Shown here piece by piece: positions 1 through 64,000 of a stretch of 64,000 bases of DNA (positions within the stretch are counted from its first letter, which is position 1; the number at the start of each line of letters is the position of its first letter). The notes under the pieces were generated by a model. That model was not told the DNA's origin and searched no databases. It saw only the letters and a list, made by a program, of their open reading frames with translations. A program made the position numbers and the translations under genes. This DNA is from Patescibacteria group bacterium (lineage in GTDB: Bacteria > Patescibacteriota > Patescibacteriia > UBA9570 > JAHJKD01), in the NCBI GenBank assembly GCA_043798935.1, contig JAZDOC010000019.1, forward strand, positions 74,322 to 138,321, read 5' to 3'.

Positions 1-715
1 CGTGCTCAACATCAGTTGTTGATTCAATATTCTTAATACCAATATTAGAAATATTTATTTTTGAATGATCATTAAGCAATTCTTCTTGCGCTTTTTTAAT
101 TAATTCTAATTTAGCTGTTTCTTTGGCTGTTAAAATATCTTCCTCAGTTACTAATGATGAAGATGATGATCCGCCACTCATAGCAATATAGCTTTCAGCA
201 TAGATAAATTCTTTTTTAGTAGAGTTTAAAGCTACAATCTCGAAAATAGATGGTTCAATATCACCTTGTTTACCAACTTCATCAGCTTTTACATCTACTT
301 CAATACTACCACCCGACGGGACTACAACGTCTTCTTGAATGCGAAAGAGAATTTCATCATCAGATAATAGACGAGTTGTAGCTACGAGCGGTTGGTCGGA
401 TTCGTAATTATTATAAATCATTACTTTTCCGCGGGAATAATCATCAATTGAGTTACTATCGGCGCCAGGAATTTGATAAATATAATTATTATCGACTGAT
501 AATTCTTCAACATTACTACCTGTGGCTTCAGCAATTTCATCAAGCGACATGTTTATTTCTTTAGACATTTTTTCAATTTCGGGTGTAATTGTAATCACAG
601 TTTTGGCGAATGCAAAATAGCCCGTAAATAATATGATAATTAAAGAAATAAGAAAAAACACAATAACAATTTTATTGTATGAACTACCAACTTTTGAAGG
701 ATGCTCTGACGCCAT
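1..715 (-). CDS. hypothetical membrane-anchored protein (N-terminal 238 aa; C-terminus lies beyond the left window edge)
   Basis: Manual reverse-complement translation gives an ATG at 715-713 (MASEHPSKVGSSYNKIVIVFFLISLIIILFTGYFAFAKTV...). It has one N-terminal TM helix. The frame stays open to position 1. No competing ORF on any strand in 1-777. No recognisable family. Confidence 0.5.
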   Translation of the reverse strand, partial: MASEHPSKVGSSYNKIVIVFFLISLIIILFTGYFAFAKTVITITPEIEKMSKEINMSLDEIAEATGSNVEELSVDNNYIYQIPGADSNSIDDYSRGKVMIYNNYESDQPLVATTRLLSDDEILFRIQEDVVVPSGGSIEVDVKADEVGKQGDIEPSIFEIVALNSTKKEFIYAESYIAMSGGSSSSSLVTEEDILTAKETAKLELIKKAQEELLNDHSKINISNIGIKNIESTTDVEH

Positions 716-777
716 TATTATTTAAAAAAAACTACTGATTAAATTGAGATCATTATTTTCAGTAAATATGTTGCTTA

Positions 778-3700
778 TTATATCATAAAGATGGCATCTT
801 TGCCAAGTACTTTTCGAATTTCACTAATAAGGCCAAAACTGGATTTCATCTTCGTGTCAATTTCATGATTATCAGAAATTAAATAAACCGGCAAACTTCC
901 AGGATTATTACTAATAGTACTCTTTATTTCCTCCAAAATGCTTTTTTTTATTGTTGCCGGTAAGCGAATAATAATTTTTGAAGGTATTTTAATTTTATCG
1001 ATGTCAAAACTAGATAATTTTTCAGCAATAACCTTTAACTCATTATCTTTATTTGAAACTTTGCCGTCAATAACTATCAAGCTATCTTCAACTAATAGAT
1101 AATTATATTCTTGAAACACTTTGGGAAAAATTAAAGCTTCGACCCAATTTTTTGTGTCTTCAATTCGCGCAAAAACCATGGGCTCGCCTTTGCGAGTAAA
1201 TATTTTTTTAAAACTAGATAATACGCCAATAATCCGAACATTCTGATTGATGCATTTTTTTAATTGTGAAATTGGAATCGAAATTTGATCCAAATAATCC
1301 TGATAATCGGCCAGGGGATGGGAAGAAATATATAAACCCATAAGTTCTTTTTCCCACAGTAATTTTTGTTTATTACTAGCCGGCACACTTTCCATTAAAG
1401 ATAATTTAGGCGCGTTGTCAACCGGCATTTGGCCAAAAATATTAATTTGTCCACTATTTTTTTCTTGTTGCGTAAAATGAACAAAATTTAATAAATTCTC
1501 TATATTATTAAGCATCTGACCGCGCTCACCAAACAAATCTAGAGCGCCAGATTTAATTAAACTTTCTAATGATTTTTTATTTAAATCTTTGTCGTTAATT
1601 CGAGTTAAAAAATCTTCGAGATTAATGAATGGTCCACTATCATTTCTTTCATCAATAATGATATCAACAATATGATTACCGACATTCTTAATAGCGGTTA
1701 GCCCAAAACGAATACGCGGTTTGCTATTAAGCGAACTTTTTACCACTGTAAAGCGTGAATAGCTTTCATTTATATCCGGTGGTAAAACATCAATGTTCAT
1801 TTGGCTGGCTTCTTGGGCTTCAATGGCAATGCGATCCGAATCGCCATAATCACTAGTTAAAAGTGCAGCCATAAATTGTGCCGGCCAGTGTGTTTTTAAA
1901 TAGGCCGTTTGGTAGGCGATCATAGCGTAGCAAGCTGCGTGCGACCGATTAAAGCCATATCCGGCAAATGGTTCGATAAAATCAAAAACTTTTTCGGCAA
2001 TATTTTTAGAAACATTATTTTTAACACAACCCTCTATAAATTTGATTTTTTGTTCAGCTAACAACTGCGGTATTTTTTTGGCCACAGCTTTACGTAATAC
2101 ATCAGCTTCTCCGAGTGTAAAACCAGCTAAATCTCTGGCCGTTTGCATAATTTGCTCCTGATAAATAGCCACGCCATAAGTTTTATCTAACACATGCTTT
2201 AATTTGGGATGAATATATTGTGGCTGTTTTTTTCCGTGTTTACCGGCAATATAATCAGGAATCCACTCCATCGGGCCGGGTCGATACAAAGCGACCATAG
2301 CAATAATATCTTCAAATTCAGTGGGCTTCAATTCTTTAAGATAACGTTTCATGCCTGAACTTTCAAGTTGAAAAACGCCGGTGGTTTGCGCTTTTTGAAG
2401 AAGTTTAAATGTTTGTTTGTCATCAAGGGGAATGCTGTCCATTTTAATTTCTTCACCAATGGTTTTAGTAATAATATTAATTGTGTTTTCGATAATAGTT
2501 AAGTTTTTTAAACCTAAAAAATCCATTTTTAATAATCCTAAATCTTCGCAAGGATGAAGCGAGTATTGAGTAATTATTTCACGATCGTCTGAAGATGCGT
2601 ATTGAATGGGTGTATAATAATCTAATGGTTTATTGGTAATAATAACGCCACAAGCATGAGTACTAGAATGCCTAGCCACACCTTCCAATTTTTTTGCACT
2701 GTCCAATAAACGCGCAGCATCGGGATCACTAGTATAAACTTCTTTTAATTCTGGAACTTGTTTAGTGGCTTTTGTTAAATTAGTAAACATGGGAATCATT
2801 TTGGCAATTTTATCGCAATAACCGTAAGACAGTCCCATCACGCGTCCAACATCACGCACTGCCGCTCGCGCCGCCATGGTTCCAAACGTAATAATCTGTG
2901 ATACATGATCTTTACCATATTTATTTTCAACATAATTAATAACTTCATTGCGTCTGATATCAGCAAAATCAAGATCAATATCGGGCATGGATATTCTTTC
3001 CGGATTTAAAAATCGTTCAAATAACAAATCATATTTGATCGGATCGATGTCGGTAATTTGGGTAAGGTAGGCTACAATGCTTCCGGCTGCCGAACCACGA
3101 CCCGGACCAACCACAATTTTATTTTTTTTTGCCCAAGTAACAAAATCTTGCACAATTAAAAAGTAAGAAGCAAAACCGGTTTTATTAATTACCCCTAGTT
3201 CATAGTCTAAGCGGGCTAATATTTCCGAACTGATTTTATCGCCATAGCGAACACTTAATCCTTCATTACAAAGGCGTTTTAATTCGTGGTCAGCTGTGAT
3301 ACCACTAGGCAATTGATAATGTGGTAAATGAATTTTTCCTAATTCCAATTTCACATCACAACGACTGGCTAATTCAATAGTATTTTCAATTACTTCTGGA
3401 TGCTCTTTGAACGCAGTTTTCATTTCGCTAACAGATTTAAATGAATAATCTTCACCGCGCATCGACATTCGATTCGTATCGGTAAGTTGTTTTTTGGTTT
3501 GGATACAAACTAAAATATCCTGCTCTTCATCATCCGAAGAATTGATGTAATGAACATCGTTTGTAGCCACAACTTTCAATTGCAATTTTTTTGCCAATTT
3601 AAAAATAACATCATTAGCTACTTGTTGCTTGGATAAATTAGGATGATGTTGAACTTCTAAATAAAAATTTTCAATTCCAAAAACATTAATATATTGCTTG

Positions 3701-4179
3701 GTAATTTCTTCGGCTTTACTCAAACCAAAATTCACGGCCGCTTTGGAAATCTCGCCTTGTAAACAAGCACTGGTGGCAATAATACCTTGTTTGTATTTAT
3801 TAATGGTTTCTAAATCTAAACGCGGTTTATAATAAAATCCTTCTAAATGGGCAATGCTGGTTAATTTTAACAAATTCTGATAGCCAACATTATTTTCAGC
3901 TAATAATATTAAATGATAAGGTTTTTCATCTACTCGAGGACGTTTATTATGCAAACCATTCGGAGCAATATAACACTCGACTCCCAAAATAGGCTTAATA
4001 TCATTAGCCACACATTCCTGATAAAATTCAACTATACCATACATTACTCCATGGTCAGTTAATGCCAGGCTAGTCATTTTGTTCTTTTTCGCCGCTTTAA
4101 CAAGCTCGGGAATTTTAGGTAATCCGTCGAGCAAACTATAATGGCTGTGAACATGTAGATGAGTGAAATTTTGGCTCAT
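778..4179 (-). CDS. dnaE: DNA polymerase III alpha subunit (PHP domain plus polymerase core)
   Basis: 1142-aa ORF. PHP motif HLHVHSHYSLLDG at the N-terminus and typical DnaE core blocks. Likely start is MSQNFTHLHVHS (Met 10 of the track ORF), hence 4179 rather than 4206. Confidence 0.93.
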   Translation of the reverse strand: MSQNFTHLHVHSHYSLLDGLPKIPELVKAAKKNKMTSLALTDHGVMYGIVEFYQECVANDIKPILGVECYIAPNGLHNKRPRVDEKPYHLILLAENNVGYQNLLKLTSIAHLEGFYYKPRLDLETINKYKQGIIATSACLQGEISKAAVNFGLSKAEEITKQYINVFGIENFYLEVQHHPNLSKQQVANDVIFKLAKKLQLKVVATNDVHYINSSDDEEQDILVCIQTKKQLTDTNRMSMRGEDYSFKSVSEMKTAFKEHPEVIENTIELASRCDVKLELGKIHLPHYQLPSGITADHELKRLCNEGLSVRYGDKISSEILARLDYELGVINKTGFASYFLIVQDFVTWAKKNKIVVGPGRGSAAGSIVAYLTQITDIDPIKYDLLFERFLNPERISMPDIDLDFADIRRNEVINYVENKYGKDHVSQIITFGTMAARAAVRDVGRVMGLSYGYCDKIAKMIPMFTNLTKATKQVPELKEVYTSDPDAARLLDSAKKLEGVARHSSTHACGVIITNKPLDYYTPIQYASSDDREIITQYSLHPCEDLGLLKMDFLGLKNLTIIENTINIITKTIGEEIKMDSIPLDDKQTFKLLQKAQTTGVFQLESSGMKRYLKELKPTEFEDIIAMVALYRPGPMEWIPDYIAGKHGKKQPQYIHPKLKHVLDKTYGVAIYQEQIMQTARDLAGFTLGEADVLRKAVAKKIPQLLAEQKIKFIEGCVKNNVSKNIAEKVFDFIEPFAGYGFNRSHAACYAMIAYQTAYLKTHWPAQFMAALLTSDYGDSDRIAIEAQEASQMNIDVLPPDINESYSRFTVVKSSLNSKPRIRFGLTAIKNVGNHIVDIIIDERNDSGPFINLEDFLTRINDKDLNKKSLESLIKSGALDLFGERGQMLNNIENLLNFVHFTQQEKNSGQINIFGQMPVDNAPKLSLMESVPASNKQKLLWEKELMGLYISSHPLADYQDYLDQISIPISQLKKCINQNVRIIGVLSSFKKIFTRKGEPMVFARIEDTKNWVEALIFPKVFQEYNYLLVEDSLIVIDGKVSNKDNELKVIAEKLSSFDIDKIKIPSKIIIRLPATIKKSILEEIKSTISNNPGSLPVYLISDNHEIDTKMKSSFGLISEIRKVLGKDAIFMI

Positions 4180-4211
4180 ATTTTTTATATATAGCAACAT
4201 TAACATAAATT

Positions 4212-4220
4212 TGCTATAAT
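4212..4220 (+). promoter_or_regulatory. extended -10 promoter element TG-c-TATAAT upstream of the 4249 gene
   Basis: tttgcTATAAT at 4210-4220 with TG at 4212-4213. It lies 28 nt upstream of the ATG at 4249, in the divergent dnaE/4249 intergenic region. Confidence 0.35.
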
Positions 4221-4248
4221 TTCCATATTAATAATAATTAAATTATTT

Positions 4249-4719
4249 ATGGCAGTATTAAAGAAAAAAAACCCTGAAATAAATCAGGTTAAAACAACAA
4301 AAAAAACTAGCAAATCCAACGTTTTATTCATGATCATGTACTTAGTTATTGTATTAATAATCATTTTATCAGGTCTAAAAATATTCATTCTACATAAACA
4401 ATTTGCAAATATAATAAATAAAAATACTTATCAAATAGTAACCCTGGAAAATGGCGAGAGTTATTTTGGAAAATTACAAAACTTGGGTTATAAATATTAT
4501 GAATTGTCAGATGTTTATTATGTTAAATACAACGCTAAAACCGATTCCACCGATAATACAAATACCACAGCCGAAAATTATGAACTTCAACTTATTTCAC
4601 TCGGGCAACAAGAATTTTATAAACCGCAAAATGTCATGATTATTAATCGCGATAAAATATTGCATTTTGAAAATTTACAATCTGATTCGGAAGTGATTAA
4701 ATATATTAATCAACAATAA
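4249..4719 (+). CDS. hypothetical membrane-anchored protein
   Basis: 156-aa ORF. N-terminal basic stretch then one TM (LFMIMYLVIVLIIILSGLKIFIL). Followed by a strong terminator. Confidence 0.6.
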   Translation: MAVLKKKNPEINQVKTTKKTSKSNVLFMIMYLVIVLIIILSGLKIFILHKQFANIINKNTYQIVTLENGESYFGKLQNLGYKYYELSDVYYVKYNAKTDSTDNTNTTAENYELQLISLGQQEFYKPQNVMIINRDKILHFENLQSDSEVIKYINQQ

Positions 4720-4724
4720 TTAAA

Positions 4725-4754
4725 AAGAGGGGATTCAAACCCCTCTTTTTTTAT
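4725..4754. terminator. bidirectional rho-independent terminator between convergent genes
   Basis: aagagggg-attcaaa-cccctctt hairpin (8-bp GC-rich stem, 7-nt loop). It is flanked by A5 upstream and T7 downstream, so it works on both strands. Confidence 0.7.
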
Positions 4755-4770
4755 TCTAAAAACAATTATA

Positions 4771-5076
4771 TTATTTTTTCTTTTTTTTCGAAACTTTTTC
4801 TTCTCTGGCGTCTTTTCGTTCTTTAACAAAGGAAATAATATCACGCAGTTGTGAAGCAATAAATGTAATAGAAGTTGCGGAAGAGGTAATTTTTTCCTTC
4901 ATGCCTTCAATAGCTTCGCTAAGCTCATCTAATTTTTGTCTGACATCAGCAATTACTTCATTACTCTGACGCATAATTTGAGCTAAATAATACATTATCC
5001 ATACTAAAAAACCTGTAAACACCAATGTGCAAATTGCCACTACTAAATATAGTAAGTCTTGGGTTGTTTGTAACAT
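4771..5076 (-). CDS. small membrane protein with coiled-coil, DUF948-like (tentative)
   Basis: 101-aa ORF. N-terminal TM (LLYLVVAICTLVFTGFLVWIMYY) followed by a coiled-coil and a K-rich tail. Confidence 0.5.
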   Translation of the reverse strand: MLQTTQDLLYLVVAICTLVFTGFLVWIMYYLAQIMRQSNEVIADVRQKLDELSEAIEGMKEKITSSATSITFIASQLRDIISFVKERKDAREEKVSKKKKK

Positions 5077-5118
5077 TTTGTTTTGTTTTTAATAATAATA
5101 AATAAATTATAACATTAT

Positions 5119-5146
5119 TTGCTATTTTTAACAATTTTGCTAAAAT
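5119..5146 (+). promoter_or_regulatory. sigma70-like promoter (TTGCTA-N16-TG-c-TAAAAT) ending 6 nt before the ATG; possible leaderless transcript
   Basis: -35 TTGCTA at 5119-5124 and extended -10 tttgcTAAAAT at 5136-5146. The ATG of the downstream gene is at 5153. Confidence 0.35.
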
Positions 5147-5152
5147 ACACAT

Positions 5153-5989
5153 ATGAATAAAACAATAAAAAAAAGTTATAAACTAGGTTTTATATATTTA
5201 GAATCAAAACCATTACTTAAAAAAATTGGTATTATTATTCTATATGCTCTAGCTATTTCAGCCTGGCTGTATTTTTTTATTCAGCTTGGTACATATATCA
5301 TCAATTATAAATCTACCAAAGCAGCTTTAGCCGATATCATGATTGATTATGTCAATTACGATATAATTCCCGCTCCGATTAATTTAAAAATATCCGAAGC
5401 CTATTTATTATCCCGTAATGATGGCAAATACGATTTAATCGCCCAAATTGAAAACCCCAATACTCATTGGATAGCCAATAATTTTGAATATCAATTCAAT
5501 ATAAATGGCTTTACTACCACTACCCAAACTTCTTACTTATTACCTCAAGAAAAAAAGAATTTAACTTTTTTAAATTTAGCCCTAAATAATATTAATACTT
5601 TTGGCCAAAATGAAGCAAGTTTACAAGTAATCTCCGAACCGACTTGGAAAGGTAAAAAACAAGTATATCCGGAATTAATTATCGACTTCACAGATTCATC
5701 ACTTACTAATATCGATCTTGAAGAAAAAACTTATGCACGAGTTACAACCACAGCACAAAATAATAGTCTATATGGTTTTAAAAATATTCAAATATTAGCA
5801 GTTGTAAAAAGCCAAGGCGCACCAGTCGGAATCGCAGTTTCTAACATTACAAATTTTTTATCTAGCGATACTAAGCAATTAGAATTTTCCTGGCCGCGAA
5901 AATTTCCGTTTGATGCCGACTTGAAATTTTTCGCCACCACCGATATACGCAGTGAAAATAATTTAATTGTCAAAAACATTTCCAATTAA
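5153..5989 (+). CDS. hypothetical membrane-anchored extracytoplasmic protein
   Basis: 278-aa ORF. Single N-terminal TM (IGIIILYALAISAWLYFFIQLGTYII). Stop is 3 nt before the SEDS gene. Confidence 0.6.
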   Translation: MNKTIKKSYKLGFIYLESKPLLKKIGIIILYALAISAWLYFFIQLGTYIINYKSTKAALADIMIDYVNYDIIPAPINLKISEAYLLSRNDGKYDLIAQIENPNTHWIANNFEYQFNINGFTTTTQTSYLLPQEKKNLTFLNLALNNINTFGQNEASLQVISEPTWKGKKQVYPELIIDFTDSSLTNIDLEEKTYARVTTTAQNNSLYGFKNIQILAVVKSQGAPVGIAVSNITNFLSSDTKQLEFSWPRKFPFDADLKFFATTDIRSENNLIVKNISN

Positions 5990-5991
5990 AC

Positions 5992-7095
5992 ATGTTAAAA
6001 AAAATATCCTTTTCATTAAGAAATTATGATTGGTGGCTGTTTGCATCGGTAATAATTTTAATTACTATCGGAATACTCATCATTTATTCCGTGGGCATGA
6101 ATTCAGACACATCTGATTTAACTCGCTTTTATAAACAAGTAATCTTCGCCCTAATCGGCCTAATAGCGTTATTTACTGTTAGTTTTATTGATTATCGAAT
6201 ATTTAATAACTATGCTTACTTATTATATATTTTCGGAATTTTATTGCTAATTAGTGTTTTAATATTTGGTACGACTATTCGCGGCACAACTGGATGGTTT
6301 TCGTTTGGATTTATAAGTTTTCAGCCAGTCGAACTGGGAAAAATAATTTTAGTTATAATGCTAGCTAGATTTTTTAGTATCAAGGGTTATGAGATGGATA
6401 AAATCGTCAATATTATTTTCAGCGCATTAATCAGTGGCTCTTATGTTCTATTAGTAATGCGTCAGCCAGATTTAGGTTCTGCGCTAATTTTCATGGCTTT
6501 ATGGGTAGGTTTTTTATTTTTAAGCAACATAAAAAAATCACAATTTCTTATTTTACTTTTAATTTTAGCAGTTCTTGCAACTTGCAGCTGGTTTTTAATT
6601 CTTAAAGATTATCAAAAAGAGCGAATACTAACATTTATTAATCCCAGTCGCGATCCATTGGTGACAGGCTATAATGTTATTCAATCTGTTACAGCGGTTG
6701 GGTCGGGTGGTTTAATTGGACGAGGTTTGGGGCTGGGTCCACAAAGCCAGCTAAACTTTTTACCCGAACAGGAAAATGATTTTATTTTTGCCGTAATTGC
6801 TGAAGAACTCGGCTTTATCGGTAGTGGTTTTGTTATTATTCTATTCTTTTCCATTTTCTATAGAATATGGAAATTATCTAAAATAATCAAAAATGATTTT
6901 ACAGTTTATCTCCTATACGGAATTTTAATTATCTTATGTGTACAAACTACTATCAACATAGGCATGAATATTGGTATTATGCCAGTCACTGGATTGCCTT
7001 TGCCCTTTATTTCATCAGGAGGCAGCTCTCTTGTAGTTAACCTAATTTTAGTAGGTATTATTGAAAATGTTTATCAAAAAAATCACTTGACATAA
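5992..7095 (+). CDS. SEDS-family peptidoglycan glycosyltransferase (FtsW/RodA)
   Basis: 367 aa with about 10 TM helices. SEDS blocks present: GRGLGLGPQSQLNFLPEQENDFIFAVIAEELGFIGS and a C-terminal GMPxTGLPLPFIS. Confidence 0.85.
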   Translation: MLKKISFSLRNYDWWLFASVIILITIGILIIYSVGMNSDTSDLTRFYKQVIFALIGLIALFTVSFIDYRIFNNYAYLLYIFGILLLISVLIFGTTIRGTTGWFSFGFISFQPVELGKIILVIMLARFFSIKGYEMDKIVNIIFSALISGSYVLLVMRQPDLGSALIFMALWVGFLFLSNIKKSQFLILLLILAVLATCSWFLILKDYQKERILTFINPSRDPLVTGYNVIQSVTAVGSGGLIGRGLGLGPQSQLNFLPEQENDFIFAVIAEELGFIGSGFVIILFFSIFYRIWKLSKIIKNDFTVYLLYGILIILCVQTTINIGMNIGIMPVTGLPLPFISSGGSSLVVNLILVGIIENVYQKNHLT

Positions 7096-7146
7096 TCACC
7101 TAAAATAATTTATAATCTACTAAGTTCAATAGTAATCGATTTTTTT

Positions 7147-7521
7147 ATGTCTATACCAAAAAATTTCTCTAAATTAAGCCCTTTTTTACAACAAGAAAGT
7201 TTGCAAAAACTAATCGGTAAATGCCCATTATGTGGTTTCCAATATAAAACAATCAGAGCTAAAGTGATTGAAGAGAATGAAGATGCCCAATTAATATACA
7301 TTAAATGCCAAAAATGCAATGGTTCGATTATCATTTTTGTGGTTAGCAGTGGACCGCTTATAAGTTCGGTTGGATTAATCACAGATTTAAATGAATTCGA
7401 CATTGTATCTTTTAAAAACAAACGCGTCTTAAAAGAAGAAGATATATTAAAACTTCACCAAAATTTACAAACCGGTGAATTTATCAATAGTATTAAAAAT
7501 TATAATATTAACAATAATTAA
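7147..7521 (+). CDS. small zinc-ribbon protein (hypothetical)
   Basis: 124 aa with CPLCG...CQKCNG (CxxC-N29-CxxC). Co-directional with flanking genes. An antisense 103-aa ORF (7110..7421) was rejected. Confidence 0.4.
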   Translation: MSIPKNFSKLSPFLQQESLQKLIGKCPLCGFQYKTIRAKVIEENEDAQLIYIKCQKCNGSIIIFVVSSGPLISSVGLITDLNEFDIVSFKNKRVLKEEDILKLHQNLQTGEFINSIKNYNINNN

Positions 7522-7533
7522 CGAAAATTATTT

Positions 7534-8217
7534 ATGGAAGAAAATCTGCAATTAAAGGCTATTAGTAGGGAGGAAAAGGCCAAACAAAATAAATATGTCC
7601 GTAGCAAAGGTATGGTTCCGTCTCAAGTTTATGGTAAAAATTCTCCTAATGTCATGATTAAAATTGATGCAGTGGCATTTGAAAAAATCTACGCTCAAGC
7701 CAAAGAAAGCACATTAGTTGATTTAATCATCGACGACCAAACACCGATTAAAGTATTAATTCACGATATTTCTCGCGATAGAATATCTGATCATGTTCTT
7801 CATGTTGATTTTTATAAAGTTAACATGACTGAAAAAATAGATGCTGAAATTGATTTAAATTTTCTTGGCATCGCACCAGCCGTTAAAGAACTTGGCGGTA
7901 TTCTTACAAAGCAAATGGATAAAATCGAAATTCGATGCTTTCCAAACGAATTAATCAAAGAAATTGATGTTGATGTAACAACATTAAAAACATTTACTGA
8001 CGTCATTCGAGTAAAAGACATTAAACTTCCTTCAAATATGGAATTAATCAGTGATCCTGAACAAATTGCCATTAATGTGGCTGAACCCAGAAGCGAAGAA
8101 GAATTAAGTGATTTGAACCAAAAAGTTGAAGAAAATGTTTCTAAGGTAGAATCAACGGTTGAAAAGAAAAAGGATGTTGAAGCCGATACCGATACAACAA
8201 AAGACGCTAAAAAATAA
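7534..8217 (+). CDS. rplY: 50S ribosomal protein L25 (Ctc-type, with C-terminal extension)
   Basis: 227 aa. N-terminal L25 fold blocks (LKAISREEKAKQNKYVRSKGMVPSQVYGK ... HDISRDRISDHVLHVDFYKV) and an acidic C-terminal tail. Confidence 0.8.
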   Translation: MEENLQLKAISREEKAKQNKYVRSKGMVPSQVYGKNSPNVMIKIDAVAFEKIYAQAKESTLVDLIIDDQTPIKVLIHDISRDRISDHVLHVDFYKVNMTEKIDAEIDLNFLGIAPAVKELGGILTKQMDKIEIRCFPNELIKEIDVDVTTLKTFTDVIRVKDIKLPSNMELISDPEQIAINVAEPRSEEELSDLNQKVEENVSKVESTVEKKKDVEADTDTTKDAKK

Positions 8218-8233
8218 TTGATTTTAAATTATC

Positions 8234-9349
8234 ATGGAAAAATTAAACGAATTGTTTGTAAAATTTAAAGAAAGCCGCAAAACTCAAATTATTACTGTCG
8301 TGGTTCTATTAATCGTACTGGGTATAGTTGGAATGGTTATTTTTTCTGATGATACCCAAAATTCAAACGATAATAATAATTCAACATCGCAAAAAACAGC
8401 TAATCAATTAGACACTAGCGAAGCATATCGATTAATCGATGGTATTAAAATCACAAAAAATCGCGCAAATTTCTTACCGGTAGCAATTGTAGTTGAAAAT
8501 TATGCCGGCATCCGACCACAGAGCGGTTTAGCTGATGCTAATATTGTTTATGAGGCATTAGCCGAGGGCGGAATCACTAGATTTTTAGCTATTTATGCCA
8601 GCGGTACTGACGTGAAAACAATTGGGCCAGTACGCAGTGCACGTCATTATTTTGTTGATGTTGCCGAAGAATATGGAGGTATTTTTGCTCATATTGGCGG
8701 CAGTCCACAAGCCCTAGGAATATTGTCTTTTGAAGAATATATTACTGATTTAAACCAATTTACTTATTCTCAATATTATTGGCGTGATGATAATATTGCT
8801 GCACCTCATAATTTATTTACTTCTTCAGAATTAATGTCTTATGCAATTAGAGACTTATTATCTGAAAATCCTGAAGGCAATTATACTGCTTGGAAATTTA
8901 AAGATGAAAACGCATCAAGCGTCTCTATTGATAAATACATCAAAATTGATTACAGTCTAGATCAATACGCTGTCGAATGGAAATACAATACCGCTGATAA
9001 TATTTATATGCGTTTTAATGGTGACAAAGAGCATAAAGATGCTTTAACCGATAAACAACTTACCGCAAAAAATATTATTGTTCAATTTGCAGATACCAGC
9101 CTTTTGGAAGGTGAAGCTGAACGCTTAGATATTAAAACAATCGGTGAAGGTGAAGCTTTAATATTTTTGGACGGTGAGGTTATTTCTGGAACTTGGAAAA
9201 AATCCCAACGTGGCGACAGAACTCTTTATTATGATAAAAACAATCAAGAAATTGAATTTAATCGTGGCAACACTTGGGTAGAAATGGTAAAATTAGAAAC
9301 GTCAGTTCAATGGACAGATAATAGTGGAAGCGAACAATCAAAAAATTAA
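8234..9349 (+). CDS. DUF3048-like (YerB family) membrane-anchored protein, tandem paralog 1
   Basis: 371 aa with an N-terminal TM. Conserved core (RANFLPVAIVVENYAGIRPQSGLADANIVYEALAEGGITRFLAIY ... APHNLFTSSELM) is shared with the next gene. Confidence 0.55.
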   Translation: MEKLNELFVKFKESRKTQIITVVVLLIVLGIVGMVIFSDDTQNSNDNNNSTSQKTANQLDTSEAYRLIDGIKITKNRANFLPVAIVVENYAGIRPQSGLADANIVYEALAEGGITRFLAIYASGTDVKTIGPVRSARHYFVDVAEEYGGIFAHIGGSPQALGILSFEEYITDLNQFTYSQYYWRDDNIAAPHNLFTSSELMSYAIRDLLSENPEGNYTAWKFKDENASSVSIDKYIKIDYSLDQYAVEWKYNTADNIYMRFNGDKEHKDALTDKQLTAKNIIVQFADTSLLEGEAERLDIKTIGEGEALIFLDGEVISGTWKKSQRGDRTLYYDKNNQEIEFNRGNTWVEMVKLETSVQWTDNSGSEQSKN

Positions 9350-9373
9350 TGTTTTAATGGGGAGGAATTATTA

Positions 9374-10489
9374 GTGAATATAAAAATTTTTTTATTACGC
9401 ATTGTTAATAATCGAAATTATCAATTAGGAATAATGGCTGTGCTTTTAGTACTCGGTGCTATTTTAGTATGGCTGGGAGTTTTCTATAGTATTAACAATC
9501 AACCTCAAATTCCACAGCCAGAAATAGCCAAAATTAATACCAATACTAATAAGCATATTGTTCCCAAAAAATATTATCGTCTAACAGATGGCGTAGAAAC
9601 TGATAAAAACAAAACTAATCGTTTTCCTTTAGCTGTTATGATAGAAAATTTAGCCAGTAGCGAAGTTCGTCCACAATCTGGCTTAAATGATGCTGAAATT
9701 GTTTATGAAGTTATTGTTGAAGGTGGTATTACCAGATTTTTAGCAATTTATTCATCTGAAACCGAAATAAAAAAAATCGGGCCAGTGCGTAGTGCAAGAA
9801 ACACATTTTTAGAATTTGTTTCCGAATATGACGCTCTATATATACATGCCGGAGGCAGTCCAAACGCACTTCAAGCCATTGATGGTTTAAAAATCAATGA
9901 TTGTTCAGGCTTATCATCTGATGGACGTTTTTATTGGCGTGATCAACAATTTTTTGCACCTCATAATTTATTTACTTCTTCACAATTACTCACATACGCA
10001 TTACGCGATAAAAATTTACTTTCTTTAAACAGCAACTTCACTAGCTGGCAATTCAAAAATGATGAAGATGAAAATTCAAAAATTGAAAATTCAAAATTAA
10101 TCAACAACATTGAAATTGATTTTTCTGAACCTAATTATGCCGTAAAATGGGAATATAATCCTAAAAAAAATAATTATTTACGTTTAAATGGTGGTCAAAA
10201 ACATACTGATGCTCTAACCGGCAAACAACTAACTGCAAAAAATGTTATTATCGAAATTGTACCGCCGGCAACTTCAATTGACGATGAAGGACGCGTTGAT
10301 TTTTCTGTAACCGGCAGTGGTCCAGCTATCATTTTTCAAGATGGTAAAAAAATCAGTGGTACTTGGGAAAAATCATCACGCACTGAACGGACTCTTTATT
10401 TTAATGAATCCCACAAAGAAATTGAATTTAACCGCGGAAAAATTTGGATAGAAATATTACCAGCTGATCGTAGTTATACAACAAGTTAA
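9374..10489 (+). CDS. DUF3048-like (YerB family) membrane-anchored protein, tandem paralog 2
   Basis: 371 aa. GTG start preceded by a strong SD (GGGGAGG at 9358-9364). Same conserved blocks as paralog 1 (NRFPLAVMIENLASSEVRPQSGLNDAEIVYEVIVEGGITRFLAIY ... APHNLFTSSQLL). Confidence 0.55.
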   Translation: MNIKIFLLRIVNNRNYQLGIMAVLLVLGAILVWLGVFYSINNQPQIPQPEIAKINTNTNKHIVPKKYYRLTDGVETDKNKTNRFPLAVMIENLASSEVRPQSGLNDAEIVYEVIVEGGITRFLAIYSSETEIKKIGPVRSARNTFLEFVSEYDALYIHAGGSPNALQAIDGLKINDCSGLSSDGRFYWRDQQFFAPHNLFTSSQLLTYALRDKNLLSLNSNFTSWQFKNDEDENSKIENSKLINNIEIDFSEPNYAVKWEYNPKKNNYLRLNGGQKHTDALTGKQLTAKNVIIEIVPPATSIDDEGRVDFSVTGSGPAIIFQDGKKISGTWEKSSRTERTLYFNESHKEIEFNRGKIWIEILPADRSYTTS

Positions 10490-10501
10490 TGTTTTTTAAT
10501 T

Positions 10502-13500
10502 ATGATTAAATTGAAAATCGATAAAATTTTTCAATTTGTATTGTTTATTGGACTATTTTTCTTTCCTTTAATTATTCAAGCTGAAAATATAAACAATATT
10601 CGAGATAAACTTGTTTACACCGATGGTCAGATTTTAATAAAATTTAAAAATTCCAGAATTCCATTAACCAGTAAAAAAGGATTGGCGCGTTTTAAAACGC
10701 TAATCAAAGTCAATAAACTAAATCCAATTAAATTATTACCAAAAAAAAATATTGCTCTTATTAAATCATTAGATAAAAATACTGAACAATTAATTAATGA
10801 GCTTAAAGATAATTCCAATATTCAATCAGTTCAACCGAACTATATTTACCACATTGAATCTCAAACCTCTCCTTGGGGAATAGGCTCCGATGGCACAAAT
10901 GCCACCTTGGCTAAAAGCACTAATCATGTAAGCGGTGCTGGTATTATTGTTGCCGTAATCGATACGGGTGTGAATTATAATCACGAAGATCTGGATCAAA
11001 ATATGTGGATCCCAGCCACAGGCAAATGTTTAATTAGTAGTGCGCTTATATCGTGTCCAAATCACGGCTGGGATTTCATTGATTCAAGCGATAATGATCC
11101 ATTCGATGATAACGGACATGGCACTCATGTAGCCGGAACCATTGCCGCCGAAGATAATGACCTTGGAGTGATTGGTGTAGCTCCTGATGCCCAAATTATG
11201 GCTCTAAAGGCTTTAGATGAAAACGGCTCGGGCTCGTCATCGGATATTATTGAAAGTATAAATTTCGCAGTTGATAATGGAGCTAATATAATAAATTTAA
11301 GTATTGGTGGTTATGAATACGCTTCTCTGGAAAACCAAGCCATAAGTGATGCTTGGGAAGCCGGTATTACAGTGGTTTCAGCGGCCGGTAACGATTCGGA
11401 AAATATCCCTTCATTTCCGGCAGCTTTTGAAAAATCCATTGCTGTTGGAGCTGTTATCGAAAATCAGACGGATAATAACCCGAGTGAAAACATGGATACT
11501 AAATTAGCCTATTTTTCCAATTATGGTTTTAACGATGTAGTTGCACCCGGACTTAAAATATTAAGCACTTTAAACGACGGAACGTATGGATATTATTCTG
11601 GAACATCCATGGCAACACCGCATATTAGCGGCGTCGTCGCGCTTATTAAGGAAGCTCATCCAAGCTTTACCCCCGATCAAATCAAAACAGTTTTAAAAGC
11701 TACAGCTACAGATTTAGGACAAACAGGCAGTGACCGCTATTTCGGTTCTGGTTTAGCCGATGCTTTATCAGCTACTGCATCTACGATTAGTAACCACATT
11801 ATATTAACCGCTGACTTTTCTGAAATTAATGAAGAAACTGGAGAAACCACTTCAAACACAAGCTCCATAGTAGCTGATGGTTTATCTACAACTAAAATTC
11901 GTGCAATTATTATTGATGAAAATGGAAATTTTGTTAATAATCAAACATTATCATTATCGGTTGATAATGGTTCTCTAAGTGCTTATTCAATTATAACCGA
12001 TGAGATTGGACAAGCTGAATTTACTTATACCTCTTCAACGCAATCTGGCGTAGCTACTGTATGGGTTGATGCCGGATCATACGGAACAAGCAGATTAAAA
12101 ATTACTCTAGCCAATATATTACTCGTATCTGATAGTGTTGAATATTACTATAATAATAATTTTTCCTGGTACTATGAAACCATGCTTAAAAATGCACAAG
12201 TTAAGTACTCACGCTGGGATACGGCTAATGGCGATAATGAAGATTTTCCAACACTCGATTATTTAGAGAAGTTTGATCTGGTAATTTGGTACACCGGCGA
12301 TCATTATATAGAAGAATACCCGCAAAATATTTTAATTTCATATTTAGAAAATAATGGGAAATTACTATTAACCGGTCCGGATCAGCTTTATCAAGGAAAA
12401 GACATAACAACATTGTATACTTTATTAAAGGCTCAATATGCCGGCGATTTTGCTAGCGACTTTTCTGAAATTAATGGAGTAAATCTTTTAGTAAATGAAA
12501 ATTATTTTCTGGGCTTAATTGATGATTATAATTTTTTTCCTGATTATATAAACATTCTTGACAGTGGAGAAGAAATTGCAACTTATAAAAGCGGAGAGAG
12601 TGCCGGTGTAATTTATGATGGCAACTACAAAACAATGTTCTTACCATTTGGAATCGAGTCTATTTATTATAGTGTTGATCGAGATTCTTTATGGTCTAAA
12701 ATATCTGCGTTTTTTATGCCAATTACCGGTTTAGTGTTAAATTCTAATAATCAAAATTCAGTTGAAATAAGCTGGGACCAATATAGTGATCAAGAAGTAT
12801 CAACATATTTAGTCAGCTACGGTACAGATTCTCTGGCCGAAAATCTAGGTGAATTAGAAAGTAATGAAACTTCGATAACTCTAAACAATCTTGAGGCTGA
12901 TACTGCTTATTATGTAAAAGTATCGGCAAATTTAGAAAGCGGAACTAACACTGGATATTCAAGCATTCTAAATTTTACCACTCGGCCGAATGCTCCCACT
13001 AATTTAAAAGTTGATTCCCGCCAAGTTAAAAATATAACTTTAAAATGGACTGCGCCGTCTGATAATATTTCATCGTATATAATCAGTTATGGTACGAATG
13101 TCGGTGCTGATAATATTAAAACCGTTACCTCAACAACCACCAGCAAAAAAATTTCGTCTTTAAAAAGTAATTTGGCATATTATTTTAAAATATCGTCTCT
13201 GCAAGACGAATTTACGACTGATTACAGTATTGTTAAAAAAATTCGAACTCTGCCGGCCAAAGTTAATAGTAAAAAAATTAAAATTAAAAAGAGAGAAACT
13301 AATCAAATAAAAATAAAATGGGAACCAGTAAGAGGCAAAAATTTACAATATGTGATAAGATTAATGACAGCTAAAGGAAAAAAGATTAAAATAATTAGAA
13401 CCACAAAACACACAAAATTAATCACCGGTCTTAAATCCAATAAATCATATAAAATTAAAATTCGAGCCAAGCATAAAACTAGCGGCTTACTAGGTAAATA

Positions 13501-13531
13501 TTCTAAAATAAAAAAAATTAAAACAATATAA
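10502..13531 (+). CDS. secreted S8 subtilisin-like serine protease with three C-terminal fibronectin type III domains
   Basis: 1009 aa with a signal peptide. Catalytic triad blocks in D-H-S order (VAVIDTGV; HGTHVAGTIAA; GTSMATPHISG). Three ~90-aa Fn3-like repeats follow; the last is extremely Lys-rich. Confidence 0.85.
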   Translation: MIKLKIDKIFQFVLFIGLFFFPLIIQAENINNIRDKLVYTDGQILIKFKNSRIPLTSKKGLARFKTLIKVNKLNPIKLLPKKNIALIKSLDKNTEQLINELKDNSNIQSVQPNYIYHIESQTSPWGIGSDGTNATLAKSTNHVSGAGIIVAVIDTGVNYNHEDLDQNMWIPATGKCLISSALISCPNHGWDFIDSSDNDPFDDNGHGTHVAGTIAAEDNDLGVIGVAPDAQIMALKALDENGSGSSSDIIESINFAVDNGANIINLSIGGYEYASLENQAISDAWEAGITVVSAAGNDSENIPSFPAAFEKSIAVGAVIENQTDNNPSENMDTKLAYFSNYGFNDVVAPGLKILSTLNDGTYGYYSGTSMATPHISGVVALIKEAHPSFTPDQIKTVLKATATDLGQTGSDRYFGSGLADALSATASTISNHIILTADFSEINEETGETTSNTSSIVADGLSTTKIRAIIIDENGNFVNNQTLSLSVDNGSLSAYSIITDEIGQAEFTYTSSTQSGVATVWVDAGSYGTSRLKITLANILLVSDSVEYYYNNNFSWYYETMLKNAQVKYSRWDTANGDNEDFPTLDYLEKFDLVIWYTGDHYIEEYPQNILISYLENNGKLLLTGPDQLYQGKDITTLYTLLKAQYAGDFASDFSEINGVNLLVNENYFLGLIDDYNFFPDYINILDSGEEIATYKSGESAGVIYDGNYKTMFLPFGIESIYYSVDRDSLWSKISAFFMPITGLVLNSNNQNSVEISWDQYSDQEVSTYLVSYGTDSLAENLGELESNETSITLNNLEADTAYYVKVSANLESGTNTGYSSILNFTTRPNAPTNLKVDSRQVKNITLKWTAPSDNISSYIISYGTNVGADNIKTVTSTTTSKKISSLKSNLAYYFKISSLQDEFTTDYSIVKKIRTLPAKVNSKKIKIKKRETNQIKIKWEPVRGKNLQYVIRLMTAKGKKIKIIRTTKHTKLITGLKSNKSYKIKIRAKHKTSGLLGKYSKIKKIKTI

Positions 13532-13533
13532 GT

Positions 13534-14454
13534 ATGGCCATAAAAATTATTAAATTCAACAATTTAAGATGGATTAATATCGATAATTTTGATGATGTGG
13601 CGGCAAAATTTTTGAAAAATAATTTTAAATTTCATCATCTGGATATCCAAGATTGTGCCCAAGATAACCCTCATCCTAAAGTTGATATGTATAAAAAATA
13701 TTTATTTGCCGTGTTTAATTTTCCAGAACTCGGCGCCGATAATATACGTATTGATTCTAATGAACTCGATGTTTTCATCGGTGAAAATTTTTTAGTCACG
13801 ATTCAAAAGAAAAAATTCAAATTTTTAAAAACTATATTTTACCGATGTGTCCGGAGCTCTAATATTAAAGAAGAATTTTTCAATTCATCTTCAGGTTTTT
13901 TATTGTATAAAATATTACATAATCTATATGGATCAACCACGGCCATAAATAATTATTTTAGTACGCAAATATCTGAACTGGAAAAAACTATTTATGATAA
14001 ATATCCCGAGAATACCACGGTTACTAAATTAGCCGGCGTGAGGCGAGATATATTAAAAGCCATCAGTATTTTAGAACCGCAACGTTATACCATAAATACT
14101 TTAGTCCATGCTCGCCAAAATTTTCTTCCCGAAGAGTTAAATATATATTTTGATGATGTTCATGATTTAATAGAAAGCGTGTGGATCATTCTAAAAAATT
14201 ATGATGACATTATTTCCGGTTTGCAGACCACGACTGAATCATTAATATCAAATAAAACTAATGAAGTGGTTAAAATTCTAACCACAATTTCTGTAGCTTT
14301 AATGCCTCTTACGCTATTATCAGGAATATACGGTATGAATATCGATTTATTGCCCGGAGCCCATAAACCATTGTTTGTTTGGCTAATTTTTATCGTTTTA
14401 TCAACTATTACTCTTTCTACTTTATTATATTTAAGAAAAAAGAATTGGCTTTGA
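13534..14454 (+). CDS. corA: CorA-family Mg2+/Co2+ transporter
   Basis: 306 aa. Two C-terminal TM helices with the signature YGMN motif (LSGIYGMNIDLLPG). Start is 3 nt after the protease stop. Confidence 0.85.
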   Translation: MAIKIIKFNNLRWINIDNFDDVAAKFLKNNFKFHHLDIQDCAQDNPHPKVDMYKKYLFAVFNFPELGADNIRIDSNELDVFIGENFLVTIQKKKFKFLKTIFYRCVRSSNIKEEFFNSSSGFLLYKILHNLYGSTTAINNYFSTQISELEKTIYDKYPENTTVTKLAGVRRDILKAISILEPQRYTINTLVHARQNFLPEELNIYFDDVHDLIESVWIILKNYDDIISGLQTTTESLISNKTNEVVKILTTISVALMPLTLLSGIYGMNIDLLPGAHKPLFVWLIFIVLSTITLSTLLYLRKKNWL

Positions 14455-14469
14455 TTTTTTTAAATTTTC

Positions 14470-14478
14470 TGCTAAAAT
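14470..14478 (+). promoter_or_regulatory. extended -10 element TG-c-TAAAAT upstream of the lipoprotein gene
   Basis: tTGcTAAAAT at 14469-14478, 34 nt upstream of the ATG at 14512. It is the same TGCTAWAAT word as at 4212, 5138 and 27288. Confidence 0.3.
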
Positions 14479-14511
14479 ATAACAAGTCTAATAAATAATA
14501 TTAATACAATT

Positions 14512-15057
14512 ATGTTCAAAAAAGCTCTATTTTTAACACTAATCATGGTTTTCGTGTTTGTATTGTCGGGTTGTGATTTCAACTCATCTAATGCCAACAA
14601 TAATGAAAACTCCAATAAAACCGCTGTATCTTCTCAGGATGAAGATATAATTGATGATACTGACATCGAAACCGAGGAGCTAACAGCTATGCCCACTGAA
14701 GATGTTTATGGTGAAGATATGACTAGCATTGATCGTTATCCTGAATCAAAAAGAACATATTATGTAAAAGATGATTATGAAACAGATATAACATATATAA
14801 CTTCAGATTCAGAAACAAAAGTGCGAGATTATTTCTTAGATTTACTTAAAAAAGATAGTTGGGAAAATACCGGAGTAGCCACAGATTATTTAGATTTTGA
14901 AAAAGGTGATACTGATAATCCGGAAATGCTAACCATTTATTTTACCCCTTATGAAAACAGCGATTTATTAGAATATGAAATGGTTTATTCACCACCTTTA
15001 ACCGAAGAAGAATTAGCTGATCTTAATGATGAAGATATTGTAGATACTGAAGAATAA
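14512..15057 (+). CDS. acidic lipoprotein (hypothetical)
   Basis: 181 aa. Signal peptide with lipobox (VFVLSGC). The mature part is very D/E-rich. Confidence 0.6.
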   Translation: MFKKALFLTLIMVFVFVLSGCDFNSSNANNNENSNKTAVSSQDEDIIDDTDIETEELTAMPTEDVYGEDMTSIDRYPESKRTYYVKDDYETDITYITSDSETKVRDYFLDLLKKDSWENTGVATDYLDFEKGDTDNPEMLTIYFTPYENSDLLEYEMVYSPPLTEEELADLNDEDIVDTEE

Positions 15058-15065
15058 TATTTAAA

Positions 15066-16217
15066 ATGCGAGAAAAAAGTAATATTCTAGGCGCAGTAGC
15101 AATATTAGTAGGCACTTGTATCGGTGCGGGTATTTTTGGCTTGCCATATGTTATTAGCAAAGTCGGTATCGGTATCGGTGCTGTTTACATGTTTATTATG
15201 GGTATAATTGTAATGTTTACAACTTTAGCTTATGGCGAAGTTGTACTACGTACTAAAGGCACTCATCAATTTCCGCAATATGTAAATATTTATCTTGGTC
15301 CACGTTGGAAGCAAGTAGCTGTAATTTCAATTTTTACGGGTTTTTATGGAGCGTTAATCGCATATTTAACCGAATGCGGTATTTTTCTGCACTCGATATT
15401 TAACCCTTACTTTGGCGGTAATCTGTTAATCTATCAAATGATTTATTTTTTGATTGTTACAATTGCAGTTTGGTTCGGTTTAGGTATCATTGAAAAAATG
15501 GAAAAAGTAATGTTCTTTGCAATAATCATTATTATTTTGTTATTAGTATTTTTTGGAGCACATTACATAGAAATTGATAATTTGCAAACCGTGAATTTCT
15601 CCCAAATATTGATTCCATACGGAGTAATATTATTCGCTTTTACTGCTGCGTCAGCCGTTCCTAACATGAAAGACGTTTTATTAAAAAACAAAAAAGATCT
15701 AAAAAAAAGTATCATTATTGGTTCGTTAATTCCTCTTGTTATATATTTAATTTTCACCATTTTCGTTGTTGGCATTTCCGGATCCAATACGTCGGAAAGT
15801 GCTATTTCTGGTTTAGAGCCATATTTAGGATCATCCATTACATTAGTTGGTGCCATCTTTGGAATTCTTACCATGACAACATCCTTTTTAGCGCTAGGTT
15901 TAGTTTTAAAAGATGTCTATGTTTATGATTTTAAATTAAATAAAACTTTAGCATGTATTTTAGTACTATTGCCGGTACTAATAATTGTAATGGGGAAATT
16001 TTTAACTTTTATTGAAATTATCGGTATATCCGGAGCACTAATTGGCGGGATAAATGGTATTATTATGGTCCACATGTTTAATCGAGCCAAAACCATGAGT
16101 CAAAAAAAACCAGAATATACTATAAATATTCCAGGTTTTTTTATTTATATTATGTATTTAGTGTTTATTGGCGGTATGATTTATGAAATCTATACGGTTC
16201 TAAATAAGTATTTATAG
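15066..16217 (+). CDS. amino-acid permease (APC superfamily, Trp/Tyr-permease-like)
   Basis: 383 aa with about 11 TM helices. N-terminal GxGIFGLPY block typical of aromatic/hydroxy amino acid permeases. Confidence 0.55.
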   Translation: MREKSNILGAVAILVGTCIGAGIFGLPYVISKVGIGIGAVYMFIMGIIVMFTTLAYGEVVLRTKGTHQFPQYVNIYLGPRWKQVAVISIFTGFYGALIAYLTECGIFLHSIFNPYFGGNLLIYQMIYFLIVTIAVWFGLGIIEKMEKVMFFAIIIIILLLVFFGAHYIEIDNLQTVNFSQILIPYGVILFAFTAASAVPNMKDVLLKNKKDLKKSIIIGSLIPLVIYLIFTIFVVGISGSNTSESAISGLEPYLGSSITLVGAIFGILTMTTSFLALGLVLKDVYVYDFKLNKTLACILVLLPVLIIVMGKFLTFIEIIGISGALIGGINGIIMVHMFNRAKTMSQKKPEYTINIPGFFIYIMYLVFIGGMIYEIYTVLNKYL

Positions 16218-16220
16218 TTT

Positions 16221-17705
16221 ATGCATTTATCTGATTACCAAAAGTATCGCATTTTAGAAATTTTACCGGGTTTTACAGTGTGGTTTACGCTGATTGCAGT
16301 TTTTGTTTTGTCATTTATTGAACCATTACTCATGATTTATTTTATTATTGCTTTTGATCTGTATTGGTTGATGCGAGTTTTTTATTTTATTTCTTATTTG
16401 GGTTATTCATGGTATCGCTATCGCAAGGAAGATAAAATAAATTGGTTAAATAAAGTTAAGACTATAAATAACTGGGAAAACATTTATCATTTAATTTTTT
16501 TACCAACATATGGTGATGATGTAAGTATTTTGGAAACAACCTTTGCAGCCTTAGTTAAAAGTGATTATCCATTACAGAAATTTATTATTATTTTAGCCGG
16601 TGAAGAACGCGAAGGCCAAGCTTTCAATAATCGCGCTAAAAAAATTCAGGAAAAATACAGTTCATATTTTTATAAGTTCATAATTACAATCCACCCTAAA
16701 AATCAATTTGGCGAAGTTGCTGGCAAAGGATCAAATATTAATTATGCCGGTCATTTAGCACAAAATTATATTGATAGTTTAAAAATAAAATATGAAAATG
16801 TTATAGTATCCGCATTTGATATCGACACTTGTGTCAGCCGACAATATTTTAGTTATTTAACTTACAAATATTTAACTCACCCAAACCCCACTCATGCCAG
16901 TTATCAACCGCTGGCTTTATACAACAATAATGTTTGGGAATCACCTTCATTTACAAGAGTAGTTGCAAACTCAACAACTTTTTGGTTAATGACCGATCTT
17001 GCTCGACCCGAACGTTTATTTACTTTTTCTTCCCATAGCATGAGCTTTAAAACATTAGTTGATGTTGGTTTTTGGCAGAACGATATCGTAACCGAAGATT
17101 CCAGAATATTTTTACAATGTTTTATCCATTATGACGGTGATTATCAAACCGTGCCCATGTTTGTAACCGTTTCAATGGATACAGCCTATAGCGGTGATTT
17201 ATGGGGTACAATAAAAAATCAATACAAACAAATTCGACGCTGGGCGTGGGGAGTGGAGCATTTTCCGTTTATGTTCTGGCATTTTATTAAAGCCAAAAAA
17301 ATACCGTGGTCTAAAAAAATGAAATACATGTTTAATTTAACTGAAGGAATGTATTCGTGGGCGACTGCACCACTTTTAATTTTAATTCTAGGTCGATTGC
17401 CTTTATGGGTTTCAGCTCAGCAAGAAAAATCCGGCATCATTACGCAAACAGCGCCTCACATATTACAATGGTTAATGACAGCTGCTATGCTAGGAATTTT
17501 AGCATCGGCTATTATGAATGTTTACTTTCTTCCTAAACCGCCAAAAAAATATAAAAGCTATAAAATTTTAATCATGCTTTTACAATGGATATTACTACCA
17601 ATCACTATAATTATTTTTGGTTCCATACCAGCGATTGATGCTCAAACACGCCTTATGTTAGGCAAATATTTAGGCTTTTATACTACTAAAAAACTTAGGA
17701 AGTGA
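16221..17705 (+). CDS. processive family-2 glycosyltransferase (cellulose/chitin-synthase-like beta-glycan synthase)
   Basis: 494 aa. N- and C-terminal TM bundles flank a GT2 domain carrying DxD (FDIDT), TED (VTEDSRIF) and Q(I)RRW (QIRRWAWG) motifs. Confidence 0.7.
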   Translation: MHLSDYQKYRILEILPGFTVWFTLIAVFVLSFIEPLLMIYFIIAFDLYWLMRVFYFISYLGYSWYRYRKEDKINWLNKVKTINNWENIYHLIFLPTYGDDVSILETTFAALVKSDYPLQKFIIILAGEEREGQAFNNRAKKIQEKYSSYFYKFIITIHPKNQFGEVAGKGSNINYAGHLAQNYIDSLKIKYENVIVSAFDIDTCVSRQYFSYLTYKYLTHPNPTHASYQPLALYNNNVWESPSFTRVVANSTTFWLMTDLARPERLFTFSSHSMSFKTLVDVGFWQNDIVTEDSRIFLQCFIHYDGDYQTVPMFVTVSMDTAYSGDLWGTIKNQYKQIRRWAWGVEHFPFMFWHFIKAKKIPWSKKMKYMFNLTEGMYSWATAPLLILILGRLPLWVSAQQEKSGIITQTAPHILQWLMTAAMLGILASAIMNVYFLPKPPKKYKSYKILIMLLQWILLPITIIIFGSIPAIDAQTRLMLGKYLGFYTTKKLRK

Positions 17706-18539
17706 TTTCTCATACCCACATTTAAAATCATCCCAAGACATTTCCTTTTTACCCTCAGGTTGAATAATGTCTATTTTTAAAATATTATTTTGAATATGCG
17801 CTTTTTTTATTTTGAAACGTTTGTCATTGTATATAAAATATATACCAGGCCATTCTTTGTAAGCTCTTAATTTATTTATAATTGAAACTGACTTATCGTT
17901 GAATAAATCAATGCGGCCATCTTGTTTCTTTATTATTTTACATATAGAAGCATCTTTTTGGTTTTGTGGTTTTGGCAAAATTTTGCGTTCACAATATAGC
18001 TCAATATTATCTAATAATATTTTTACTCCCATTTCAGCTAATTGCTGATGCAAAGAAGTGTAGTTGTCATCAGCCGATATATTGATCTTTTTTTGTGAAA
18101 TAATCGGACCGGCGTCCATTTTTTTATCGAGAAGCATTAAAGATACACCAGTTTCAAAATCATCATTCGCTAAAGCGCTCTGAATAGGGGACGGACCGCG
18201 GTATTTGGGTAATAATGATGGGTGAATATTTAATATACCAAATGGAAATAAATTTAAAATATCTGATTTTAAAATTTGTCCATAAGAAACCAAGATACCT
18301 AAATCTGCCTGATAATCTCTAAAATCACTAATTTTAAGTTTAGATGGTTGAATTAATGACAGATTATTATTTATTGCTATATTCTTTATAGGTGAGGCAA
18401 CTAATTCTTGTTTCCGTCCCTGTGGTTTATCGGGCTGAGTTACAACTAAACAAATATCGGCATTATTATTTATTAATGCTTCTAAAAAGGGAACTGCAAA
18501 TTCAGACGTTCCAAAAAAAATAATTTTTTTATTTATCAT
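17670..18539 (-). CDS. fmt: methionyl-tRNA formyltransferase
   Basis: Formyl-transferase N- and C-domains (IIFFGTSEFAVPFLEAL...; ILNIHPSLLPKYRGPSPIQSAL). Start moved to MINKKIIFFG (Met 18 of the track ORF). Its 3' end overlaps the convergent GT2 gene by 36 nt. Confidence 0.9.
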   Translation of the reverse strand: MINKKIIFFGTSEFAVPFLEALINNNADICLVVTQPDKPQGRKQELVASPIKNIAINNNLSLIQPSKLKISDFRDYQADLGILVSYGQILKSDILNLFPFGILNIHPSLLPKYRGPSPIQSALANDDFETGVSLMLLDKKMDAGPIISQKKINISADDNYTSLHQQLAEMGVKILLDNIELYCERKILPKPQNQKDASICKIIKKQDGRIDLFNDKSVSIINKLRAYKEWPGIYFIYNDKRFKIKKAHIQNNILKIDIIQPEGKKEMSWDDFKCGYEKSLPKFFSSIKA

Positions 18540-18993
18540 TATCTTGAGCTTTATCAATAAAAAGAATTCCGTGTAAATGATCGATCTCATGTTGTAAAAC
18601 CCGTGCTAAAAAACCTTTGGCTTTAATATGAATTTTTTCGCCATTTTTATCTAGTGCTTTAATTCGAATTTTTTCTGCACGTTCTACATTTTTAAAAATA
18701 CCCGGTAAAGATAAGCAGCCTTCCTCCATAACCACAGTTTTTAAACTTAAATCAGTAATACGAGGATTAAATAAAACTAAATGGTCAGATAATTTATCGG
18801 CTTCTTTGCTAATAACGATTAATTGAATATTAGAGCCAACTTGAGGAGCGGCTAAACCAACGCCATCTTTTATAAGCATGGTTTCTGTCATATCCAAAAC
18901 CATTTGCTGATATTTCACAACATCATTTTTATTAACTTTATCTGATATTTTTCGTAAAATCGGATTTGGATTTTTAATTATATCTAATATCAT
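18529..18993 (-). CDS. def: peptide deformylase
   Basis: 154 aa with the three PDF motifs GVGLAAPQVG, EGCLSLPG and HEIDHLHG. Classic def-fmt arrangement. Confidence 0.92.
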   Translation of the reverse strand: MILDIIKNPNPILRKISDKVNKNDVVKYQQMVLDMTETMLIKDGVGLAAPQVGSNIQLIVISKEADKLSDHLVLFNPRITDLSLKTVVMEEGCLSLPGIFKNVERAEKIRIKALDKNGEKIHIKAKGFLARVLQHEIDHLHGILFIDKAQDNDK

Positions 18994-19027
18994 ATTTAAG
19001 TAATTCTATTAAAAATAATTATAAAAG

Positions 19028-20515
19028 TCAATTATTTGTTTCTTTGAAAAATTGTTTAACTCTAATTTCTTGTTTAAAAAAATTTTCATAATTATTAGCA
19101 ACAGCCCATTGAATAATTTGATTATCAGGTGAATTGGTTTGAATAATTAATTTTATATTTGTGTTGACCAGTTTTCTAATTAACTGAAAAACACGTTCCG
19201 ACGCTAATTCATCAGCTGCAGCTAACTGATGATCTACTGATAAAATGCTGATTAAGTCAAATTTAATCTGATGTAAAAATTTTAAAACAAATTCGGTTCC
19301 CAAGCAAATATCGCAATCATTAATTTCTTGAATATTAAATTCGGTTTCTTTAGTTAATTCAATTATCTTTTTGTATGGAAATAATTTAATTAAATCTTGC
19401 TTTAATTTAGTTGTTCCAAAAACAATTTTTTTTAAATTTAAACTTTGACAACGCGGACAATGCAAAATAGTTGTTGAGGAAATAATCTCGCGGCAGTTTT
19501 GACATACAAGTAATTTTGCATACCCTTTGCGATTAAAAATCAACAACGATTTTTTACTAACATTTAAACTTTCAATTAAAGTATTAGAAAAAAATGAATA
19601 ATTCCCACCGATCTTTTCATTCTGCATATCCACAACTAGGCTCTGACTAGGTCTATTTCTGAACAATTTAATATTACGAAATTTATCATAAGAAGAAATT
19701 AGTGGCGCCTGGGATGTTAAGAGTATTTTATTTTTTAACTGCTCAGCAATTTCCAGCACATGATATTTAGGATTTTGATCGAAATTTTTATGAGACATAT
19801 CTTCTTCGTCATCGATAACTATCAATTTTAAATTCGAATATGGCAAAAAAATTGCATTTTTAGTGCCAATAATTAATTTAGTTTCCCCAGTCTTAATTTT
19901 TTGCCAAACTTGCCAATTTTCACTTTTCGATAGACCACTGCGATAAACAATTGGTGAAAACTTGTAAAAAACCGAAGCTAAATTATACGCTTGTTGAGTT
20001 TGTGGAACCACAATTAAAACTTGATTTTTGTTGTCGATCAGTCCTCTTAAAACAGCATTTTTTTCCGATTCATTATTATAATGCAACAAAATTGGTAATT
20101 TGCTACACTTTATTTTTTGAATTGCCATTTTAACATCACTAATTCTATTTTTACTAATTGTCTCAATTTTGGGATTAAATCTATTTGGCGTAAATGTACT
20201 TTTTTTGACTGGAATTTCCGGTAATAAAATTTTTACAGCCAAAGAAAGTGAAATATTATATTTTACAGCTAACCAATCGATTAAAATCATCTGCTCTTTA
20301 TTCAAACGCAAACGATCTTCCACTGCAATTATTTCTTTAACTTTTTTATAAGGACAAGTTTTTTTTATTTTGTAGACAACGCCAATTTTTTTGGAATTTC
20401 TAAAATTAATATATACCACATCGCCAATATTTAAATGCATGCTATCTGGAATTTTATAATCAAAACAACCAAATTTAGGAATGGTTCTGATTTTTGGAAT
20501 TATTTCAGCGTACAT
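19028..20515 (-). CDS. priA: primosomal protein N' (PriA)-like with degenerate ATPase motifs
   Basis: 495 aa. PriA 3'-DNA-binding N-domain (MYAEIIP...VVYINFRNSKKIGVVYKI), helicase-lobe blocks (VLIVVPQTQQA; GTKNAIFLPYSNLKLIVIDDEEDMSHKNFDQNPKYH) and zinc ribbon CQNC...CPRC. Walker A GxGKT is absent and DEEHD is replaced by DDEED. Confidence 0.6.
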   Translation of the reverse strand: MYAEIIPKIRTIPKFGCFDYKIPDSMHLNIGDVVYINFRNSKKIGVVYKIKKTCPYKKVKEIIAVEDRLRLNKEQMILIDWLAVKYNISLSLAVKILLPEIPVKKSTFTPNRFNPKIETISKNRISDVKMAIQKIKCSKLPILLHYNNESEKNAVLRGLIDNKNQVLIVVPQTQQAYNLASVFYKFSPIVYRSGLSKSENWQVWQKIKTGETKLIIGTKNAIFLPYSNLKLIVIDDEEDMSHKNFDQNPKYHVLEIAEQLKNKILLTSQAPLISSYDKFRNIKLFRNRPSQSLVVDMQNEKIGGNYSFFSNTLIESLNVSKKSLLIFNRKGYAKLLVCQNCREIISSTTILHCPRCQSLNLKKIVFGTTKLKQDLIKLFPYKKIIELTKETEFNIQEINDCDICLGTEFVLKFLHQIKFDLISILSVDHQLAAADELASERVFQLIRKLVNTNIKLIIQTNSPDNQIIQWAVANNYENFFKQEIRVKQFFKETNN

Positions 20516-20520
20516 AAATA

Positions 20521-21057
20521 TTATTCAGTATATCTCTTTACTAAAAATCGATATAAAGCTATTTGTTCTTTTTGCAGATTAATATATCCTTTTTGGGCAG
20601 TAATTTCTAATTGTTGGTCAACGGTATCAACTCCATCAAGCAAGGGGAGTAACAATGCAGATTTACGATTGTCTGGTGTTTGCATAAATATTCCATATTT
20701 CTTAGGATTTAATTTCTTAATATCCATAACTTGTTCTAATTCTCCTAAAACATCTACCGAAATATTTATATTACTTAATTCTGTTTGTTTTAAAGGTAAA
20801 AAACGCGGATCATAAAAAGCAGCCGAAACTGCATTATGAATTATTTCCAAAGCAACGCAAGACATTACCGGTTTGAATGTTCCGATACATCCCTGTAAAT
20901 CATGGTTAATATTATTATGCAAAGAAACAAAAACGCCAGCTTGTTTAGTCTTTAATTTACTTGGTACATCTTGCAAAGAAGACAAGGTCTTTTTATTCAC
21001 CAAATAATATTCAATGCTTTGACGCGCCAATTTGCAATAATCTAATTTTTTTTTCAT
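20521..21057 (-). CDS. AMMECR1-domain protein (AmmeMemoRadiSam system protein A)
   Basis: 178 aa with the AMMECR1 signature LQGCIGTF. Stop/start abut the Memo-like gene. Confidence 0.75.
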   Translation of the reverse strand: MKKKLDYCKLARQSIEYYLVNKKTLSSLQDVPSKLKTKQAGVFVSLHNNINHDLQGCIGTFKPVMSCVALEIIHNAVSAAFYDPRFLPLKQTELSNINISVDVLGELEQVMDIKKLNPKKYGIFMQTPDNRKSALLLPLLDGVDTVDQQLEITAQKGYINLQKEQIALYRFLVKRYTE

Positions 21058-21059
21058 GG

Positions 21060-21854
21060 TTAGCTTAAAACAAATTCTCCAACTAAATAACCAACGCCGA
21101 ATGGACCTTCATAAGATAATTTTTTAAATTTAAAATCCACTTTTTTTAATGCGCCGAGTAATATCAATAACGAACGATAGCCACATTCACCAGCCGACTC
21201 AATTAATTCTGGGCTGATTTTAACAATTTCATCAATTTTATTTTGTTCTAACAATTGAATAAGTAAATGATCAAAAGTTTGACCATTTGAATTAAATCCA
21301 CCTGGGGCGCTTTCAGACAAGCAGTGCGATAAATCTCCGGACGCAATAATAGCAATACGTTTATTGCTTTCACCGGCTACTTTTTGTAAAAGCATACCGA
21401 ATTTAATATGAGCGTTTTTATCGAGTAAGCTAAAACTAATAGGTATAATCTTAACATTGGGTAAATGTTGAGTAAGAAAATATAAAGGTACGCAAACGCC
21501 GTGATCAAGAATTGGTTGGCTGATAGTGTTGACGGCTACATTTTCCAGATCAGCTCGTTCTTTTATTTTGCTCATAAGCTCTAAATCACATTTCCAGGTC
21601 AATTCTTTTTCGTTTGAACCAAATTTAGAAAAATCACTTTTAAATTCAATAGCCAAATTTAAAGAAAAAGCTTCCGGAGTTATTAAGCTATGCGGGGAAA
21701 TTATAAAAATTATTTCCGGTTGCAAAACATATAAATCTCCTTCCATTTCATGAAATGCCGAGATTGTATCGCTTACCTTATTGGTTTCTTCTTTGCCAAT
21801 ATCAGGTATTAGAATTGGTGGATGCGGTGCTAGCCCGCTAAAAATAAAAGACAT
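21060..21854 (-). CDS. Memo1-like protein (AmmeMemoRadiSam system protein B)
   Basis: 264 aa with the Memo-family His/Asp blocks IISPHSL, LDHGVCVPLYFL and ASGDLSHCL. Confidence 0.75.
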   Translation of the reverse strand: MSFIFSGLAPHPPILIPDIGKEETNKVSDTISAFHEMEGDLYVLQPEIIFIISPHSLITPEAFSLNLAIEFKSDFSKFGSNEKELTWKCDLELMSKIKERADLENVAVNTISQPILDHGVCVPLYFLTQHLPNVKIIPISFSLLDKNAHIKFGMLLQKVAGESNKRIAIIASGDLSHCLSESAPGGFNSNGQTFDHLLIQLLEQNKIDEIVKISPELIESAGECGYRSLLILLGALKKVDFKFKKLSYEGPFGVGYLVGEFVLS

Positions 21855-21863
21855 ATGGATATA

Positions 21864-23289
21864 TTATTTTTTAGTTTTTTTCTTCTTGGTAGAAGGCAGT
21901 TTAACTGGTTTTCCTTTGTCGTGCAATTTTAATACTTGATCAGTAGTATGAATAACATTTTCCCATTTATACCCCAATTTATTAAATGCCTTGGCTGAAA
22001 CAAATGGTCTTTTTTTGCCTTTGTCGATTAGATAGACTGCATTACTACCAGGTGAAGTAACGATCTCACCATTAGCGAATTTAACTGGCTGTCCGTTAGA
22101 ATAAGAATTAATTTCCGATGCATCTTTAGGAAAAATAGTAACTCCTTTAAATTTACTGTCTAAAATTTCTTTAGACCAAATTTCTTGTTTTTTATTGTTT
22201 TTATTTATAAAAACAACTGCACCGGTTTGTTTATACTGAGCTAAAAATCCCACTGTTGTAACATCTTGTTCCATTATTAATTGACCATCAGGAATATTGG
22301 ATAAATCAGTCCACGAAGCTGGTAAAGCTTCTTCGGGATTATAGCCTAAATTTCTAAAAATTTCACGCGAAGTGATACCTCTTTTTTTTTCCGTCAATAT
22401 AAAGAAACATGGCGCCACTCGGAGCTTGAAGCAAAGTATAATTAGGGAATAAAATCGAAGCGCCCACATCGTATTGATCAAGTACGTTTTCATTGACGGC
22501 AATGGTTTTATTAATATCATAATTAGCCATTAAAGCGCCTAAAGAATTAAAGGCCATTTTCTTGTTATTCTTAATCAGATAAGTTATGCCACTATCCTGA
22601 CTTTTAAGTATTGAACCACTGGGATATTTATTAATTTCACTGTTAAAACCAAACCACTTTTTCCAAATATCCCAGAATAAAGAATTTCCGCCCACACTAG
22701 AATTTCCACCATGATATCCAATCCAGGGGGTATAAGTATAAAGCACGGCTGTAGCCTGATTGGCTGGTGTCACAGTCCCGTCACCGGTATTTTTAGTTAT
22801 GCCGATACCCCAACCAGATATAGTTGAATTTTTTGCGCTTAAATCAGTTAAATAGCTATTTCTAATTTTATTAGCGGCCGCATCAATTTGATTGGCAAAA
22901 CCAGCATATTCTCGGGAACAGCCGCCGCCATCAGGACAACCAAATCCTAAGGCCTGATCCAATAAACTATTAGTAACTGTTTTTCTAGTAACTAAACTGG
23001 CTTCTTTTTGTAATGTGGCTAAAATAAATTTCGGATTCAATACGTAACGTTGGCAGGAATTATATATAATTTGTGCAGCCGATTTAGTTTTGCCGTCAAT
23101 GTCTTTAGTTGAATAATTGGCTAAAACACCATTTTGTGTTTTTAAAAAATCTGATATTCGACTAAGCGTCATATCGTTTTTATCAGTGAGTTCAGCCGTG
23201 GTTAATATATTATTTTTATTAAAACTACTAGCCAGAGAAACTACTGGAAAAATGAAAATCAAAATTAATAATAAATATTTTTTCATCAT
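21864..23289 (-). pseudogene. secreted hypothetical protein gene split by a frameshift in an A9 homopolymer (two overlapping ORFs, 22363..23325 and 21864..22520)
   Basis: The N-terminal ORF has a signal peptide (MMKKYLLLILIFIFPVVSLASS). It ends ...FLYIDGKKKRYHFA* just after the A9 run, while the -1 frame continues ...TEKKRGITSREIF... for 175 more aa. One fewer A would give a single ~475-aa ORF. Confidence 0.5.
22382..22390. repeat. T9/A9 homopolymer tract at the frameshift site
   Basis: cTTTTTTTTTcc on the + strand, which is GGAAAAAAAAAGAGG on the coding strand. It coincides with the frame switch between the two overlapping ORFs. Confidence 0.9.
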
Positions 23290-24302
23290 AAAATAATGTC
23301 TAATGTTTGCCCACATTTTGGACACGATCCATTGATAAAAAAACAGGCTGTTTCATAGTTCTTACGATTAATAACTACTGTGCCACATTTAGGACAATGC
23401 GTATTTTCTAAATCTTCATCCCAAACATTACCGGCATAAATATTTTTCAAGCCGATTTTTTTTCCGCATGCAATTGCATCTTTAATAGTATTAATTGGGG
23501 TAGGGAATAGATTTTGCAGTTTATAAGATATTTCAGGTGAAAACCTGGAAACATGCCATGGAGTTTCAGCACCAAGTTCATTAAATATAAATTCGACTAT
23601 TTTACAAAAACCACCGCTTCTTTCGGTAATATCAGGAATTACTAACGTTGTTACTTCAACCCAAACACCTTGTTGTTTTAAATATTTTAAATTATCAAGT
23701 ACGGGCTGTAATTTGGCTCCACAAAATTTAGAATATAATTTATCATCAAAAAATTTTAAATCAATATTAATAGCGTCCAGATATGGAATTATTAAATCAA
23801 GCGTTTTTTTACTCATAAATCCATTAGAGACCCAAATGTTTTTTAAATTTTCCTGTTTAGCTAGCCTCATTACGTCAAGAGCAAATTCTAAAAAAACAGT
23901 AGGTTCAGTATATGTTGCTGCAACGCTATCGCAATTATTTTTTTTAGCTTCATGGACAATTTGTTCAGGAGTTCTATCTTGACCAATAATGCCGCCTTTT
24001 TGTAATTTTGGATACTGAGAAATTTGCCAATTTTGACAATTGTCACAACGTAAATTACACCCCACAGTCGCGTAAGAATACGTTTGCGAACCGGGTAAAA
24101 AATGAAAAAAAGGTTTCTTTTCGATTGGATCAACGGCTTCGGAAACAACTTTACCATATACCAAACTAAATAATTTTTGGTTAATATTTTGCCGAACACC
24201 ACAAAACCCAGCTTTATTTTCACTAATAAAGCATTCGTGTGCACATGTATGACACTGAACTTTATTTTGATTAAGTTTTGTATATAACAATGATTCCTTC
24301 AT
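23286..24302 (-). CDS. AmmeMemoRadiSam system radical SAM enzyme
   Basis: 338 aa. N-terminal Cys cluster (CHTCAHEC...C), canonical radical SAM CxxxCxxC (GCNLRCDNCQNW) and C-terminal CxxC pairs. Confidence 0.8.
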   Translation of the reverse strand: MKESLLYTKLNQNKVQCHTCAHECFISENKAGFCGVRQNINQKLFSLVYGKVVSEAVDPIEKKPFFHFLPGSQTYSYATVGCNLRCDNCQNWQISQYPKLQKGGIIGQDRTPEQIVHEAKKNNCDSVAATYTEPTVFLEFALDVMRLAKQENLKNIWVSNGFMSKKTLDLIIPYLDAINIDLKFFDDKLYSKFCGAKLQPVLDNLKYLKQQGVWVEVTTLVIPDITERSGGFCKIVEFIFNELGAETPWHVSRFSPEISYKLQNLFPTPINTIKDAIACGKKIGLKNIYAGNVWDEDLENTHCPKCGTVVINRKNYETACFFINGSCPKCGQTLDIIL

Positions 24303-24343
24303 CAGCTACATTATAGCCCAATTTTCGAGTATTTACAATAAAT

Positions 24344-25072
24344 TTACACTGCTATATCATAAGGCTCCTGTTCTTCTACTCCTCGTTCAATTTCATCACT
24401 TTTTTCAGCTTGATATTTATTGTTTTTTTCAAGTGTAACTGGTTGTTTTTTAACTTCACATTCCATAAAATGTAATTCAACTCCTTGCTTTTTTGCTGTA
24501 AAACCAAGCGTTGTTTCACGACCTTCAATCACTTGTTTGATTTCAACGATTTCATAGCCATTTACTTTCTCTTGTCCTGTAAAAGCATCTTTTAGTTCAT
24601 GTAAACAATTCTCTGAAACCATAAAATAATACCCATTACCACTATTTTTCTCAACTGGAGTCTCGTCATTAATGGTTTCACTCATAACCATAAATACTTC
24701 ATCTGGGTATTCATGCAATAAATCAGCAACCAAGTCCATTTCTGCATCGGTGAATGCATCGTCACCATGTAAATTCTCTTCAGCAGTGTCTACTCGATCA
24801 ATTGCACCGGCTTCAAAGAGACCAGTCTTCATTTCACGATCATGTTCAGCTTTCATTAAAGCCTTTATATGTTGAATATCGTTAGGAGTGAAATCGCGCA
24901 AGCTAACCTCATCACCATTATTTAAACGGCCTCTCTCCACGCCATTCTCACGCCATGTTTGAATTTTTGTTGCAAATTGTTCTGTATTATTTCCCTTGCG
25001 ATGTTCCACTGCTGCTTTTTCGAAAGCCATGGATTTTAAATTTGGATTGCTCATAAATTTTATTTTAATCAA
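24344..25072 (-). CDS. acidic hypothetical protein, compositionally atypical (GC-elevated)
   Basis: 242 aa, D/E/A/G-rich and K/N/I-poor, unlike neighbouring proteins. Sampled 60-mers at 24720-24960 are 42-48% GC against ~30% in the flanks. True start may be MSNPNL (25054). Confidence 0.5.
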   Translation of the reverse strand: MIKIKFMSNPNLKSMAFEKAAVEHRKGNNTEQFATKIQTWRENGVERGRLNNGDEVSLRDFTPNDIQHIKALMKAEHDREMKTGLFEAGAIDRVDTAEENLHGDDAFTDAEMDLVADLLHEYPDEVFMVMSETINDETPVEKNSGNGYYFMVSENCLHELKDAFTGQEKVNGYEIVEIKQVIEGRETTLGFTAKKQGVELHFMECEVKKQPVTLEKNNKYQAEKSDEIERGVEEQEPYDIAV

Positions 25073-25116
25073 TAATAATGTTATTATTATATCATAATAT
25101 AACCAATTTATGGAAT

Positions 25117-25806
25117 ATGATCGAATTAGTTAAAATTCTAGATATCAAAGTTCACAATCTCAATAAAGCTCAGATAACAGGCATTATTGAGGATTATTTA
25201 AAATCAAAAAAAACTCATTTTATTGCCACTCCTAACCCGGAAATAATTTTAAAATGCCAGCATAATTTCAAACTAAAAAATATTATAAATAATGCGGATT
25301 TAGCTATTCCTGACGGTTTTGGTCTATTAATCGCTTCAAAATTTAAAATCAAAACTAGAGTTTCCGGTGTTGATGTAATGACAGATATTATTAAGATTGC
25401 TGAACAAAAAAAGAATTCAATATTATTTATTATCAACCATAATGGCTTAACTCAAAAAGGGGATTTAGATAAAACTATTCAAAATAAATATCCAAATTTA
25501 TTGTATAAAATTGCTTTTTCTGATGAAAAATTGCTTTTTCAGCCATCTATTATTTTTGTCGGATTAGGCTGCCCGGATCAAGAATTTTGGATAAATGATC
25601 ATGCAAAACAATTTACTGAAGCTCGCATTCTAATGGGAGTAGGCGGGGGAATTGATTTTCTTTCTGGTAATCAAAAACGAGCTCCGAAACTTTGGCAAAA
25701 AATAGGGTTAGAATGGTTATGGCGCTTAATTCATCAACCCAATCGCATTTTAAGAATCATCAATGCGGTGATTATTTTTCCTATTAAAGCTTTAATAAAG
25801 AACTAA
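25117..25806 (+). CDS. WecB/TagA/CpsF-family glycosyltransferase (GT26)
   Basis: Blocks HFIATPNPEII, DGFGLL, VGLGCPDQEFWI and MGVGGGIDFLSGNQKRAPKLWQKIGLEWLWRL. Start moved to MIELVKIL (Met 14 of the track ORF). Confidence 0.8.
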   Translation: MIELVKILDIKVHNLNKAQITGIIEDYLKSKKTHFIATPNPEIILKCQHNFKLKNIINNADLAIPDGFGLLIASKFKIKTRVSGVDVMTDIIKIAEQKKNSILFIINHNGLTQKGDLDKTIQNKYPNLLYKIAFSDEKLLFQPSIIFVGLGCPDQEFWINDHAKQFTEARILMGVGGGIDFLSGNQKRAPKLWQKIGLEWLWRLIHQPNRILRIINAVIIFPIKALIKN

Positions 25807-25870
25807 TCTGCATTGCCAAATTTAACTAAATTTGATAATATTAGCCAATAATAAATTTTAATTTAAAATT

Positions 25871-27295
25871 ATGTCGGAAACAGTAGTTACTAGATTTGCT
25901 CCTTCACCAACCGGAAATTTACATATTGGTGGTGCCCGAACAGCGCTTTTTAACTATTTATGGGCCAAAAAAAATAACGGTAAGTTTATACTGCGCATTG
26001 AAGATACTGACCGAACCCGATATGATGCTCAAAGTGAACAATCTATTATGGAAGGTTTAAAATGGTTGGGTTTATCCTGGGATGAAGGACCGATTAAACA
26101 ATCCGACAGATTTGAAATTTATAAAAAATATGCCAGTCAGTTAGTTGAACAGGGGAAGGCTTATTATTGTTTTTGTACTCCCGAACACCTAGACATGATG
26201 CGTCAAATTCAGATGCAAAAAAATAGAGCACCCAGATATGACGGCTCATGCCGTAAACTGACTACGTCTGAAATTCAAGAAAAATTAAATAATAATAAGA
26301 AATTTGTTATTCGTTTAAAAGTACCGGAGCAGGGTATGATTATTATTAACGATTTAGTTCGCGGTGAAATCAATTTTCAATGCGCTGATGTTGATGATCA
26401 GGTGTTAATTAAATCTGATGGCTTTCCAACATACCATTTGGCTAATGTTGTTGATGATCACGAAATGGGTATAACACATGTAATTCGTGGAGAAGAGTGG
26501 ATACCGTCTACTCCTAAACATATTCTTTTATATCAAGCTTTCGGCTGGCAACCGCCACAGTTTGCACATCTTTCATTGTTTATTAATAAAGGTGGCGGTA
26601 AAATGTCTAAACGAGAAGGCGCAGTGTCATTACTTAATTATCGCGATCAAGGTTATCTGCCCGAAGCCGTAAACAATTTTATGGCGTTTTTAGGGTGGAA
26701 CCCCAAAAATGAAAAAGAATTTTTTAATTTAACTGAATTAATTAGTGAGTTTGATTTGCACAAAATTCATAAAGCCAACCCTATTTTTGATATTCAAAAA
26801 CTTGATTTTTATAATGGTTATTATTTACGTAAAAAAAATATTGATGAATTCTATGATTTAGCCAAGCCATATTTAAATTCGGAATATACAAGAGATGAAA
26901 AATATATTAAACAAATATTGTCTTTAGAGCAGGAAAGGGTTAAAAAACTTACTGATCTAAACGACATGATTGGTTATTTTTTTACCGACTCTCTACAATA
27001 CGATAAAACAATGTTAATTTGGAAAAAAGAAGCACCTGAAAAAATTAAAGATAATTTAATAAAACTAGCCACGGCTTTACAAAAAATTAATGAATCAGAT
27101 TGGTATAAAGAAAAAATTGAAAGTACAATTTTAAACTGGATTCAACAAAATAATTATTCTAATGGCGAAATTCTTTGGCCCATGCGCGTAAGTTTAACTG
27201 GTTTAAAGGCTTCACCTTCACCGTTTGAAGTTTCTAGTGTTTTAAAAAAAGAAAAATCTATTGCTCGTATACAAACGGCTATAAATTTGCTATAA
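25871..27295 (+). CDS. gltX: glutamyl-tRNA synthetase
   Basis: 474 aa. HIGH motif (PTGNLHIGGARTALFNY) and KMSKS (KMSKREG). Confidence 0.95.
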   Translation: MSETVVTRFAPSPTGNLHIGGARTALFNYLWAKKNNGKFILRIEDTDRTRYDAQSEQSIMEGLKWLGLSWDEGPIKQSDRFEIYKKYASQLVEQGKAYYCFCTPEHLDMMRQIQMQKNRAPRYDGSCRKLTTSEIQEKLNNNKKFVIRLKVPEQGMIIINDLVRGEINFQCADVDDQVLIKSDGFPTYHLANVVDDHEMGITHVIRGEEWIPSTPKHILLYQAFGWQPPQFAHLSLFINKGGGKMSKREGAVSLLNYRDQGYLPEAVNNFMAFLGWNPKNEKEFFNLTELISEFDLHKIHKANPIFDIQKLDFYNGYYLRKKNIDEFYDLAKPYLNSEYTRDEKYIKQILSLEQERVKKLTDLNDMIGYFFTDSLQYDKTMLIWKKEAPEKIKDNLIKLATALQKINESDWYKEKIESTILNWIQQNNYSNGEILWPMRVSLTGLKASPSPFEVSSVLKKEKSIARIQTAINLL

Positions 27296-27296
27296 T
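27286..27296 (+). promoter_or_regulatory. extended -10 element tttgcTATAAT overlapping the gltX stop codon, 9 nt before the M23 peptidase ATG (possible leaderless start)
   Basis: TTTGCTATAAT at 27286-27296. The gltX stop TAA is at 27293-27295 and the next ATG is at 27306. Confidence 0.3.
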
Positions 27297-27305
27297 ACTA
27301 TTTAT

Positions 27306-28568
27306 ATGAAAAAAATAACTAAAATTAGCTTATTATTAGTATTCATTAGTATTTTTTTGGGACTGACAACCAATATTTGTTTTGCTAGTTCGCAAAAAGA
27401 AATTGACAGCTTGCAAAACAAAATTAATAGCAAACAAAGCGTAATTGATGAGCTTGACGCTAAAATCAAAGTTTATAAAAATAATATTGCCAAAAAAAAT
27501 GAAGAGGAGTTAGCTTTAAATAATCAAATCAGTATTATTAACGATTCAATCAACCAAACAGAAACTGAAATCGATAAAACTACTGCCGAGATATCTAAGC
27601 TTGATGATCAAATAAAATTAGTTAAAAACCAAATTGAAAAAACTGAAAGTGGCATCAATGTAAAACAAGATCAAATTTCCGAATACATATTAAATATATA
27701 TCAACTTGAAAATAAAACTAATTTAGAAATATTCTTATCTGATAGTTCATTATCAGATTATTTTTCACGACTCGAATATACTTCCCAACTCCAAGAAAAA
27801 TTTCAAGAAATAATGAGTCAATTAAAACAATTGAAAGATCAATTGAAAGATCAAAATGATGACTTAAATGACAATAAGGATGAGCAAGAAACAAAAAAAA
27901 TTATTCTAAAATCAAAACAAGATTCAGCTAAAGAGGAAAAATCTTATAAAAATGAACTTCTAGAAGAAACTCAGGCTGACGAAGAAAAATTTCAAGAATT
28001 AGTGGCCCAAATTCAAAAAGAAGAACAGCAAAGTAACTCGGAAATCGCTGCATTAGAAAAAACCATGCGCACTAAAATCGATGAAGCAAACAGAAAAAAA
28101 AATAATAATTCTAATACCAACACTTCAAACACAGATAATAGTATAATTAATGCCGATGGTTTTGATCCACAATGGCCCGTCACCGGACGAGTTATTACGG
28201 TTTATTTTAGAGATCCTTCATATCCCTTTAGAGCTTACTTTGAACATTTGGCTATTGATATCGACGGAGAGCAAGGAGATCCCATTTATGCTTGTGATGA
28301 CGGCGTTGTAGCCATAGCAAAATTTGATGGAACGCCAGCTTATAGCTATATCATGCTGATTCATGCCGATGGTTTTGCCACTGTTTACGGTCATACAAGT
28401 GCTGTCTATGTAACGCCTGATCAAATAGTTAAGAAAGGGGATTTAATAGGTTTAATGGGTGGCATGCGAGGAGGTATTGGATCTGGAGCGTTTACAACCG
28501 GCTCGCATATTCATTTTGCCATTAAACAAAATGGAATCTATGTTGATCCGTTAAACTATTTACCGTAA
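27306..28568 (+). CDS. M23-family (LytM) peptidase with long N-terminal coiled-coil (EnvC-like)
   Basis: 420 aa. Signal peptide, ~250-aa coiled-coil, and a C-terminal M23 domain with HLAIDI and GHTSAVYV...GSHIHFAI metal-ligand blocks. Confidence 0.85.
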   Translation: MKKITKISLLLVFISIFLGLTTNICFASSQKEIDSLQNKINSKQSVIDELDAKIKVYKNNIAKKNEEELALNNQISIINDSINQTETEIDKTTAEISKLDDQIKLVKNQIEKTESGINVKQDQISEYILNIYQLENKTNLEIFLSDSSLSDYFSRLEYTSQLQEKFQEIMSQLKQLKDQLKDQNDDLNDNKDEQETKKIILKSKQDSAKEEKSYKNELLEETQADEEKFQELVAQIQKEEQQSNSEIAALEKTMRTKIDEANRKKNNNSNTNTSNTDNSIINADGFDPQWPVTGRVITVYFRDPSYPFRAYFEHLAIDIDGEQGDPIYACDDGVVAIAKFDGTPAYSYIMLIHADGFATVYGHTSAVYVTPDQIVKKGDLIGLMGGMRGGIGSGAFTTGSHIHFAIKQNGIYVDPLNYLP

Positions 28569-28602
28569 ACAATTAAATTACTTGCAAGCAATTTTGAATT
28601 AA

Positions 28603-28638
28603 CTGATAAAGACTGTTCACATGAACAGTCTTTATCAG
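28603..28638. terminator. 17-bp perfect inverted repeat between convergent genes (terminator or protein-binding palindrome)
   Basis: ctgataaagactgttca-ca-tgaacagtctttatcag. It lies 35 nt after the M23 gene stop and ~75 nt from the convergent IscU stop. Confidence 0.5.
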
Positions 28639-28714
28639 TAACAACAGGGAATATAGCTTATTTTGTTGATTATTTATAATATATAGTGTCGCACAATATA
28701 TCTTATACGACACA

Positions 28715-29179
28715 TTATATCTTTGACTTGGCCTTCTTATCCTTTAAAGATCTTCGGCAATTACTGCAACACGTTCTAGTTTTTTGTTTAAAACATTTAT
28801 CTTCTTTTTTTCCTTTTAATTTATTTCGATAATTTTTAATCGCTTGCACTAAAGCGTCAGCGGCTAAATTTGAACAATGCATTTTAATAGCTGGCAAACC
28901 GCCTAATGATTTTGCCACATCTTGATTAGTAATTTTTATTGCCTGATCAAGAGTTTTACCTTTAGCCAGATCCGTCACCATGGATGAAGTTCCAATTGCG
29001 GCCGGACAACCCAGTGTTTCAAATTTAATATCGGTTATTTTATCGCTTTTCACTTTGATATATATTCTCATAATATCGCCACACACCGGATTGCCTACTT
29101 CCCCTACGCCGTCAGCGTTTTTTATCTTGCCCATGTTGTGAGGTTTTCGAAAATGATTCATTAATTTTTTACTATACAT
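28715..29179 (-). CDS. iscU: IscU/NifU-type Fe-S cluster scaffold with Cys/Lys-rich C-terminal extension
   Basis: 154 aa with the three scaffold Cys blocks (NPVCGD, LGCPAAIG, MHCSNLA). A 35-aa basic tail follows with four extra Cys (CFKQKTRTCCSNC). Confidence 0.8.
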   Translation of the reverse strand: MYSKKLMNHFRKPHNMGKIKNADGVGEVGNPVCGDIMRIYIKVKSDKITDIKFETLGCPAAIGTSSMVTDLAKGKTLDQAIKITNQDVAKSLGGLPAIKMHCSNLAADALVQAIKNYRNKLKGKKEDKCFKQKTRTCCSNCRRSLKDKKAKSKI

Positions 29180-29224
29180 ATTTTATATGGATCCATACTT
29201 TAAAAGTAAGGCGTTAATTATTAA

Positions 29225-30403
29225 TTATTTATAATAGATTCTGTCTTTAAATCTTAAATCAATATATTGTAAATTATCACGATTGTCAATTTTTTGAGTT
29301 AATAATGAATTCAATGCTAAAGTTTGGCGGTCCAGATCTATCGTGCTGTCAAAATAAATTTCAAATTGAGAATCGATTAAAACGTTAATGGTTTTATTAA
29401 CTGTTTTATAATCACATTCTTTTGGTATTAATATAGACTCCCATTGTATGAATTCGGTCGCGTTATCGGTAATTGAATTTATATTACTATCCCCGTCTTC
29501 TTCTTTTTTTACATCTTCTAAAGCTAGTAAACTTTCTTCAATGGTCAAATCTCCGTTATTATATTTTTCTAAAATATCTTTTTTCTTATTTTTTATTTCT
29601 TCATTAACAGTCTCGGCAATTTCATCATTAATAATTCTTTCGGCTTTATATTGTTGTTCATTACAAGTTATAATTGGTATGCTATAAGAAACGACGTTTA
29701 AACCGATTTTAGGTAATTCAATTTGCAAACGCATTATATATTGAATTAAATCTTCAGAAATGATTTGCTGATTAAGATCAGTATTAGCGTTATTTTTATC
29801 AATCACTAGTGGCAATTTTGGATCTATCTCACTTTCGCTGTTTATTTTTTGTGACACTTTGCCTAATAAATCCACATAATAATATTGATTATTAGTATTC
29901 CACGTTAAACCGGGTATTTTTTCTTGAATTGTGATCGTTATTTGGTTTGGCCATTTTTTATTGACTGCTAAACTGTCGAGTGCAAATTTGTTGTTTATAT
30001 TTTGCTGTAATTTGGATGAAATCTCTTTAATATTAAAAACAAAATAATTATTTTTTGGTATTATGAATAATTTTTTACTATTTAAATATTCTTGAGCATA
30101 ATTATTAATTTCCTCGGTGCTGATTTTATCATTTCCGGATATCTCAATATTATTGATAATAAAATATTTAGTACCAAACCCAATATAAATTAGACTTCCA
30201 AATGTTAATATCAGAATACCAAAAAAAGCCCAGCCATCTTTAATGAACCAATTTTTGAAACTGAACTCTTTTTGGACTACCTTTCTTTCATTAGGAAAAT
30301 ATGGATTATTAAAACGAATTTTCGGTTTATTATCATGTTTCATCCGCATGGCCCTAATTCGTTTACTCTTCCCTGCTCCGAATATCTTTAGTATATTTTT
30401 CAT
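29225..30403 (-). CDS. ftsQ: FtsQ/DivIB-like cell-division protein (POTRA domain)
   Basis: 392 aa. Basic cytoplasmic N-terminus, one TM, then a POTRA-like block (INNIEISGNDKISTEEINNYAQEYL...VNKKWPNQITITIQEKIPGLTW). It is divergent from ddl. Confidence 0.55.
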   Translation of the reverse strand: MKNILKIFGAGKSKRIRAMRMKHDNKPKIRFNNPYFPNERKVVQKEFSFKNWFIKDGWAFFGILILTFGSLIYIGFGTKYFIINNIEISGNDKISTEEINNYAQEYLNSKKLFIIPKNNYFVFNIKEISSKLQQNINNKFALDSLAVNKKWPNQITITIQEKIPGLTWNTNNQYYYVDLLGKVSQKINSESEIDPKLPLVIDKNNANTDLNQQIISEDLIQYIMRLQIELPKIGLNVVSYSIPIITCNEQQYKAERIINDEIAETVNEEIKNKKKDILEKYNNGDLTIEESLLALEDVKKEEDGDSNINSITDNATEFIQWESILIPKECDYKTVNKTINVLIDSQFEIYFDSTIDLDRQTLALNSLLTQKIDNRDNLQYIDLRFKDRIYYK

Positions 30404-30506
30404 AATATATAATTATAACATATTTTAATCGAAACAGCAAATTAATATTATAGACATGTTTACAATAAATCTATATAATAAATAAGATTAAACTAATAAT
30501 TTTATT

Positions 30507-31433
30507 ATGAATTCAAAAATCAATGTAGCGGTTTTATTAGGTGGCGTTTCATCTGAACGTAATATATCTTTAATATCAGGCGCTAAAGTTGTCGAAAATA
30601 TTCCAGTTAATAAATACGATGTAACAAAATACGATTTAAAAGACCAATTAACCGAATTTATAAATGATGTTACAAATAAGAAAATTGACGTTGTTTTTCC
30701 AGTTTTACACGGAAAATTTGGTGAAGACGGCACTGTTCAAGGACTTTTAGAGCTACTGCAAATACCTTATGTTGGTTGCAATGTCTTAACATCTAGCTTA
30801 TGTATGGACAAAGCCATAACAAAAAAAATGGTTGCTTATCACAATATTTTAACTCCGGAATTTAACGTATTTTCTAATTTCGAAGAAATAAACATCAATC
30901 AAATAACGCTACCTTGCGTTGTAAAACCTACTGATGCTGGATCTAGTGTGGGAACATCTATCCCGGAAACAAAACAAGAATTAATTAGTGGCATTAAAAA
31001 TGCATTTTCTGAATCTCAACAAATTATTATTGAAGAATATATTAAAGGTCGTGAATTTACTGTTGGTATTATTGGCAATCGTAATCAAACCGTTTTTCCA
31101 ATTACTGAAATTAAAGCTAATATTTCAAAATTCTATGATTATAAAGCAAAATATGAAAACGGCGGATCCACTCATATTTGTCCGGCACAAATTGATTCTA
31201 AACTTGCCGAACAATTAAAATCTCTGTCAAAAAAGATCTTTAATATTGTGGGTGCACGTGGTGTTAGCAGAATAGATTTTATGGTTTCTGAAGATAATAC
31301 CCCTTATTTTATTGAAGTAAATACTATGCCCGGAATGACCGGTACTAGCCTGCTACCTGAAATGGCCAGCAAAATAAATATTTCTTTCGCTCAACTATTA
31401 GATAAATTAATTCAATTAGCTTTCGAAAAATAA
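30507..31433 (+). CDS. ddl: D-alanine--D-alanine ligase
   Basis: 308 aa. N-terminal VAVLLGGVSSERNISLISG and ATP-grasp blocks. Stop overlaps the alr start (TAAATG). Confidence 0.95.
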   Translation: MNSKINVAVLLGGVSSERNISLISGAKVVENIPVNKYDVTKYDLKDQLTEFINDVTNKKIDVVFPVLHGKFGEDGTVQGLLELLQIPYVGCNVLTSSLCMDKAITKKMVAYHNILTPEFNVFSNFEEININQITLPCVVKPTDAGSSVGTSIPETKQELISGIKNAFSESQQIIIEEYIKGREFTVGIIGNRNQTVFPITEIKANISKFYDYKAKYENGGSTHICPAQIDSKLAEQLKSLSKKIFNIVGARGVSRIDFMVSEDNTPYFIEVNTMPGMTGTSLLPEMASKINISFAQLLDKLIQLAFEK

Positions 31434-32534
31434 ATGACCACCTGGCTTGAAATAAATAAAAAAAATATTATCCATAATTTAAAAGCGTTTCGTAAAATTA
31501 TTGGTGAAAAAAAATTGTTAATGCCGGTAATTAAAAGTAATGCATATGGACACGGCTTAATTGAAATAGCCAGATTAATTGATGGCAGTAAATTAATTGA
31601 TAAAATTGCCGTTGTTAATAGTGATGAAGCTTTATGTCTAGTTAACAACAAAATTAAAACGCCGATCATTATATTAAGTTATTGGTCGAATGAACACGTA
31701 GCAAAGCTGATTAAACATAATTGCGAATTTACTGTATATGATATTAAACAAGCTAGATATCTTAATCAGCTGAGAAAAAAAATTAAAATACATCTAAAAG
31801 TTGACACTGGAACAACTAGATTGGGCCAATTAGAAAAAAATTTTATTAGTTTCGTAAAAAAAATTCAATCATTTCCCTATCTACAGATAGAAAGCGTATT
31901 TACTCATTATGCAAATTCTGAGGAAGATAATGAATTTACAAAACAACAAAATTTTAAATTACGTTCTATTAAAAAAAATCTTGAATTATTAAACATTCAT
32001 ACGAAATATCATGCAGCCTGTTCGGCTGCAGTATTAAGCAATACTGATAATCATTTAGACGGCATGCGTTTAGGGCTTAGCTTTTACGGTTATTGGCCGT
32101 CTCCTCAAACTAAAATTTATGCTGCTAAAAAATATCCTTGGTTAAAATTAAAACCGGCTCTAATTTGGAAAGCTCAAATTATCCAAATTAAAGAGATTCC
32201 AAAAAATAATTTTATCGGATATGGATGTACGTATAAAACTACTAGAACAACAAAAATTGCTGTCTTGCCAGTGGGCTATTATGAAGGTTACAATCGTCTT
32301 CTTTCCAATCAAAGTCTGGTTTTAGTAAAAAATAAACTTTGCAAAGTAGTGGGGCGTGTATGCATGAATTTAACCATGGTTGACGTTACCGACATTAAAA
32401 ACGTTAAATCAGGTGATGAAGTGATATTAATGAACCGAAAAATTACACCAGATTACTTGGCTGAAAAATGCAATTCTATTAATTATGAATTTATTGCACG
32501 AATAAACCCTCTTTTACCACGAATATATAAATAA
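31434..32534 (+). CDS. alr: alanine racemase
   Basis: 366 aa with the PLP-lysine block PVIKSNAYGHGL. Translationally coupled to ddl. Confidence 0.9.
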   Translation: MTTWLEINKKNIIHNLKAFRKIIGEKKLLMPVIKSNAYGHGLIEIARLIDGSKLIDKIAVVNSDEALCLVNNKIKTPIIILSYWSNEHVAKLIKHNCEFTVYDIKQARYLNQLRKKIKIHLKVDTGTTRLGQLEKNFISFVKKIQSFPYLQIESVFTHYANSEEDNEFTKQQNFKLRSIKKNLELLNIHTKYHAACSAAVLSNTDNHLDGMRLGLSFYGYWPSPQTKIYAAKKYPWLKLKPALIWKAQIIQIKEIPKNNFIGYGCTYKTTRTTKIAVLPVGYYEGYNRLLSNQSLVLVKNKLCKVVGRVCMNLTMVDVTDIKNVKSGDEVILMNRKITPDYLAEKCNSINYEFIARINPLLPRIYK

Positions 32535-32535
32535 A

Positions 32536-33801
32536 CTATCGTTTTATTAAAATTAAATTACCCATATAAGGCCGTAAAACTTCAGGAATCACTATTGACC
32601 CGTCTGCTTGCTGATAGTTCTCTAAAATAGCGATTATAGCTCTAGAAATGGCTATAGCCGTACCATTTAAGGTATGAGCGAACTCTTTTTGGCCGTCGGC
32701 ACTTTTATGCTTAATTTTTAGTCTTCTGGCTTGATAATCAGTGCAATTTGATGTACTAGTAATTTCGCCATAGCCATTTTTCATTGGCATCCAAGCTTCA
32801 AGATCATACTTACGATAGGCTGGTACACCCATGTCGCCGGTACAAATTTCAACTATTCTAAATGGAATGCCTAATTTGGTAAAAATTTCTTTTTCAATTT
32901 CTAAAAGCTCAAGATGTCGGATTTCAGAATCTTCGGGTAAACAAATAATGTACATTTCAATTTTAGTAAATTGATGTACTCGATAAAGACCTTTTGATTC
33001 TTGGCCATACGTTCCGGCTTCTTTACGAAAACAATGGCTATAGCCAACATATTTTTTGGGTAAATCAGTATCTTTAAATGTTTCATTCATGTGATACGCT
33101 CCAATTGTTATTTCCGAAGTCGCGATTAAAGAAAGATCAGTATTACTTATATTATAAATTTGATCTGAATCATCACGTGGATTAAAACCTGAAGCTTTAA
33201 TCATATCGCGCTTTGCCAGATCGGGTGTAGTTATTAAGGTAAAACCGTGTCCTTTTAATAAATTAAGAGCAAAGCTTACTAGTGCCAATTCTAATTGCAC
33301 CAGTTCGTTTTTACAATAATAAAATTTACTACCAACAACATTTGCTCCTTTTTCAAAATCTAATAAATCTAAAGACATTCCCAAAGTTACGTGATCTTTA
33401 GGTGTAAAATTAAAATTTCTGACTTCGCCGACTTTTTCAATCTCAACATTATTAGCATCGCTTTTTCCGACCGGTGTTTTCGGATGACTAATATTTGGCA
33501 CCTGTTCCATTAGTTCATTAAATTTACTATGTGTAGCGTCTGATTCAACTTTTATTTCTTTAGCTTGATCAGCTATAACTTGCATGGACTGAATAATCTT
33601 TTGTTTTTCAGCGCCTTCGGATTTAGCAATTTGCTGGCTGGCTAAATTTTGTTGTGAGCGCAAATCGTCTAGCTTGGCTTGTAATTTTTTTCTATGGTCG
33701 TCTGTTTTTAAAAGCTCATCAAGATCAAGATTAATGTTCCGATTTATAATATTATTCTTTATTTGCTGAATATTAGCGCGGATAAATTTAATGTCTAACA
33801 T
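32536..33801 (-). CDS. serS: seryl-tRNA synthetase
   Basis: 421 aa. N-terminal coiled-coil arm plus class II motifs. Its stop lies 1 nt from the convergent alr stop. Confidence 0.95.
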   Translation of the reverse strand: MLDIKFIRANIQQIKNNIINRNINLDLDELLKTDDHRKKLQAKLDDLRSQQNLASQQIAKSEGAEKQKIIQSMQVIADQAKEIKVESDATHSKFNELMEQVPNISHPKTPVGKSDANNVEIEKVGEVRNFNFTPKDHVTLGMSLDLLDFEKGANVVGSKFYYCKNELVQLELALVSFALNLLKGHGFTLITTPDLAKRDMIKASGFNPRDDSDQIYNISNTDLSLIATSEITIGAYHMNETFKDTDLPKKYVGYSHCFRKEAGTYGQESKGLYRVHQFTKIEMYIICLPEDSEIRHLELLEIEKEIFTKLGIPFRIVEICTGDMGVPAYRKYDLEAWMPMKNGYGEITSTSNCTDYQARRLKIKHKSADGQKEFAHTLNGTAIAISRAIIAILENYQQADGSIVIPEVLRPYMGNLILIKR

Positions 33802-33828
33802 ATAAATATTATTTAATAATTGTTTATT

Positions 33829-34356
33829 TTAATTACGTTTAGGCGGGAATAAAATTGCCAAAATTTGTTTACCGGCAATTTTTATTCCTTGTGAATTTAT
33901 TTTTGATAATTGATTTAAATAAATTTCTTCACTTATAAAATAACCATCCGCAAATTCTTTCATACCGACTATTAAATCTATCACTTCATTATTAACCGTT
34001 AAGATATATTGGTGTTGACTAATTAATACTAATTTTGTTTGTTTTATTTCACAATTTATTTGAAAATACTTTTCTAAAATAATCTTAACTAACACGGCAT
34101 AATCAATACAATTAGGGCCTGCGATTATCGTGTTGTGCAATAAATATTTCCCTCCCAAAAGAGAGCGCCAGAAGTATCCCCCACTACCGGCTTTTTGATT
34201 AATTACTTTGGCTACTGCGACAACAATACTAATATTATTTAGTTTTGAAATTTCTGTAGATTGCTTTACAATTTCATAACAAAATTCTTCCGTGATCGAA
34301 TTTTCGGTAAGAATATAATTTCTAAATAGTGCTTTTTGTGAATATAGCTGTTTCAT
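33829..34356 (-). CDS. hypothetical protein
   Basis: 175-aa ORF tightly packed between lysS and serS on the same strand. No recognisable motif. Confidence 0.45.
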   Translation of the reverse strand: MKQLYSQKALFRNYILTENSITEEFCYEIVKQSTEISKLNNISIVVAVAKVINQKAGSGGYFWRSLLGGKYLLHNTIIAGPNCIDYAVLVKIILEKYFQINCEIKQTKLVLISQHQYILTVNNEVIDLIVGMKEFADGYFISEEIYLNQLSKINSQGIKIAGKQILAILFPPKRN

Positions 34357-34358
34357 AT

Positions 34359-36413
34359 TTAGAAGCCAATCTGATCGGCAATTTGCTTCATAGCATTTAG
34401 GGCTATTTCTAAAAATTCATCCGTGCTTAAACCTAGTTTTTTACACTCTTTAATGGTCTCGCGATTAACTTTAGCCGCGAAAGCTTTTTCTTTTAGCTTT
34501 TTCTTTAATGATTTAAGTTCAATATTTTGAATTTGTTTATCTGGTCGCACCAAGGCTGAGGCATAAATTAAACCAGTCACAGCTTCACCGCACCGTAATG
34601 CAAAATCCAATAATACTTCCGGTTCTAAGGCTTTATTATCTTGATAATTATGCGCTAAAATAGCATTAATCAATTCTTGAGGATAATTAGCTTCTTTTAA
34701 ATACTGCGAGCCAATAACAGCATGCTTTTCTATTTTATTTTCGATTTCTTCCCAGTCAATATCGTGAAGTAAGCCAGTTGCACTCCATAAAGCCTCATTT
34801 TGATTAAGTGCTTTAGCTAATGCCCCTAGCACTGCCTCGGCTTCTAAACTATGAAAAATGTTTGGCTGTTTATGAACGTGAGAAGTAAGCAATTTAAAAG
34901 ATTGTTCGCGACTAATTGAAAAGTTATTACCGGGAGATAATTTTTTTACGTGTAAGTTGATATTATTTTTTGGACGCAGAAGTGGAAACAGAACACATTC
35001 GCGAACAGGTTTATTCATTAAAAAAGCAAATACTCTTTCGGACAAACCAAACCCACAAGTTGGTGGCATGCCATATTCTAATGCTTCTACAAACTCGCTA
35101 TCGTGCATTTGGGCTTCACTGTCGCCAGCCTCGCGAAGCTTGGCTTGTTCATTAAAACGGGCGGCTTGATCAATAGGATCATTAAGCTCGCTATATCCAT
35201 TTCCTAATTCACTGCCAGCAATAATAACTTGGAATCTTTCTACTAAACGCTGGTCATCGCTCTTTCTTTTAGCAAGTGGCGAAACTTCAACTGGATGATT
35301 AATTAAAAAAACCGGACCAGCTATTTCTTTGCGCACTTGTTTCCATAAGGAATCAATTAAACGCCCTTTACCAACTTTATTATTTACATCAATTTTAAGT
35401 TCTTTACATTTGGTTTGTAATTCCTCAATACTGGCTGTTAGTACATCGATTGAAAATTTTTCTTTAATACTAGTTACATAATCTATTCTCCCCCACTCTT
35501 TACTTAAATCAATATGAAAATTTTTAATATCAAATTTTAAAGTTTGAAAAGTTTTAAAAATAACTTTCTTAAACATATCTTCCACCAATTTCATACCATC
35601 ATCATAGTTTGCATAAGCCATATAAAATTCCATTTGAGTATAATCCTGTAAATGCTCAGCATCGATGCCTTCATTTCGGAATTGACGTCCAATTTCGAAT
35701 GTTCTTTCTAGACCACTAACCATTAACCTTTTTTGCCATAACTCACCCATGGAAATACGTAAGTACAAATCGATGTCTAGCGCGTTATGATGCGTAATGA
35801 AAGGTTCAGCATCGGCGCCACCAGGCGTAGCTTCTAAAACTGGCGTTTCCACTTCTAAAAAATTGTGTCCAATCAAAAAATCTCTGATACTTTGCCAAAA
35901 GACTGCTTTTTTCCGAAAAATATTTTGTAATTCAGAATCTAATAAAATATCTAAATATCTTTTTCGATATCTTGTTTCTTCGTCTTTAATTCCATGCCAT
36001 TTATCTGGAAGCGGCTGTAAAGCTTTACTAAGAATTGAATAACTAGCAACAAGTAATGATTTTTCGCCTTTATGTGTAATAAAAGCCATACCGGAAACTT
36101 CTAGAATATCGCCAATATCGATATTTTTTAAATTTTTATATTTTTCGCTTCCGAGTTTATCTTGCTGAAAAGCTATTTGTAATTCATGACTCTCATCTTT
36201 TAAATTCATGAATGTTAGTTTTCCATGAGTTCGCTGACTCATGATGCGACCACTGACTGTTGCCAAGTTACTTTCAAATTCGTTAAACCTATCTAAAAAA
36301 TAACCAATACTAATGTGTGGTAAACATTTACTGGGATACGAATTAATATTTTGTTTTTTTAGATTATCTAGTTTTATTAGACGATCTTGTTTTTCGGATT
36401 GTATTATTGTCAT
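34359..36413 (-). CDS. lysS: lysyl-tRNA synthetase (class II) fused to a C-terminal HD-domain phosphohydrolase
   Basis: 684 aa. Residues ~1-490 are LysRS (OB anticodon-binding domain; class II blocks FLEVETPVLE, FEIGRQFRNEG, GFGLSERV). Residues ~500-684 carry an HD pattern (H...LLHDID...H...H...D). Confidence 0.9.
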   Translation of the reverse strand: MTIIQSEKQDRLIKLDNLKKQNINSYPSKCLPHISIGYFLDRFNEFESNLATVSGRIMSQRTHGKLTFMNLKDESHELQIAFQQDKLGSEKYKNLKNIDIGDILEVSGMAFITHKGEKSLLVASYSILSKALQPLPDKWHGIKDEETRYRKRYLDILLDSELQNIFRKKAVFWQSIRDFLIGHNFLEVETPVLEATPGGADAEPFITHHNALDIDLYLRISMGELWQKRLMVSGLERTFEIGRQFRNEGIDAEHLQDYTQMEFYMAYANYDDGMKLVEDMFKKVIFKTFQTLKFDIKNFHIDLSKEWGRIDYVTSIKEKFSIDVLTASIEELQTKCKELKIDVNNKVGKGRLIDSLWKQVRKEIAGPVFLINHPVEVSPLAKRKSDDQRLVERFQVIIAGSELGNGYSELNDPIDQAARFNEQAKLREAGDSEAQMHDSEFVEALEYGMPPTCGFGLSERVFAFLMNKPVRECVLFPLLRPKNNINLHVKKLSPGNNFSISREQSFKLLTSHVHKQPNIFHSLEAEAVLGALAKALNQNEALWSATGLLHDIDWEEIENKIEKHAVIGSQYLKEANYPQELINAILAHNYQDNKALEPEVLLDFALRCGEAVTGLIYASALVRPDKQIQNIELKSLKKKLKEKAFAAKVNRETIKECKKLGLSTDEFLEIALNAMKQIADQIGF

Positions 36414-36474
36414 AAATAAAAATAAGCTTAAATTATAAGCTTATTTTATCATTAATTCTATATTTTACAAGTCG

Positions 36475-36948
36475 CTATGAGATTTTTGCAATTTTGAATT
36501 TCATATTACCTTTCGGAACTTGAACTTCAGCTATTTCGCCCACTTTATGACCTAAAAATGCCTTTCCTAGTGGCGATTCATTAGAAATTTTGCCATTTAT
36601 AGGATCTACTTCATTTGAACCGACTATTGAATATTTCTTTATATTTCCGGCCTCATCTTCAATCTCAATGGTTGATCCTACTTGAACACTTGAATTTCGG
36701 CCATTCGCTTTTTTAATTATTTGTACATTACGAACAATATCCTCAAGTTCAGCAATTCTGGTTTCAATGAAAGCTTGTTCATCTTTAGCATCTGAATATT
36801 CAGCGTTTTCGCTTAAATCTCCTAATTCTTTAGCCGATGCAATTCTGCCAGCAACTTCGCGTCTTTTGTTTATAATTAAATTTTGTAATTCTTCTTTTAA
36901 ACGTTCCAAGCCTTCAGCTGTAATATATGTTTGTTTATCGCTAGCCAT
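36475..36948 (-). CDS. greA: transcription elongation factor GreA
   Basis: 157 aa. N-terminal coiled-coil and C-terminal FKBP-like domain of GreA. Confidence 0.9.
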   Translation of the reverse strand: MASDKQTYITAEGLERLKEELQNLIINKRREVAGRIASAKELGDLSENAEYSDAKDEQAFIETRIAELEDIVRNVQIIKKANGRNSSVQVGSTIEIEDEAGNIKKYSIVGSNEVDPINGKISNESPLGKAFLGHKVGEIAEVQVPKGNMKFKIAKIS

Positions 36949-37012
36949 AATATTAGATGCTAATTTTTAATAGGTATATCATACAGGAAAAAATTAAAAT
37001 GTCAAAATAAAA

Positions 37013-38953
37013 TTACCGCGAAAAATACCAATCCAAAACTTCATATACTGCTGGTAAAGCCGCTTCGGTTCCATCGCCACCTTCATCAATAATTGCAGTA
37101 ATTACTATCTCTGGATTATCATACGGAGCAAAGGCTGTAAACCAGGAATGATTTTTCCCATCACCGCCATGTTGGGCTGTACCGGTTTTTGCACCTGAAC
37201 TCACTGACAAATTAGTAAGCGCTTTAGCACTTCCCCATACTGCTGCAGCTTTCATGCCTTGTTTTACAATATTTAAATTTTGTTGATTAACAAAATTACT
37301 ATTTATCACTTGCTCGCCTATCATCTCTTGTACCTCACCAGTTTCATTCACAATTTCTTTTACTAAATGTGGTCGATACAATGTTCCACCATTAGCGATA
37401 ACAGCTGTGTAATCAGCAACTTGTAAAGGCGTTACTAAAATATCACCCTGCCCGATAGATGCATTATAAGTATCGCCAATATACCAATTTTCTGCTTTAA
37501 CGGTTTTCTTCCAGTCTTTAGTCGGCAAAAAACCAGTTTTCTCGCCGGCAATGTCGATACCGGAAATTATATTTAGTCCAAACAATTCGGCATAATGATC
37601 GATTCGCTCAATTCCTAGCCCCCCCGATACTAAATTAGTTGCCGCATCGTAATATCCTCCACCAGCCAAATAGAAAAAAGTATTTACCGATTCTGCAATA
37701 GCTTTAATGACATCTGTTTCTCCGTGTCCGCCAGCCTTCCAATCCGGAAAAAACCACTGATTAACCGGAATCCCTCCCGTACTATTTACGGTAGTATTCT
37801 TAGTAATTACATTTTCTTGTAATGCGGCCGAAGCAACAATCAATTTAAATGTCGAGCCCGACGGATATTCACCTGAAACCGCTTTATTATACAATGGTTT
37901 ATTTGGATCGTTTAATAATTTTTGATATGCATCATAATCAATACCATTAATAAAATCATTACTGTTAAAACCGGGCCAACTAACTAGTGCTAAAACTTCT
38001 CCATTTCTGGGATCAAGTGCTATAAGCGCTCCTCCTTTTGCATCCTGCTCATGGCTATATTTTTCAATCGCCTCGTAAGCCTTCTTTTGTAATTCCAAAT
38101 CAATTGATAGAATTAAATCATCTCCTGGTTCCGGATCTTTTTGAGCAATCACTTTTATCTCATTTCCGGAAGAATCCACTTCAACCTGCTTCTTACCATA
38201 TACTCCTTTTAGTGTAGATTCGTAATACGATTCAATACCAGATTTGCCAATATTATCGCTGTTTAAATATTCACCTTTTTCATATTCTTTAATTTCATCA
38301 ACATTGATTCGTCCGATATAACCCATAGCATGAGACATGGCCAACGGTTCAATGTACTCTCGTTTAGCAACCGGCAAACAATGCACACCTGATAAACTTG
38401 GTTCCAATATCATTAATTTTATAGCTTGATCATACTTTAAATTTGAAGCAATCTCTGTTTCACCCCACAGTGACCCAGCTGCAAGTTTTGATTTAATTTC
38501 ATTAATTTTAATATTTGTAATTGAATTCAATGCTTGAAAAATCTTCTTTTTTTGTTGAGCATCGCTGGGTAAATCGCCTTTTATTATTGTTAATGTAAAA
38601 TCAGGAATATTATTAACCAAAAGATTTCGATTGCGATCATAAATTAAACCACGTGGCGCGGCTATGGTTTCAATTCTAATGCGATTACCTTCAGCAACGC
38701 TCAAGTAATATTCTCCTTTATAAATTTGTAAATAACACAACCGACATAAAACCAAAATTACAACGCCAATAATAATAAATATTGCAATATTTGTTTTCCA
38801 TCGTGAAATAGATAAATTTAAAAATTCATCCTGTTCAATTTTTTTATATCCAATATCTCCAATTACGCTTTTTTTATAATAGATATTTAAATTAGTATCT
38901 TTGACATCGTCACTAAAAAAGAAATTTTTATTTGTGGGAATTTTATTTTTCAT
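37013..38953 (-). CDS. mrdA: penicillin-binding protein 2 (class B PBP, elongasome transpeptidase)
   Basis: 646 aa. N-terminal TM; SxxK (SGSTFK), SxN (ESVN) and KTG (AKTGTA) motifs. Immediately downstream of mreD. Confidence 0.9.
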   Translation of the reverse strand: MKNKIPTNKNFFFSDDVKDTNLNIYYKKSVIGDIGYKKIEQDEFLNLSISRWKTNIAIFIIIGVVILVLCRLCYLQIYKGEYYLSVAEGNRIRIETIAAPRGLIYDRNRNLLVNNIPDFTLTIIKGDLPSDAQQKKKIFQALNSITNIKINEIKSKLAAGSLWGETEIASNLKYDQAIKLMILEPSLSGVHCLPVAKREYIEPLAMSHAMGYIGRINVDEIKEYEKGEYLNSDNIGKSGIESYYESTLKGVYGKKQVEVDSSGNEIKVIAQKDPEPGDDLILSIDLELQKKAYEAIEKYSHEQDAKGGALIALDPRNGEVLALVSWPGFNSNDFINGIDYDAYQKLLNDPNKPLYNKAVSGEYPSGSTFKLIVASAALQENVITKNTTVNSTGGIPVNQWFFPDWKAGGHGETDVIKAIAESVNTFFYLAGGGYYDAATNLVSGGLGIERIDHYAELFGLNIISGIDIAGEKTGFLPTKDWKKTVKAENWYIGDTYNASIGQGDILVTPLQVADYTAVIANGGTLYRPHLVKEIVNETGEVQEMIGEQVINSNFVNQQNLNIVKQGMKAAAVWGSAKALTNLSVSSGAKTGTAQHGGDGKNHSWFTAFAPYDNPEIVITAIIDEGGDGTEAALPAVYEVLDWYFSR

Positions 38954-39452
38954 AAAAAATCATGTGCCGCTTTAAATAATTTCGAATCGAGTAAACAAAA
39001 ACTGTAGCCATTACATTTAACCCGCATTGCCAAAAAATATCAATGAAATAAATATGAAAAATATCGATCCCAAATCGAAATTGTTTTACAATATAGCTTA
39101 AAATTAGTAAATCAAAATTATAAAAAACAATCACTAGAATAATCAGTAATAATATCGACCAGATAGAATTATATGATATTGTGTGCTTAGCTAATAAATA
39201 AACCGTTATAACAGCTAAAAACAAAGATGTTGTAATTAAACCAAAATTCAAACCAGAATATATATCTAAATATATTCCTGATATCAGTGTTAATACTAAA
39301 CCATATGTAAATGAATTATAGAGCATGCAAGCGATGACAAAGGCACTTACCAAGTTCATTTTATTTGCCCATAATCCAACACTACCAAAACTAGTTTGAA
39401 TAATTAATAAACTTATAAAAATTAATAAATATAAAATATTTCGTCGCCACAT
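38943..39452 (-). CDS. mreD: rod shape-determining protein MreD
   Basis: 169-aa polytopic membrane protein between mreC and pbp2. Confidence 0.6.
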   Translation of the reverse strand: MWRRNILYLLIFISLLIIQTSFGSVGLWANKMNLVSAFVIACMLYNSFTYGLVLTLISGIYLDIYSGLNFGLITTSLFLAVITVYLLAKHTISYNSIWSILLLIILVIVFYNFDLLILSYIVKQFRFGIDIFHIYFIDIFWQCGLNVMATVFVYSIRNYLKRHMIFYEK

Positions 39453-39458
39453 ATAAAA

Positions 39459-40256
39459 TTATTTTACAATCGACACTACTGATAAACGACTAAAATCGAT
39501 AAGTGGGATAATATCGGCTTCCTTGAACAAATCGCCAGGTTTTTCTGTAATATTTTCAATTTGACCAATAATTAATCCTTTGGGAATATTATTCTCTATG
39601 CCCGAAGTAATAACAATTGATTTATCAGTAATTTCATCTTGTTTTGGAATTAATTCCATGGCCATACTCAACCCATGCTTCCCTTTTATAATCCCAGGCG
39701 TATTTAACTCGTTTTCAATTTGTGCAGCAATTTCACTAACATTACTAGTAATCAATAAAACTTTAGCAGTATTAGCTGATACTTCGTCTATTTTACCGAT
39801 CAAAACTCCATTTCCAGCGATGACCGGAAAGCCAACTTTAATGCCTACGTTTTCGCCTTGGTTAATGACCACAATTTGCTTGTTCGACCCACTATATTTA
39901 CTAATAATTTTTGCAGTTTGGTATGATAATTGATTATCTTCTAAAAAAGTAATCTGCTGTTTTAAAATTTCATTTTCGTCTATATATGTTTCTAGTTCAG
40001 AATTCTTTTTAACTAAATCATTAACATCTTGTTTAAGCTGATTGTTTTCAGAAATTAATTCATTTTTATCATAGAGCGTTTCACTATCAGATAAATATAT
40101 ACTAAATCGATACAAAGGAACTTGTAAAGGTTTTAATGCGGAAGTCAATAGGCCTTCAACAGGTTTTAAAATATTTATGTAATGTAAAACAATAAACAGT
40201 ATAATGACAACTGAAAAAATGACAATTTTTGCCCAGACTGATCGTTCATTATACAT
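39459..40256 (-). CDS. mreC: rod shape-determining protein MreC
   Basis: 265 aa. N-terminal TM, coiled-coil, C-terminal beta domain. Directly downstream of mreB. Confidence 0.75.
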   Translation of the reverse strand: MYNERSVWAKIVIFSVVIILFIVLHYINILKPVEGLLTSALKPLQVPLYRFSIYLSDSETLYDKNELISENNQLKQDVNDLVKKNSELETYIDENEILKQQITFLEDNQLSYQTAKIISKYSGSNKQIVVINQGENVGIKVGFPVIAGNGVLIGKIDEVSANTAKVLLITSNVSEIAAQIENELNTPGIIKGKHGLSMAMELIPKQDEITDKSIVITSGIENNIPKGLIIGQIENITEKPGDLFKEADIIPLIDFSRLSVVSIVK

Positions 40257-40258
40257 AA

Positions 40259-41311
40259 TTAATCTAAAATATTACCTTCGCTGGTTAAGGACAATGCATT
40301 TTTAAACAATTCCATGTCTTCTAAAACAATTCCGGTTCCTCGAACAACAGCCGTTAATGGATCGTCAACTATTTTTACAGGTACTTGAGTGGCGCGTTCG
40401 ATCCTAATGTCTAACCCGGTTAGCAAGGCTCCGCCACCAGATAAAACCAGTCCTCTTTCAAAAATGTCGGCTACTAATTCGGGAGGTGTAGATTCAATAG
40501 TAGATTTAACATTATCAATAATAGTATTAATTGTTTTATTCATGGCTTCGTGAACATGTTCATTATTGATTGTAATTTCCTTCGGTAAACCAGTTAATAA
40601 GTCTCGACCTTTTGCCGTAGTTTCAATTATTTCAGTTTGTTCAATAACATTTCCAATTTTAATTTTAATATCTTCAGCAGTTCGCTCTCCTATTAATAAA
40701 TTGAATTTATCGCGGCAATAATTAATAATATCCTGATTTAATTCATCTCCGGCTAATCGTAAAGACCGCCAATTAACTACACCACCTAATGAAATTACAG
40801 CAATTTCTGTTGTACCTCCGCCAATATCAATTATCATGTTACCAATCGATTCCTGTACTGGCAGCCTGGCGCCAATCGCTGCGGCCATGGGTTCTTCGAT
40901 TAAAAAAACTTGTCGGGCACCGGCGTTTAAAGCTGCGTCTTCAGCGGCTTTTCTTTCGACTTCGGTAACGCCAAGCGGAATTGCCATAACTACTCGCGGA
41001 CGCGGTAAAAAATTTGCTGATTCGCGATGTACCTTTTCGATAAAATGTTTCATCATTTTTTCAGCAGCTTCAAAATCTGAAACCACGCCGTCGGCTAAAG
41101 GTTTAATAGCCACAATATATGGGGGTGTTTTACCAATCATTTTTCTAGCTTCTTCCCCCACTGCTAAAATTTGATCAGTTCGCTGATTAATTGCCACAAT
41201 AGACGGTTCATTAATAACAATACCACGATCTTTTGTGTAAACCAAAGTATTGGCCGTTCCTAAATCAATACCCAAATCTTTTGAAAATCTGCCTAAGAAA
41301 CCTTTAAACAT
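40259..41311 (-). CDS. mreB: rod shape-determining protein MreB (actin homolog)
   Basis: 350 aa with the actin-fold phosphate-1 block GIDLGTANTLVY. Its 5' end overlaps the proS stop by 19 nt. Confidence 0.95.
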   Translation of the reverse strand: MFKGFLGRFSKDLGIDLGTANTLVYTKDRGIVINEPSIVAINQRTDQILAVGEEARKMIGKTPPYIVAIKPLADGVVSDFEAAEKMMKHFIEKVHRESANFLPRPRVVMAIPLGVTEVERKAAEDAALNAGARQVFLIEEPMAAAIGARLPVQESIGNMIIDIGGGTTEIAVISLGGVVNWRSLRLAGDELNQDIINYCRDKFNLLIGERTAEDIKIKIGNVIEQTEIIETTAKGRDLLTGLPKEITINNEHVHEAMNKTINTIIDNVKSTIESTPPELVADIFERGLVLSGGGALLTGLDIRIERATQVPVKIVDDPLTAVVRGTGIVLEDMELFKNALSLTSEGNILD

Positions 41312-42972
41312 TTTGTAATAATTTCATTTAATGATAATAATTCGCATTTCTCGCTATCTCTTCTTTTAAATTCTATTTGTTCGCCATTTTTAGGAGAAAC
41401 AACTAATCTAACTGGAATTCCGATTAAATCTGCATCTTTAAATTTCGCTCCGGCTGATTCATTTCGGTCATCATATAATACTTCTAAACCAGCATTTTGT
41501 AAAGCCTCATATATCTCATCAGACTGAATACAATCTTTATTCAAATTAACTAAATGAACTTGAAAAGGGGCAATTTCAAAAGGCCAAAGCATGCCTTTAT
41601 CATTAGCAAACTTTTCCACAATGGTAGCTAAAGTGCGCCCTACTCCGATTCCATAACAACCCATATAATAAAATTTTTCACGTCCTTCTTTATCCATAAA
41701 AGTAGCATTCATTTTTTTACTATAATGATAACCTAATTGAAAAATATTGCCTACTTCTATACCTTTGGCTTCATTTAAAACTTCTCCGTTTTCGCTAACG
41801 CAACCGTTAAATGCCATAGCAATATCACCTTCAAAATTTACAGTAAAATCTCGATCAATATTAATATTAATTAAATCGACATTCTTCTTATTAGCGCCAC
41901 CATAAGCATTTTTGATAGTTCGCAAAGAATCATCAGCCACCACAATTACATCTTTATTTATTTTTACCGGTGAAATAAATCCTGGCACACTGCCAATTTC
42001 TCTAATTTCATAATCAGTCGCATGACGTAAAGAATGAGCTTGAACAATATGCTTTAATTTAGTTTCGTTAACATCATAGTCGCCTCGAATAACAGCTAGA
42101 ATCATTCTGTTTTTATCATCGACAAACATAACATCTTTGATTTGTTGCCACAAAGGCAAATTATGAAATTTTACACCATCATCCATGCTATTGCCTCTTT
42201 CGGCTATTATCTCTTTCATGGGTAAAATATTTTCTTCCAAATTCTTATTATCTTTAACAAATTTTGCCACGTCTTCATGTGCTGCATACGACATACTACT
42301 AGTCATCAAAAATCGACTTTCGCCAATATCGCTAATTACTATGAATTCATGGCAATAATCGCCGCCAATATAGCCATTGTCGGATTCAACCACAATAGTT
42401 TCTAAGCCTAAACGCTTAAAAACTTTAGTATATGTTTGGCGCATTTTTTCATATTCAATAGCAAAATCTTTTTCATCAGCATGAAAAGAATAAGCATCTT
42501 TCATTAAAAATTCGCGCACTCTCAGTAATCCGGCTCGGGCACGCAACTCATCTCTGAATTTCTGCGAAAATTGATAAATATTAAATGGTAAATCTTTATA
42601 GCTAATTGTAAATTTTCTGACTAAATCAACCATCATTTCTTCAGCTGTACCACCTAAAACAAATTCAGCTCGAGATCGATCTTTTACCTTCATTAATTCA
42701 AACCCAACTGAATCGGTTCGATTTGTTTCTTTCCATAACTCAATTGGATGTAATACGGGTGTAATCATTTTTAAAGCACCGGTCGAATCCATTTCTTGTT
42801 CAATTACTTTTACTATTTTATCTTGAACACGCATACCAAGTGGTAAAAAATAATATCGTCCGGCGGTAGATTCACGTATAAAGCCGGCTTGGTATAATAA
42901 TTTATAACTCAAAACTTTGATATCCTTTGGAATCGACTTTGTTGTTTTAGTAAACAGCCTTGATTGACGCAT
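41293..42972 (-). CDS. proS: prolyl-tRNA synthetase (bacterial type)
   Basis: 559 aa. Class II motifs plus the bacterial insertion/editing domain. Confidence 0.95.
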   Translation of the reverse strand: MRQSRLFTKTTKSIPKDIKVLSYKLLYQAGFIRESTAGRYYFLPLGMRVQDKIVKVIEQEMDSTGALKMITPVLHPIELWKETNRTDSVGFELMKVKDRSRAEFVLGGTAEEMMVDLVRKFTISYKDLPFNIYQFSQKFRDELRARAGLLRVREFLMKDAYSFHADEKDFAIEYEKMRQTYTKVFKRLGLETIVVESDNGYIGGDYCHEFIVISDIGESRFLMTSSMSYAAHEDVAKFVKDNKNLEENILPMKEIIAERGNSMDDGVKFHNLPLWQQIKDVMFVDDKNRMILAVIRGDYDVNETKLKHIVQAHSLRHATDYEIREIGSVPGFISPVKINKDVIVVADDSLRTIKNAYGGANKKNVDLININIDRDFTVNFEGDIAMAFNGCVSENGEVLNEAKGIEVGNIFQLGYHYSKKMNATFMDKEGREKFYYMGCYGIGVGRTLATIVEKFANDKGMLWPFEIAPFQVHLVNLNKDCIQSDEIYEALQNAGLEVLYDDRNESAGAKFKDADLIGIPVRLVVSPKNGEQIEFKRRDSEKCELLSLNEIITKCLKVS

Positions 42973-42975
42973 AAT

Positions 42976-44103
42976 TTAAATAAATATATTTTTAATAAAG
43001 GTTAAAAAGTGAAATTGCGCCACATCTTTAAAAGTGACAATTACAATTAATAATAACAACAAATAAAATCCAAGATTATGAATAATCATTTCTATTTTTT
43101 GATTTACTGGGCTACCTTTTATTTTTTCAATTATTAAAAAAAATAAACGACCACCATCTAAAGCTGGAATTGGTAAAAGGTTAAAAATAGCAAGATTGAT
43201 AGATAATAAAGCTGTAAATTGAAGTAAATAAATAAAACCCATTTTTGCCATTTCGCTGGTCATTACAGCAATTCCAATAGGTCCGGAAAAAGCTGTTTCA
43301 GACTTCACATCTGAAACTAAACTGACTAATAATTGATACAGAGCCTGAAAAATTAACCCGGTTAATTTCACCGTGTAGGCAAAGCCCTGATAAATTGCTT
43401 GATACCATGGATAAGAAACCATTCCCGTTTCCACTAAAGCAACTCCTATACCCGGCTCATTGGTAGCTGAAATAACTTCAATGTTTATATCTTTAGTAAT
43501 AACTTCCGATTCTCTCTCGATGTCTATTGAAATAGTCTGCTTTTCTTTAACAGCATTTTTAAAATCATTTATAGAAACAATCTTTTCACCATCAACACCG
43601 ACTATTTTATCATTAGGTTGTAAATCAGCGATTTGCGCCGGTGACGCATCTAATACGCTACTAATTGCTATCCCTGGATTATTTATAATGGCATTTTCAG
43701 GAGCATTATCTATTGCAGCCGGCAAACCAATCATAAATCCGATTGAAAATAAAACAGCCGCCAGTAAAAAATTCATTATTACACCTGCAATTAAAATACT
43801 AAAACGCACTCCGACGCTTTTATTCATGAAACTATCGTCATCATTTTCATAATTTTCATTCGATGATCCCTCTTCCGCACCAACTACACCTTTAATTCTT
43901 ACAAAACCGCCAACCGGAATCCAGTTCAGTGAATACATAGTTTTACCTTTTTGAATACCTAAAATTTTTGGCGGATAACCAAAACCAAATTCTTCTACCC
44001 CAACTTTGAATAATTTTGCAATTCCAAAATGACCCAGTTCATGAACAAAAACTAATATTCCTAAAATAACAACGAAAATAATAATTGTAAAAATAATATT
44101 CAT
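42976..44103 (-). CDS. rseP: RIP zinc metalloprotease RseP (site-2 protease)
   Basis: 375 aa. HELGHF in TM1, a PDZ domain and a C-terminal LDGG block. Confidence 0.9.
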   Translation of the reverse strand: MNIIFTIIIFVVILGILVFVHELGHFGIAKLFKVGVEEFGFGYPPKILGIQKGKTMYSLNWIPVGGFVRIKGVVGAEEGSSNENYENDDDSFMNKSVGVRFSILIAGVIMNFLLAAVLFSIGFMIGLPAAIDNAPENAIINNPGIAISSVLDASPAQIADLQPNDKIVGVDGEKIVSINDFKNAVKEKQTISIDIERESEVITKDINIEVISATNEPGIGVALVETGMVSYPWYQAIYQGFAYTVKLTGLIFQALYQLLVSLVSDVKSETAFSGPIGIAVMTSEMAKMGFIYLLQFTALLSINLAIFNLLPIPALDGGRLFFLIIEKIKGSPVNQKIEMIIHNLGFYLLLLLIVIVTFKDVAQFHFLTFIKNIFI

Positions 44104-44110
44104 GTATTAA

Positions 44111-44647
44111 TTAAACCTTTAATAAATCGCATTCTTTTTTCTCGGCGATTTGTTTAATTTTATCATGATACTCATCGACTGTGGTTTGGAGTTCTTTTTC
44201 CATTCTAAATCTCTCGTCTTCAGAAATATCTTTATCTTTTTCCTGTTGTTTATATCCCCGAATTATTTCTTCACGCGATGTTTTTATTTTAATTTTTGCT
44301 TCTTCAACTTTATGGTACATAATTTTCACTAACTCTTTACGTTTTTCTTCGGTTAAAGGCGGAAAATTAATTCTTATAATTTTTCCTTCAACTACTGGAT
44401 TCAAATCTAGATTTGCTTCATAGATCGCTTTTTCAATGGCTTTTATAACACTTTGATCCCATGGTGAAATGGTAAGGGTTTGCGGTTCTGGAGCGTTTAT
44501 TGAAGCTAACTGATTAAGCGGCGTAAAAGCTCCATAGGCTTCAACTTTAATGTTTTCAACCAAATTGGGCATGGCTCTACCAGTACGCAAATTAGACAAC
44601 TCTTTTTCCAGAAAAATAATTATTTTTTCAAATTCTTCTCGTTCCAT
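44111..44647 (-). CDS. frr: ribosome recycling factor
   Basis: 178 aa with full-length RRF similarity. Confidence 0.95.
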   Translation of the reverse strand: MEREEFEKIIIFLEKELSNLRTGRAMPNLVENIKVEAYGAFTPLNQLASINAPEPQTLTISPWDQSVIKAIEKAIYEANLDLNPVVEGKIIRINFPPLTEEKRKELVKIMYHKVEEAKIKIKTSREEIIRGYKQQEKDKDISEDERFRMEKELQTTVDEYHDKIKQIAEKKECDLLKV

Positions 44648-44666
44648 ATGTTTTATATTTTAAAAA

Positions 44667-45821
44667 TTACGTTTTAATTAAACCACCTTTTTCTTCCGGA
44701 ATCTCGATACCCGTGTAGAGCGTTGATGGCTCATAGGGATTAATCACTAATGTTTTAATTAACTTTGTAGAAGGAAAATTCTCGATTACCTTCCAATTGC
44801 CACCGCTATTGGTACTTTTATGGATTTTATCCGTGCCACTGATTGTAAAATACATAATTCGAGAATCCAAAGCATCCATGTTTAAATTAATTATTTTATC
44901 GTTTTCTTTATCATCGAGTGGAATTAATGTTTTCATTTCAACCCAACTAGCACCTTCATTGGTTGATTTTAATAAACCATGGCGCGTGACCATATAAATA
45001 CTATTTGGTTCCTGCGGAAAAATAAACATATTTTTCGCAGTTTTTCCGGTCGGCCATTTATCTTTGTGTTCTTTAGTAATTATATTAGTCCAAGCGTTGT
45101 TAACGATTAACTCTGACTCATCTTGATTATCGACATTTTCATCGCTCACAATTAATTCACCGCCGGTTGTGGTTTTATAAATATCCCCGTCCTGTGTTAA
45201 GGCATATAAAATTCTAGTATCTCGGTCGCGCATGTACAAATTCTTTATTTCACTATCTAATTGCAACTTAATTTCCCAATTTACACCTTGATCAACTGAT
45301 TTGTAAACGATGCCACTATCGGATACGGCATATATTTTATGCGGATCATAAGTATCAATAATTACCTGGTTAAACTTATTTTTTTTAGTATCCGTATGAA
45401 CAGTTTCCCAATTAGCACCTCCATCAACAGTTCTAATGATGTAATAATCTTTGGCCGCATATAAAATATTTCTATCTATTGGATCAATATCGATACTATA
45501 AATGTTTCCAGTAGTTAATCCGGTGGCTTCCCAGTTTTCGCCACCATTTTTAGTAACTACAATCCCCGCTCCCATAGTACCAGCATAAACAACATTACTG
45601 TCGTTTTTATCGAATTCAAAACAAGTAATATTTAATTCACTGATAGTGTAAACTTTTCGTTTAACTTTACTAATAAAAGTTTTTTGTTCCCATGTTTCAC
45701 CCTGGTCAGTCGATTTATAAACACCACCATCTTTAGGTTTGCTGCTACAACCGCTACAACTGGCGCCTAGCGTAATTAACATCATAAAAATTGCAAATAG
45801 ATACAATATTTTTTTATTCAT
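44667..45821 (-). CDS. BNR/Asp-box repeat lipoprotein (Ycf48/sortilin-like beta-propeller)
   Basis: 384 aa. Lipobox LGASCSGC. At least six S/T-x-D/N-x-G-x-x-W repeats (STDQGETWE, TKNGGENWE, TVDGGANWE, SVDQGVNWE, STNEGASWV, STNSGGNWK). Confidence 0.7.
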   Translation of the reverse strand: MNKKILYLFAIFMMLITLGASCSGCSSKPKDGGVYKSTDQGETWEQKTFISKVKRKVYTISELNITCFEFDKNDSNVVYAGTMGAGIVVTKNGGENWEATGLTTGNIYSIDIDPIDRNILYAAKDYYIIRTVDGGANWETVHTDTKKNKFNQVIIDTYDPHKIYAVSDSGIVYKSVDQGVNWEIKLQLDSEIKNLYMRDRDTRILYALTQDGDIYKTTTGGELIVSDENVDNQDESELIVNNAWTNIITKEHKDKWPTGKTAKNMFIFPQEPNSIYMVTRHGLLKSTNEGASWVEMKTLIPLDDKENDKIINLNMDALDSRIMYFTISGTDKIHKSTNSGGNWKVIENFPSTKLIKTLVINPYEPSTLYTGIEIPEEKGGLIKT

Positions 45822-45825
45822 AAAT

Positions 45826-46818
45826 TTATAAATTATTTATTATTAAATTTTCAAACCACAATTTATAATTTTTATTTACACTCTGTGATCGGGTTTTTTC
45901 TAACAAAGAAATCATATTATTAATTTTAGAGTTAGAGTATTTTTCCGATACGGCTTGAATTTTCTGATTAGCGAAATAATTTATTATTAAATCTGCTTGA
46001 TTATTTTTTTGAAGTAATAAGTCGCGCCACAAACTGATCCAAGTATTAATTAAATTTACAGCTTGAGTGGCTTCAATTTTTTTATATTTAATTTCAAACA
46101 TTTTTAATTTTGCCGTACAATTATTTTTCTCTAATAAACTTAATGTCCATTGTATAAGTTCTTCATAATCAACTAATTTATTTTTTTTGGTGAAAAAATC
46201 TTGCATCACGAGTGGTAAACCATTTGCCAAACGACATAAAGTTTCTAATTGACTTTCATCATAAATATCTTTTTTCAATGCAACGAATATATCCTTTTTA
46301 GCTACTGGTAAAAATTTTATTATCTGACAGCGAGAAATTATAGTTAGCGGTAAAGAATTGAAATTTTCAGCGAGCAATATAATAATTTGCTTTTTCCCAG
46401 GTTCTTCCAAAGTTTTTAAAATTGCATTAGCGGCTTGAATATTAATATTGTGTGCTTGTCTGATAATTACTATTTGCCATGAATTTCCAAATGATTTTCG
46501 GCTTAACTCTTTAATAATGCTTCGAACTTGTTCAATGCCGATATTTTGAGTTTTACGGTTTTTTAAAGGTTCAATAATATGAAAATGGGGATGAATATTT
46601 TTTTTAAACTGTCGGCAATTAATGCATTTACCACATGGTTTCTTCTCATCTTTACCATTGCATAATATAATATTGGCAAATTGCTTGGCCAGCTTAAACT
46701 TCCCTAAATTTTTCAAACCCACAAAAACATAAGCATGGCTTATTTTACCAGATTCTATCTGTTTTTGCAAGTATGTTCGTTGTTTAAAATGACCAATTAA
46801 ATCCCATTTATATTTCAT
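45826..46818 (-). CDS. holB: DNA polymerase III delta' subunit
   Basis: 330 aa. AAA+ clamp-loader fold with a degenerate P-loop (HAYVFVGLKNLGKFKLA) and a Zn module CGKCINC. Overlaps the GT4 stop by 4 nt. Confidence 0.75.
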   Translation of the reverse strand: MKYKWDLIGHFKQRTYLQKQIESGKISHAYVFVGLKNLGKFKLAKQFANIILCNGKDEKKPCGKCINCRQFKKNIHPHFHIIEPLKNRKTQNIGIEQVRSIIKELSRKSFGNSWQIVIIRQAHNINIQAANAILKTLEEPGKKQIIILLAENFNSLPLTIISRCQIIKFLPVAKKDIFVALKKDIYDESQLETLCRLANGLPLVMQDFFTKKNKLVDYEELIQWTLSLLEKNNCTAKLKMFEIKYKKIEATQAVNLINTWISLWRDLLLQKNNQADLIINYFANQKIQAVSEKYSNSKINNMISLLEKTRSQSVNKNYKLWFENLIINNL

Positions 46819-48029
46819 AAAAATTTTTCAATGCACTGCCAAGTTTCTTGGGCACATTTTTGATAAGAATATTTTTTTACTATTTGCTGTCCATTTTTAA
46901 CATTTATTTGTTTATTAAAGTTATCATTAATGGTTTCATTAATAACTTGGGCTATTTCATTCGGATTATTTGGATCAAAATAATTTACAGAATTACCAGC
47001 AATTTCAATTAATGGCTCTATATTAGAGCACACTACTGGCGTACCCGCGGCCAATGCTTCAAGCACTGGAATGCCAAACCCCTCATAAAATGACGGCAAA
47101 ACAAATAAATCCGCCAAATTCATAATTGTGTTCATGTCTTTTTGATCCACGTATCCTGGTTCAATAATCTGATCTTTTAACTTTAATTCAAATATTTTTG
47201 CTTCAATGTCTTCATATCCGTACCCGATTGACCCCAGAAGCACCAAATAATGCGGTTGCTTATATTTTTCAACAAACAATTTATATGCCGAAACAAGATT
47301 GACCAAATTTTTCTTTTGCTCCAGGCGCCCCGTAAATAAAATATAAGGAGTTTTTATTTTATATTTTTCTAAAATAGAACAATATTTTTCTGATGTTTTG
47401 TTTTGGAATCGGAAAAATGAATGCTTATCGAAACCATTATATACAACAGTAATGTTTTGTTTTGGACATCTGTAAAATTCGTGTATTTCTTTTTTGGAAA
47501 AATTTGAAACTGTAATAATCTGAGTAGCGTGCTTAACGGCATAGCGCATAGCCCAACGATGGTAATCAAGTTCGGAAATATTATATTGTCCTAGCGTTGC
47601 AATGCGCACTAATAATTTTAAAATATTTTTCAAAAAAGAATTATTTTTTATAACATCTTTTTGTTCATACAAATTTTTCATTCGCTCAAATCCAATATCA
47701 TGAGCCACTAAAATTGTTCGGCGAGGATGAATCAGTGGAATGGTATGAGCCGGCACAAAAAGCAATTTTGGCCTTGACCAAAATTTTAGCATTTCAATCG
47801 ATAAGCGAATTTGCGTCCATAAAAATTTAGGTGGCCATGTTAAAACTGCGCTACTCCAATTAACTGGTAATTCTTCCAAACCATTACGCAATGGTTCTTT
47901 GGAGTATAAAACTACTTTATAATTTGAAGGTATTGTTTTTTTTAACTCTTGAATCAAAAAAAATGAGTACCACTCGGTACCGGTTTTCTTTTCTAAATTT
48001 GCTCTGGAGGCATCAATGCCTATTAACAT
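46815..48029 (-). CDS. family-4 glycosyltransferase (GT-B)
   Basis: 404 aa with the GT4 C-terminal block EGFGIPVLEALAAGTPVVCS. Confidence 0.8.
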   Translation of the reverse strand: MLIGIDASRANLEKKTGTEWYSFFLIQELKKTIPSNYKVVLYSKEPLRNGLEELPVNWSSAVLTWPPKFLWTQIRLSIEMLKFWSRPKLLFVPAHTIPLIHPRRTILVAHDIGFERMKNLYEQKDVIKNNSFLKNILKLLVRIATLGQYNISELDYHRWAMRYAVKHATQIITVSNFSKKEIHEFYRCPKQNITVVYNGFDKHSFFRFQNKTSEKYCSILEKYKIKTPYILFTGRLEQKKNLVNLVSAYKLFVEKYKQPHYLVLLGSIGYGYEDIEAKIFELKLKDQIIEPGYVDQKDMNTIMNLADLFVLPSFYEGFGIPVLEALAAGTPVVCSNIEPLIEIAGNSVNYFDPNNPNEIAQVINETINDNFNKQINVKNGQQIVKKYSYQKCAQETWQCIEKFL

Positions 48030-48030
48030 G

Positions 48031-49038
48031 TTATTTTGTAGATAATAAAGATCTTTTATAGGATTCCAAATTTTCTAAAGCCACGCCCGTACCTTTAACA
48101 ACGTTTTGTAGGGGTTCATCGGCTAAATAAGCTGGAACATCTATTTCGCGAGATAATAACTCGTCTAGATTTCGAAGTTGGCCTGAACCACCGGAAATAA
48201 CCATGCCTTTATCGATAACATCAGCTGATAATTCAGGCGGTGTCTCTTGCAGGACTGATTTTACAGCTTGAATAATGCCATTTAAATCATCTTGGATGGC
48301 CTCAGTGATATCGTCTGACGTTACAGTTACTGTTCGTGGTAATCCGGAAATAATGTCACGCCCACGGACTTCCATAGATAACGGATCACTTAGTGGAAGT
48401 GCTGAACCAATTTTAATTTTTAATTCTTCAGCGGATCGCTCACCGATCGCTAAATTATATTTTTTTCTCACAAATTCAGAAATAGCATAATCAAATTTTG
48501 TTCCTCCAATTCTAACCGAAGTATTAGCCACGATTCCACCTAATGAAATTACCGCAATTTCTGATGTGCCACCACCAATTTCAATTATCATATGTCCTGA
48601 AGCACTGCCAATTGGAATATTTGCCCCGATGGCTGAAGCAATAGGTTGTTTTATAATAAACGCAGCTTTAGCGCCAGCTTGGATTGTCGCATCGATAACA
48701 GCTCTTCTTTCGGTGGATGTGATCCCCGCTGGTACAGCAATCATTACTTCGGGTTTTAAAATTCTAATTCCACCCAATGCTTTATTAATAAAATAACGCA
48801 ACATACTTTCAGTAGTACGATAATCAGCTATCACGCCGTCTTTTAAAGGACGCGATGCAATAATAGTATCTGGTGTGCGACCAAGCATATCACGAGCCTC
48901 GTTACCCACAGCCAATACCTTACGGTCCTGAATTGAAACCGCCACTACTGATGGCTCGTTAATGGCAATGCCACGCTTAGGTACATAAACTAATGTATTA
49001 ACCGTACCTAAATCTATACCAATTTTCTTAACAAACAT
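48031..49038 (-). CDS. second MreB/Mbl-family actin homolog embedded in the glycan operon
   Basis: 335 aa. GIDLGTVNTLVYV plus all actin-fold blocks. About 55% identical to MreB at 40259..41311 by eye. Confidence 0.85.
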   Translation of the reverse strand: MFVKKIGIDLGTVNTLVYVPKRGIAINEPSVVAVSIQDRKVLAVGNEARDMLGRTPDTIIASRPLKDGVIADYRTTESMLRYFINKALGGIRILKPEVMIAVPAGITSTERRAVIDATIQAGAKAAFIIKQPIASAIGANIPIGSASGHMIIEIGGGTSEIAVISLGGIVANTSVRIGGTKFDYAISEFVRKKYNLAIGERSAEELKIKIGSALPLSDPLSMEVRGRDIISGLPRTVTVTSDDITEAIQDDLNGIIQAVKSVLQETPPELSADVIDKGMVISGGSGQLRNLDELLSREIDVPAYLADEPLQNVVKGTGVALENLESYKRSLLSTK

Positions 49039-49039
49039 G

Positions 49040-50995
49040 CTATTTTAATTGAATTTTTATGCTTTTATCTGTGCGTAAATCTCCACTCAGTTGCACTTTA
49101 TTATTATCCATTTCAGCATTTAAGTCAAGAGCACTAATTTCTTTAATAGATTGCCCAATGTCAAAATTTATTGTTAATCCATGATTTAAAGTACCCGCTT
49201 GTTTCTGGATATATAATTGATATTCATTATTTGAAATTAAATTTTTAATTTCTAACGGCAATTTATAAGTTAAAACAATCTGCTCCTGTGCTTTTGGCTC
49301 AATTGCAATAAAACCTTCAAACACAGTTTTGTTTAATTCCTCATCTTGTTTGACCAAAGCCGCGGTAGGAGTGCCTCCTTTTAATTTATCGTTCGTCATG
49401 AAACCGGTGGATGATATTAATTCACTCCCCAGCGGCACATAAATTCTGGCATAGCTTCGATAACGCGTTGTGGTATTAGAAAAAGTTCCATTATTCTGAT
49501 ACGTTGCTGTTAATGTTGCAATCAAATCCTCGCCATTCTTACTTAATTTATAATCTATTGATCGATCCATTACTTTATCTGTTTTTAATGCTGCCATATT
49601 ACTATCGACGAGCATTATAAAATCTTCGCCTGTATATTCTTGATCACGAACACTGCCGTCCCACTTTAAAGTCGTAATATATTTCTGCACTTCTTCATTC
49701 TTAAAAGATAATAAAATATGTTTCTCATTAGCATCTTGATTAATCATGTTCCAAACATCTCCCCACTTCTCTTTGGGTAAATTTAATATTCGATCCATGA
49801 GTATAGTTGCCAATTCGCTGATAATGTCTTTTCTTTCAGCATCTGACTCGCCCGCAGCTTGATATCTAAATTCTACCCGTTGCTGTAATTTGTCGATAAA
49901 ATTCTCCTCATTATATTCCTCTCCTTCGATTTCTATAGCACCGGTTAATTTAACCAGAGACAAAATAAATTCCGGATCGACAGCAATCACCGCGTCTATA
50001 TTCTGTTCAGCACCATTTTCTAAGTGATATAATTCTTCAGTTTTATTGGCTGAAGTCGGAAAATCTGGCGACCAATTAGCATCACGCATGTACATGGCTT
50101 TAGCATCAACATATTTCGCAAATTCATCTTGTGGTGGTAAAAATAAAAACTGCTCAGCTGGCCCATCCAGATTATAAATATTATCAGTATCAAAATAACT
50201 TATTTCAGCCGAATCAAATTTTAAAATTCCGTAAGTTCCAACAAATCCGCCAGTTGCGCGTAGCTCAGTATTATTTTGCAATAAAAATAAATAAGTAGTT
50301 TCATCTGGATAACCTAATGCACTTGGCAAAACTTCAACTAATGGTAAGGCTTTAGAAGTTAATTCTTTAATTAAAGGTAAATTATCGTTAATTGGTGCCA
50401 AAGCATCTCGCAAAGGCTTTACAAGTCCTTTTTCCGGAATTTGTTCCAAATCGAATAGGGCTAAATTTAATTTATCCGTTGATTGCTTAATAGTATCGGG
50501 TGAATTGTAAAGTTTTTCAAGAATCTGTCTTTTCTTGGCTTTACTAATCGAATTAAATGTTGTTTCTGCCCCATCAAGCTTCAAAATATTAGCAATATCT
50601 TCACCAAGCAAAGATAAGTCTTCAAGTCCATCTGCAATACTAATACCTGCCAATAATAAATGATTAACAGCCATAAATTGCTTACCTGCAAAGGGTGCGC
50701 TTTCTACCCAGCTGTATTTTTCCATAATCTGGCTAGCGGTTGAAAAATGCTCTGCAGCCTGATTCAGTTCGGTAGCCATCATCGCAAAATTTTGCTCTTT
50801 AATGGCTTGTTGAGCATTAGTAAAATTATTCTTGCCATCTATTGCTTCTTGATATAAAGAATTAAAATTTTTGTAATTCAATAAACCAAAAATTAATATT
50901 ATTAAAACTATTACGCCAACAATAATACTTATAACTTTTAAGCTCTTCTTTAATTTATAATGTTTATTTGCTTTTTTATCAATTGTTAATTTCAT
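49040..50995 (-). CDS. large membrane-anchored extracytoplasmic protein, DUF4012-like (tentative)
   Basis: 651 aa. Single N-terminal TM, long alpha-helical N-region, beta-rich C-region. Sits in the GT operon. Confidence 0.4.
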   Translation of the reverse strand: MKLTIDKKANKHYKLKKSLKVISIIVGVIVLIILIFGLLNYKNFNSLYQEAIDGKNNFTNAQQAIKEQNFAMMATELNQAAEHFSTASQIMEKYSWVESAPFAGKQFMAVNHLLLAGISIADGLEDLSLLGEDIANILKLDGAETTFNSISKAKKRQILEKLYNSPDTIKQSTDKLNLALFDLEQIPEKGLVKPLRDALAPINDNLPLIKELTSKALPLVEVLPSALGYPDETTYLFLLQNNTELRATGGFVGTYGILKFDSAEISYFDTDNIYNLDGPAEQFLFLPPQDEFAKYVDAKAMYMRDANWSPDFPTSANKTEELYHLENGAEQNIDAVIAVDPEFILSLVKLTGAIEIEGEEYNEENFIDKLQQRVEFRYQAAGESDAERKDIISELATILMDRILNLPKEKWGDVWNMINQDANEKHILLSFKNEEVQKYITTLKWDGSVRDQEYTGEDFIMLVDSNMAALKTDKVMDRSIDYKLSKNGEDLIATLTATYQNNGTFSNTTTRYRSYARIYVPLGSELISSTGFMTNDKLKGGTPTAALVKQDEELNKTVFEGFIAIEPKAQEQIVLTYKLPLEIKNLISNNEYQLYIQKQAGTLNHGLTINFDIGQSIKEISALDLNAEMDNNKVQLSGDLRTDKSIKIQLK

Positions 50996-51804
50996 TTTTT
51001 TTTATTTAGTTGTCTTTTTTTAGATAAATATTTAAGCCAATCTTTGATGTGAATTCGAGTAATGTAATTAAACAAACTTCCAAAACCTCCCCAAATACTT
51101 TTTTGCGCCGATTCGCGTTTATGATAATGAATGATCTTTGTATCATGATAATAATAAACTTTATAACCATTAGCACTGGCCCGATCGCATAATTCATAAT
51201 CAGCAAAGTACAGAAAAAAAATTTCATCAAACGCGCCGTATTTTTCAATAAACTTTTTTCTCAGTAACATGCATGCTCCTAAAATCCATTCCACGACAAT
51301 CGTTTCATTATGATTAAAATCGTTCATGAGATGATTATTTAAATCTCGCTTGGCAAATTTTAGCTTTCCCAACGGAGTACGTCGCCAAATTGGCGTAAAC
51401 AATGAATAGGAACGATAGCAAGATCTCTGGACACTACCATCACCATTTAAAAGCCTTGGGCCAACAATAGCAACTTTTGATTGCTGATCCATAAACTTCA
51501 GCAAATTTGATAAATCTTCACTGTTTTTAAAAATTATATCAGTATTAAGAATTAAAATATATTCCCCCTGCGCTTGTTTAATACCTAAATTATTACCTCG
51601 TGCATGCCCGCAGTTTATTTTGGATACAATTAATTTTATTTGCGGAAATTTTTCTTTCATCATATCCACTGAATCATCAACTGACGCATTGTCAACAACA
51701 ATTATTTCATAGGGAAAATCTAATTTTAAGGCAATTAAATTCTGCAAACATAAACGTAGCAAATTTTGAGTATTATAGTTTAAAATAATTATTGATAACT
51801 TCAT
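50992..51804 (-). CDS. family-2 glycosyltransferase
   Basis: 270 aa. N-terminal GT2 block LSIIILNYNTQNLL...IIVVDNASVDDS. Confidence 0.8.
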   Translation of the reverse strand: MKLSIIILNYNTQNLLRLCLQNLIALKLDFPYEIIVVDNASVDDSVDMMKEKFPQIKLIVSKINCGHARGNNLGIKQAQGEYILILNTDIIFKNSEDLSNLLKFMDQQSKVAIVGPRLLNGDGSVQRSCYRSYSLFTPIWRRTPLGKLKFAKRDLNNHLMNDFNHNETIVVEWILGACMLLRKKFIEKYGAFDEIFFLYFADYELCDRASANGYKVYYYHDTKIIHYHKRESAQKSIWGGFGSLFNYITRIHIKDWLKYLSKKRQLNKKK

Positions 51805-52742
51805 ATCTTTTTACTATCGTGAATAAATTTTCTTTTTAATAAAATACGTTTTATATTATTAGGTTCAGATTTCAGACAATACATAAAAGTATTTAATTCG
51901 AATATCAAAACATAAATTAATTTAATAGATTCATAACCCAGAATAAAGGGCCAATCTAAAATTGTTTTTAAGGTAAATTCATTTTTCATTAGCACCCACC
52001 AGTGGTTACGATAACTCATGGCCTTAATTACTCTATTTTGCAAAGAACGATTTTTAAATGAACTCTTTTGAACAGATCTTTTGTGCCAAGCCATAGCCAT
52101 GGGTTCGTACCATATCTTCCATCCCGAAGTGTTTAAACGATAAGAAAGATCTATGTCTTCCTTATAGGCTACAAATTGTTCATCAAAATATTCATTTTCA
52201 AATTTAATACTTTCTAAAGCGTCGCGTTTCACTAAAAAAAGCGCTCCGGAAACGCCAAATATTTGCTGGTCTTTATTGTATTGGCTCAAATCTTTTTTAT
52301 TTTCGCCAATGTTTATATACTTTCGAAAAATATTTTTTTCTAAACCAACTCCGTCAAATATATCAGTTTTCTTAGTGTCAGTCAATCTATATACTTTTCC
52401 GGTCACAGCACCTATTTGAGGACTAACGCTTATTCGCTCGACTAATTTTGCAACACACTCTTTATGTAAGACAACATCGTCGTTTAGAATAAATATATAT
52501 TTACCGCTGGCCAAATTAATACCGATATTATTGCCTTTAGCAAACCAATAATTTTCTGAATTTTCTTTAATAATTGCCGTGGGACAAATTTGTTTGGCTA
52601 TCATAACGGTAGCATCTTGGGAAGCATTATCAACAATAATAATTTCTAGATTTTGATATGACTGAACTTTAATGGATTCAAGCACACCAGAAATATTTTC
52701 AGCGCTATTATAAGTTAAAATAACAATTGATACTTTTTCCAT
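51801..52742 (-). CDS. family-2 glycosyltransferase
   Basis: 313 aa. VSIVILTYNSAENI...IIIVDNASQDAT. Confidence 0.8.
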   Translation of the reverse strand: MEKVSIVILTYNSAENISGVLESIKVQSYQNLEIIIVDNASQDATVMIAKQICPTAIIKENSENYWFAKGNNIGINLASGKYIFILNDDVVLHKECVAKLVERISVSPQIGAVTGKVYRLTDTKKTDIFDGVGLEKNIFRKYINIGENKKDLSQYNKDQQIFGVSGALFLVKRDALESIKFENEYFDEQFVAYKEDIDLSYRLNTSGWKIWYEPMAMAWHKRSVQKSSFKNRSLQNRVIKAMSYRNHWWVLMKNEFTLKTILDWPFILGYESIKLIYVLIFELNTFMYCLKSEPNNIKRILLKRKFIHDSKKI

Positions 52743-52744
52743 TT

Positions 52745-54232
52745 TTATTTATCTAGTGAATAAAACTGACCAACTAATAATATCCAACCGATACCGAGCG
52801 GATGATTTAAATAAGGCGTTAAAAAATGAATTGCAATTAATGCGACAAGACCTAAAAGCGAACCAAAATAAATAAACTTCCAATCGATGTTATTTTCATT
52901 CATAGTATGTTTTAAACCACTAGAAAAGATTTTCCAGAGCAACAAAACATAAACAATAAATCCAATCAAGCCTAATTTCAACCATAAATCTAAATAGCCC
53001 CATTCAAAAGCATAAGTAGTATAATTCCCATCAAAATTAGATTTCATAGCCCGTGGATCTTGAGATTTATAAGTTACTGTGGTGCCAAAACCACCACCCA
53101 TAAACCAATTCTCAAAATTTTTAGTTAGAAGCGGCTTTAATAGCTCTATTCGAGAGGACCCAGCCGCTTCTTGAGTTGGATCTTTTGTGCGCTCACTAAT
53201 TAAACTCATGGCATTTACTTTGCTATTTCCAGGGAGAGGAAAATTTACAATTCCCAAGGCTAACCCATAATCAATAATAAATATTAAACCCACAACTAAT
53301 AATATTGTGGCAATTTTTTTATATTTAATTTTTAATAAAAACAACGCACTAAAACCATATACAACTAAAGATCCTAGCACTGCTACCCAAAAACTACGTG
53401 AATAACTCGTAAATATAATTAATATCGATAAACAAAAACCCAGATAAAAAAGCTTATTTTGTTTAATGTTTAATTCTTGTTTTTTATATAAAGTAATGGC
53501 TGACAATCCTAAAAAAAATATAAAAATAGAATATAAATGACTTTGAAAAAAGATCCGATAAAAATCGTTGTCCATTCTAACAATTTCACCAACTCCGCTT
53601 CGCCGCACCCATTGGTAAACACCGGCAACATAATAATAAAAAATATTTTGTTGCGAAAAAATAAATAGTAACAAAATAGTTTTAATAAAGCTGGTCAAAG
53701 TTGCCGCTAGCATTACCTGTAAGGAATTTAAAAATTTATTTTTATCATTTATAATCTGCGTGATTGGCAGAATTAACCCAAAAAATAAATATCCATTGGC
53801 ATCAAAAAAAATATTTTTTAATTCATTGTTTTTCGCGTAACCAATTATTACAGCCGTAATTAAAAAAAAGAATAATGCTAGATAATAATTTTTAAATTTA
53901 TTTTGAAAAAATAAAATCTTTCTTTGGCGAATAATCCAAATGAAATAAGCAACAAAAACTGCCAAAAACAAACCTAAACGCAGAGAAACGGAAAAATTAT
54001 TGATATTAAAAAACAATAAATAGCCTTTAGAGCCGATTACTAATTCAGCCAGTATTATATATATCCCCCACTCTAAATTTTTTAAAGACAATAAAAAACA
54101 AATGATTATTACAATCCCGAAAAATAATTGATTTAGAGTAATATTATCTAGCACTATCCAAGATAATAATTCAATAATTATAATTGCTAGAAATGTAATT
54201 TTAAATAAACGGCTAAAAAAAAGATTTTTCAT
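52745..54232 (-). CDS. O-antigen ligase/Wzy-like polysaccharide polymerase (polytopic membrane protein)
   Basis: 495 aa with about 12 TM helices and a large periplasmic loop. Positioned among GT genes and the flippase. Confidence 0.6.
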   Translation of the reverse strand: MKNLFFSRLFKITFLAIIIIELLSWIVLDNITLNQLFFGIVIIICFLLSLKNLEWGIYIILAELVIGSKGYLLFFNINNFSVSLRLGLFLAVFVAYFIWIIRQRKILFFQNKFKNYYLALFFFLITAVIIGYAKNNELKNIFFDANGYLFFGLILPITQIINDKNKFLNSLQVMLAATLTSFIKTILLLFIFSQQNIFYYYVAGVYQWVRRSGVGEIVRMDNDFYRIFFQSHLYSIFIFFLGLSAITLYKKQELNIKQNKLFYLGFCLSILIIFTSYSRSFWVAVLGSLVVYGFSALFLLKIKYKKIATILLVVGLIFIIDYGLALGIVNFPLPGNSKVNAMSLISERTKDPTQEAAGSSRIELLKPLLTKNFENWFMGGGFGTTVTYKSQDPRAMKSNFDGNYTTYAFEWGYLDLWLKLGLIGFIVYVLLLWKIFSSGLKHTMNENNIDWKFIYFGSLLGLVALIAIHFLTPYLNHPLGIGWILLVGQFYSLDK

Positions 54233-55092
54233 TTATGTTTATAATTTTTCAAAACACGCGCAAAAATTAAACTAATCGCTTGTGCGCTACTGATAATCAG
54301 ATAGCTGAATAAATTATGTTGCTTCTTAAAAAAGTATCGCATACTACGCATAAACATCATCTGTTTTTCGAAAGTAAGAATTTGTGAAAAACTAACCGCT
54401 TTTACATGGTGGCAACTAACAAGCGGTGTATAATAAATTTTGTATCCAGCTTGGCGCATTCTAATTTGTAAATCTACTTCTTCAAACCAAATAAAAAAAT
54501 TTTCATCAAAATTACCAACATGTTCTAAAACAGATCGCGTCGTAAGCATAAATGCACCCATTACCTGCTCTACCATTTGCTCTTTAGAATAATTAAAACT
54601 ATGCTGTTCATAATTTTTAAGCAAACTCGGCCACAAATGATGTAATTTGGATATTATAATAAGTTGGTTGATTAAATTAGGATCACGCCTGACGCTTAAT
54701 TGCAAACTACCATCGGAGTTTAATAATTTACACGCTAAAATGCCTATTTTATTATCGTGCCGATTAAGCATTTTGAATTCGTTTAATAGTATAAAAAAAA
54801 TATTTCCAAATATTTCTGTATCATCATTTAAAAATAAAATATATTTTCCCTGGACTTTTTTCAGTGCCTGGTTGTTTGCTTTGGCAAAACCCAAATTTTT
54901 TTTATTGTTAATAACTTTTACTTGGGGAAAATCTTTTTCAATCATGTTCAAACTGCCATCATTAGAGGCATTATCAACCACTAAAACTTCGAATTTGAAG
55001 TTTTTTAAATTTGTGAATACAAAAATTGATTTTAAACACTTAAATAAGTACTTTTTAGCATTCCAAGAAACGATGACAATTGATAAATCCAT
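54229..55092 (-). CDS. family-2 glycosyltransferase
   Basis: 287 aa. LSIVIVSWNAKKYL...VLVVDNASNDGS. Confidence 0.8.
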   Translation of the reverse strand: MDLSIVIVSWNAKKYLFKCLKSIFVFTNLKNFKFEVLVVDNASNDGSLNMIEKDFPQVKVINNKKNLGFAKANNQALKKVQGKYILFLNDDTEIFGNIFFILLNEFKMLNRHDNKIGILACKLLNSDGSLQLSVRRDPNLINQLIIISKLHHLWPSLLKNYEQHSFNYSKEQMVEQVMGAFMLTTRSVLEHVGNFDENFFIWFEEVDLQIRMRQAGYKIYYTPLVSCHHVKAVSFSQILTFEKQMMFMRSMRYFFKKQHNLFSYLIISSAQAISLIFARVLKNYKHK

Positions 55093-55167
55093 ATGTATAA
55101 AATACCAAAAAAATCAAAAAAAATCAATCCTTTTTGGATTAACACTTTTAACTTCGCAAAACAACAA

Positions 55168-56241
55168 TTATAATAAAATATTTTGTAATTGCTGGGCTTT
55201 AGCTTTCAAATTAAATTCCTGATCAACTCTAATTTTACCTTGATAGCCCATTTTATGCGCCATGTCTTTATTAGTGATCAAGCGCACAACAGCCTGGCAG
55301 ATCATAGAGGTGTTTTCCGGCTCGACTAGAAAACCAGTATATCCATCGACGACGGCATCGGTTACTCCGCCGCTCTGACCACCGATTACCGGCTTTTCAA
55401 ACGAATTGGCTTCTAAATAAACAATGCCAAAGCCTTCTACATCACGATTAGGCATTTCGCGTGGCACCATAATAAAAACATCAGCTATAGCATAATAACT
55501 AGCGGTTTTTTGATCTGATAATTCTCCGGTAAAAATAACTTGTTTATCCAAATTAAGTTTTGAAACAAGTTTTTTTAATTGATTTTTGTAATTACCGTCA
55601 CCAACGATAATATATTGTAAATTTGGAATTTCTTTTAATATTTCGGGCAAAGCTTTAATAACCATATCATGGCCTTTTCGCTGAACTAACCGCCCCACAG
55701 TAAGTAGTACGGGCTTATGCTTTTTACAACACTCTTTAATTGCTTCCGGATATTTGCTGGGTACAATATTTGGGACCGGAAAAATAATCTCAATTTTCCT
55801 TTGATATCGACTACTAATTAATTTTAAAATTTCAAATTTAGTGTATGTTGAAATGGTAATTATTTTTTTAGCTTCAACTAGTATTTTCTTCATTAGCCAT
55901 TGTTTACGACGGTACTGCTTAACATAAGTTACTTCCATGGCCATAATGAAAACCACATAAGGAATTTTTAACCATTTTGATAAAAGCCAAACCACTGTTC
56001 CAAGCGGTAGAATTTGGCCGACCATAATTATTTCGATATCATTTTCTTTAACAAATTTTTTGATAGTAAAAAAACTTTTAATCCATCCTAAAAAAGGTAT
56101 CCGCCAAAGTAATTTATTTTTTTCATTGGTTAAAACTAAAATTTTTTCTGCCGGCAAATTATTAACTAAATTACTATAATAATGAGCCACACCCCCTATT
56201 TGCGGTGGATATTCTAGTGTCACTAATAAACTTTTTTTCAT
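55168..56241 (-). CDS. family-4 glycosyltransferase (GT-B)
   Basis: 357 aa. EGFGIVYLEANSFEKPVIGG...GFLVEP. Confidence 0.8.
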   Translation of the reverse strand: MKKSLLVTLEYPPQIGGVAHYYSNLVNNLPAEKILVLTNEKNKLLWRIPFLGWIKSFFTIKKFVKENDIEIIMVGQILPLGTVVWLLSKWLKIPYVVFIMAMEVTYVKQYRRKQWLMKKILVEAKKIITISTYTKFEILKLISSRYQRKIEIIFPVPNIVPSKYPEAIKECCKKHKPVLLTVGRLVQRKGHDMVIKALPEILKEIPNLQYIIVGDGNYKNQLKKLVSKLNLDKQVIFTGELSDQKTASYYAIADVFIMVPREMPNRDVEGFGIVYLEANSFEKPVIGGQSGGVTDAVVDGYTGFLVEPENTSMICQAVVRLITNKDMAHKMGYQGKIRVDQEFNLKAKAQQLQNILL

Positions 56242-57732
56242 TTATTTATTTTTTACGGCCTGAATAAAAGATTTAAACTCGCTTTTAGTTAATCCGCGTG
56301 TAATAAAAAGAAAAGTGCCATAAACTAAAATACCAGTAATAATTAATAAAATCAATTGTAAGCTTGAACTTAGGATATTGTATTTTTCTAAATATATTCT
56401 TAACCCATAGACCGATACACCCATTATTAAACTAGCCGTAAAAATACTTAAAAAACGTTTAATTAAATAACGATAATCAAATTTGATCATTTTGTAAACC
56501 CACGGCAAACCTAAACATACTAGTACAGTAGAGCTAGATAAAGCACTGATACAAGCGCCGACGATATTGTAATAGCGGATTAAAAAATAATTTAATGTAA
56601 TATTAATAATCAAAGCTATGCCGGTGTTAATAGTATTTAAAACTTGCTTATTGGCCGCGTTTAAAAAATTACCTACTGGATAATTTAAAAAAATAAATAA
56701 TAATGCCACAATATAAATTCTTAAAGGTGTAATAGATTCAGTAAAAGATTCGCTCCAAACAGTTAGAATAATTTTATCGGCCAAAACTAATACTCCGGCC
56801 ATTATCGGTAAACTAAGAAGCATCATATACGATATTCCGTTTTCAAAAATGGTTTTAACTTTTGAAATATCGCGTTTAATATAATAACTAATTGATGGGA
56901 AATAACTGCTTGCAAAAGCACCCGATAACACAGTTAACGCTAATGTTAATTTAAACGCCAAGGCATACAAACCAGCATAATGATTTCCATCCTTTAAAAT
57001 ATATTTTAACATCAACATATCAACAGTACCGTTTAAACGTACAAAAATTCCAGCTACGGCAAATGGCGCAGCAATAATAAAAATCTTTTTAAAATCAATA
57101 TAATTATATGCCCCCTTAATAATGATGTTTGTTTTCTTTTTAATTAAAATTAAAAAATACACAAAGCTAAAAGAACTGCCCAAAAAAAGTACTACTAATA
57201 AAAAGAAAACTGATTGTGTGTATATCAAACCATACAAGCCCACACAAAAAATAATACCTTGATAAATTAATACATTAATTGCTTCGTATTGTAAATTTTT
57301 TAAGGCTCGAAACACGCAAAAAAAAGTAAATATCAGTGTGTCTAATAGAATTACAAATGTTCCAATATAAATTAAAAACAAGTCTTCGTTGGTATAATTC
57401 TCAGGTTTAAAATAATGCAAAAGATTTGCTACTGTTACTAAGCCTACTATGGTTGAAATAATTAACACTATTTTTAAGCCTAAAATTTTACTAAATAAAT
57501 TTGGGAGATTCTCTTCTTCTTTAGCCGCTTCGCGGGTAAGCACTGGCCCTAAACCAAAATCCATGAAAACAATAAAAATGCCGGTGAAACTTAACACGGC
57601 CTGATATTGCCCTAAAGCATCGGTACCTAAAATTTTAGCTAAAAATGCAAAGTAGATGAATGACAATGCTTTTTGAAAAATAGACGCAATTGTTAGATAT
57701 GTTGTATTCTGCGTTATTTTTGAAGATTCCAT
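56242..57732 (-). CDS. Wzx-type oligosaccharide flippase (MOP superfamily)
   Basis: 496 aa with about 14 TM helices. First gene of the glycan operon, directly after a terminator. Confidence 0.75.
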   Translation of the reverse strand: MESSKITQNTTYLTIASIFQKALSFIYFAFLAKILGTDALGQYQAVLSFTGIFIVFMDFGLGPVLTREAAKEEENLPNLFSKILGLKIVLIISTIVGLVTVANLLHYFKPENYTNEDLFLIYIGTFVILLDTLIFTFFCVFRALKNLQYEAINVLIYQGIIFCVGLYGLIYTQSVFFLLVVLFLGSSFSFVYFLILIKKKTNIIIKGAYNYIDFKKIFIIAAPFAVAGIFVRLNGTVDMLMLKYILKDGNHYAGLYALAFKLTLALTVLSGAFASSYFPSISYYIKRDISKVKTIFENGISYMMLLSLPIMAGVLVLADKIILTVWSESFTESITPLRIYIVALLFIFLNYPVGNFLNAANKQVLNTINTGIALIINITLNYFLIRYYNIVGACISALSSSTVLVCLGLPWVYKMIKFDYRYLIKRFLSIFTASLIMGVSVYGLRIYLEKYNILSSSLQLILLIITGILVYGTFLFITRGLTKSEFKSFIQAVKNK

Positions 57733-57777
57733 AAAAAAATAAATCCCTCTTTATAAAAATATAAAAGGGGATGTTTT
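57733..57777 (-). terminator. putative rho-independent terminator after rpsI
   Basis: On the - strand, ATCCCCTTTTAT-ATTTTT-ATAAAGAGGGAT is an imperfect hairpin followed by a T-run just before the wzx ATG. Confidence 0.35.
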
Positions 57778-58185
57778 TTAACGTTTAGACCACTGTGGAG
57801 CGCGACGAGCACGTCTTAAGCCCGGTTTCTTTCTTTCTTTTTTACGCGAATCTCTTTTAAGTAATCCTTGTTTTTTTAAATCAATTTTTAATTCTTCATT
57901 AAATATAACAAGGGCTCTGGCTAAAGCCAAAGAGACACTATCGGCCTGAGCACTTTTACCACCACCGGAGGTTTTTATTGTAGCTGAAACCTGAATTGCT
58001 AAATTAGTAAGTTTTAAAGGTTTAACAGCGCGATTAGATAGTTCGGTTGTTGAAAAATATGTTTTAATATCTTTATCATTAACCAAGATTTTTCCATCGC
58101 CTTGAGTAAATAATCGTACGCGACTAATAGCTGTTTTTCTTCTACCGACAGTAGCAATATAAGATTTTTTTATAATTTTAGCCAT
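57778..58185 (-). CDS. rpsI: 30S ribosomal protein S9
   Basis: 135 aa with the C-terminal ...KPGLRRARRAPQWSKR signature. Confidence 0.95.
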   Translation of the reverse strand: MAKIIKKSYIATVGRRKTAISRVRLFTQGDGKILVNDKDIKTYFSTTELSNRAVKPLKLTNLAIQVSATIKTSGGGKSAQADSVSLALARALVIFNEELKIDLKKQGLLKRDSRKKERKKPGLRRARRAPQWSKR

Positions 58186-58186
58186 A

Positions 58187-58519
58187 TTATTGGATAGTTA
58201 ATCTTTTCAAATATTCTTTTCTTAATTTATTCTTTGGCAACATATTATATAAAGCTTTTTTTAATAACTCTTTTCGAGGCATGTCTATTACTTTCTTTGT
58301 TTTTATACCACCTGGATATCCAGAATATCGATAATAAACTTTGTCGGCCTCTTTCTTTCCAGTAAGTTTTAATTTATCAATATTGATTACTTTGACTTTA
58401 TCGCCGGTAATTTTATTAGGTTGATAATCGGCTTTATTTTTACCCATTAAAACAACCGCTACTTGAGATGCGATTCTTCCTAATGCGATATCGGTTGCGT
58501 CGATGATTATTTCTTTCAT
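58187..58519 (-). CDS. rplM: 50S ribosomal protein L13 (short form)
   Basis: 110 aa. N-terminal IIDATDIALGRIASQVAVVLMGK block. Conserved rplM-rpsI pair. Confidence 0.85.
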   Translation of the reverse strand: MKEIIIDATDIALGRIASQVAVVLMGKNKADYQPNKITGDKVKVINIDKLKLTGKKEADKVYYRYSGYPGGIKTKKVIDMPRKELLKKALYNMLPKNKLRKEYLKRLTIQ

Positions 58520-58521
58520 AA

Positions 58522-58872
58522 TTATAATATTTCAATTTGAGTTAATGATGCACCGTCACCTTTGCGCACACCAAGTTTAGTTAAGCGAGTATAACCGCCC
58601 TGTCGATCTTTAAATTGGGGTGCAATTTTAGAAACTAACTCACGCACGGCTTTTTCATAGCCCAAATCTTTCATTAGTTCACGTTCGCTTGCTAGGGTGC
58701 CTTTTTTAGCTTTAGTAATCATTTTTTCAACTACTTGGCGTAATACTTTTGCTTTAGCCTCGGTAGTTTTGATTTTTTTGGATAATATTAAGCTAATAGC
58801 CTGAGTTTTAATAAGTGCTCGACGTGGGCCTTGCTTTCTGTCTAAAATGACTGTTTTTTTTCTGTGTCTCAT
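58522..58872 (-). CDS. rplQ: 50S ribosomal protein L17
   Basis: 116 aa with MRHRKK...LDRKQGPRRALIK... typical of L17. Follows rpoA. Confidence 0.9.
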   Translation of the reverse strand: MRHRKKTVILDRKQGPRRALIKTQAISLILSKKIKTTEAKAKVLRQVVEKMITKAKKGTLASERELMKDLGYEKAVRELVSKIAPQFKDRQGGYTRLTKLGVRKGDGASLTQIEIL

Positions 58873-58875
58873 ATT

Positions 58876-59595
58876 TTATTTTTTACCTTTACTTTCTTTT
58901 TCTTCACTGACAGTGAATGCATCCCCTACTAAAGAAAAATGATCGACTAAAATTTTAGCTGCTTCACTTACGGCTGCTTGCGGGGTAATTGTACCGTCGG
59001 TTTTTATATCTAAAATTAATTTATCATAGTTTGTCATTTGTTCAACACGGACATGTTCAATATGATAATTAACATTTTTTATCGGAGTATATATAGCATC
59101 AATAGCAATATATCCAACTTCCATTTTTTCTTTTTCACGAGCTTCAACTGGTACATAGCCACGACCTTTTTGAACTGTTATTTTCATTTCTAAGGTAGCA
59201 TCTTTGGCAGTTATGGTTGCTATTTTCTGATCAGTGTTTACAATTTCCACTTGTGAATTTTTAGTGAAATCACCAGCAGTAATTATTTTTGCGCCTTTAA
59301 CTTTTAATTCAATTTCTACTGGTTCATCGCTATAAACTTTGAATCGTAACTGTTTAATATTTAAGATAATCTCGATAACATCTTCTTTTACGCCATTAAT
59401 AGTTGAAAATTCATGATCAACTCCTTTTATTTTAACAGCCGTGGCCGCAGCACCAGGTAAAGATGATAATAAAACTCTTCTTAGTGCATTGCCTAAAGTG
59501 GTACCATAACCAGGGTAACAAGATGAAATGGTAACCTCGCTGTGATTAGTTTCCAGCTCTTTGGACTTAATTTGCGCGGGTAATTTAATTTCCAT
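58876..59595 (-). CDS. rpoA: DNA-directed RNA polymerase alpha subunit, N-terminal domain only (no alpha-CTD)
   Basis: 239 aa that aligns to the alpha-NTD dimerisation/assembly domain (GYGTTLGNALRRVLLSSLPGAA...). It stops 3 nt before rplQ with no linker or CTD. Confidence 0.85.
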   Translation of the reverse strand: MEIKLPAQIKSKELETNHSEVTISSCYPGYGTTLGNALRRVLLSSLPGAAATAVKIKGVDHEFSTINGVKEDVIEIILNIKQLRFKVYSDEPVEIELKVKGAKIITAGDFTKNSQVEIVNTDQKIATITAKDATLEMKITVQKGRGYVPVEAREKEKMEVGYIAIDAIYTPIKNVNYHIEHVRVEQMTNYDKLILDIKTDGTITPQAAVSEAAKILVDHFSLVGDAFTVSEEKESKGKK

Positions 59596-59625
59596 ATTTT
59601 TATAAATTTATCAATATTTATTTTA

Positions 59626-60255
59626 TTATCGAGAATAATACTCAATGATAAGACTCATTGAAATAGTTTTGTGAAGTTCAGCAATATTAGGTTCACCTTT
59701 GATAACAATTTGCAAATTAGTTTTATCGACTTGGATCCATTCCGGAATTTCAACTTTTTCGATCGTTTTTAAAATTTCCTGCCAATGACTCTTTTTAATG
59801 AAGCTTTCTTTAACAGCTACTTTATCACTTTTTTTAATCTGACATGATGGAATATTGCATCGTCGACCATTAACTAAAATATGGCCGTGATTTACTAATT
59901 GACGAGCTAAACGCCTAGAGCTAGCCAGACCGGCGCGATAGACAATAGTATCTAAACGATGTTCCAATAAATTAAAAAAGTTGTCAGCTGTGTTACCGGC
60001 TTTTTTTGTAGCGGTTACATAGTAATTACTAAATTGTTTTTCTAATAATCCGTATAATTTTTTAGCTTTTTGTTTTTCACGCAATTGGATACCGTAACCA
60101 GATAATCTTGGTTTACCTTTACTACCATGCATGCCAGGAACAAAATTTCTTTTAATCATGGCACATTTGGAAGTATTACATCGTTCACCTTTAAGAAATA
60201 ATTTTTCTCCTTCGCGACGACATTGTTTACATTGTGGTGATAAGTTTCTACCCAT
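59626..60255 (-). CDS. rpsD: 30S ribosomal protein S4
   Basis: 209 aa. N-terminal Zn-ribbon-like CKQCRREGEKLFLKGERC and an S4 domain. Confidence 0.95.
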   Translation of the reverse strand: MGRNLSPQCKQCRREGEKLFLKGERCNTSKCAMIKRNFVPGMHGSKGKPRLSGYGIQLREKQKAKKLYGLLEKQFSNYYVTATKKAGNTADNFFNLLEHRLDTIVYRAGLASSRRLARQLVNHGHILVNGRRCNIPSCQIKKSDKVAVKESFIKKSHWQEILKTIEKVEIPEWIQVDKTNLQIVIKGEPNIAELHKTISMSLIIEYYSR

Positions 60256-60284
60256 ATTTGAAAGTTAATAATTGATAATAAAAA

Positions 60285-60692
60285 TTAAACGCGTCGTGGT
60301 TTTTTTGCTCGACAACCGTTATGCGGGATTGGCGTAATATCGTTAATACCGGTAATTGCTAAACCAGAAGCTGTTAATCCGCGCAAAGCACCATCACGAC
60401 CGCTACCAATTCCTTTGACATAAACTTCAACATCTTTTAAACCCATTTCTTTTACTTCTTCGACTAATTTTTTAATAATTGTACCAGCGGCATAAGGCGT
60501 GGCTTTTTTAGGACCTTTAAAACCCATCCGACCGGCACTGTTCTGAGCAATAACTCCGCCATTTTGATCGGTAAAACTAATGATTGTGTTGTTATATGTA
60601 GCTAATACATAAACTCGCCCTTGAGTGACAACCTTTCGTTTTTTCTTTTTCTTTTTAACGATTTTTTTACTTGACTTTGCAACTTCTGCCAT
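60285..60692 (-). CDS. rpsK: 30S ribosomal protein S11
   Basis: 135 aa with full-length S11 similarity. Confidence 0.95.
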   Translation of the reverse strand: MAEVAKSSKKIVKKKKKKRKVVTQGRVYVLATYNNTIISFTDQNGGVIAQNSAGRMGFKGPKKATPYAAGTIIKKLVEEVKEMGLKDVEVYVKGIGSGRDGALRGLTASGLAITGINDITPIPHNGCRAKKPRRV

Positions 60693-60734
60693 ATTTTTTT
60701 AAATTCTAAATTAATATTTGATAAATAAATTCTA

Positions 60735-61127
60735 TTATGTTTTTTGCGCTGAAACTTTTCGACCTGAACCCATAGTAACTCTTTTATTACCACGGACAGT
60801 TCGATTATTTGTTTTTGTGCGTTGGCCACGAACTGGTAAACTTTTACTATGGCGCGAACCACGGTAGCAACCAATCTCTTTTAAACGTTTAATATTGGCT
60901 AGAACTTCTCTTTTTAATTCACCTTCAATTTTCATGTTTTTCTCGATTGATTGACGAAGTAAATTAACTTCTTCAGCTGAAAGATCTTTGGTTCGAGTAT
61001 CGGATTTGATTTTAGTTTGCTTTAATATTTTTTTTGCGGTTGTGGCGCCAATACCATAAATGTAGGTTAAGGCCACTTCTATTCTTTTTTCATTCGGTAA
61101 AGTTACACCGGCTATTCTTGCTGCCAT
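60735..61127 (-). CDS. rpsM: 30S ribosomal protein S13
   Basis: 130 aa starting [11 protein letters not shown]. Confidence 0.95.
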
Positions 61128-61213
61128 ATTTATTTAATTTTCAATTTTTAATTTTAGTTGAATTATAATTTAAAACTATGTTAAACAATATATTTAACAT
61201 TTATTTAATTGGG

Positions 61214-61327
61214 TTATCCCTGTCTTTGCTTGTGACGAGGATTTTTACAAATTACTACCACTCGACCTTTGCGACGAGTAGTATGGCAATCTTTACAAAT
61301 TTTTTTGGCTGATGCTTTTACTTTCAT
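61214..61327 (-). CDS. rpmJ: 50S ribosomal protein L36
   Basis: Not in the ORF track. Manual translation gives [37 protein letters not shown] (37 aa, C-x2-C...C...H zinc ribbon) between rpsM and infA. Confidence 0.85.
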
Positions 61328-61330
61328 AAG

Positions 61331-61561
61331 TTATTTTCGATAAATAATTCTTCCTTTGGTTAAATCGTAAGGGCTCATTTCTATAATTACTTTATCTCCG
61401 GCTAATATACGGATTCTGTGCATTCGCATGCGCCCGGATAAATGCGCTAAAATTTCTTGTTTATTTTCTAAGGTTACCTTAAAACAAGCATTAGGTAATA
61501 GTTCATCAACTACTCCTTCAATTTCAATAAACCCTTTTTTATTAGTTTTGATTTCAGACAT
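61331..61561 (-). CDS. infA: translation initiation factor IF-1
   Basis: 76 aa with an S1-like OB fold ([43 protein letters not shown]). Confidence 0.95.
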
Positions 61562-61661
61562 TAAAAAATGGATTCTATGCTTAATTAACGCTAGAATCTT
61601 AATTTTCTTTATATTATTTTCAAATTCCAGCCAAATTCGTGTATTTCTAGCAACGCAAATT

Positions 61662-61689
61662 ATTATAACAGATTTTTATATACAGTCAA
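61662..61689 (-). promoter_or_regulatory. near-consensus sigma70 promoter of the alpha ribosomal operon (TTGACT-N16-TATAAT)
   Basis: On the - strand, TTGACT (61689-61684), a 16-nt spacer, then TATAAT (61667-61662). Predicted leader of ~95 nt to the infA ATG. Confidence 0.5.
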
Positions 61690-61723
61690 ATATAATTTGT
61701 GTTTGCTTGTGGATAAATAATGA

Positions 61724-63484
61724 TTATTCTAATACAGCTTTTATTCTTCGCACTCCAGATGATGAAGATTCTTCTTTTTTAATAACAAAATGTCCTAATT
61801 CACTTGTGTTTAATACATGTGGCCCACCACAAATTTCTTTAGAAAAATTACCAACTTCATAAACTTTAACCCGATTTCCATATTTGCTAGTAAATAAACC
61901 AATTGCACCATGTGATTTAGCGTTATCGACGCTCATTTCCTTACAATTAATGGATAAATTTCTATTAATTGTTTCATTTACTAAATCTTCGACTTGTTTA
62001 ATTTGTTCGGGCGTTAATTTACTCGGATGAGTAAAATCGAACCTCAAGCGCTGATCATTAATATTGCTACCTTTTTGCTGAACATGATCTCCGAGTATGC
62101 GTCGTAATGATGAATGTAGAATATGAGTGGTGGTATGATATTTTTTACTCATTTCGCTGGCATCGGCTAAACCACCGGCAAATTTGCCCTTACTGGCTTC
62201 TTGTGATTTTTTTTGATGATCATTTAATCTTTCGCAGAATCCGCTTTCATCGACTTTTAAATCTTGTTTTAAGGCTTCTTCTTTAGTCATTTCAATGGGA
62301 AAACCGTATGATTGATATAAATCAAAAGCCGCTTTACACGAAAAAATTCCATTTCTAACCTCTGTTTGCAAATATTCATTAAATTTTCTTAAACCATTAT
62401 TTAAGGTTTTTCTGAACTTTTCTTCTTCTTGGGTTAATTCCATAACAATTTCCGATCTCTTTAAATCTAATTCTTCATAAACATCTTTATATTCATCAAT
62501 AATTACTTTTGCAACGTCACCACAAAAATCATTTTCAATGCCAAGTTTTTTACCTTCTCTTATGGCCCGGCGAATTAAGCGCCTTAATATATAGCCCTGA
62601 TCCATGTTTGAGGGCGATATACCATCCATCATTATAAATGTGGCGGCTCGTAGATGATCGGCGATGATTTCCATGGAAGTATCATTTTGAGCTTGCGCCA
62701 GCTCTTTAATTTTATTCATGATGGGTAAAAACAAATCTGTTTCATAAGCTTCTTGCTTGCCGTTCATGACTGCCGTAATTCGCTCTAACCCCATACCGGT
62801 ATCAACATTTTTTTGATCTAATTTAGTAAAAGCACCATCTACCTGTTTATTAAATTCCATAAACACATTATTCCAAATTTCAACATATTTACCACATCCA
62901 CAAGACGGATTACACTCGGGGCCGCAAGCTAATAAACCAGTATCATAAAAAATTTCCGTATCTGGTCCGCAGGGTCCGGTTTTTCCAGCTGGTCCCCACC
63001 AATTTTCTTTTTTTCCAAAATAATAAATCCTCTCTTCAGGGATTCCCATGATATCGCGCCAAATATGATATGTCTCTTCGTCTTTTAAAACAGTCTCATC
63101 GCCGACAAAAACTGTGACGCTAATTTTATCTTTTTCCAGTGCTAACCATTTACTATCGGTTAAAAATTCCCAACTCCAAGTAATGGATTCTTTTTTAAAA
63201 TAATCGCCCAATGACCAATTTCCCAGCATTTCAAAAAAAGTTAAATGCCACCTATCGCCAACATCATCAATATCGCCAGTACGAATGCATTTTTGACAAC
63301 TTGTTAAACGTTTTCCGTCTGGGTGTGACTCGCCCATTAAAAATGGAACTAATGGGTGCATGCCAGCCGTGGTAAATAAAACCGTGGGATCATTTTCCGG
63401 AATCAATGAAGCTGAAGGGATAATGGCGTGCCCCTTAGATTTAAAAAATTCTAAATATTTTTTTCTGATTTCTTTTGATGTCAT
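61724..63484 (-). CDS. alaS: alanyl-tRNA synthetase, compact form lacking the C-Ala domain
   Basis: N-terminal class II core (IRKKYLEFFKSKGHAIIPSASLIPENDPTVLFTTAGM...). Editing-domain HxxxH (HTTTHILH) and CxxxH (CGGPHV) are present. Ends ...GVRRIKAVLE. Start moved to MTSKEIRKKY. Confidence 0.85.
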   Translation of the reverse strand: MTSKEIRKKYLEFFKSKGHAIIPSASLIPENDPTVLFTTAGMHPLVPFLMGESHPDGKRLTSCQKCIRTGDIDDVGDRWHLTFFEMLGNWSLGDYFKKESITWSWEFLTDSKWLALEKDKISVTVFVGDETVLKDEETYHIWRDIMGIPEERIYYFGKKENWWGPAGKTGPCGPDTEIFYDTGLLACGPECNPSCGCGKYVEIWNNVFMEFNKQVDGAFTKLDQKNVDTGMGLERITAVMNGKQEAYETDLFLPIMNKIKELAQAQNDTSMEIIADHLRAATFIMMDGISPSNMDQGYILRRLIRRAIREGKKLGIENDFCGDVAKVIIDEYKDVYEELDLKRSEIVMELTQEEEKFRKTLNNGLRKFNEYLQTEVRNGIFSCKAAFDLYQSYGFPIEMTKEEALKQDLKVDESGFCERLNDHQKKSQEASKGKFAGGLADASEMSKKYHTTTHILHSSLRRILGDHVQQKGSNINDQRLRFDFTHPSKLTPEQIKQVEDLVNETINRNLSINCKEMSVDNAKSHGAIGLFTSKYGNRVKVYEVGNFSKEICGGPHVLNTSELGHFVIKKEESSSSGVRRIKAVLE

Positions 63485-63535
63485 AAATATTTTTATTTCC
63501 CCCAATTCATTGGGGGTCAAAAAATTAATTATATT

Positions 63536-64000
63536 TTAGACTTTGATTCTATTCAACATTTGAAATTTCTTGCTTATTATCCCCCCGCCTAATAATTCTC
63601 GTCTTTTATAAAATACAATTGACTGTCCTGGAGTAACTGCTCGTTGTGGTTTAGAGAATTTAACTTTGTTATTTTCAATAATTACGTTTTGATCTTTTTG
63701 ACCGTACCTGCATTTTGCTTTACATTTTAATGGAAAATTAGATTCGTGTCCAGATATCCAATTAATCTTTTTAATCACTATTTCCTGAGAATGTAATACT
63801 TTGTCGTCTTTAATGTTTGTGACAAATAAAATATTTTTATTATGGTCTTTTTTGCAAACATAATATGGACCCTTTCCACCAACGCCGATTCCACTTCTTT
63901 GGCCATATGTATAAACTGCTAATCCCTGATGCTTGCCTAATATTTTCTGGTTATTAATGTCAATAATATTTCCTGGTTTGAAAGTATTATGCGTAATATA
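63536..64000 (-). CDS. mnmA: tRNA-specific 2-thiouridylase MnmA (C-terminal 155 aa; N-terminus beyond window)
   Basis: The frame is open from the window edge. C-terminal MnmA blocks (YTYGQRSGIGVGG...; TPGQSIVFYKRRELLGGGII). Confidence 0.8.
   Translation of the reverse strand, partial: YITHNTFKPGNIIDINNQKILGKHQGLAVYTYGQRSGIGVGGKGPYYVCKKDHNKNILFVTNIKDDKVLHSQEIVIKKINWISGHESNFPLKCKAKCRYGQKDQNVIIENNKVKFSKPQRAVTPGQSIVFYKRRELLGGGIISKKFQMLNRIKV

Follow-up and report, generated by a model that had tools for sequence, protein, structure and literature searches.

Tandem DUF3048 paralogues with a probable housekeeping role at the cell envelope, and an adjoining, probably accessory S8 protease, in a Patescibacteria genome

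Results

A proposed outward-facing protein pair and accessory protease

We propose that two adjacent 371-aa proteins of the DUF3048 (YerB) family, here called copy A and copy B, form an outward-facing pair with a housekeeping role at the cell envelope, and that the surface protease encoded after them is accessory. We give this reading as a whole a probability of roughly 0.6. On this reading, the pair belongs to a row of housekeeping genes in a Kerfeldbacteria-like Patescibacterium. A and B would be paralogues that separated long ago and have both been retained; they probably act jointly, perhaps forming a hetero-oligomer with matched amounts of each, and their task would probably be housekeeping at the envelope, in a cell with a single membrane. 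The S8 protease gene would have entered the row by one insertion in one family-level clade and then been lost several times. We consider the locus ordinary, and it would not surprise a specialist. The window (the 64-kb stretch of DNA that was analysed as a whole) comes from a Patescibacteria MAG.

The gene row and its promoter

All genes described here lie on the forward strand. A membrane-anchored hypothetical protein of 278 aa (5153-5989), which is a conserved neighbour 5' of the DUF3048 pair, is followed by a SEDS-family RodA/FtsW protein (5992-7095) whose FTSW_RODA_SPOVE assignment was taken from relatives. Next come a Zn-ribbon protein of 124 aa with the motifs CPLCG...CQKCNG (7147-7521) and ribosomal protein bL25/Ctc (rplY, 7534-8217). 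The Zn-ribbon protein had no match in the Pfam scan, and the neighbourhood comparison placed its homologues before L25 in many relatives. bL25/Ctc was identified by Pfam Ribosomal_L25p and TL5_C and by TIGR00731 (122 bits, cut-off 73). Copy A (8234-9349), copy B (9374-10489, GTG start), a secreted S8 subtilase of 1009 aa (10502-13531) and a CorA-like divalent-cation channel (13534-14454) follow. Beyond corA the same co-directional run goes on with conserved genes for a lipoprotein (its lipobox reads LSGC), for an aromatic amino-acid permease and for a GT2 glycosyltransferase (14512-17705), whose order recurs in L001, L081, L084, L086-L088, L090 and L091. The ORF coordinates given in the sequence-only reading that preceded this analysis proved exact, as did its spacers of 24 nt between A and B and 12 nt between B and the protease gene; the spacer before corA, given there as 3 nt, measured 2 nt.

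A sigma-70 consensus promoter, TTGACA-18-TATAAT, lies at 7087-7116 on the forward strand, with its -35 box overlapping the last two codons of RodA. No other site in the window matches at 12/12. The same junction carries a 12/12 match in L081, L084, L085 and L086 and an 11/12 match in L087, L005, L007, L009 and L014, and among these relatives the boxes are conserved and the spacer sequence is variable. This promoter is the likely transcription start, ahead of the Zn-ribbon gene and rplY, with the Zn-ribbon gene probably the first gene of the unit; A and B would then most likely be transcribed together with the Zn-ribbon protein and L25. From the Zn-ribbon gene to GT2, all spacers are 2-57 nt on one strand. 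We found no strong terminator between 7116 and 17705, none convincing inside the gene pack and none after corA, past which same-strand genes go on to 17705. Because the spacers are short and no convincing terminator was found, the S8 gene, corA, the lipoprotein and amino-acid permease genes and GT2 are probably part of the same transcript. The proposal that A, B, the protease and CorA are encoded by one operon is therefore sustained in its tight co-directional packing free of convincing internal terminators, and fails in that these four genes have neither a 5' promoter nor a 3' terminator of their own. Scans with Rfam and for tRNA genes had no hits anywhere in the window, and so gave no riboswitch or leader.

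Both paralogues are two-domain DUF3048 proteins related to YerB

A Pfam scan confirmed that both paralogues have the N- and C-terminal domains of DUF3048, with scores far above the gathering cut-off of 25. The N-terminal domain (PF11258) scored 143.9 bits in A (E 5e-42) and 145.4 bits in B (E 2e-42), and DUF3048_C (PF17479) scored 106.6 bits in A (E 1e-30) and 105.8 bits in B (E 2e-30). As the sequence-only reading had stated, the two are membrane-anchored and paralogous; they align over 353 aa, where 44% of positions are identical and 65% positive (E 4e-101). In each, K/R residues come before a hydrophobic segment at the N-terminus. Because these positive residues precede the segment, the positive-inside rule predicts a single N-terminal TM anchor with the N-terminus inside, which would be followed by a low-complexity linker and a two-domain globular body facing outward. 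Copy A was modelled with AF2 at a pLDDT of 90.9; in the model, residues 2-38 are helical and residues 41-57 disordered.

The sole PDB relative of copy A by sequence is B. subtilis YerB (PDB 2PSB, structural-genomics target SR586), with a phmmer E of 5e-36 over residues 67-352. Foldseek matched the model of copy A to the same structure (E 1e-25, 32% identity, target-normalised TM 0.89, rmsd 2.3 A) and returned nothing else from the PDB under E 0.05. Because YerB was the only PDB match of copy A, the fold offers no functional analogy. YerB and the window proteins share the DUF3048 + DUF3048_C architecture and fold, and both are exported envelope proteins. YerB has been described as a lipoprotein (PMC13068155; PMC3416734), whereas A and B have an uncleaved N-terminal TM helix and no lipobox. 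The presence of two diverged paralogues in tandem behind rplY is a feature of the window.

A profile search collected about 10,100 DUF3048 clusters at 50% identity. The family occurs in the single-membrane lineages Patescibacteria, Bacillota and Chloroflexota; Actinomycetota are also among the single-membrane bacteria with DUF3048 proteins. In a 35-sequence alignment that included both window copies, 40 columns were invariant. Across 103 DUF3048 sequences, 25 columns were at least 95% conserved; N89, E107, E111, R116, R134, S135, R137, H153, R184 and H192 are invariant residues of the DUF3048 body. The family residues are retained in both A and B. The literature on "DUF3048" or on yerB as a lipoprotein gives no function for DUF3048 or YerB. 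DUF3048 is a large family with a solved structure for which no fold relatives were found, and this locus does not reveal its function.

The two copies appear to have separated long ago

In an NJ tree of 103 sequences, with about 18 Kerfeldbacteria-like genomes contributing pairs, the first copies and the second copies formed separate clades, and copy B of the window grouped with the second-copy clade. In simple NJ trees, the A/B split had a bootstrap of 96/100 for the six core genomes; over all 18 pairs it was 52/100. A and B of one genome were on average 40% identical, compared with a mean of 45.5% for A orthologues and 42.3% for B orthologues. The phylogeny that the sequence-only reading had suggested for dating the duplication thus points to an ancient event, not a recent one. 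When the A and B clades were compared column by column, 49 columns were conserved with the same residue and one was conserved with a different residue, and for this reason we regard both copies as intact.

A recent tandem duplication, or homogenisation by gene conversion, would leave one copy redundant and a 27-nt run of shared DNA as its trace. Such an origin is extremely improbable. The 27-mer does occur exactly twice, at 8801 and 9956, compared with 0/100 shuffles, and both proteins are exactly 371 aa long. However, the copies share only 44% of their protein sequence and 58% of their codon-aligned DNA, so that the "stretches of near-identical DNA" noticed earlier come down to one 70-nt block of 81% identity that holds the 27-28 nt run. 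The run encodes a conserved family motif, APHNLFTSS, in preferred codons. A and B use the same codon at 58% of their identical residues, which puts nine in a row at p of about 0.007 per nine-residue run, a value that is not compelling. The coding of this motif shows two synonymous differences in L081 and a larger number in other relatives. On this comparison of codon use and relatives, gene conversion was rejected as the origin of the run. That A and B fall into separate orthologous clades also speaks against a recent event.

A translation signal before copy B

The sequence GGGGAGG (9359-9365, forward strand) stands 8 nt ahead of the GTG codon at which copy B begins. No other of the 58 ORF starts in the window has an SD core of at least 5 nt; to call it one of the few strong SD sequences, as had been done, was an understatement. 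The closest relatives, L081, L084 and L086, also have an SD-like motif between A and B, and in them B alone among 17-18 genes has one. Further, an unrelated protein, P0241, has two full DUF3048 modules in one chain, together with a dockerin. Because of the conserved B-specific SD and this double-module chain, A and B may act together. A diverged pair that has been kept for long and has signs of coupled translation argues for a two-subunit unit. A bolder version would make A and B an obligate hetero-oligomer on the outer face, with the SD before B matching their amounts. It would be an unrecognised envelope-biogenesis enzyme or receptor of single-membrane bacteria, with an orphan fold and a pocket of conserved Arg/Glu/His/Ser residues, that was split into two specialised subunits in Kerfeldbacteria-like lineages. 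We consider this version quite improbable as it stands.

The deepest conserved linkage lies upstream

We compared 80 species-representative loci with DUF3048. L25 is directly upstream of DUF3048 in 42 and RodA is upstream in 37. Judged by gene order, the deepest conserved linkage is the upstream one of Zn-ribbon, L25 and DUF3048 (42/80 genomes). The tandem pair is kept in 14 loci, and about 66 are single-copy; the paralogues are thus adjacent in relatives, including members of the clade that bears the S8 gene.

A rival explanation is that the pair is a cell-wall synthesis factor working with RodA; outside the membrane it might, for instance, bind lipid II or newly made peptidoglycan, or process them. 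The order hyp278-RodA-(Zn ribbon)-L25-DUF3048 recurs in 37-42 of the 80 loci across several candidate phyla, the outward-facing body has many invariant Arg, Glu, His and Ser residues, and the family is found in single-membrane Patescibacteria, Bacillota and Chloroflexota. Rv3835 of M. tuberculosis, a putative DUF3048 protein, is a lead only. Papers on Rv3835 describe a secreted, O-mannosylated protein, and a review citing transcription profiling (Slayden et al. 2006) has it flagged as division-related (PMC3989709). Against a link to RodA, the RodA and DUF3048 genes are separated by the gene of a ribosomal protein and by the conserved promoter. In L090, three unrelated genes (HAD-SerA-SerC) are inserted after RodA and the Zn-ribbon-L25-A-B block is intact, which makes the RodA link separable. 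Neighbourhood clustering showed that loci without L25, of the Microgenomates type, have a DUF4446-like protein, a winged-helix protein and SecDF as neighbours instead, and the RodA hypothesis is weakened because this block is linked to SecDF and not to wall genes. Finally, the fold of copy A is unlike that of any known wall enzyme by Foldseek. We find a wall factor unlikely. Taken together, the neighbourhoods give no consistent functional hint, since Parcubacteria-type genomes have RodA and L25 there and Microgenomates-type genomes have SecDF. The presence of DUF3048 in core housekeeping rows of reduced Patescibacteria genomes argues for the basic envelope role that we propose.

The S8 protease gene is linked to the pair in one clade

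The sequence-only reading had taken A, B, the protease and CorA for one self-contained operon of surface proteolysis or adhesion. The DUF3048 proteins would then anchor the protease, act as its chaperones, help it to mature or inhibit it. The spacers of 24, 12 and 2 nt on one strand and the export or membrane location of all products fit this idea. So does the S8 gene downstream of the pair, directly or past one membrane-protein gene, in seven lineages (the window, L081, L084, L087, L088, L090 and L091), among which the S8 proteins have diverged to 35-46% identity. Conservation of the neighbourhood with S8 is thus borne out within one family-level clade and breaks down beyond it, since none of the 80 species-representative loci (14 with the pair and about 66 single-copy) has an S8 gene within 10 kb of DUF3048. 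Inside the S8-bearing clade, L086, L085 and L001 keep A-B and lack S8, and in L089 an S8 homologue of the same architecture stands alone beside guaA, without DUF3048. In five of the seven lineages a membrane-protein gene separates B from S8; this protein of about 300 aa has left no trace in the window. CorA occupies its slot only in the window and L085, and the roughly 10,000 clusters of DUF3048 at 50% identity are spread far more widely than the S8 protease. We therefore consider a dedicated operon distinctly unlikely. Because S8 is missing from the representatives and from L086, L085 and L001, and occurs alone in L089, it would be an accessory gene, and the adjoining protease is dispensable for the pair. 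The single gain of S8 is inferred from a 9-genome clade with support of 51/200, which leaves the count of gains and losses uncertain. S8 has stayed with the pair, as its identity fell to 35-46%, for longer than chance adjacency suggests, and this leaves room for a real functional link within the clade.

The S8 protease and the CorA-like channel

The 1009-aa product has the Peptidase_S8 domain (212 bits, cut-off 21.8) and three fn3 stretches that had been read from the sequence. A signal peptide and a prodomain precede its catalytic domain, which is followed in order by Big_1, a GATase-like domain (residues 536-738) and three Fn3; the prodomain, Big_1 and GATase-like domain are additions to the earlier description. 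With catalytic residues D154 (VIDTG), H206 (HGTHV) and S369 (GTSMA) and oxyanion N265 in order, the protein is predicted to be an active exported enzyme. It shares the D-H-S triad, signal peptide, Big_1 and Fn3 repeats with subtilases that have C-terminal Ig-like/Fn3 surface modules, and also their N-terminal Fervidolysin-type prodomain (PF22148, 23.2 bits, cut-off 21). It differs from them in a class-I glutamine-amidotransferase-like/ThuA-like domain, with no conserved Cys/His, between Big_1 and Fn3, in a terminal Fn3 with a pI of about 11, and in having neither an LPXTG motif nor a C-terminal TM anchor. The last Fn3 is very basic (pI 11.2; 10.3-11.5 in nine homologues), and its lysine-rich sequence probably holds the enzyme at an anionic surface. 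Full-length relatives form only about 25 clusters, and those with a source name are from Patescibacteria or Kerfeldbacteria. NCBIfam matches to mycosin and to the anti-phage IteS were far below their cut-offs. A broad literature search on Patescibacteria subtilisins returned nothing relevant. With its combination of S8 catalytic domain, Big_1, GATase-like domain, Fn3 repeats and polycationic tail, the protease is a candidate for a role at the surface or in nutrient scavenging in these probably host-dependent bacteria, plausibly acting in peptide or amino-acid scavenging or in attack on a host surface.

The gene after the protease had been read as corA, and its product matched Pfam CorA (PF01544) over its full length (E 3e-54, 184.9 bits, cut-off 27). 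Like the CorA Mg2+/Co2+ family it has YGMN (residues 266-269), here before the last helix. It differs in its score against the TIGR00383 equivalog, 163.3 bits under a cut-off of 200.75, and for this reason we left its ion specificity at "CorA-like". The 2-nt spacer and the empty Rfam scan leave no place for a riboswitch or leader before corA. From its distribution among the relatives, we regard CorA as a sporadic passenger of the row.

The DUF3048 paralogs appear to be an old tandem pair

We found four open reading frames, all on the forward strand, at exactly the positions given by the earlier sequence-only reading: DUF3048-A (8234-9349, 371 aa), DUF3048-B (9374-10489, 371 aa, GTG start), an S8 protease (10502-13531, 1009 aa) and a CorA-like protein (13534-14454, 306 aa). 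The reported spacers of 24 nt between A and B and 12 nt between B and the protease gene were also correct, but the gap between the protease gene and corA is 2 nt rather than 3. The window stems from a Patescibacteria MAG: P0001, identical to the DUF3048-A protein, bears the name 'Patescibacteria group bacterium', and almost all relatives belong to candidate-phyla-radiation genomes. Each of the four proteins is a member of its proposed family. Both paralogs matched the Pfam domains DUF3048 (E ~1e-42 each) and DUF3048_C (E ~1e-30 each) at more than 80 bits over the cut-off, and they are 44% identical to one another across 353 residues (E 4e-101). The gene following the protease gene does encode a CorA family protein, which has the YGMN motif and scores under the TIGR00383 equivalog cut-off. 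Every component of the locus belongs to a described family, and what we add is modest: the division of DUF3048 into A and B types within Kerfeldbacteria-like genomes, the linkage of DUF3048 to rplY behind a conserved promoter, a lone Shine-Dalgarno sequence before B, and the domain make-up of the S8 protease.

The sole solved relative of the paralogs by sequence is YerB from B. subtilis (2PSB, E 5e-36). A confident AlphaFold model of A (mean pLDDT 90.9) begins with an N-terminal helix (residues 2-38), which a disordered segment (41-57) connects to a globular body of two domains. When this model was compared with the PDB using Foldseek, 2PSB was recovered (E 1e-25, TM 0.89), making YerB a relative of A by fold as well, and nothing else matched below E 0.05; no solved structure besides YerB is thus related to the DUF3048 fold. 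Because K/R residues stand before the hydrophobic segment in both A and B, the N-terminus of each is predicted to lie inside and the body to face outward from the membrane. YerB is listed in the literature merely as a lipoprotein of unknown function (PMC13068155, PMC3416734), and we found no functional study of DUF3048/YerB in the literature searched. This is a large family: when 1.84 billion representatives were searched with a profile, 10,108 clusters matched at E <=0.001 and 3,513 at <=1e-30. In P0241, an unrelated protein of 1022 aa, two complete tandem DUF3048 N+C modules are combined with a signal peptide and a dockerin type I domain; here the module was doubled independently, in an extracellular protein of cellulosome style.

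To date the duplication, we compared 80 species-representative loci and 11 loci from closer relatives. A neighbor-joining tree built from 103 DUF3048 sequences placed every first-position copy in one clade and every second-position copy in another; the split has a bootstrap value of 96/100 for the window with its five nearest genomes and of 52/100 when all 18 pairs are included. A and B thus each form a set of orthologs across genomes. The mean identity of A to B within a genome is 40%, similar to that among A orthologs (45.5%) or B orthologs (42.3%). Since the copies fall in separate clades and A-B identity is close to that among orthologs, the duplication is old, of roughly the same age as the Kerfeldbacteria-like group carrying the pair. 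A is more conserved than B in 123 of 153 genome pairs. The two clades have the same residue in 49 conserved columns and a differing residue in one; both paralogs keep the conserved residues of the family, and neither looks degenerate. Conservation reaches at least 95% in 25 alignment columns.

The near-identical DNA noted earlier in the two genes is real in part: an identical 27-mer occurs at 8801 and 9956, inside a 70-nt block of 81% identity, and was found in 0 of 100 shuffles, but the codon-aligned DNA identity overall is 58%. We considered whether recent gene conversion could have produced the 27-nt identity. The run codes for the conserved motif APHNLFTSS. The same codon is used at 58% of identical A-B residues, giving a probability of ~0.007 for nine in succession per such run, and in a close relative (L081) the run differs at two synonymous sites. 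We therefore do not read the 27-nt identity as a trace of recent gene conversion.

The S8 protease accompanies the pair in one clade

We surveyed the neighbors of DUF3048 with phmmer on the open reading frames of the 80 species-representative loci. The gene for ribosomal protein L25 (rplY) lies directly upstream of DUF3048 in 42 loci and RodA lies farther upstream in 37. Fourteen loci have a tandem DUF3048 pair. An S8 homolog was present within 10 kb of DUF3048 in none of the 80, and a CorA homolog in only one, where it is distant and on the opposite strand. The proposal of a single operon serving surface proteolysis or adhesion is partly supported, in that the genes are truly adjacent and this arrangement is conserved in one clade.

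We also tabulated the genes between B and the lipoprotein, permease or GT2 genes. The window has the protease, CorA and a lipoprotein, and L081 has the protease and lipoprotein. In L084, L087 and L088, a membrane protein of ~300 aa precedes the protease and lipoprotein; in L090 and L091, which have the protease and lipoprotein as well, that slot holds a putative counterpart, an unannotated gene of similar size (7031-7987 and 4110-5006, respectively). The protease is absent from L086 (membrane protein, lipoprotein), L085 (membrane protein and CorA, with no lipoprotein) and L001 (lipoprotein only). In a tree of concatenated A and B, the S8-bearing genomes fell in one group together with L086, L085 and L001, which suggests that the protease was gained once by this row and then lost several times, though the group itself is weakly supported (51/200). 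The pair evidently works without the S8 protease, and corA is incidental.

The ~300-aa membrane protein (L084 12290-13195, L086 7626-8525, L085 12236-13159, L087 7009-7992, L088 7027-8004, L006 5834-6841) has an N-terminal transmembrane segment, a helical outer domain and a C-terminal multi-transmembrane region, and it belongs to no Pfam family. We found no trace of it within the window, where we count it as lost. The window lipoprotein (14512-15057) is an acidic protein of 181 aa with the lipobox LSGC; its relatives match Pfam AF_1845, a family that a Pfam search with the window protein itself did not return.

Upstream, a 124-aa Zn-ribbon protein without a Pfam family (7147-7521, CPLCG...CQKCNG) precedes L25 in many Patescibacteria loci. 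A membrane-anchored protein of 278 aa without a family match (5153-5989) stands directly before RodA in most Parcubacteria-type loci and could be a partner of RodA. The order of this gene, RodA, L25 and DUF3048 is typical of Patescibacteria and was also found in L002, L008, L015, L018, L020 and other 'binchicken'/TPA_asm MAGs titled 'uncultured Gammaproteobacteria', titles that look like taxonomic mislabels. Microgenomates-type genomes have another conserved block, found in 14-15 loci (L053, L061, L070 and ~12 more) and made up of DUF4446-like, single-copy DUF3048, winged-helix, SecD and SecF genes.

Conserved promoter boxes and a lone Shine-Dalgarno sequence

A scan for sigma-70-like sites identified TTGACA-18-TATAAT at 7087-7116 (+), with its -35 box overlapping the final two RodA codons; no other site in the 64-kb window, on either strand, matches at 12/12. 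Between the RodA 3' end and the Zn-ribbon gene, relatives match at 12/12 (L081, L084, L085 and L086) or at 11/12 (L087, L005, L007, L009 and L014). In an alignment of these junctions both boxes are conserved and the spacer is variable, the pattern expected of a working promoter. L090 has an insertion of three unrelated genes behind RodA but an unbroken Zn-ribbon-L25-A-B block, which fits a unit starting at this promoter. The gaps downstream are 16, 24, 12, 2, 57, 8 and 3 nt, the forward-strand terminator-like matches are weak and all inside open reading frames, and an Rfam scan of the window found no RNA element. Given the conserved promoter, the short gaps and the weak terminator-like matches, we infer one long transcription unit that would run from ~7120 to 17705, longer than and anchored differently from the pair-protease-corA unit first proposed.

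Shine-Dalgarno motifs are nearly absent from start sites in the window. A core of at least 5 nt was found at one of 58 starts, that of DUF3048-B, as the sequence-only reading had picked out; two starts have 4-mers and 55 have none. The B motif, GGGGAGG (9359-9365, +), lies 8 nt 5' of the start and combines a canonical GGAGG with GTG. The A-B junctions of L081, L084 and L086 carry a similar motif, and of the 17-18 genes there B is the sole one with it; for L085 and L087, the motif and the ATG as called overlap. Retention of both copies, conservation of the motif before B in the closest relatives and the doubled module of P0241 together suggest that A and B would act jointly.

Domain make-up of the S8 protease

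The description of the protease as a secreted subtilase with three Fn3 domains proved accurate. The signal peptide MIKLKIDKIFQFVLFIGLFFFPLIIQA is followed by a Fervidolysin-type prodomain, a catalytic domain with D154, H206, N265 and S369 all present, Big_1, a 200-aa domain and three Fn3 domains. The 200-aa domain (residues 536-738, 12107-12715, +) had no significant Pfam match, the best being GLMA_2nd (E 0.011), under the cut-off. Its structure model (pLDDT 89.8) matched class-I glutamine-amidotransferase-like, ThuA-like and IFT52 N-terminal folds (for example 7vkx, 1e-7; 1o1y; 5fmr; 1t0b), and the corresponding part of eukaryotic site-1 protease (9csd, 8uw8) has this fold. No Cys or His is among the invariant residues of this domain, which makes a catalytic role unlikely.

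The last Fn3 domain (residues 916-1009, 13247-13528, +) has a pI of 11.2, with 31 K+R in 94 residues, and is basic in nine S8 homologs as well (pI 10.3-11.5). We found no LPXTG motif or C-terminal transmembrane anchor in the protease. The shared basic character of this domain suggests that the enzyme may be held electrostatically at an anionic surface. Full-length relatives with the same architecture form ~25 clusters at 31-46% identity, and those bearing a source name are from Patescibacteria or Kerfeldbacteria. The protease is likely to have an accessory role, in scavenging or at the surface. In L089, a locus from a closer relative, one of these homologs stands by itself, flanked by guaA and an ATPase gene.

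Follow-up and report, generated by a model that had tools for sequence, protein, structure and literature searches.

The locus described here raises a simple question: can a protein with the fold of PriA, but without the motifs for ATP binding and hydrolysis, still do the work of PriA, and which part of that work? A sequence-only reading of this DNA had recognised the gene product as PriA and had proposed that it is a natural helicase-dead form, retained for primosome assembly or fork recognition only. Below, the window means the whole 64-kb stretch of DNA that was analysed; the features of the locus are listed in Table 1.

Table 1. Features of the degenerate priA locus and its neighbours in the window
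Feature	Position	Strand	Evidence or remark
priA orthologue, degenerate "pseudohelicase" form	19028..20515	(-)	495 aa; ATG start, TAA stop
3' DNA-binding domain (3'BD), aa 1-100	20216..20515	(-)	PF17764 and residue mapping
38-aa linker, aa 101-138, where E. coli PriA has the ~95-aa winged-helix region	20102..20215	(-)	Alignment
RecA-like helicase lobe 1, aa 139-330, catalytically degenerate	19526..20101	(-)	Pfam DEAD, AF2, Foldseek
Pseudo-Walker A, ILLHYNNESEKNAV, aa 142-155	20051..20092	(-)	Alignment
Pseudo-motif II, DDEED, aa 235-239	19799..19813	(-)	Aligns to E. coli D320-E321-E322-H323-D324
Loop after motif II, MSHKNFDQNPKYHVL, aa 240-254	19754..19798	(-)	Alignment
Motif III remnant, TSQAP, aa 267-271 (canonical PriA: GSATP)	19703..19717	(-)	Alignment
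Mini Cys-rich region, CQNC-x11-CPRC, aa 338-356	19448..19504	(-)	Alignment
RecA-like helicase lobe 2, aa 363-495	19031..19429	(-)	Alignment to PriA
Deleted motif VI site, IRKLVNTNIK, aa 446-455 (E. coli: QVAGRAGRAGK)	19151..19180	(-)	Alignment
def (peptide deformylase), directly downstream of priA	18529..18993	(-)	Pfam PF01327, 6.6e-51
fmt (methionyl-tRNA formyltransferase), completes priA-def-fmt	17670..18590	(-)	Pfam PF00551/PF02911

The ORF is a real gene and a PriA orthologue, as follows from its sequence, its fold and the gene order priA-def-fmt. Its product is identical to NCBI MFH0819184.1, whose only annotation is "DEAD/DEAH box helicase". Two of the features on which the earlier identification relied were detected in Pfam, the PriA 3' DNA-binding domain at the N-terminus (PF17764, aa 13-99, E 1.3e-15, 57.4 bits with a cutoff of 22.7) and helicase lobe 1 (PF00270 DEAD, aa 160-268, 2.3e-7). 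The sequence search against PDB PriA chains gave E of about 2e-33. The NCBIfam PriA models matched at 1e-65 to 1e-35, likewise far outside what chance would produce, with scores below their cutoffs: 174.5 bits against 230.35 for the equivalog TIGR00595, 219.7 against 813 for NF004066, and the remaining models still further under. The AF2 model is confident (pLDDT 89.2, pTM 0.86), and its nine best Foldseek matches are PriA chains exclusively (E 2e-30 to 2e-20, TMq 0.67-0.79). The first other family is Mfd (E 6e-11, TMq 0.36), so that membership in a different SF2 family was ruled out. The reading frame is intact and begins with the conserved N-terminus MYAEIIP, and this is the one PriA-like locus within the window.

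With 495 aa against 732 aa in E. coli PriA, the protein is as short as had been noted. Most of the missing length is accounted for by the winged-helix region (95 to 38 aa), the Cys-rich region (CRR; 49 to 24 aa), the shortened lobes (HD1 215 to 178, HD2 162 to 135) and the lost C-terminal domain (CTD; 88 to 1 aa). E. coli residues 645-732 have a single aligned counterpart, no Pfam match to PF18074 (PriA_C) was obtained in the protein, and its chain ends at the point where the PriA C-terminal domain starts. There is no space for this domain, since the stop codon is separated from def by only 34 nt. The linker that stands in place of the winged helix is the least conserved part of the protein (conservation 0.24). 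The winged helix is not universal, for it is also missing from the relatives P0017 and P0025, which have canonical motifs. In E. coli PriA the winged helix and the CTD contact the parental and leading-strand duplexes and form part of the SSB-tail site (PMC10175261, PMC5778457). Their loss removes the duplex contacts and part of the SSB-tail site, and fork specificity may therefore differ from the model proposed below.

What has become of the helicase motifs? The Walker A signature GxxxxGK[TS] is absent and its position reads HYNNESEKN. The segment ILLHYNNESEKNAV aligns column for column with the E. coli PriA Walker A and has no glycine at all: G224 corresponds to Y146, G229 to E151 and T231 to N153, and the lysine itself is kept (K230 to K152). 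In motif II, Asp stands in place of the catalytic Glu (E. coli E321) and Glu in place of His323. The core of motif III is SQA, compared with SAT in canonical PriA, and nothing is left of the GRxGR arginine fingers of motif VI. The two departures pointed out before, the missing GxxxxGKT and DDEED in place of DEEHD, are thus real, and neither profile alignments nor multiple alignments revealed a hidden P-loop that could have been mis-aligned by eye. Because motifs I, II (with its catalytic Glu), III and VI are all hit, helicase chemistry has been lost more completely than first noted, when only motifs I and II were considered. The protein is predicted to have no ATPase activity.

The same sites are degenerate in the relatives. 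No glycine occurs across the six positions G224-G229 in 140/154 degenerate sequences, K followed by T/S is found at the P-loop in only 8/154, and the D-E of motif II is kept in only 14/154. At the catalytic Glu position 141 degenerate homologues have Q (47), D (34) or N (15), and E in only 16 cases. The Walker A lysine is kept in 54/141 and the first Asp of motif II in 105/141; D235 and E237 are invariant within the close clade. We also considered that an acidic residue at position 229 might pair with the kept lysine as a phosphate mimic. This idea was dropped, as D/E at 229 and K/R at 230 show no association (42/37/43/32, Fisher p = 0.63).

The zinc region departs from the earlier description, in which only one CxxC pair remained. 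Two pairs were found, C338-x2-C341 and C353-x2-C356, and their four cysteines are invariant in every alignment. They align to the first and fourth E. coli pairs (C436/C439 and C476/C479), while the second and third pairs (C445/C448 and C463/C466) are deleted together with the 14 residues between them. The canonical arrangement of four CxxC pairs with two zinc ions is therefore not present, and a single four-Cys zinc-ribbon site appears to remain; the alignment suggests which one. The strand-separation hairpin was probably lost with the inner pairs, as judged from the E. coli sequence, where we place it between C448 and C463. AF2 confidence is lower over this region (pLDDT 61-68).

The DNA-contacting elements have a different history. 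By residue mapping the 3'-end pocket is kept, F18-D19-Y20 corresponding to E. coli F16-D17-Y18 and K60 to K61, residues with described roles in E. coli PriA (PMC5778457). The 141 degenerate homologues have F in 128 cases, D in 94, Y in 137, and K in 114 plus R in 13. Within the four-Cys class no other 15-mer is as conserved as the loop after motif II, MSHKNFDQNPKYHVL, with conservation of 0.71. We take this region to be the counterpart of the aromatic/basic-rich DNA-contacting loop of E. coli PriA. Equivalents of K328, Q329, R334 and Y335 are kept in at least 115/141 degenerate homologues. The aromatic/basic-rich loop of E. coli PriA contacts DNA (PMC5778457). Across the family, DNA-contact residues are conserved while ATP-site residues drift.

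For priA, two independent pairs gave dN/dS of 0.134 and 0.133, and the adjacent def and fmt 0.04-0.17. The lobes are tightly constrained (0.08-0.14), and the most relaxed region is the linker with the pseudo-Walker A (0.23-0.37). The degenerate priA is under purifying selection and is not decaying. This selection, together with the selective conservation of DNA-contacting residues, is the reason why we infer retention for fork recognition or primosome assembly.

How widespread is this form? The survey of relatives that the earlier reading had suggested was made in a library of 1.84 billion proteins, with the search ranked by a profile of the degenerate clade. Walker A and motif VI are both absent in 141 of the 150 best cluster representatives. 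The trait is the property of a very large family, not of one genome. These clusters, at least 141 and diverged, are without ATPase motifs and go under the name Patescibacteria wherever names exist. Nested among them are at least 50 in which the winged helix, the C-terminal domain and half of the zinc region have gone too, with selective constraint equal to that on def and fmt. Eight-Cys degenerate PriAs form, in a rough NJ tree computed without support values, the grade from which the four-Cys class emerges. NCBI names the relatives "DEAD/DEAH box helicase" or "hypothetical protein". Sub-cutoff scores and such generic names mean that genome surveys may wrongly score PriA as absent or its helicase as active. 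We found no relevant publication about PriA of CPR, Patescibacteria or Saccharibacteria, and no published description of such a minimal ATPase-dead PriA; for the phylum UBP6 priA is named merely as a neighbour gene (bioRxiv 2022.01.26.477801).

The gene order priA-def-fmt was also found in 11 related loci, nine with degenerate forms and two with canonical ones, and the longer order Memo-priA-def-fmt-GT2-permease was seen in 9/11 loci carrying degenerate forms. The two canonical PriAs, P0023 and P0120, have the motifs GPxxSGKT, DEEQD, GSATP and GRTxR, and lie in the neighbourhood M23-GluRS-WecG...priA-def-fmt, as in the window, where GluRS was identified by eye. Since canonical forms occupy the same neighbourhood as the window priA, degeneration happened in place. 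Partners were searched for by a Pfam scan of 30 other window ORFs and by reading the N-termini of the remaining ORFs, and DnaB, DnaC/DnaI, DciA, DnaD, PriB, DnaT and SSB were all absent from the 64-kb window. PriB and DnaT would not be expected in this lineage.

Taken together, these data make it probable that the 495-aa protein is an ATP-independent adaptor for fork recognition and loading, a natural pseudohelicase in the form of a minimal PriA orthologue with 3'BD, two dead RecA-like lobes and a single-zinc ribbon. Its fork binding and DnaB recruitment are predicted from sequence. In such a mechanism the nascent leading strand of an abandoned fork or D-loop would be caught by its 3' end in the 3'BD pocket (F18-D19-Y20, K60). 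Without translocating, the protein would hold the lagging-strand template with its conserved post-motif II loop and the inter-lobe cleft. The bound protein could then be a landing platform for DnaB, either directly, as for Deinococcus radiodurans PriA, or via a loader of the lineage. The duplex lagging arm would not be unwound, because the motifs for ATP (I, II, VI) and for coupling (III) and the CRR segment with the proposed hairpin are all gone.

Other explanations have to be weighed against this one. The protein could have been neo-functionalised as a DNA-binding protein, for instance for the protection of forks or D-loops or as a general factor that loads DnaB at the origin and at forks. 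Strong purifying selection despite absent catalytic motifs would agree with this, as would the lack of a known restart partner nearby in the 64-kb window and the loss of the modules that bind PriB, SSB and duplex arms in E. coli (PMC10175261). However, precisely the elements for fork and 3'-end recognition are preserved, the gene is still in the ancestral priA slot, and the activities of the Deinococcus precedent still resemble those of a restart protein; we regard neo-functionalisation as unlikely. Another suggestion, that K152, D235 and E237 form a non-canonical pocket which binds and hydrolyses nucleotide, takes its strength from the alignment of K152 with the catalytic K230, from the invariance of D235 and E237 in the close clade and from a review (PMC5778457) citing reports that E. 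coli PriA has another, weaker site for nucleotide. Such a cryptic ATPase is quite improbable with a P-loop that has no glycine, Glu at the Gly of GKT and Asn for Thr, with a variable catalytic Glu position and deleted arginine fingers, and with an equivalent of K230 in a minority of homologues (the counts are given above). The pseudo-Walker A stretch also changes more quickly than other parts of the protein, and in E. coli PriA the K230R change alone abolishes the ATPase (PMC5778457).

The window copy might also be an accessory paralogue, with helicase work done by a canonical PriA encoded elsewhere in the genome. The search for PriA covered 64 kb of the 175,932-bp contig, which leaves room for a second gene, but the window holds a single PriA-like match, and this copy sits in the priA-def-fmt slot where related genomes have the canonical form. 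Small CPR genomes seldom keep duplicates, and we consider this redundancy highly improbable. Finally, NCBIfam PriA scores far under the curated cutoffs and the names given to family members in NCBI could raise the suspicion that the gene is turning into a pseudogene or that the ORF was wrongly called. We give it practically no credit, and the selection data refute it, as dN/dS of about 0.13 equals that of the essential neighbours. The intact frame, the conserved N-terminus, the confident AF2 model and the degenerate state shared by at least 141 diverged cluster representatives speak against it as well. The reading as an ATP-independent adaptor for fork recognition and loading is retained.

A broader scheme can be offered only tentatively. 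PriA may have been reduced stepwise in a large part of Patescibacteria, losing the ATPase motifs, then the inner zinc module with the probable unwinding hairpin, then the CTD, in an order taken solely from the NJ tree without support values. The end product would be an irreducible core in which one zinc ribbon and two inert RecA lobes accompany the 3'BD. On its own it could recognise abandoned forks and load DnaB, with no need for ATP, PriB, DnaT or the SSB-tail site. This core might also be the general helicase-loading adaptor of the lineage. The family can be seen as a natural deletion series, showing what PriA can lose and still fill the role, whatever it is, that makes the gene essential, and the relatives in tiny-genome Patescibacteria suggest which parts are indispensable. 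The 495-aa protein offers a small model for ATP-independent replisome reloading in bacteria without PriB and DnaT. If the minimal-core reading is true, the ancestral essential function of PriA is structure-specific recruitment, and helicase activity is accessory.

How does this protein compare with known systems? Canonical PriA of E. coli and Klebsiella pneumoniae (PDB 4NL4, 6DGD, 8FAK) shares with it the 3'BD and its F-D-Y/K pocket, both RecA-like lobes, the general fold (TMq 0.77-0.79), the zinc ribbon inserted in lobe 2 and the conserved loop after motif II, and in many bacteria its gene likewise adjoins def-fmt. In contrast, the 495-aa protein is without the Walker A glycines and Thr, the catalytic Glu and the motif VI arginines, and has SQA for SAT. 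It has four Cys instead of eight, the segment between the inner pairs (probably the strand-separation hairpin) is missing, and neither winged helix nor C-terminal domain is present. The eight-Cys degenerate PriAs from uncultivated relatives, about 600-700 aa long (e.g., P0015 and P0016), have lost motifs I, II, III and VI likewise, and P0015 shares the synteny of the window locus. Actinobacterial PriA may be a form without helicase domains, to judge from its annotation.

The earlier reading had named engineered mutants as precedent, and such mutants do support restart. E. coli PriA K230R/A/D (priA300 = K230R) is ATPase- and helicase-dead, with primosome assembly intact and near wild-type behaviour in vivo (PMC5778457); the 495-aa protein is likewise predicted to be ATPase-dead. 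However, each K230 variant alters one residue of a PriA with all six domains in place; its function requires PriB and DnaT and is lost in the PriA-PriC pathway, whereas the 495-aa protein is without the context of the E. coli PriB-docking CRR surface and without the pore-forming CTD. The engineered winged-helix deletion of E. coli PriA (PDB 6DCR), among the best structural matches in Foldseek (E 1.8e-28, TMq 0.76), resembles it in having no winged helix, but retains the ATPase motifs, full CRR and CTD.

A natural precedent exists as well, and Deinococcus radiodurans PriA is the only experimentally shown one that we found. Although devoid of ATPase and helicase activity, it still binds forks as well as ssDNA and makes contact with DnaB (Lopper et al. 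2015; PMC4504706). Deinococcus-Thermus PriAs depart from the consensus mainly in motifs I and II, e.g., GKT to GRT, and their CRR, CTD and motif VI are not reported to be lost (PMC4504706). Both proteins are natural PriAs with degenerate motifs I and II, but in the Patescibacteria family the P-loop is erased entirely and whole modules are lost too. The motif loss is presumably independent of the Deinococcus-Thermus lineage, given the different phylum and the canonical relatives at the same locus. The Patescibacteria family is thus a second natural case of a PriA pseudohelicase, far larger and more extreme than the Deinococcus one, and by analogy D. radiodurans PriA may best be read as the functional model for the 495-aa protein.

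The window protein, a product of 495 aa, is PriA by evolutionary descent. Pfam recognises, at aa 13-99, a PriA 3′ DNA-binding domain (3′BD; E 1.3e-15) and, at aa 160-268, part of a DEAD helicase lobe, nine NCBIfam PriA models (PRK05580/TIGR00595) match at 1e-65 to 1e-35, and PriA chains are the only solved structures with significant E-values (about 2e-33). The AlphaFold2 model, built from a 23-sequence alignment, had a pLDDT of 89.2 and a pTM of 0.86. Its top nine Foldseek matches were PriA chains (E 2e-30 to 2e-20, TMq 0.67-0.79), and the next family was Mfd (E 6e-11, TMq 0.36). These matches and their ranking bear out the PriA assignment of the sequence-only reading and rule out another SF2 group. 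Against every matched NCBIfam PriA model the protein scores far under the curated cutoff (TIGR00595, 174.5 versus 230.35 bits), which accounts for the generic public names of degenerate PriA orthologues. The window protein is 100% identical to an NCBI MAG protein ('Patescibacteria group bacterium') deposited as 'DEAD/DEAH box helicase'; the database records of the PriA orthologues P0001 and P0121 likewise carry this name or 'hypothetical protein'. Automated surveys may therefore score genomes with a degenerate PriA as having none.

Motif positions were read from two independent alignments with E. coli PriA as the ruler, and coordinates in the window protein were checked by translation. Walker A residues G224, G229, K230, and T231 correspond to Y146, E151, K152, and N153 in ILLHYNNESEKNAV (aa 142-155). 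In motif II, D320-E321-E322-H323 became D235-D236-E237-E238; motif III changed from GSATP to TSQAP, and motif VI from QVAGRAGRAG to KLVNTN, with the arginine fingers deleted. The missing Walker A and altered motif II noticed by eye were thus real, but the reported single CxxC pair must be corrected to two, C338/C341 and C353/C356, forming one four-Cys site. They align with the first and fourth of the E. coli pairs (436/439, 445/448, 463/466, 476/479), the inner two being deleted. Domain lengths in E. coli versus the window protein are 105 versus 101 aa for 3′BD, 95 versus 38 for the winged helix (WH) region, 215 versus 178 for helicase lobe 1 (HD1), 49 versus 24 for the Cys-rich region (CRR), 162 versus 135 for lobe 2 (HD2, after the CRR), and 88 versus 1 for the C-terminal domain (CTD). 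Only 34 nt separate the priA stop codon from def, so no CTD is concealed downstream. The protein fails the 'replication restart helicase PriA' equivalog in motifs I, II, III, and VI, in the 8-Cys CRR, in the CTD, and in the curated score cutoffs.

The same motif state was found in relatives, where the earlier reading had proposed to look for it. A word-indexed search detected 11 close relatives sharing it (42-50% identity, 462-513 aa) and more distant degenerate PriAs of 557-651 aa. A profile of the close clade, run against 1.84 billion cluster representatives, gave 18,839 matches at E <= 0.001, of which the best 150 were classified against the E. coli ruler. Degenerate forms, having neither Walker A nor GRxGR, made up 141 of these 150, with 8 canonical and one 'mixed' by pattern scoring (P0238, whose EVTGSGKT is effectively canonical); because the profile was made from degenerate forms and tilts the ranking toward them, these counts are lower bounds on degenerate clusters and not a fraction of all PriAs. 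Among the 141, eight cysteines with a CTD occur in 85, four without a CTD (the type of the window protein) in 50, four with a CTD in 3, and eight without a CTD in 3. Degeneracy is thus a family trait. Organism names are few and, where sources give one, all Patescibacteria, except for two GTDB representative MAGs with relatives, L002 (CAZNEH010000015.1) and L006 (CAZRYK010000008.1), titled 'uncultured Gammaproteobacteria'. Locus L002 has the order Memo-priA-def-fmt-GT2-permease at 37% GC, and its title is therefore probably a placeholder, not a true taxonomic assignment.

It is useful to trace the gene neighbourhood of these forms. In the window, def and then fmt follow priA on the same strand, and AMMECR1 and a LigB/Memo gene lie upstream. 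Of 11 loci with degenerate relatives, 9 share the order Memo-priA-def-fmt-GT2 (opposite strand)-permease. Two homologues have intact-looking motifs: GPASSGKT, DEEQD, GSATP, and GRTGR in P0023, and GPSASGKT, DEEQD, GSATP, and GRTNR in P0120. Both lie in the context M23 peptidase-GluRS-...-WecG-...-priA-def-fmt, and this extended neighbourhood is also present in the window, which indicates that motif decay took place within the ancestral gene, at its original position. A tblastn search with three canonical PriAs found a single PriA locus within the 64 kb. The window priA is the orthologue in the ancestral slot and not a stray paralogue.

Coordinates of genes in the window
Feature	Position	Strand	Remarks
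DUF3048 paralogue	8234-9349	plus	371 aa; N- and C-terminal DUF3048 domains; tandem with next
DUF3048 paralogue	9374-10489	plus	371 aa; same domains
ORF	10502-13531		1009 aa; downstream of DUF3048 pair
fmt (longest ORF)	17670-18590	minus	
def	18529-18993	minus	
priA-like ORF	19028-20515	minus	495 aa
AMMECR1	20521-21057	minus	
LigB/Memo	21060-21854	minus	
Radical SAM enzyme	23286-24302	minus	
WecG	25078-25806		
GluRS	25871-27295		By eye, from N-terminus
M23 peptidase	27306-28568		
Class II lysyl/aspartyl-type tRNA synthetase	34359-36413	minus	PF00152 and anticodon OB domain
MreB-like	40259-41311	minus	By eye, N-terminus GIDLGTANT
MreB-like	48031-49038	minus	By eye, N-terminus GIDLGTVNT

Directly upstream of priA stands an AmmeMemoRadiSam-type trio (20521-24302, minus strand), with a gap of only 5 nt from AMMECR1 to the priA start; in 8 related loci, a Memo gene adjoins priA or lies close to it. 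The longest fmt ORF shares 62 nt with the end of def. The first 17 residues of this fmt ORF fall outside the Pfam match, the domain begins at aa 21, and translation probably initiates from the internal Met of MINKKIIFFG. Elsewhere in the window, the tRNA synthetase is fused at its C-terminus to an HD phosphohydrolase domain (aa 521-595, E 1.1e-8), which is unusual, and both DUF3048 paralogues have an N-terminal membrane anchor. The MreB-like genes are about 7 kb apart, with mreC/mreD-like ORFs after the first.

A neighbour-joining tree, rough and lacking support values, suggests stepwise reduction of PriA. Canonical forms lie near the root, 8-Cys degenerate forms make a grade with three 4-Cys-plus-CTD forms next to it, and one nested cluster takes in all 57 4-Cys forms without a CTD. 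Parsimony on this tree gives 3 changes for the ATPase state, 3 for cysteines, and 4 for the CTD. Three degenerate representatives with four cysteines alone and a CTD (P0233, P0236, and P0257) appear to bridge the 8-Cys and minimal forms. The CRR of P0233 is at full length (48 aa), so its inner cysteines were substituted rather than deleted.

What does selection still keep in such a protein? Nei-Gojobori dN/dS was estimated for two independent close pairs of homologues, P0007/P0010 and P0003/P0004, together with the adjacent genes. Values were 0.134 (dS 0.50) and 0.133 (dS 1.27), respectively, for priA, 0.04 and 0.13 for def, and 0.13 and 0.17 for fmt. The most relaxed stretch of priA is the linker plus pseudo-Walker A (0.37 and 0.23), while the dead lobes are under tight constraint (0.08-0.14). 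Among the 141 degenerate representatives (E. coli numbering), the 3′-end pocket is kept at F16 (128), D17 (94), Y18 (137), and K61 (Lys in 114, Arg in 13), and the loop after motif II at K328 (121), Q329 (115), R334 (132), and Y335 (Tyr in 118, Phe in 22). The ATP-site residues, in contrast, have drifted: G224 is replaced by Tyr in 81, G229 by Asp or Glu in 65, and T231 by Leu, Ile, or Val in 64; K230 is still Lys in only 54 and E321 still Glu in only 16. The most conserved 15-mer of the 57 4-Cys forms is MSHKNFDQNPKYHVL (aa 240-254). In PriA, the nucleotide at the 3′ terminus is bound by D17, Y18, and K61, and crosslinks connect the fork junction with the aromatic/basic loop of lobe 1 (PMC5778457). 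Judged by dN/dS and residue conservation, selection maintains the scaffold and its recognition of DNA and has let go of the nucleotide chemistry.

The window protein would most likely engage abandoned forks or D-loops with its 3′BD and lobe-1 loop. The template of the lagging strand would lie between the two inert lobes, and recruitment of DnaB, either direct or by way of the loader used in this lineage, would need no ATP; genes for DnaB, a loader, or SSB were looked for and not found in the 64-kb window. The structure of E. coli PriA with PriB and a fork shows WH and HD1 on the parental duplex, 3′BD and CTD on the leading duplex, and a pore for lagging-strand ssDNA framed by CRR, HD2, and CTD; a CRR beta-hairpin is the proposed unwinding wedge (PMC10175261). 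The SSB-tail site lies between lobe 1, 3′BD, and CTD (PMC5778457). With its WH and CTD lost, together with the stretch of the CRR that separates the inner Cys pairs, the window protein cannot reproduce the E. coli-type pore or SSB-tail site unchanged, nor some of the contacts to the duplex arms. We infer that the missing CRR segment contains the hairpin; loss of the wedge would fit loss of the motor.

In the literature searched, no paper describes CPR/Patescibacteria in which PriA has lost these motifs. Missing helicase domains are likewise noted where databases annotate the PriA of actinobacteria. A 2018 review names only Deinococcus as an exception. Neither ATPase nor unwinding activity could be measured for D. 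radiodurans PriA, which binds ssDNA with a Kd of about 215 nM and forks with one of about 109 nM, and has DnaB as an interaction partner (PMC4504706). [quoted passage not shown] By analogy, the closest functional counterparts of the window protein are predicted to be the pseudohelicase of Deinococcus and the engineered priA300 protein, yet it is far more reduced than either; it belongs to another phylum and arose out of canonical relatives at the same locus.

Follow-up and report, generated by a model that had tools for sequence, protein, structure and literature searches.

The window, by which we mean the whole stretch of 64,000 nucleotides analysed from a small-genomed bacterium of the Patescibacteria, carries on its minus strand the three hallmark genes of the AmmeMemoRadiSam system within 3.8 kb. 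The gene of the radical SAM enzyme (rSAM; 23286..24302, 338 aa) is followed by a gene for an exported protein, here called X (21864..23289), by B, a LigB/Memo-superfamily gene of the TK2203 type (21060..21854, 264 aa) in the slot between rSAM and A, and by the AMMECR1-family gene A (20521..21057, 178 aa), and the three hallmark ORFs lie where a preliminary description of this DNA had placed them. The same description correctly noted that the gene ends abut or overlap: rSAM and X share 4 nt, the ATG of X at 23289 overlapping the rSAM stop codon TGA in an ATGA arrangement (TTATGATG), while gaps of 9, 2 and 5 nt separate X from B, B from A and A from priA. Downstream and co-directional lie priA in a short 495-aa form (19028..20515), def (18529..18993) and fmt (17670..18590); this segment (17670..20515) forms one tightly spaced string with rSAM-X-B-A, and its order is also found in most related loci. 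An acidic ORF of 242 aa (orf242; 24344..25072, minus strand) is located 41 nt upstream of rSAM, and beyond it a wecG/tagA-family glycosyltransferase gene (PF03808; 25078..25806, plus strand) diverges from the string; in relatives this gene is conserved as the upstream limit of the block. In the closest relatives orf242 is not found at this position and wecG abuts rSAM; the orf242 region has a GC content of 0.38 and a strong negative GC skew, and searches of Pfam and NCBIfam with this ORF found nothing, its one match in PHROGs being at chance level. Consensus scans of positions 17500..25900 returned promoter-like sites (49 versus 43.8 ± 7.8 expected) and terminator-like sites (4 versus 3.8 expected) at chance level.

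The assignment of the three genes to the AmmeMemoRadiSam system was confirmed with the respective HMMs, all three proteins scoring above the cut-offs. The rSAM protein obtained 319.2 bits against TIGR04337 (cut-off 220), with residues 7-334 aligned to profile positions 4-329 of 349, and 76 bits against Pfam Radical_SAM. Its cluster motif CxxxCxxC reads C82-N-L-R-C86-D-N-C89, further cysteines are present at the N-terminus (Cys17, Cys20, Cys24 and Cys34) and in a C-terminal CxxC...CxxC motif, and every one of these positions is invariant in alignment A2. Protein A matched TIGR04335 over its full length (116.9 bits, cut-off 99) and Pfam AMMECR1 with 134.7 bits, and the public annotation of the contig already uses the names of the system for both genes ('AmmeMemoRadiSam system radical SAM enzyme' and 'AmmeMemoRadiSam system protein A'). 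Protein B also passed the cut-off of its model, TIGR04336 (39.7 bits, cut-off 26), so that its description as Memo-like holds in this respect, but the alignment was partial (residues 114-245) and a full-length likeness to canonical Memo was not found. Pfam LigB gave 144 bits as opposed to 51 bits for Pfam Memo, the MEMO1 family model NF001987 was failed (34 bits, cut-off 295), and B of the window and its orthologues scored 20-40 bits against TIGR04336, some of them under the cut-off, whereas the canonical Memo-type B proteins encoded between rSAM and A in two other loci (L127 and L149) reached 238 and 230 bits. Among solved structures the best relative of B by sequence is TK2203 (PDB 5hee; E 1e-17, residues 51-255, ~68 bits), and no Memo structure was matched in this search of the PDB. 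Judged by its sequence, B is a non-canonical, TK2203-like member of the LigB/Memo superfamily in the 'B' slot. It has no signal peptide, retains all seven candidate active-site residues (H11, H55, H118, D174, H177, E223 and C224) and carries a GECG motif, in which we take the Glu to be typical of LigB-type enzymes and the Cys to be typical of Memo.

In the preliminary description X appeared as one gene for a signal-peptide protein of about 475 aa. The gene and its hydrophobic signal-like N-terminus (MMKKYLLLILIFIFPVVSLA, followed by SS) are real, but the single reading frame is not, a frameshift having been overlooked. The span of X measures 1426 nt, which leaves a remainder of 1 on division by 3, and falls into two minus-strand ORFs that differ in frame, a 5' part (22363..23289; 308 codons from the ATG to a premature TGA) and a 3' part (21864..22381, its ORF read as 21864..22520) in the +1 frame relative to it. 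Reading of the sequence and alignment with relatives placed the break at a homopolymer of nine A (A9; 22382..22390, minus strand). Deletion of one A yields a continuous 474-aa protein, which is collinear with more than 100 full-length homologues (440-614 aa, covering 92-100% of the query) and, in alignment A1, through the A9 site itself; residues 294-474 of the repaired protein matched the 3' ORF in a phmmer search, and both sides of the break are conserved and stop-free. At this site relatives carry GGA AAG AAA AGA GG or GGA CAA AAA AGA GG (G-K/Q-K-R-G), with the A run interrupted or shorter in the closest of them, and X is a single intact ORF in all 83 surveyed related loci. In the window X has one additional A in an A8 tract and its product is therefore truncated after residue ~303, which leaves the catalytic domain and repeat 1 but removes repeats 3-4 entirely and repeat 2 for the most part. 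In the public record the annotation is limited to the 308-aa fragment (P0003), which is called a hypothetical protein.

A programmed frameshift or slippage site was also considered for X and was rejected because no orthologue shares the shift. Instead of a plain truncation, transcriptional slippage might correct the extra A in part of the mRNA, as frameshifts in poly(A) tracts are partly rescued in this way in endosymbiont genes and at the A9 run of Thermus dnaX. As in those genes, a one-base length change in an A8/A9 run interrupts a conserved gene, and the frame of X would be restored in an mRNA that had lost one A or gained two; the absence of the shift in relatives differs from a conserved programmed event. 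The extra A may also be an assembly or sequencing error or a minority variant, in which case full-length X would be made from an intact, lineage-typical operon. We regard this as a serious possibility, albeit one on the lesser side of even: a single extra base in a homopolymer is the commonest kind of consensus error, it lies here between conserved, stop-free flanks in a gene that is intact in 83/83 related loci, and the sequence of X is known from one assembly only (1 member, 1 contig). On the other hand, the window has five more A9/T9 runs, none of which breaks an ORF, and the region showed no further split gene; slippage from A8 to A9 is likewise the commonest natural frameshift mutation, and the public record has kept the 308-aa call.

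The 5' part of X encodes the signal peptide, a GH73/lysozyme-like catalytic domain and repeat 1, and reaches into the beginning of repeat 2. The 3' part supplies the remainder of this repeat, repeats 3-4 and a Lys-rich tail, and would be translated with X only after restoration of the frame. The catalytic domain has a lysozyme-like fold with a conserved catalytic Glu (Glu96), which is invariant. X and 28 family members gave no match in Pfam or NCBIfam at E <= 0.1 except for weak ones to EccB, no glycosidase model of these collections, Pfam Glucosaminidase included, matched X, and a profile of the family returned from PDB sequences only chance matches to picornavirus capsid proteins (E ~0.7). 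Based on its fold, X is predicted to be a Sec-exported, peptidoglycan glycosidase-like protein, and its four PlyCB/EccB-like repeats are putative wall-binding modules that may attach to peptidoglycan. Such a protein would work outside the cytoplasm on a cell wall, either that of the organism itself or that of a host.

X belongs to a family with at least 592 confirmed matches among species-representative genomes, occurring in hundreds of Patescibacteria genomes. The preliminary description had proposed a survey of related neighbourhoods for an equivalent embedded gene, and such a secreted gene in mid-cassette recurs in L001, L002, L006, L013 and L165-L167; the embedded gene is therefore neither absent nor merely variable in relatives. 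The rSAM stop and the X start overlap in L001, L002 and L006 as well. L013 and L165-L167 have abutting rSAM and X genes, and the order rSAM-X-B-...-A is found in L165-L167. The order rSAM-X-B is common to relatives with X proteins of only 39-64% identity, and several lineages retain the ATGA overlap. Moreover, X, rSAM and A are present on one contig in several close relatives (contigs of 35852, 32468, 25611, 231560, 446633, 608530 and 19341 bp, among the best 120 of thousands of matches). The rSAM-X-B-A arrangement is a lineage-typical operon variant of the known system. These data bear directly on an insertion that has decoupled the system, one of the two roles earlier suggested for X. Contiguous rSAM-B-A cassettes without X and with the same type of B as in the window are found in other Patescibacteria (L085, in the same gltX...priA-fmt context, L089 and L097), which implies an insertion at some point in the past. 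That X was recently inserted into this genome and split and decoupled a formerly contiguous cassette is, however, extremely improbable. A recent insertion was rejected because the gene order is conserved at 39-64% X identity, the arrangement with its ATGA overlap being old and kept down to 39%; in addition, X has the same base composition as the neighbouring genes, neither repeats nor mobile-element genes flank it, and the active-site set of B is complete.

The second suggested role, a substrate or partner of the cassette, was not supported either. According to this reading, X would be a substrate or dedicated partner of rSAM that is modified in the cytoplasm before export, similar to the targets of anaerobic sulfatase-maturing enzymes, and translationally coupled to rSAM through the ATGA overlap. 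The overlapping or abutting rSAM and X genes in the window and in the relatives named above would agree with it, as would the conserved Cys and Gly of X in a GxGCPD loop. We nevertheless consider it very unlikely, since most X loci have neither rSAM nor AMMECR1 nearby. Of 73 loci, 5 have the rSAM gene directly upstream of X and 12 have it anywhere upstream, and AMMECR1 is near X in 8/71, absence here meaning absence within about 6-8 kb of the X locus and not from the genome. Where rSAM is present, clpB separates it from X in seven loci of the genome survey and in L125 of the metagenome survey, and the rSAM family (7993 matches) extends, also on high-GC contigs, across many other phyla without X, just as the contiguous cassettes lack it. 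Furthermore, Cys118 of X is poorly kept in the wider family (51/84), and in a scan of X columns none followed rSAM presence significantly (best p 1.6e-3 versus a Bonferroni threshold of 1.1e-4).

The constant partner of X, which the preliminary description had missed, is B rather than the triad. B lies directly downstream of X in 77/82 loci (94%; 75/79 by a stricter flank rule), and this adjacency is the most invariant feature of the neighbourhood and persists where both flanks change. The two genes might therefore form a functional two-gene module, with cytoplasmic B in a pathway tied to X, for example acting on a wall-derived or lipid-carrier-linked compound, and with rSAM and AMMECR1 as an optional add-on. 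This would be consistent with the persistence of the X-B pair in most of the loci where rSAM and A are missing and with the recurrence of envelope genes near X, namely a wecG/tagA-type transferase, an M23 peptidase and GT2. However, X remains intact and keeps Glu96 in loci that lack B (L011, L033, L073 and L076) or whose B is without any catalytic residue (L060, L067 and L075), rSAM-B-A cassettes contain B without X, and X is exported while B is not. Conversely, B had all seven candidate active-site residues in 13 of the 15 loci that have rSAM or A close by, compared to 6/29 loci with neither (Fisher p 5e-5; the test makes no correction for phylogenetic non-independence, but the states are dispersed over the tree). 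This erosion of the B active site in the absence of rSAM and A ties the catalysis of B to these two proteins rather than to X, and supports a catalytic partnership of the three. The rSAM and A genes co-occur (p 5e-5, again ignoring phylogenetic non-independence), and the scattering of rSAM-positive loci over the X tree indicates repeated loss. The housekeeping genes def and fmt are conserved in the same block, and block synteny therefore suffices to explain the X-B adjacency; taken together, the two-gene module appears unlikely. Yet an adjacency of this invariance is normally a sign of a functional link, and an explanation by mere synteny may thus be too dismissive. A related, still more doubtful proposal is that a functional link connects B with X in this large clade of Patescibacteria and that the AmmeMemoRadiSam enzymes of these organisms act on a cell-envelope-related substrate. 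It would fit the recurrent envelope neighbours as well as the isoprenoid modification that Burroughs and colleagues reportedly predicted for the system in 2019, and, if true, it would give a first tangible clue to what the system acts on. Candidates would be a polyprenyl carrier, a wall precursor or a turnover product. The X-B pair is kept in ~94% of species, even after the loss of rSAM and AMMECR1.

In summary, the locus probably represents a genuine AmmeMemoRadiSam-type set within the string orf242-rSAM-X-B-A-priA-def-fmt, in which X is an ancient resident upstream of B and neither a recent insertion nor a dedicated component or substrate of the set. Across a large group of Patescibacteria (Kerfeld-, Falkow- and Uhrbacteria-like), this string is typical of the lineage. 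According to this explanation rSAM, B and A would act jointly in the cytoplasm on a small-molecule or nucleotide/isoprenoid-type substrate, X would function independently of them, and a transcript shared by X and the triad would reflect genome compaction and inherited operon structure. What fits this explanation least is the persistence of the X-B adjacency through changes of both flanks, together with the conservation of the ATGA overlap in several lineages and of the gene order in L165-L167. The role of the Memo/AMMECR1/radical SAM system, a question that extends to human MEMO1 and AMMECR1, is not answered by the locus. Nonetheless, our analysis demonstrates that in Patescibacteria a TK2203-like LigB-type protein can fill the 'B' slot instead of Memo, and it defines a previously unmodelled family of exported, GH73-fold putative wall hydrolases with four PlyCB/EccB-like repeats, which occurs in hundreds of Patescibacteria species, is nearly always followed by B and is split in the public record of this genome. 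The idea of X as a candidate substrate can be set aside, which saves experimental effort.

Several features of the locus can be compared with known systems. The fold of X resembles GH73 N-acetylglucosaminidases and lysozyme-fold wall hydrolases (S. pneumoniae LytB, 7pj3; phage Andhra tail-tip lysin, 8ej5; Atl; FlgJ) at 12% identity in structural alignments, a likeness that does not distinguish a glucosaminidase from a muramidase or a lytic transglycosylase and that is not seen in the sequence, which matched no hydrolase of Pfam, NCBIfam or the PDB. The repeats of X resemble PlyCB/EccB-type domains, including the wall-binding domains of the endolysins LysIME-EF1 and Lys170, but are arranged in tandem in one chain and not as an oligomeric ring. 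B shares SGDxxH and C-terminal motifs with TK2203 of Thermococcus kodakarensis, a putative class III extradiol dioxygenase-like protein, at a similarity of only ~68 bits. In our literature search AmmeMemoRadiSam was named only in passing, TK2203 appeared only in unrelated contexts, and AMMECR1 together with LigB was found nowhere; the passages of PMC7159879 and PMC7694686 that name the Memo-AMMECR1-radical SAM system refer to Burroughs et al. (2019; J Biol Chem 294:10211). Compared with that system as defined by TIGR04335, TIGR04336 and TIGR04337, the locus agrees in an rSAM and an AMMECR1 protein that pass the curated cut-offs and in a LigB/Memo-superfamily gene that lies between these two, co-oriented and closely spaced. 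It differs in a B protein of 40 bits instead of the about 230-238 bits of canonical B, in the 1.4-kb gene of an exported protein between rSAM and B, and in the joining of the whole set into a priA-def-fmt string.

The window has a G+C content of 32% and is gene-dense, and an ORF scan placed a string of co-directional ORFs on its - strand, from 17.6 to 25.1 kb. This string consists of orf242 (24344..25072), the radical SAM gene of the AmmeMemoRadiSam system (rSAM; 23286..24302; TIGR04337), the gene X, which occupies two ORFs in separate frames (22363..23325 and 21864..22520), the LigB-like gene B (21060..21854; Pfam LigB), the AMMECR1 gene A (20521..21057; TIGR04335), priA (19028..20515), def (18529..18993) and fmt (17670..18590), with successive spacers of 41, -4, 9, 2, 5 and 34 nt and finally an overlap. 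The positions assigned to rSAM, B and A in the preliminary description proved correct, and the overlap of the rSAM TGA with the X ATG is present as TTATGATG. At the head of the string orf242 encodes a very acidic protein of 242 aa, and its sequence has a raised local GC (0.38) and a strongly negative GC skew. It matched nothing in Pfam or NCBIfam and only at chance level in PHROGs. The closest relatives lack it at this point and have wecG adjoining rSAM instead, so that orf242 looks like a lineage-specific acquisition. Further along, priA is short (495 aa; 174 bits on TIGR00595, under the cut-off of 230); PriA measures 497-499 aa in the closest relatives compared to 624-665 aa in other Patescibacteria loci, and the helicase may be truncated in the window's clade.

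The assignment of rSAM and A to the AmmeMemoRadiSam system was borne out by scores of 319 bits against TIGR04337 (cut-off 220) and 117 bits against TIGR04335 (cut-off 99), respectively, and both genes already bear this name in the public record for the contig. The Memo-like identity claimed for B, however, stood only nominally: on TIGR04336, B reached 39.7 bits against a cut-off as low as 26, with residues 114-245 alone aligning, and it is of the LigB rather than the Memo type, as its Pfam scores were 144 bits for LigB and 51 bits for Memo. Among solved structures its closest relative is that of TK2203 (5hee, E 1e-17), a putative extradiol-dioxygenase-like protein, and a PDB sequence search with B matched no Memo structure. 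Two other low-GC contigs (L127 and L149; L-numbers denote homologous loci fetched from other genomes or metagenomes) encode canonical Memo-type B proteins flanked by rSAM and AMMECR1, and these scored 238 and 230 bits on TIGR04336; orthologues of window B scored 20-40 bits. Judged by these scores, B is a distant LigB/Memo-superfamily protein that clears a lenient threshold. It is nonetheless a true occupant of the B slot, since in L085, L089 and L097 a B of this type is contiguous with rSAM on one side and AMMECR1 on the other. At residue 80, window B reads F-G-S where 91% of its orthologues have F-G-D, and this motif is also altered in the two closest relatives (V-G-F and F-A-D); seven His/Asp/Glu/Cys positions of window B are intact despite the change.

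Among the 80 metagenome loci nearest to the window rSAM, L085, which shares the gltX/M23 context upstream, carries rSAM-B-A-priA-fmt without X, L089 and L097 carry rSAM-short B-A, and rSAM-B is found in L086, L088, L090, L091 and L102, while L125 has rSAM-clpB-X-B. Such rSAM-B-A sets lacking X suggest that the AmmeMemoRadiSam system works without X. In addition, the order rSAM-Memo-A in L127 and L149 shows that the B slot in Patescibacteria-like genomes is filled by Memo-type as well as LigB-type proteins. Immediately upstream of rSAM, about 19 Patescibacteria loci carry a divergently oriented LigT/2H-phosphoesterase gene (PF02834), whether X is present or not (L165, 7627..8172; L013, L166, L167, L015, L047, L085-L091, L102, L125, L006, L043 and L010), and none was found in the 64-kb window. 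This context is conserved more widely than X itself, and it may have a bearing on what the system acts on (RNA or nucleotide ends).

X had been described as a single gene of about 475 aa embedded in the cassette. Its span of 1426 nt (21864..23289, - strand) is instead broken by a frame switch at an A9 run (22382..22390), and removal of one A restored an uninterrupted protein of 474 aa. The other five A9/T9 runs in the window leave their ORFs undisturbed. A second A9 on the - strand (21046..21054) forms AMMECR1 codons 2-4 (ATG AAA AAA AAA CTT) in frame and, like the run that breaks X, is of a slippage-prone kind. The only entry 100% identical to X is the 308-aa fragment that the annotation of the source MAG gives (Patescibacteria group bacterium; locus tags V1898_*, contig of 175,932 bp). 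A search with the repaired protein returned 231 homologues, the best 120 of which are nearly all 440-614 aa long and cover 92-100% of the query. Since an alignment of 28 sequences is collinear across the frameshift site (motif D-G-K-K-R-G-I-T-S), with GGAAAGAAAAGAGG or GGACAAAAAAGAGG standing there in the closest relatives, the gene is otherwise conserved and its window copy carries either a lesion that turned A8 into A9 or an error. A programmed frameshift was rejected because none of the surveyed related loci carries the shift. The truncated product would retain the catalytic domain and the first repeat.

The AlphaFold model of X (pLDDT 83.6, pTM 0.75) begins with a hydrophobic, signal-like segment at the N-terminus, followed by a helical domain (about residues 25-215) and four beta-rich repeats of ~60 residues apiece. 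Glu96 (in Q-K-E-x-S-L), Q94, G115, G130, Q134 and F213 are invariant in 84/84 sequences and D120 is conserved in 83/84; the invariance of A-T-A-x-L-Y-x-Y-T-P reflects ascertainment, since this motif was the search pattern for X loci. No hydrolase model in Pfam or NCBIfam matched X, and matches were limited to weak ones to EccB (10/28 members) and one to a phage family of unknown function on the repeats. X is best interpreted as a glycosidase predicted to be exported, to act on the wall and to bind it through its repeats, and its family appears to be without any curated model.

Scanning a single genome from each species yielded at least 592 confirmed X loci, of which the best 80, together with four from look-ups, were analyzed by searching the window proteins against all their ORFs. 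B directly follows X in 77/82 loci (75/79 with a stricter rule for the flanks). On its upstream side, X borders clpB in 33 loci, wecG in seven, rSAM in five and another gene in 29, and B is followed by priA (25), def (6), AMMECR1 (5) or other genes. rSAM occurs anywhere upstream of X in only 12/73 loci, with clpB between them in seven of the 12, and AMMECR1 in 8/71. The invariant pair is thus X-B, not X plus the triad of rSAM, B and A. The embedded secreted-protein gene recurs in the same rSAM-X-B order in relatives; rSAM and X overlap by ATGA in the window, L001, L002 and L006, and the long contigs L165-L167, found as rSAM relatives, show rSAM-X-B-(membrane ORF)-A-priA-def-fmt. As this order is kept although X of L165-L167 is only about 39% identical to window X, the interruption is old and stable, and the suggestion that X was recently inserted into the cassette is extremely unlikely to hold. 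In one subclade a polytopic membrane protein of 227-234 aa without Pfam match lies between B and AMMECR1 (L165, 12591..13274; L166, L167, L013 and L009), thereby 'interrupting' the cassette a second time. The Patescibacteria-typical string wecG-clpB-X-B-def-fmt is also carried by many species-representative MAGs (L010, L012, L015, L023, L025 and others; TPA_asm, binchicken/SRP co-assemblies) whose records bear the title 'uncultured Gammaproteobacteria bacterium'; these organism names look like placeholders or mislabels.

Coupling among the encoded proteins was assessed from seven candidate metal/catalytic residues of B (H11, H55, H118, D174, H177, E223 and C224). All seven are kept in 13/15 loci with rSAM or AMMECR1 nearby, compared to only 6/29 with neither within the examined flanks of 6-8 kb (Fisher p 5e-5, loci treated as independent of kinship). 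Likewise, rSAM and AMMECR1 co-occur (7/3/1/29, p 5e-5; 6-8 kb flanks, kinship ignored). The commonest change in B is H118Y, and three lineages lack all seven residues. Such residue-less B-like genes still directly follow X (L060, 9377..10132; L067, 9273..10043; L075; also L042), read for example NDTHVDT where others have HHHDHEC, match no NCBIfam model, and may be decaying or have turned non-catalytic. Loci that lack B or have a degenerate B still encode an X with Glu96. On the X-sequence tree the rSAM-positive loci are scattered, which implies that rSAM was probably ancestral and repeatedly lost. The presence of rSAM was not associated with any X alignment column (best p 1.6e-3, Bonferroni threshold 1.1e-4), and this result, together with the rarity of rSAM upstream of X, makes it very improbable that X is the system's substrate, as had been proposed.

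The best-supported reading of these comparisons is that rSAM, B and A form a functionally linked set, whereas X would be an independent enzyme, predicted to be exported and to act on the wall, whose gene has long stood ahead of B in the clade's compact string, rSAM-(clpB)-X-B-(A)-(priA)-def-fmt, its window copy carrying a one-base homopolymer frameshift, lesion or error. The persistence of X-B is the sole observation for which this reading offers nothing beyond inherited operon structure. That same persistence favors the main rival, a functional link between X and B, which we consider unlikely; an envelope-related substrate of the AmmeMemoRadiSam system, which builds on such a link, is a distinctly doubtful proposition.

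With these results the secreted-substrate implication of the preliminary description falls away, while the comparisons give a clearer view of which proteins are coupled and add a widespread, unmodelled family of predicted wall hydrolases. AmmeMemoRadiSam is a named NCBIfam system, on which a literature search found incidental mentions only; Burroughs et al. in 2019 reportedly treated it as a Memo-AMMECR1-radical SAM system. The set in the window differs from this system in that its B is non-canonical, in that it contains a conserved embedded gene for a predicted hydrolase, and in that it is fused into a putative housekeeping operon.

Follow-up and report, generated by a model that had tools for sequence, protein, structure and literature searches.

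A conserved gene for a predicted secreted protein with a one-nucleotide length change at an A9 tract in a Patescibacteria genome

One question stands out at this locus, which lies on the minus strand of a 64-kb stretch of DNA (the window, meaning the whole stretch that was analysed) with a GC content of 32%. What is the relationship between two long open reading frames that overlap across a run of nine adenines? Do they represent two genes, or a single gene whose frame has been lost through a change in the length of the run? If there is only one gene, does the additional base belong to the DNA, to the assembly, or to a signal through which the organism controls what is made from the gene?

The overlapping reading frames and their tract

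The two ORFs, at 22363..23325 and 21864..22520 on the minus strand, overlap by 158 nt with the A9 run inside the overlap; the positions of the overlap and of the run, first set out in an earlier note on this DNA, were re-derived and agree. The run is seen as T9 on the plus strand at 22382..22390, where the coding strand reads GGAAAAAAAAAGAGG. The upstream ORF has the C-terminal end ...FLYIDGKKKRYHFA, directly followed by its stop, and the downstream ORF reads TEKKRGITSREIF past the tract and stays open to a stop of its own. Removal of one A from the run fuses the two frames, as had been proposed, into a single ORF of 474 aa when read from an ATG at 23289 or of 486 aa when read from an upstream GTG.

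Two details of the earlier description require adjustment. The downstream frame had been labelled -1; along the descending strand, however, the codon starts of the upstream ORF fall at 0 mod 3 and those of the downstream ORF at 2 mod 3, and the downstream ORF is therefore in the +1 frame or, equivalently, the -2 frame. The upstream ORF does extend to 23325, but translation of the interrupted gene most likely begins with the ATG at 23289 rather than with the GTG at 23325. The sequence at 23289 is ATGATGA, in which the ATG shares bases with the TGA that ends the radical-SAM gene before it (ATGA). The NCBI record for the upstream piece also begins at the ATG at 23289 and describes a hypothetical protein of 308 aa (V1898_04300 / MFH0819188.1). 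This entry represents the first two-thirds of the 474-aa gene, and the record merits a frameshift flag. The features of the interrupted gene are as follows.

21864..23289, minus strand: whole interrupted gene, 474 codons plus stop once A9 is read as A8
22382..22390, minus strand: A9 homopolymer and frameshift site; the in-frame state is A8, GGA AAA AAA AGA GGT, coding for G K K R G
22363..23289, minus strand: upstream zero-frame segment, 308 codons plus stop, with the end ...DGKKKRYHFA
22363..22365, minus strand: premature zero-frame TGA stop, five codons past the tract
21864..22381, minus strand: downstream +1-frame segment, residues 303-474 of the repaired protein plus stop, with no internal stop

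Homologs, orthologous loci and gene neighbourhood

The repaired 474-aa protein has 231 relatives in a search of 5.8 billion protein clusters. Among the 120 of these that were listed there are more than 100 full-length homologs, mostly of 450-520 aa and with a query coverage of 92-100%, and the best match of the fused protein to a homolog has an E value of 5e-199, which puts the split well outside what chance would produce. The lone exception in length among the 120 listed relatives is the window's own truncated entry. The junction of the fused protein (..LYIDGKKRGITS..) aligns with the homologs without a gap. Within an alignment of 25 homologs it takes the form LY-IDGKKRGITSREIFRN, against a consensus of LY-VNGKKRGIxSxExFRxLGYNPEE, again with no gap, and R303 is invariant across this alignment. 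It is because the junction aligns gap-free with the 25 homologs that A8 is taken as the in-frame ancestral state. A run of A11 (+2) would also restore the frame and was discarded, as it adds one residue that is found in none of the 25 aligned homologs. The full-length homologs, the gap-free junction and the repair at A8 together bear out the view that a single secreted-protein gene has been split by a frameshift at the A9 run.

The same is seen at the level of genomic loci. The two closest orthologs, with identities of 64% and 60%, code for uninterrupted proteins of 484 and 472 aa, and they lie in the same gene order as in the window, namely a radical SAM gene, the ortholog of the interrupted gene (with a 4-nt overlap), a LigB/Memo-like gene, AMMECR1 and PriA. 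A wider scan, with one genome taken per species, gave 262 loci with a relative; 80 of these were retrieved, and 84 loci were examined overall. All 84 have a single tblastn match in one frame, with a stop-free ORF across the entire match. The earlier note had raised the possibility that the orthologs show a break at this very position, which would have pointed to a genuine pair of genes; a split ORF at this site is found in none of the 84 related loci. The length of the A run at the aligned site ranges from 1 to 7 nt among these orthologs, with codons such as GGA CAA AAA AGA GGT and GGA AAG AAA AGA GGC. Judged from these alignments, the A9 tract is specific to the source lineage.

Has the gene begun to decay beyond the lesion? 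All 172 downstream codons are open. When the protein is compared with its eight closest homologs, the ratio of the identity after the site to the identity before it is 0.86, against 0.81 +/- 0.04 for the homologs among themselves. Of the highly conserved columns the window protein retains 19 of 22 downstream of the site and 51 of 54 upstream. The lack of downstream decay means that the lesion is very recent, or is absent from the real DNA, or is tolerated via rescue. The locus therefore combines an A9 run at an overlapping-ORF junction, homologs that are single ORFs, an ORF restored by A8 and an undecayed downstream frame, which are among the characteristics by which homopolymer-disrupted ORFs are recognised. 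On this comparative evidence it can firmly be described as one conserved gene with a 1-nt change in homopolymer length. The event is an ordinary homopolymer frameshift, whether it arose by recent mutation or through an error of assembly, and neither a pair of genes nor a conserved recoding signal.

The neighbouring genes belong to the AmmeMemoRadiSam system, all three components of which (TIGR04335/04336/04337) are present with scores above the curated cut-offs.

23286..24302, minus strand: AmmeMemoRadiSam radical-SAM enzyme gene (TIGR04337; 319 bits, cut-off 220), whose TGA shares bases with the start codon of the interrupted gene
21060..21854, minus strand: LigB/Memo-like gene (AmmeMemoRadiSam protein B; 39.7 bits, cut-off 26), which begins 9 nt past the interrupted gene
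20521..21057, minus strand: AMMECR1 / AmmeMemoRadiSam protein A gene, from a profile match (116.9 bits, cut-off 99)

The interrupted gene is found between the radical-SAM and protein B genes here and is not a defined component of the system. Its conserved partner is the LigB/Memo-like gene, which lies downstream in 71 of 78 related loci, whereas a radical-SAM gene is directly upstream in just 12 of the 72 loci that could be assessed. The earlier description of the gene as embedded in an AmmeMemoRadiSam cassette is thus accurate for the window and does not extend to a general rule. Since termination in the zero frame would take place some 500 nt ahead of the tightly spaced Memo-like, AMMECR1 and PriA genes, polarity could lower their expression.

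Predicted architecture of the product

What kind of protein is interrupted? Sequence and profile searches of Pfam, NCBIfam and the PDB with the window protein gave no match, and its layout was taken from an AlphaFold model built on an alignment of 26 sequences (mean pLDDT of 84.5). The model predicts a signal peptide at the N-terminus, then a helical domain (residues ~25-215) and four beta-rich repeats of ~60 aa each, which are distributed along the gene as follows.

23224..23289, minus strand: putative N-terminal signal peptide, MMKKYLLLILIFIFPVVSLA before SS, read from the sequence; helix at residues 3-18 in the model
22645..23217, minus strand: predicted N-terminal globular domain, residues ~25-215, lysozyme/GH73-like from the model and weak Foldseek matches
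22447..22629, minus strand: predicted beta-repeat 1, residues 221-281, EccB-like from the model and Foldseek
22266..22455, minus strand: predicted beta-repeat 2, residues 279-341, whose hairpin turn DGKKRG is coded by the A tract
22080..22268, minus strand: predicted beta-repeat 3, residues 341-403, missing from the zero-frame product
21900..22082, minus strand: predicted beta-repeat 4, residues 403-463, missing from the zero-frame product and followed by a Lys-rich tail

A hydrophobic N-terminus is common to all 25 aligned homologs, and in terms of the model the product looks like a secreted enzyme of the lysozyme/GH73 kind that carries four EccB-like repeats. The hairpins of the four repeats follow the pattern ..YLI-x-(N/G)-K-K.., and the presence of the A tract at the hairpin of repeat 2 is explained by the tendency of Lys-Lys hairpins to turn into A runs in an AT-rich genome.

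The C-terminal repeats resemble those of EccB from type VII secretion (PF05108), with Foldseek matches in the PDB to the EccB periplasmic repeats 7nps, 4kk7 and 3x3m at E values of 5e-7 to 4e-5. The correspondence is between the four ~60-aa repeats and the EccB1/EccB5 structures, and because the repeats alone correspond the TM-scores to EccB are low (0.13). The window protein lacks the transmembrane and central domains of EccB, and ESX genes are absent nearby. Weak matches to PF05108 occur in 11 of the 26 family members, the best with an E value of 4e-5; the window protein itself has no PF05108 match above the Pfam threshold, and its likeness to EccB is at the level of the fold alone.

The N-terminal helical domain aligns with the GH73/goose-type lysozyme/lytic transglycosylase fold, as found in S. 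aureus AtlE, C. perfringens autolysin (Acp), S. pneumoniae LytB and g-type lysozymes. These Foldseek matches have probabilities of 0.85-1.0 and a TM-score to the target of 0.37-0.44, but are marginal by E value (7e-3 to 0.3) and are without a counterpart at the sequence level in Pfam, NCBIfam or the PDB. The family has an invariant Glu in a helix-end motif, LQKE(S/A)SL. This residue, E96, is invariant in the alignment of 25 homologs and is a candidate catalytic residue.

What, then, would be left after termination at the premature stop? In the model the zero-frame product would be a secreted protein of 308 aa that comprises the enzyme-like domain and repeat 1 and breaks off halfway through repeat 2, with repeats 3 and 4 missing altogether. 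Should the extra A be real, this widespread family may have C-terminal wall-binding repeats that are dispensable or tunable.

Origin of the additional adenine

Where the additional A comes from depends in part on how the assembly behaves at comparable runs. When 362 homopolymers in the 64-kb window were each changed by +/-1 nt, the A9 at 22382..22390 alone joined the halves of one gene. Six other edits lengthened an ORF. Three of these (at 23337, 38954 and 50995) fall at ordinary gene boundaries or stop/start overlaps, and the remaining three belong to the 60.6-kb cluster of short ORFs, in which no split gene was seen by ORF inspection. With one gene-breaking run in 362, the consensus is taken to be generally accurate at such runs and its errors not to be systematic. 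The window contains 46 A/T runs of 8 nt, 6 of 9 nt and none of 10 nt or more; all six of the 9-nt runs are A runs when read along the coding strand, and the five besides the tract of the interrupted gene (at 3122, 10741, 21046, 28094 and 50995) keep their frame.

The type of assembly can be approached through the neighbouring locus-tag prefix, V1853, a protein of which has an exact match on JAZDMR010000009.1, described as 'isolate MEGAHIT-group-0.67 k141_...'. Judging from this prefix, the MAG from which the window derives was probably produced in the same short-read MEGAHIT batch. The miscalling of a 9-nt homopolymer at good depth is uncommon in a short-read MEGAHIT assembly. A second assembly of the locus was also sought. 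Exact-protein look-ups of the neighbouring radical-SAM protein and of MFH0819188.1 returned no contigs, and the JGI metagenomes had no exact match to the DNA around the tract, with A8-A11 allowed. A protein-guided metagenome scan found relatives at 31-32% identity and none closer, and among the matches listed from the 5.8-billion-cluster search nothing lay above 64% identity bar the gene itself.

The foremost explanation is a real, recent and non-programmed replication-slippage insertion from A8 to A9, which is given about an even chance of being correct. This estimate reflects the clean behaviour of all the other long runs in the window, the probable short-read origin of the assembly, the length of the source contig (175,932 bp) and the frequency with which, by the account in PMC3017870, such lesions occur in AT-rich small genomes. 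Set against these are two considerations, that an intact downstream frame is equally expected from a consensus error, and that inactivation is somewhat unexpected for a gene conserved in at least 262 genomes and held in a fixed operon position.

For an insertion of this kind, the additional A would be present in the DNA and not just in the assembly, the insertion would be recent and leaky rescue might occur. An A8 tract would sit just below the run-length limit, from where a single replication slip would give A9, and A9 would then be the state of the population that was sampled, or of a part of it along which the assembly was built. Standard decoding of A9 would generate the secreted 308-aa product, with two routes by which a minority of full-length protein might arise. 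In the first, RNA polymerase would slip on the A9 template to give mRNAs with 8 or 11 A's; in the second, tRNA-Lys would slip by +1 on the A run. A +1 slip of this kind, in which the ribosome slides on poly(A), would yield the identical GKKRG. For the transcriptional route it is relevant that single-nucleotide insertions dominate slippage in homopolymers (PMC5574713). Rescue may therefore be inefficient, and probably a minority outcome, because the frame is regained here when the RNA loses 1 nt or gains 2 nt.

The closest parallel to such an insertion is provided by Buchnera and Blochmannia, where poly(A) frameshifts occur in otherwise intact genes and ~30% of transcripts are full-length (Tamas et al. 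2008 PNAS, as related by Williams & Wernegreen 2010, PMC3017870). Going by that account, the likeness extends to a 1-nt indel in a sense-strand poly(A) tract within an AT-rich, small genome, and to a gene that is otherwise undecayed, has intact homologs and has an ortholog in which the tract is interrupted by other bases. The differences, on the same account, are that in the endosymbionts DNA evidence confirmed the frameshifts, some of which were conserved between species, and slippage was measured in mRNA, whereas the present case is read from the consensus of one MAG, and that the tracts are often of at least 10 nt, whereas the longest A/T run in the window is 9 nt. If the extra A is real, the locus would be a Patescibacteria example of the poly(A)-tract frameshifts whose expression can be partly rescued by polymerase slippage.

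Alternatively, the true DNA may have A8 and an intact 474-aa gene, with the extra A introduced by a miscall or by a minority or erroneous path in a co-assembly. This has a lesser yet still considerable likelihood. An error in the consensus would sit well with the open downstream frame, which keeps its 19 of 22 conserved positions and exhibits no accelerated divergence, and with a gene that is intact in all 84 related loci. The source is, moreover, a MAG, probably from a grouped co-assembly, and the 1-nt lesion affects a run that is among the window's six longest homopolymers, the kind of site at which errors in a consensus cluster. The frame-consistency of the 51 further A/T runs of at least 8 nt and of the other tested homopolymers argues in the opposite direction, as does the accuracy expected at a 9-nt run at the depth of a 176-kb contig, if the assembly is a short-read MEGAHIT product as the locus-tag prefix suggests.

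Could the tract be a switch? In phase variation, replication slippage would turn A8, the on state, into A9, the off or truncated state, and back, which would reversibly exchange a secreted, cell-wall-active protein with four repeats for one with ~1.5. The attraction of this proposal lies in a product that is predicted to be secreted or surface-active, in a tract of a length that the genome otherwise avoids, and in a truncated form that would retain the signal peptide and the enzyme-like domain, and could on the model be a functional variant. The proposal is nonetheless improbable. The tract occurs in none of the 84 orthologous loci, it is found 63% into the ORF and not near the 5' end, and long runs are avoided rather than enriched in this genome, with six A/T runs of 9 nt against an expectation of ~21. 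By the standards of contingency loci, an A run of 8-9 nt is on the short side and relatively stable for a switch. There is similarly little reason to expect that a real A9 acts as a lineage-specific RNA/DNA slippage site from which both a short (~1.5-repeat) and a four-repeat form of a secreted hydrolase-like protein are made. Were this slippage-site reading true, it would be the first documented instance in Patescibacteria (CPR) of rescue or recoding at a poly(A)-tract frameshift; a literature search for homopolymer frameshifts in Patescibacteria found no papers.

Still less probable is programmed recoding, in which A9 would serve as an expression signal and transcriptional slippage or +1 ribosomal frameshifting would produce both a short and a full-length protein. 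A sense-strand A9 is a classic bacterial slippage motif (PMC1088944), the zero-frame stop within five codons would give a defined short product, and the downstream frame is maintained. The overlapping ORFs and the tract are, however, present in no ortholog (0 of 84 loci have a conserved slippery site or overlapping-ORF organisation). The region at 22320..22460 (141 nt) has a predicted folding energy of -25 kcal/mol and no stimulatory RNA structure in comparison with shuffled sequences (z = -0.22), no Shine-Dalgarno-like element is found upstream of the tract (TATATTGACGG), and there is no stop or hungry/slow codon at the shift site, the zero-frame stop being five codons downstream. The change required in the RNA (-1 or +2) is also the less favoured one in homopolymers.

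Genes in which an ORF is disrupted by 9A or 9T and whose homologs are single ORFs form a recorded class (Baranov et al. 2005, PMC1088944). The present locus resembles that class in having A9 at an overlapping-ORF junction, a full-length homolog elsewhere and an ORF that slippage would restore, with the difference that the class was drawn from finished isolate genomes and the present case from a MAG. The configuration thus falls in a known class and would not surprise specialists. In Thermus thermophilus dnaX, transcripts vary in length at an A9 (PMC1088944), and both this gene and Shigella flexneri mxiE are similar to the window's gene in the length of the motif and in a stop shortly past the run; for mxiE, as here, the longer product would require slippage. 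Utilised slippage sites are conserved (PMC1088944), as are those of dnaX and mxiE, whereas the window's tract is in none of the 84 orthologous loci. With conservation and stimulators both tested and neither found, the locus lies outside the utilised or programmed class.

Since none of the 84 orthologs is split and none has the tract, the two-gene reading is removed and a conserved programmed frameshift is very unlikely. Two separately translated overlapping genes might be supposed from the length of both ORFs and from the public protein record of the upstream one, but can be set aside with near certainty given that the orthologs are single ORFs, that the break falls inside the beta-hairpin of what is modelled as a single structural repeat, and that the sole upstream ATGs of the downstream ORF sit in the out-of-frame overlap, where they would code for non-homologous sequence. 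The downstream piece, taken from each of three ATG starts, has no entry in the protein collection.

A separate observation concerns the lengths of the A/T runs in the window. Their number falls by a factor of 0.40-0.49 with each extra base up to 8 and then by a factor of 0.13 at 9, and where ~17 runs of at least 10 nt would be expected none is observed. A run-length cliff, typically at 9 nt, is a signature of selection against slippage-prone runs, and one from which replication and transcription slippage are not distinguishable (Baranov et al. 2005, PMC1088944). The cliff at 9 in the window is a further point of likeness to the class described in that work, and it offers a small, independent hint of selection against slippage in CPR bacteria.

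Gene neighbourhood of the secreted-protein family

The gene that is interrupted at the A9 run (22382..22390) was compared, together with its neighbourhood (21060..23289), with 84 related loci (L001-L084) that encode intact members of this unnamed secreted-protein family. Directly after the secreted-protein gene lies a LigB/Memo-like gene, encoding protein B of the AmmeMemoRadiSam cassette, in 71 of 78 related loci, and PriA is found nearby in 68 of 82, whereas only 12 of 72 have a radical-SAM gene as the immediate upstream neighbour and 14 of 82 carry AMMECR1 within the locus. What is conserved is thus the pairing of the secreted protein with the Memo-like protein (and PriA), rather than the full three-gene AmmeMemoRadiSam cassette. 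We know of no functional link between the secreted-protein family and these conserved neighbours. Immediately upstream of the radical-SAM gene in the window there is a further reading frame, for which no Pfam match was found:

24344..25072 (-), acidic ORF of 242 aa

The title 'uncultured Gammaproteobacteria bacterium' is attached to many public MAG records in which both the gene and its synteny are of the Patescibacteria type. These are TPA assemblies with CAY*/CAZ* accessions, including loci L006, L007, L010 and L012 among others, and their titles look like taxonomic mislabelling.

Conserved positions in the C-terminal repeats

Where repeat 3 begins (about 22250..22262, residues 343-346 in the repaired protein), the window protein has TT in place of the YP that at least 90% of homologs share within a DxYPxGxLLQ motif, and at another conserved column it has N instead of D. 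These changes might be a sign that constraint on the C-terminal repeats is relaxed. Conserved columns are lost at 3 of 22 positions downstream of the frameshift site versus 3 of 54 upstream, a difference that, judged from the raw counts, looks too small for significance.

A/T homopolymer lengths in the window

Across the window (1..64000) the number of A/T runs drops geometrically with each added base, at a ratio of 0.40-0.49, through length 8. Beyond this the counts collapse, from 46 runs of 8 nt to 6 of 9 nt, with none of 10 nt or more in the homopolymer count, which suggests that slippage-prone runs of at least 9 nt are under negative selection in the source Patescibacteria genome. All six of the 9-nt runs place A on the coding strand of a gene.

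Another coding-strand A9 falls exactly on the junction between two genes (50992..51003, AAAAAAAAATGA), where KKK-stop ends the upstream gene and the ATG of the following gene overlaps the same stop. Slippage here would change both the C-terminus of the upstream gene and its coupling to the next.
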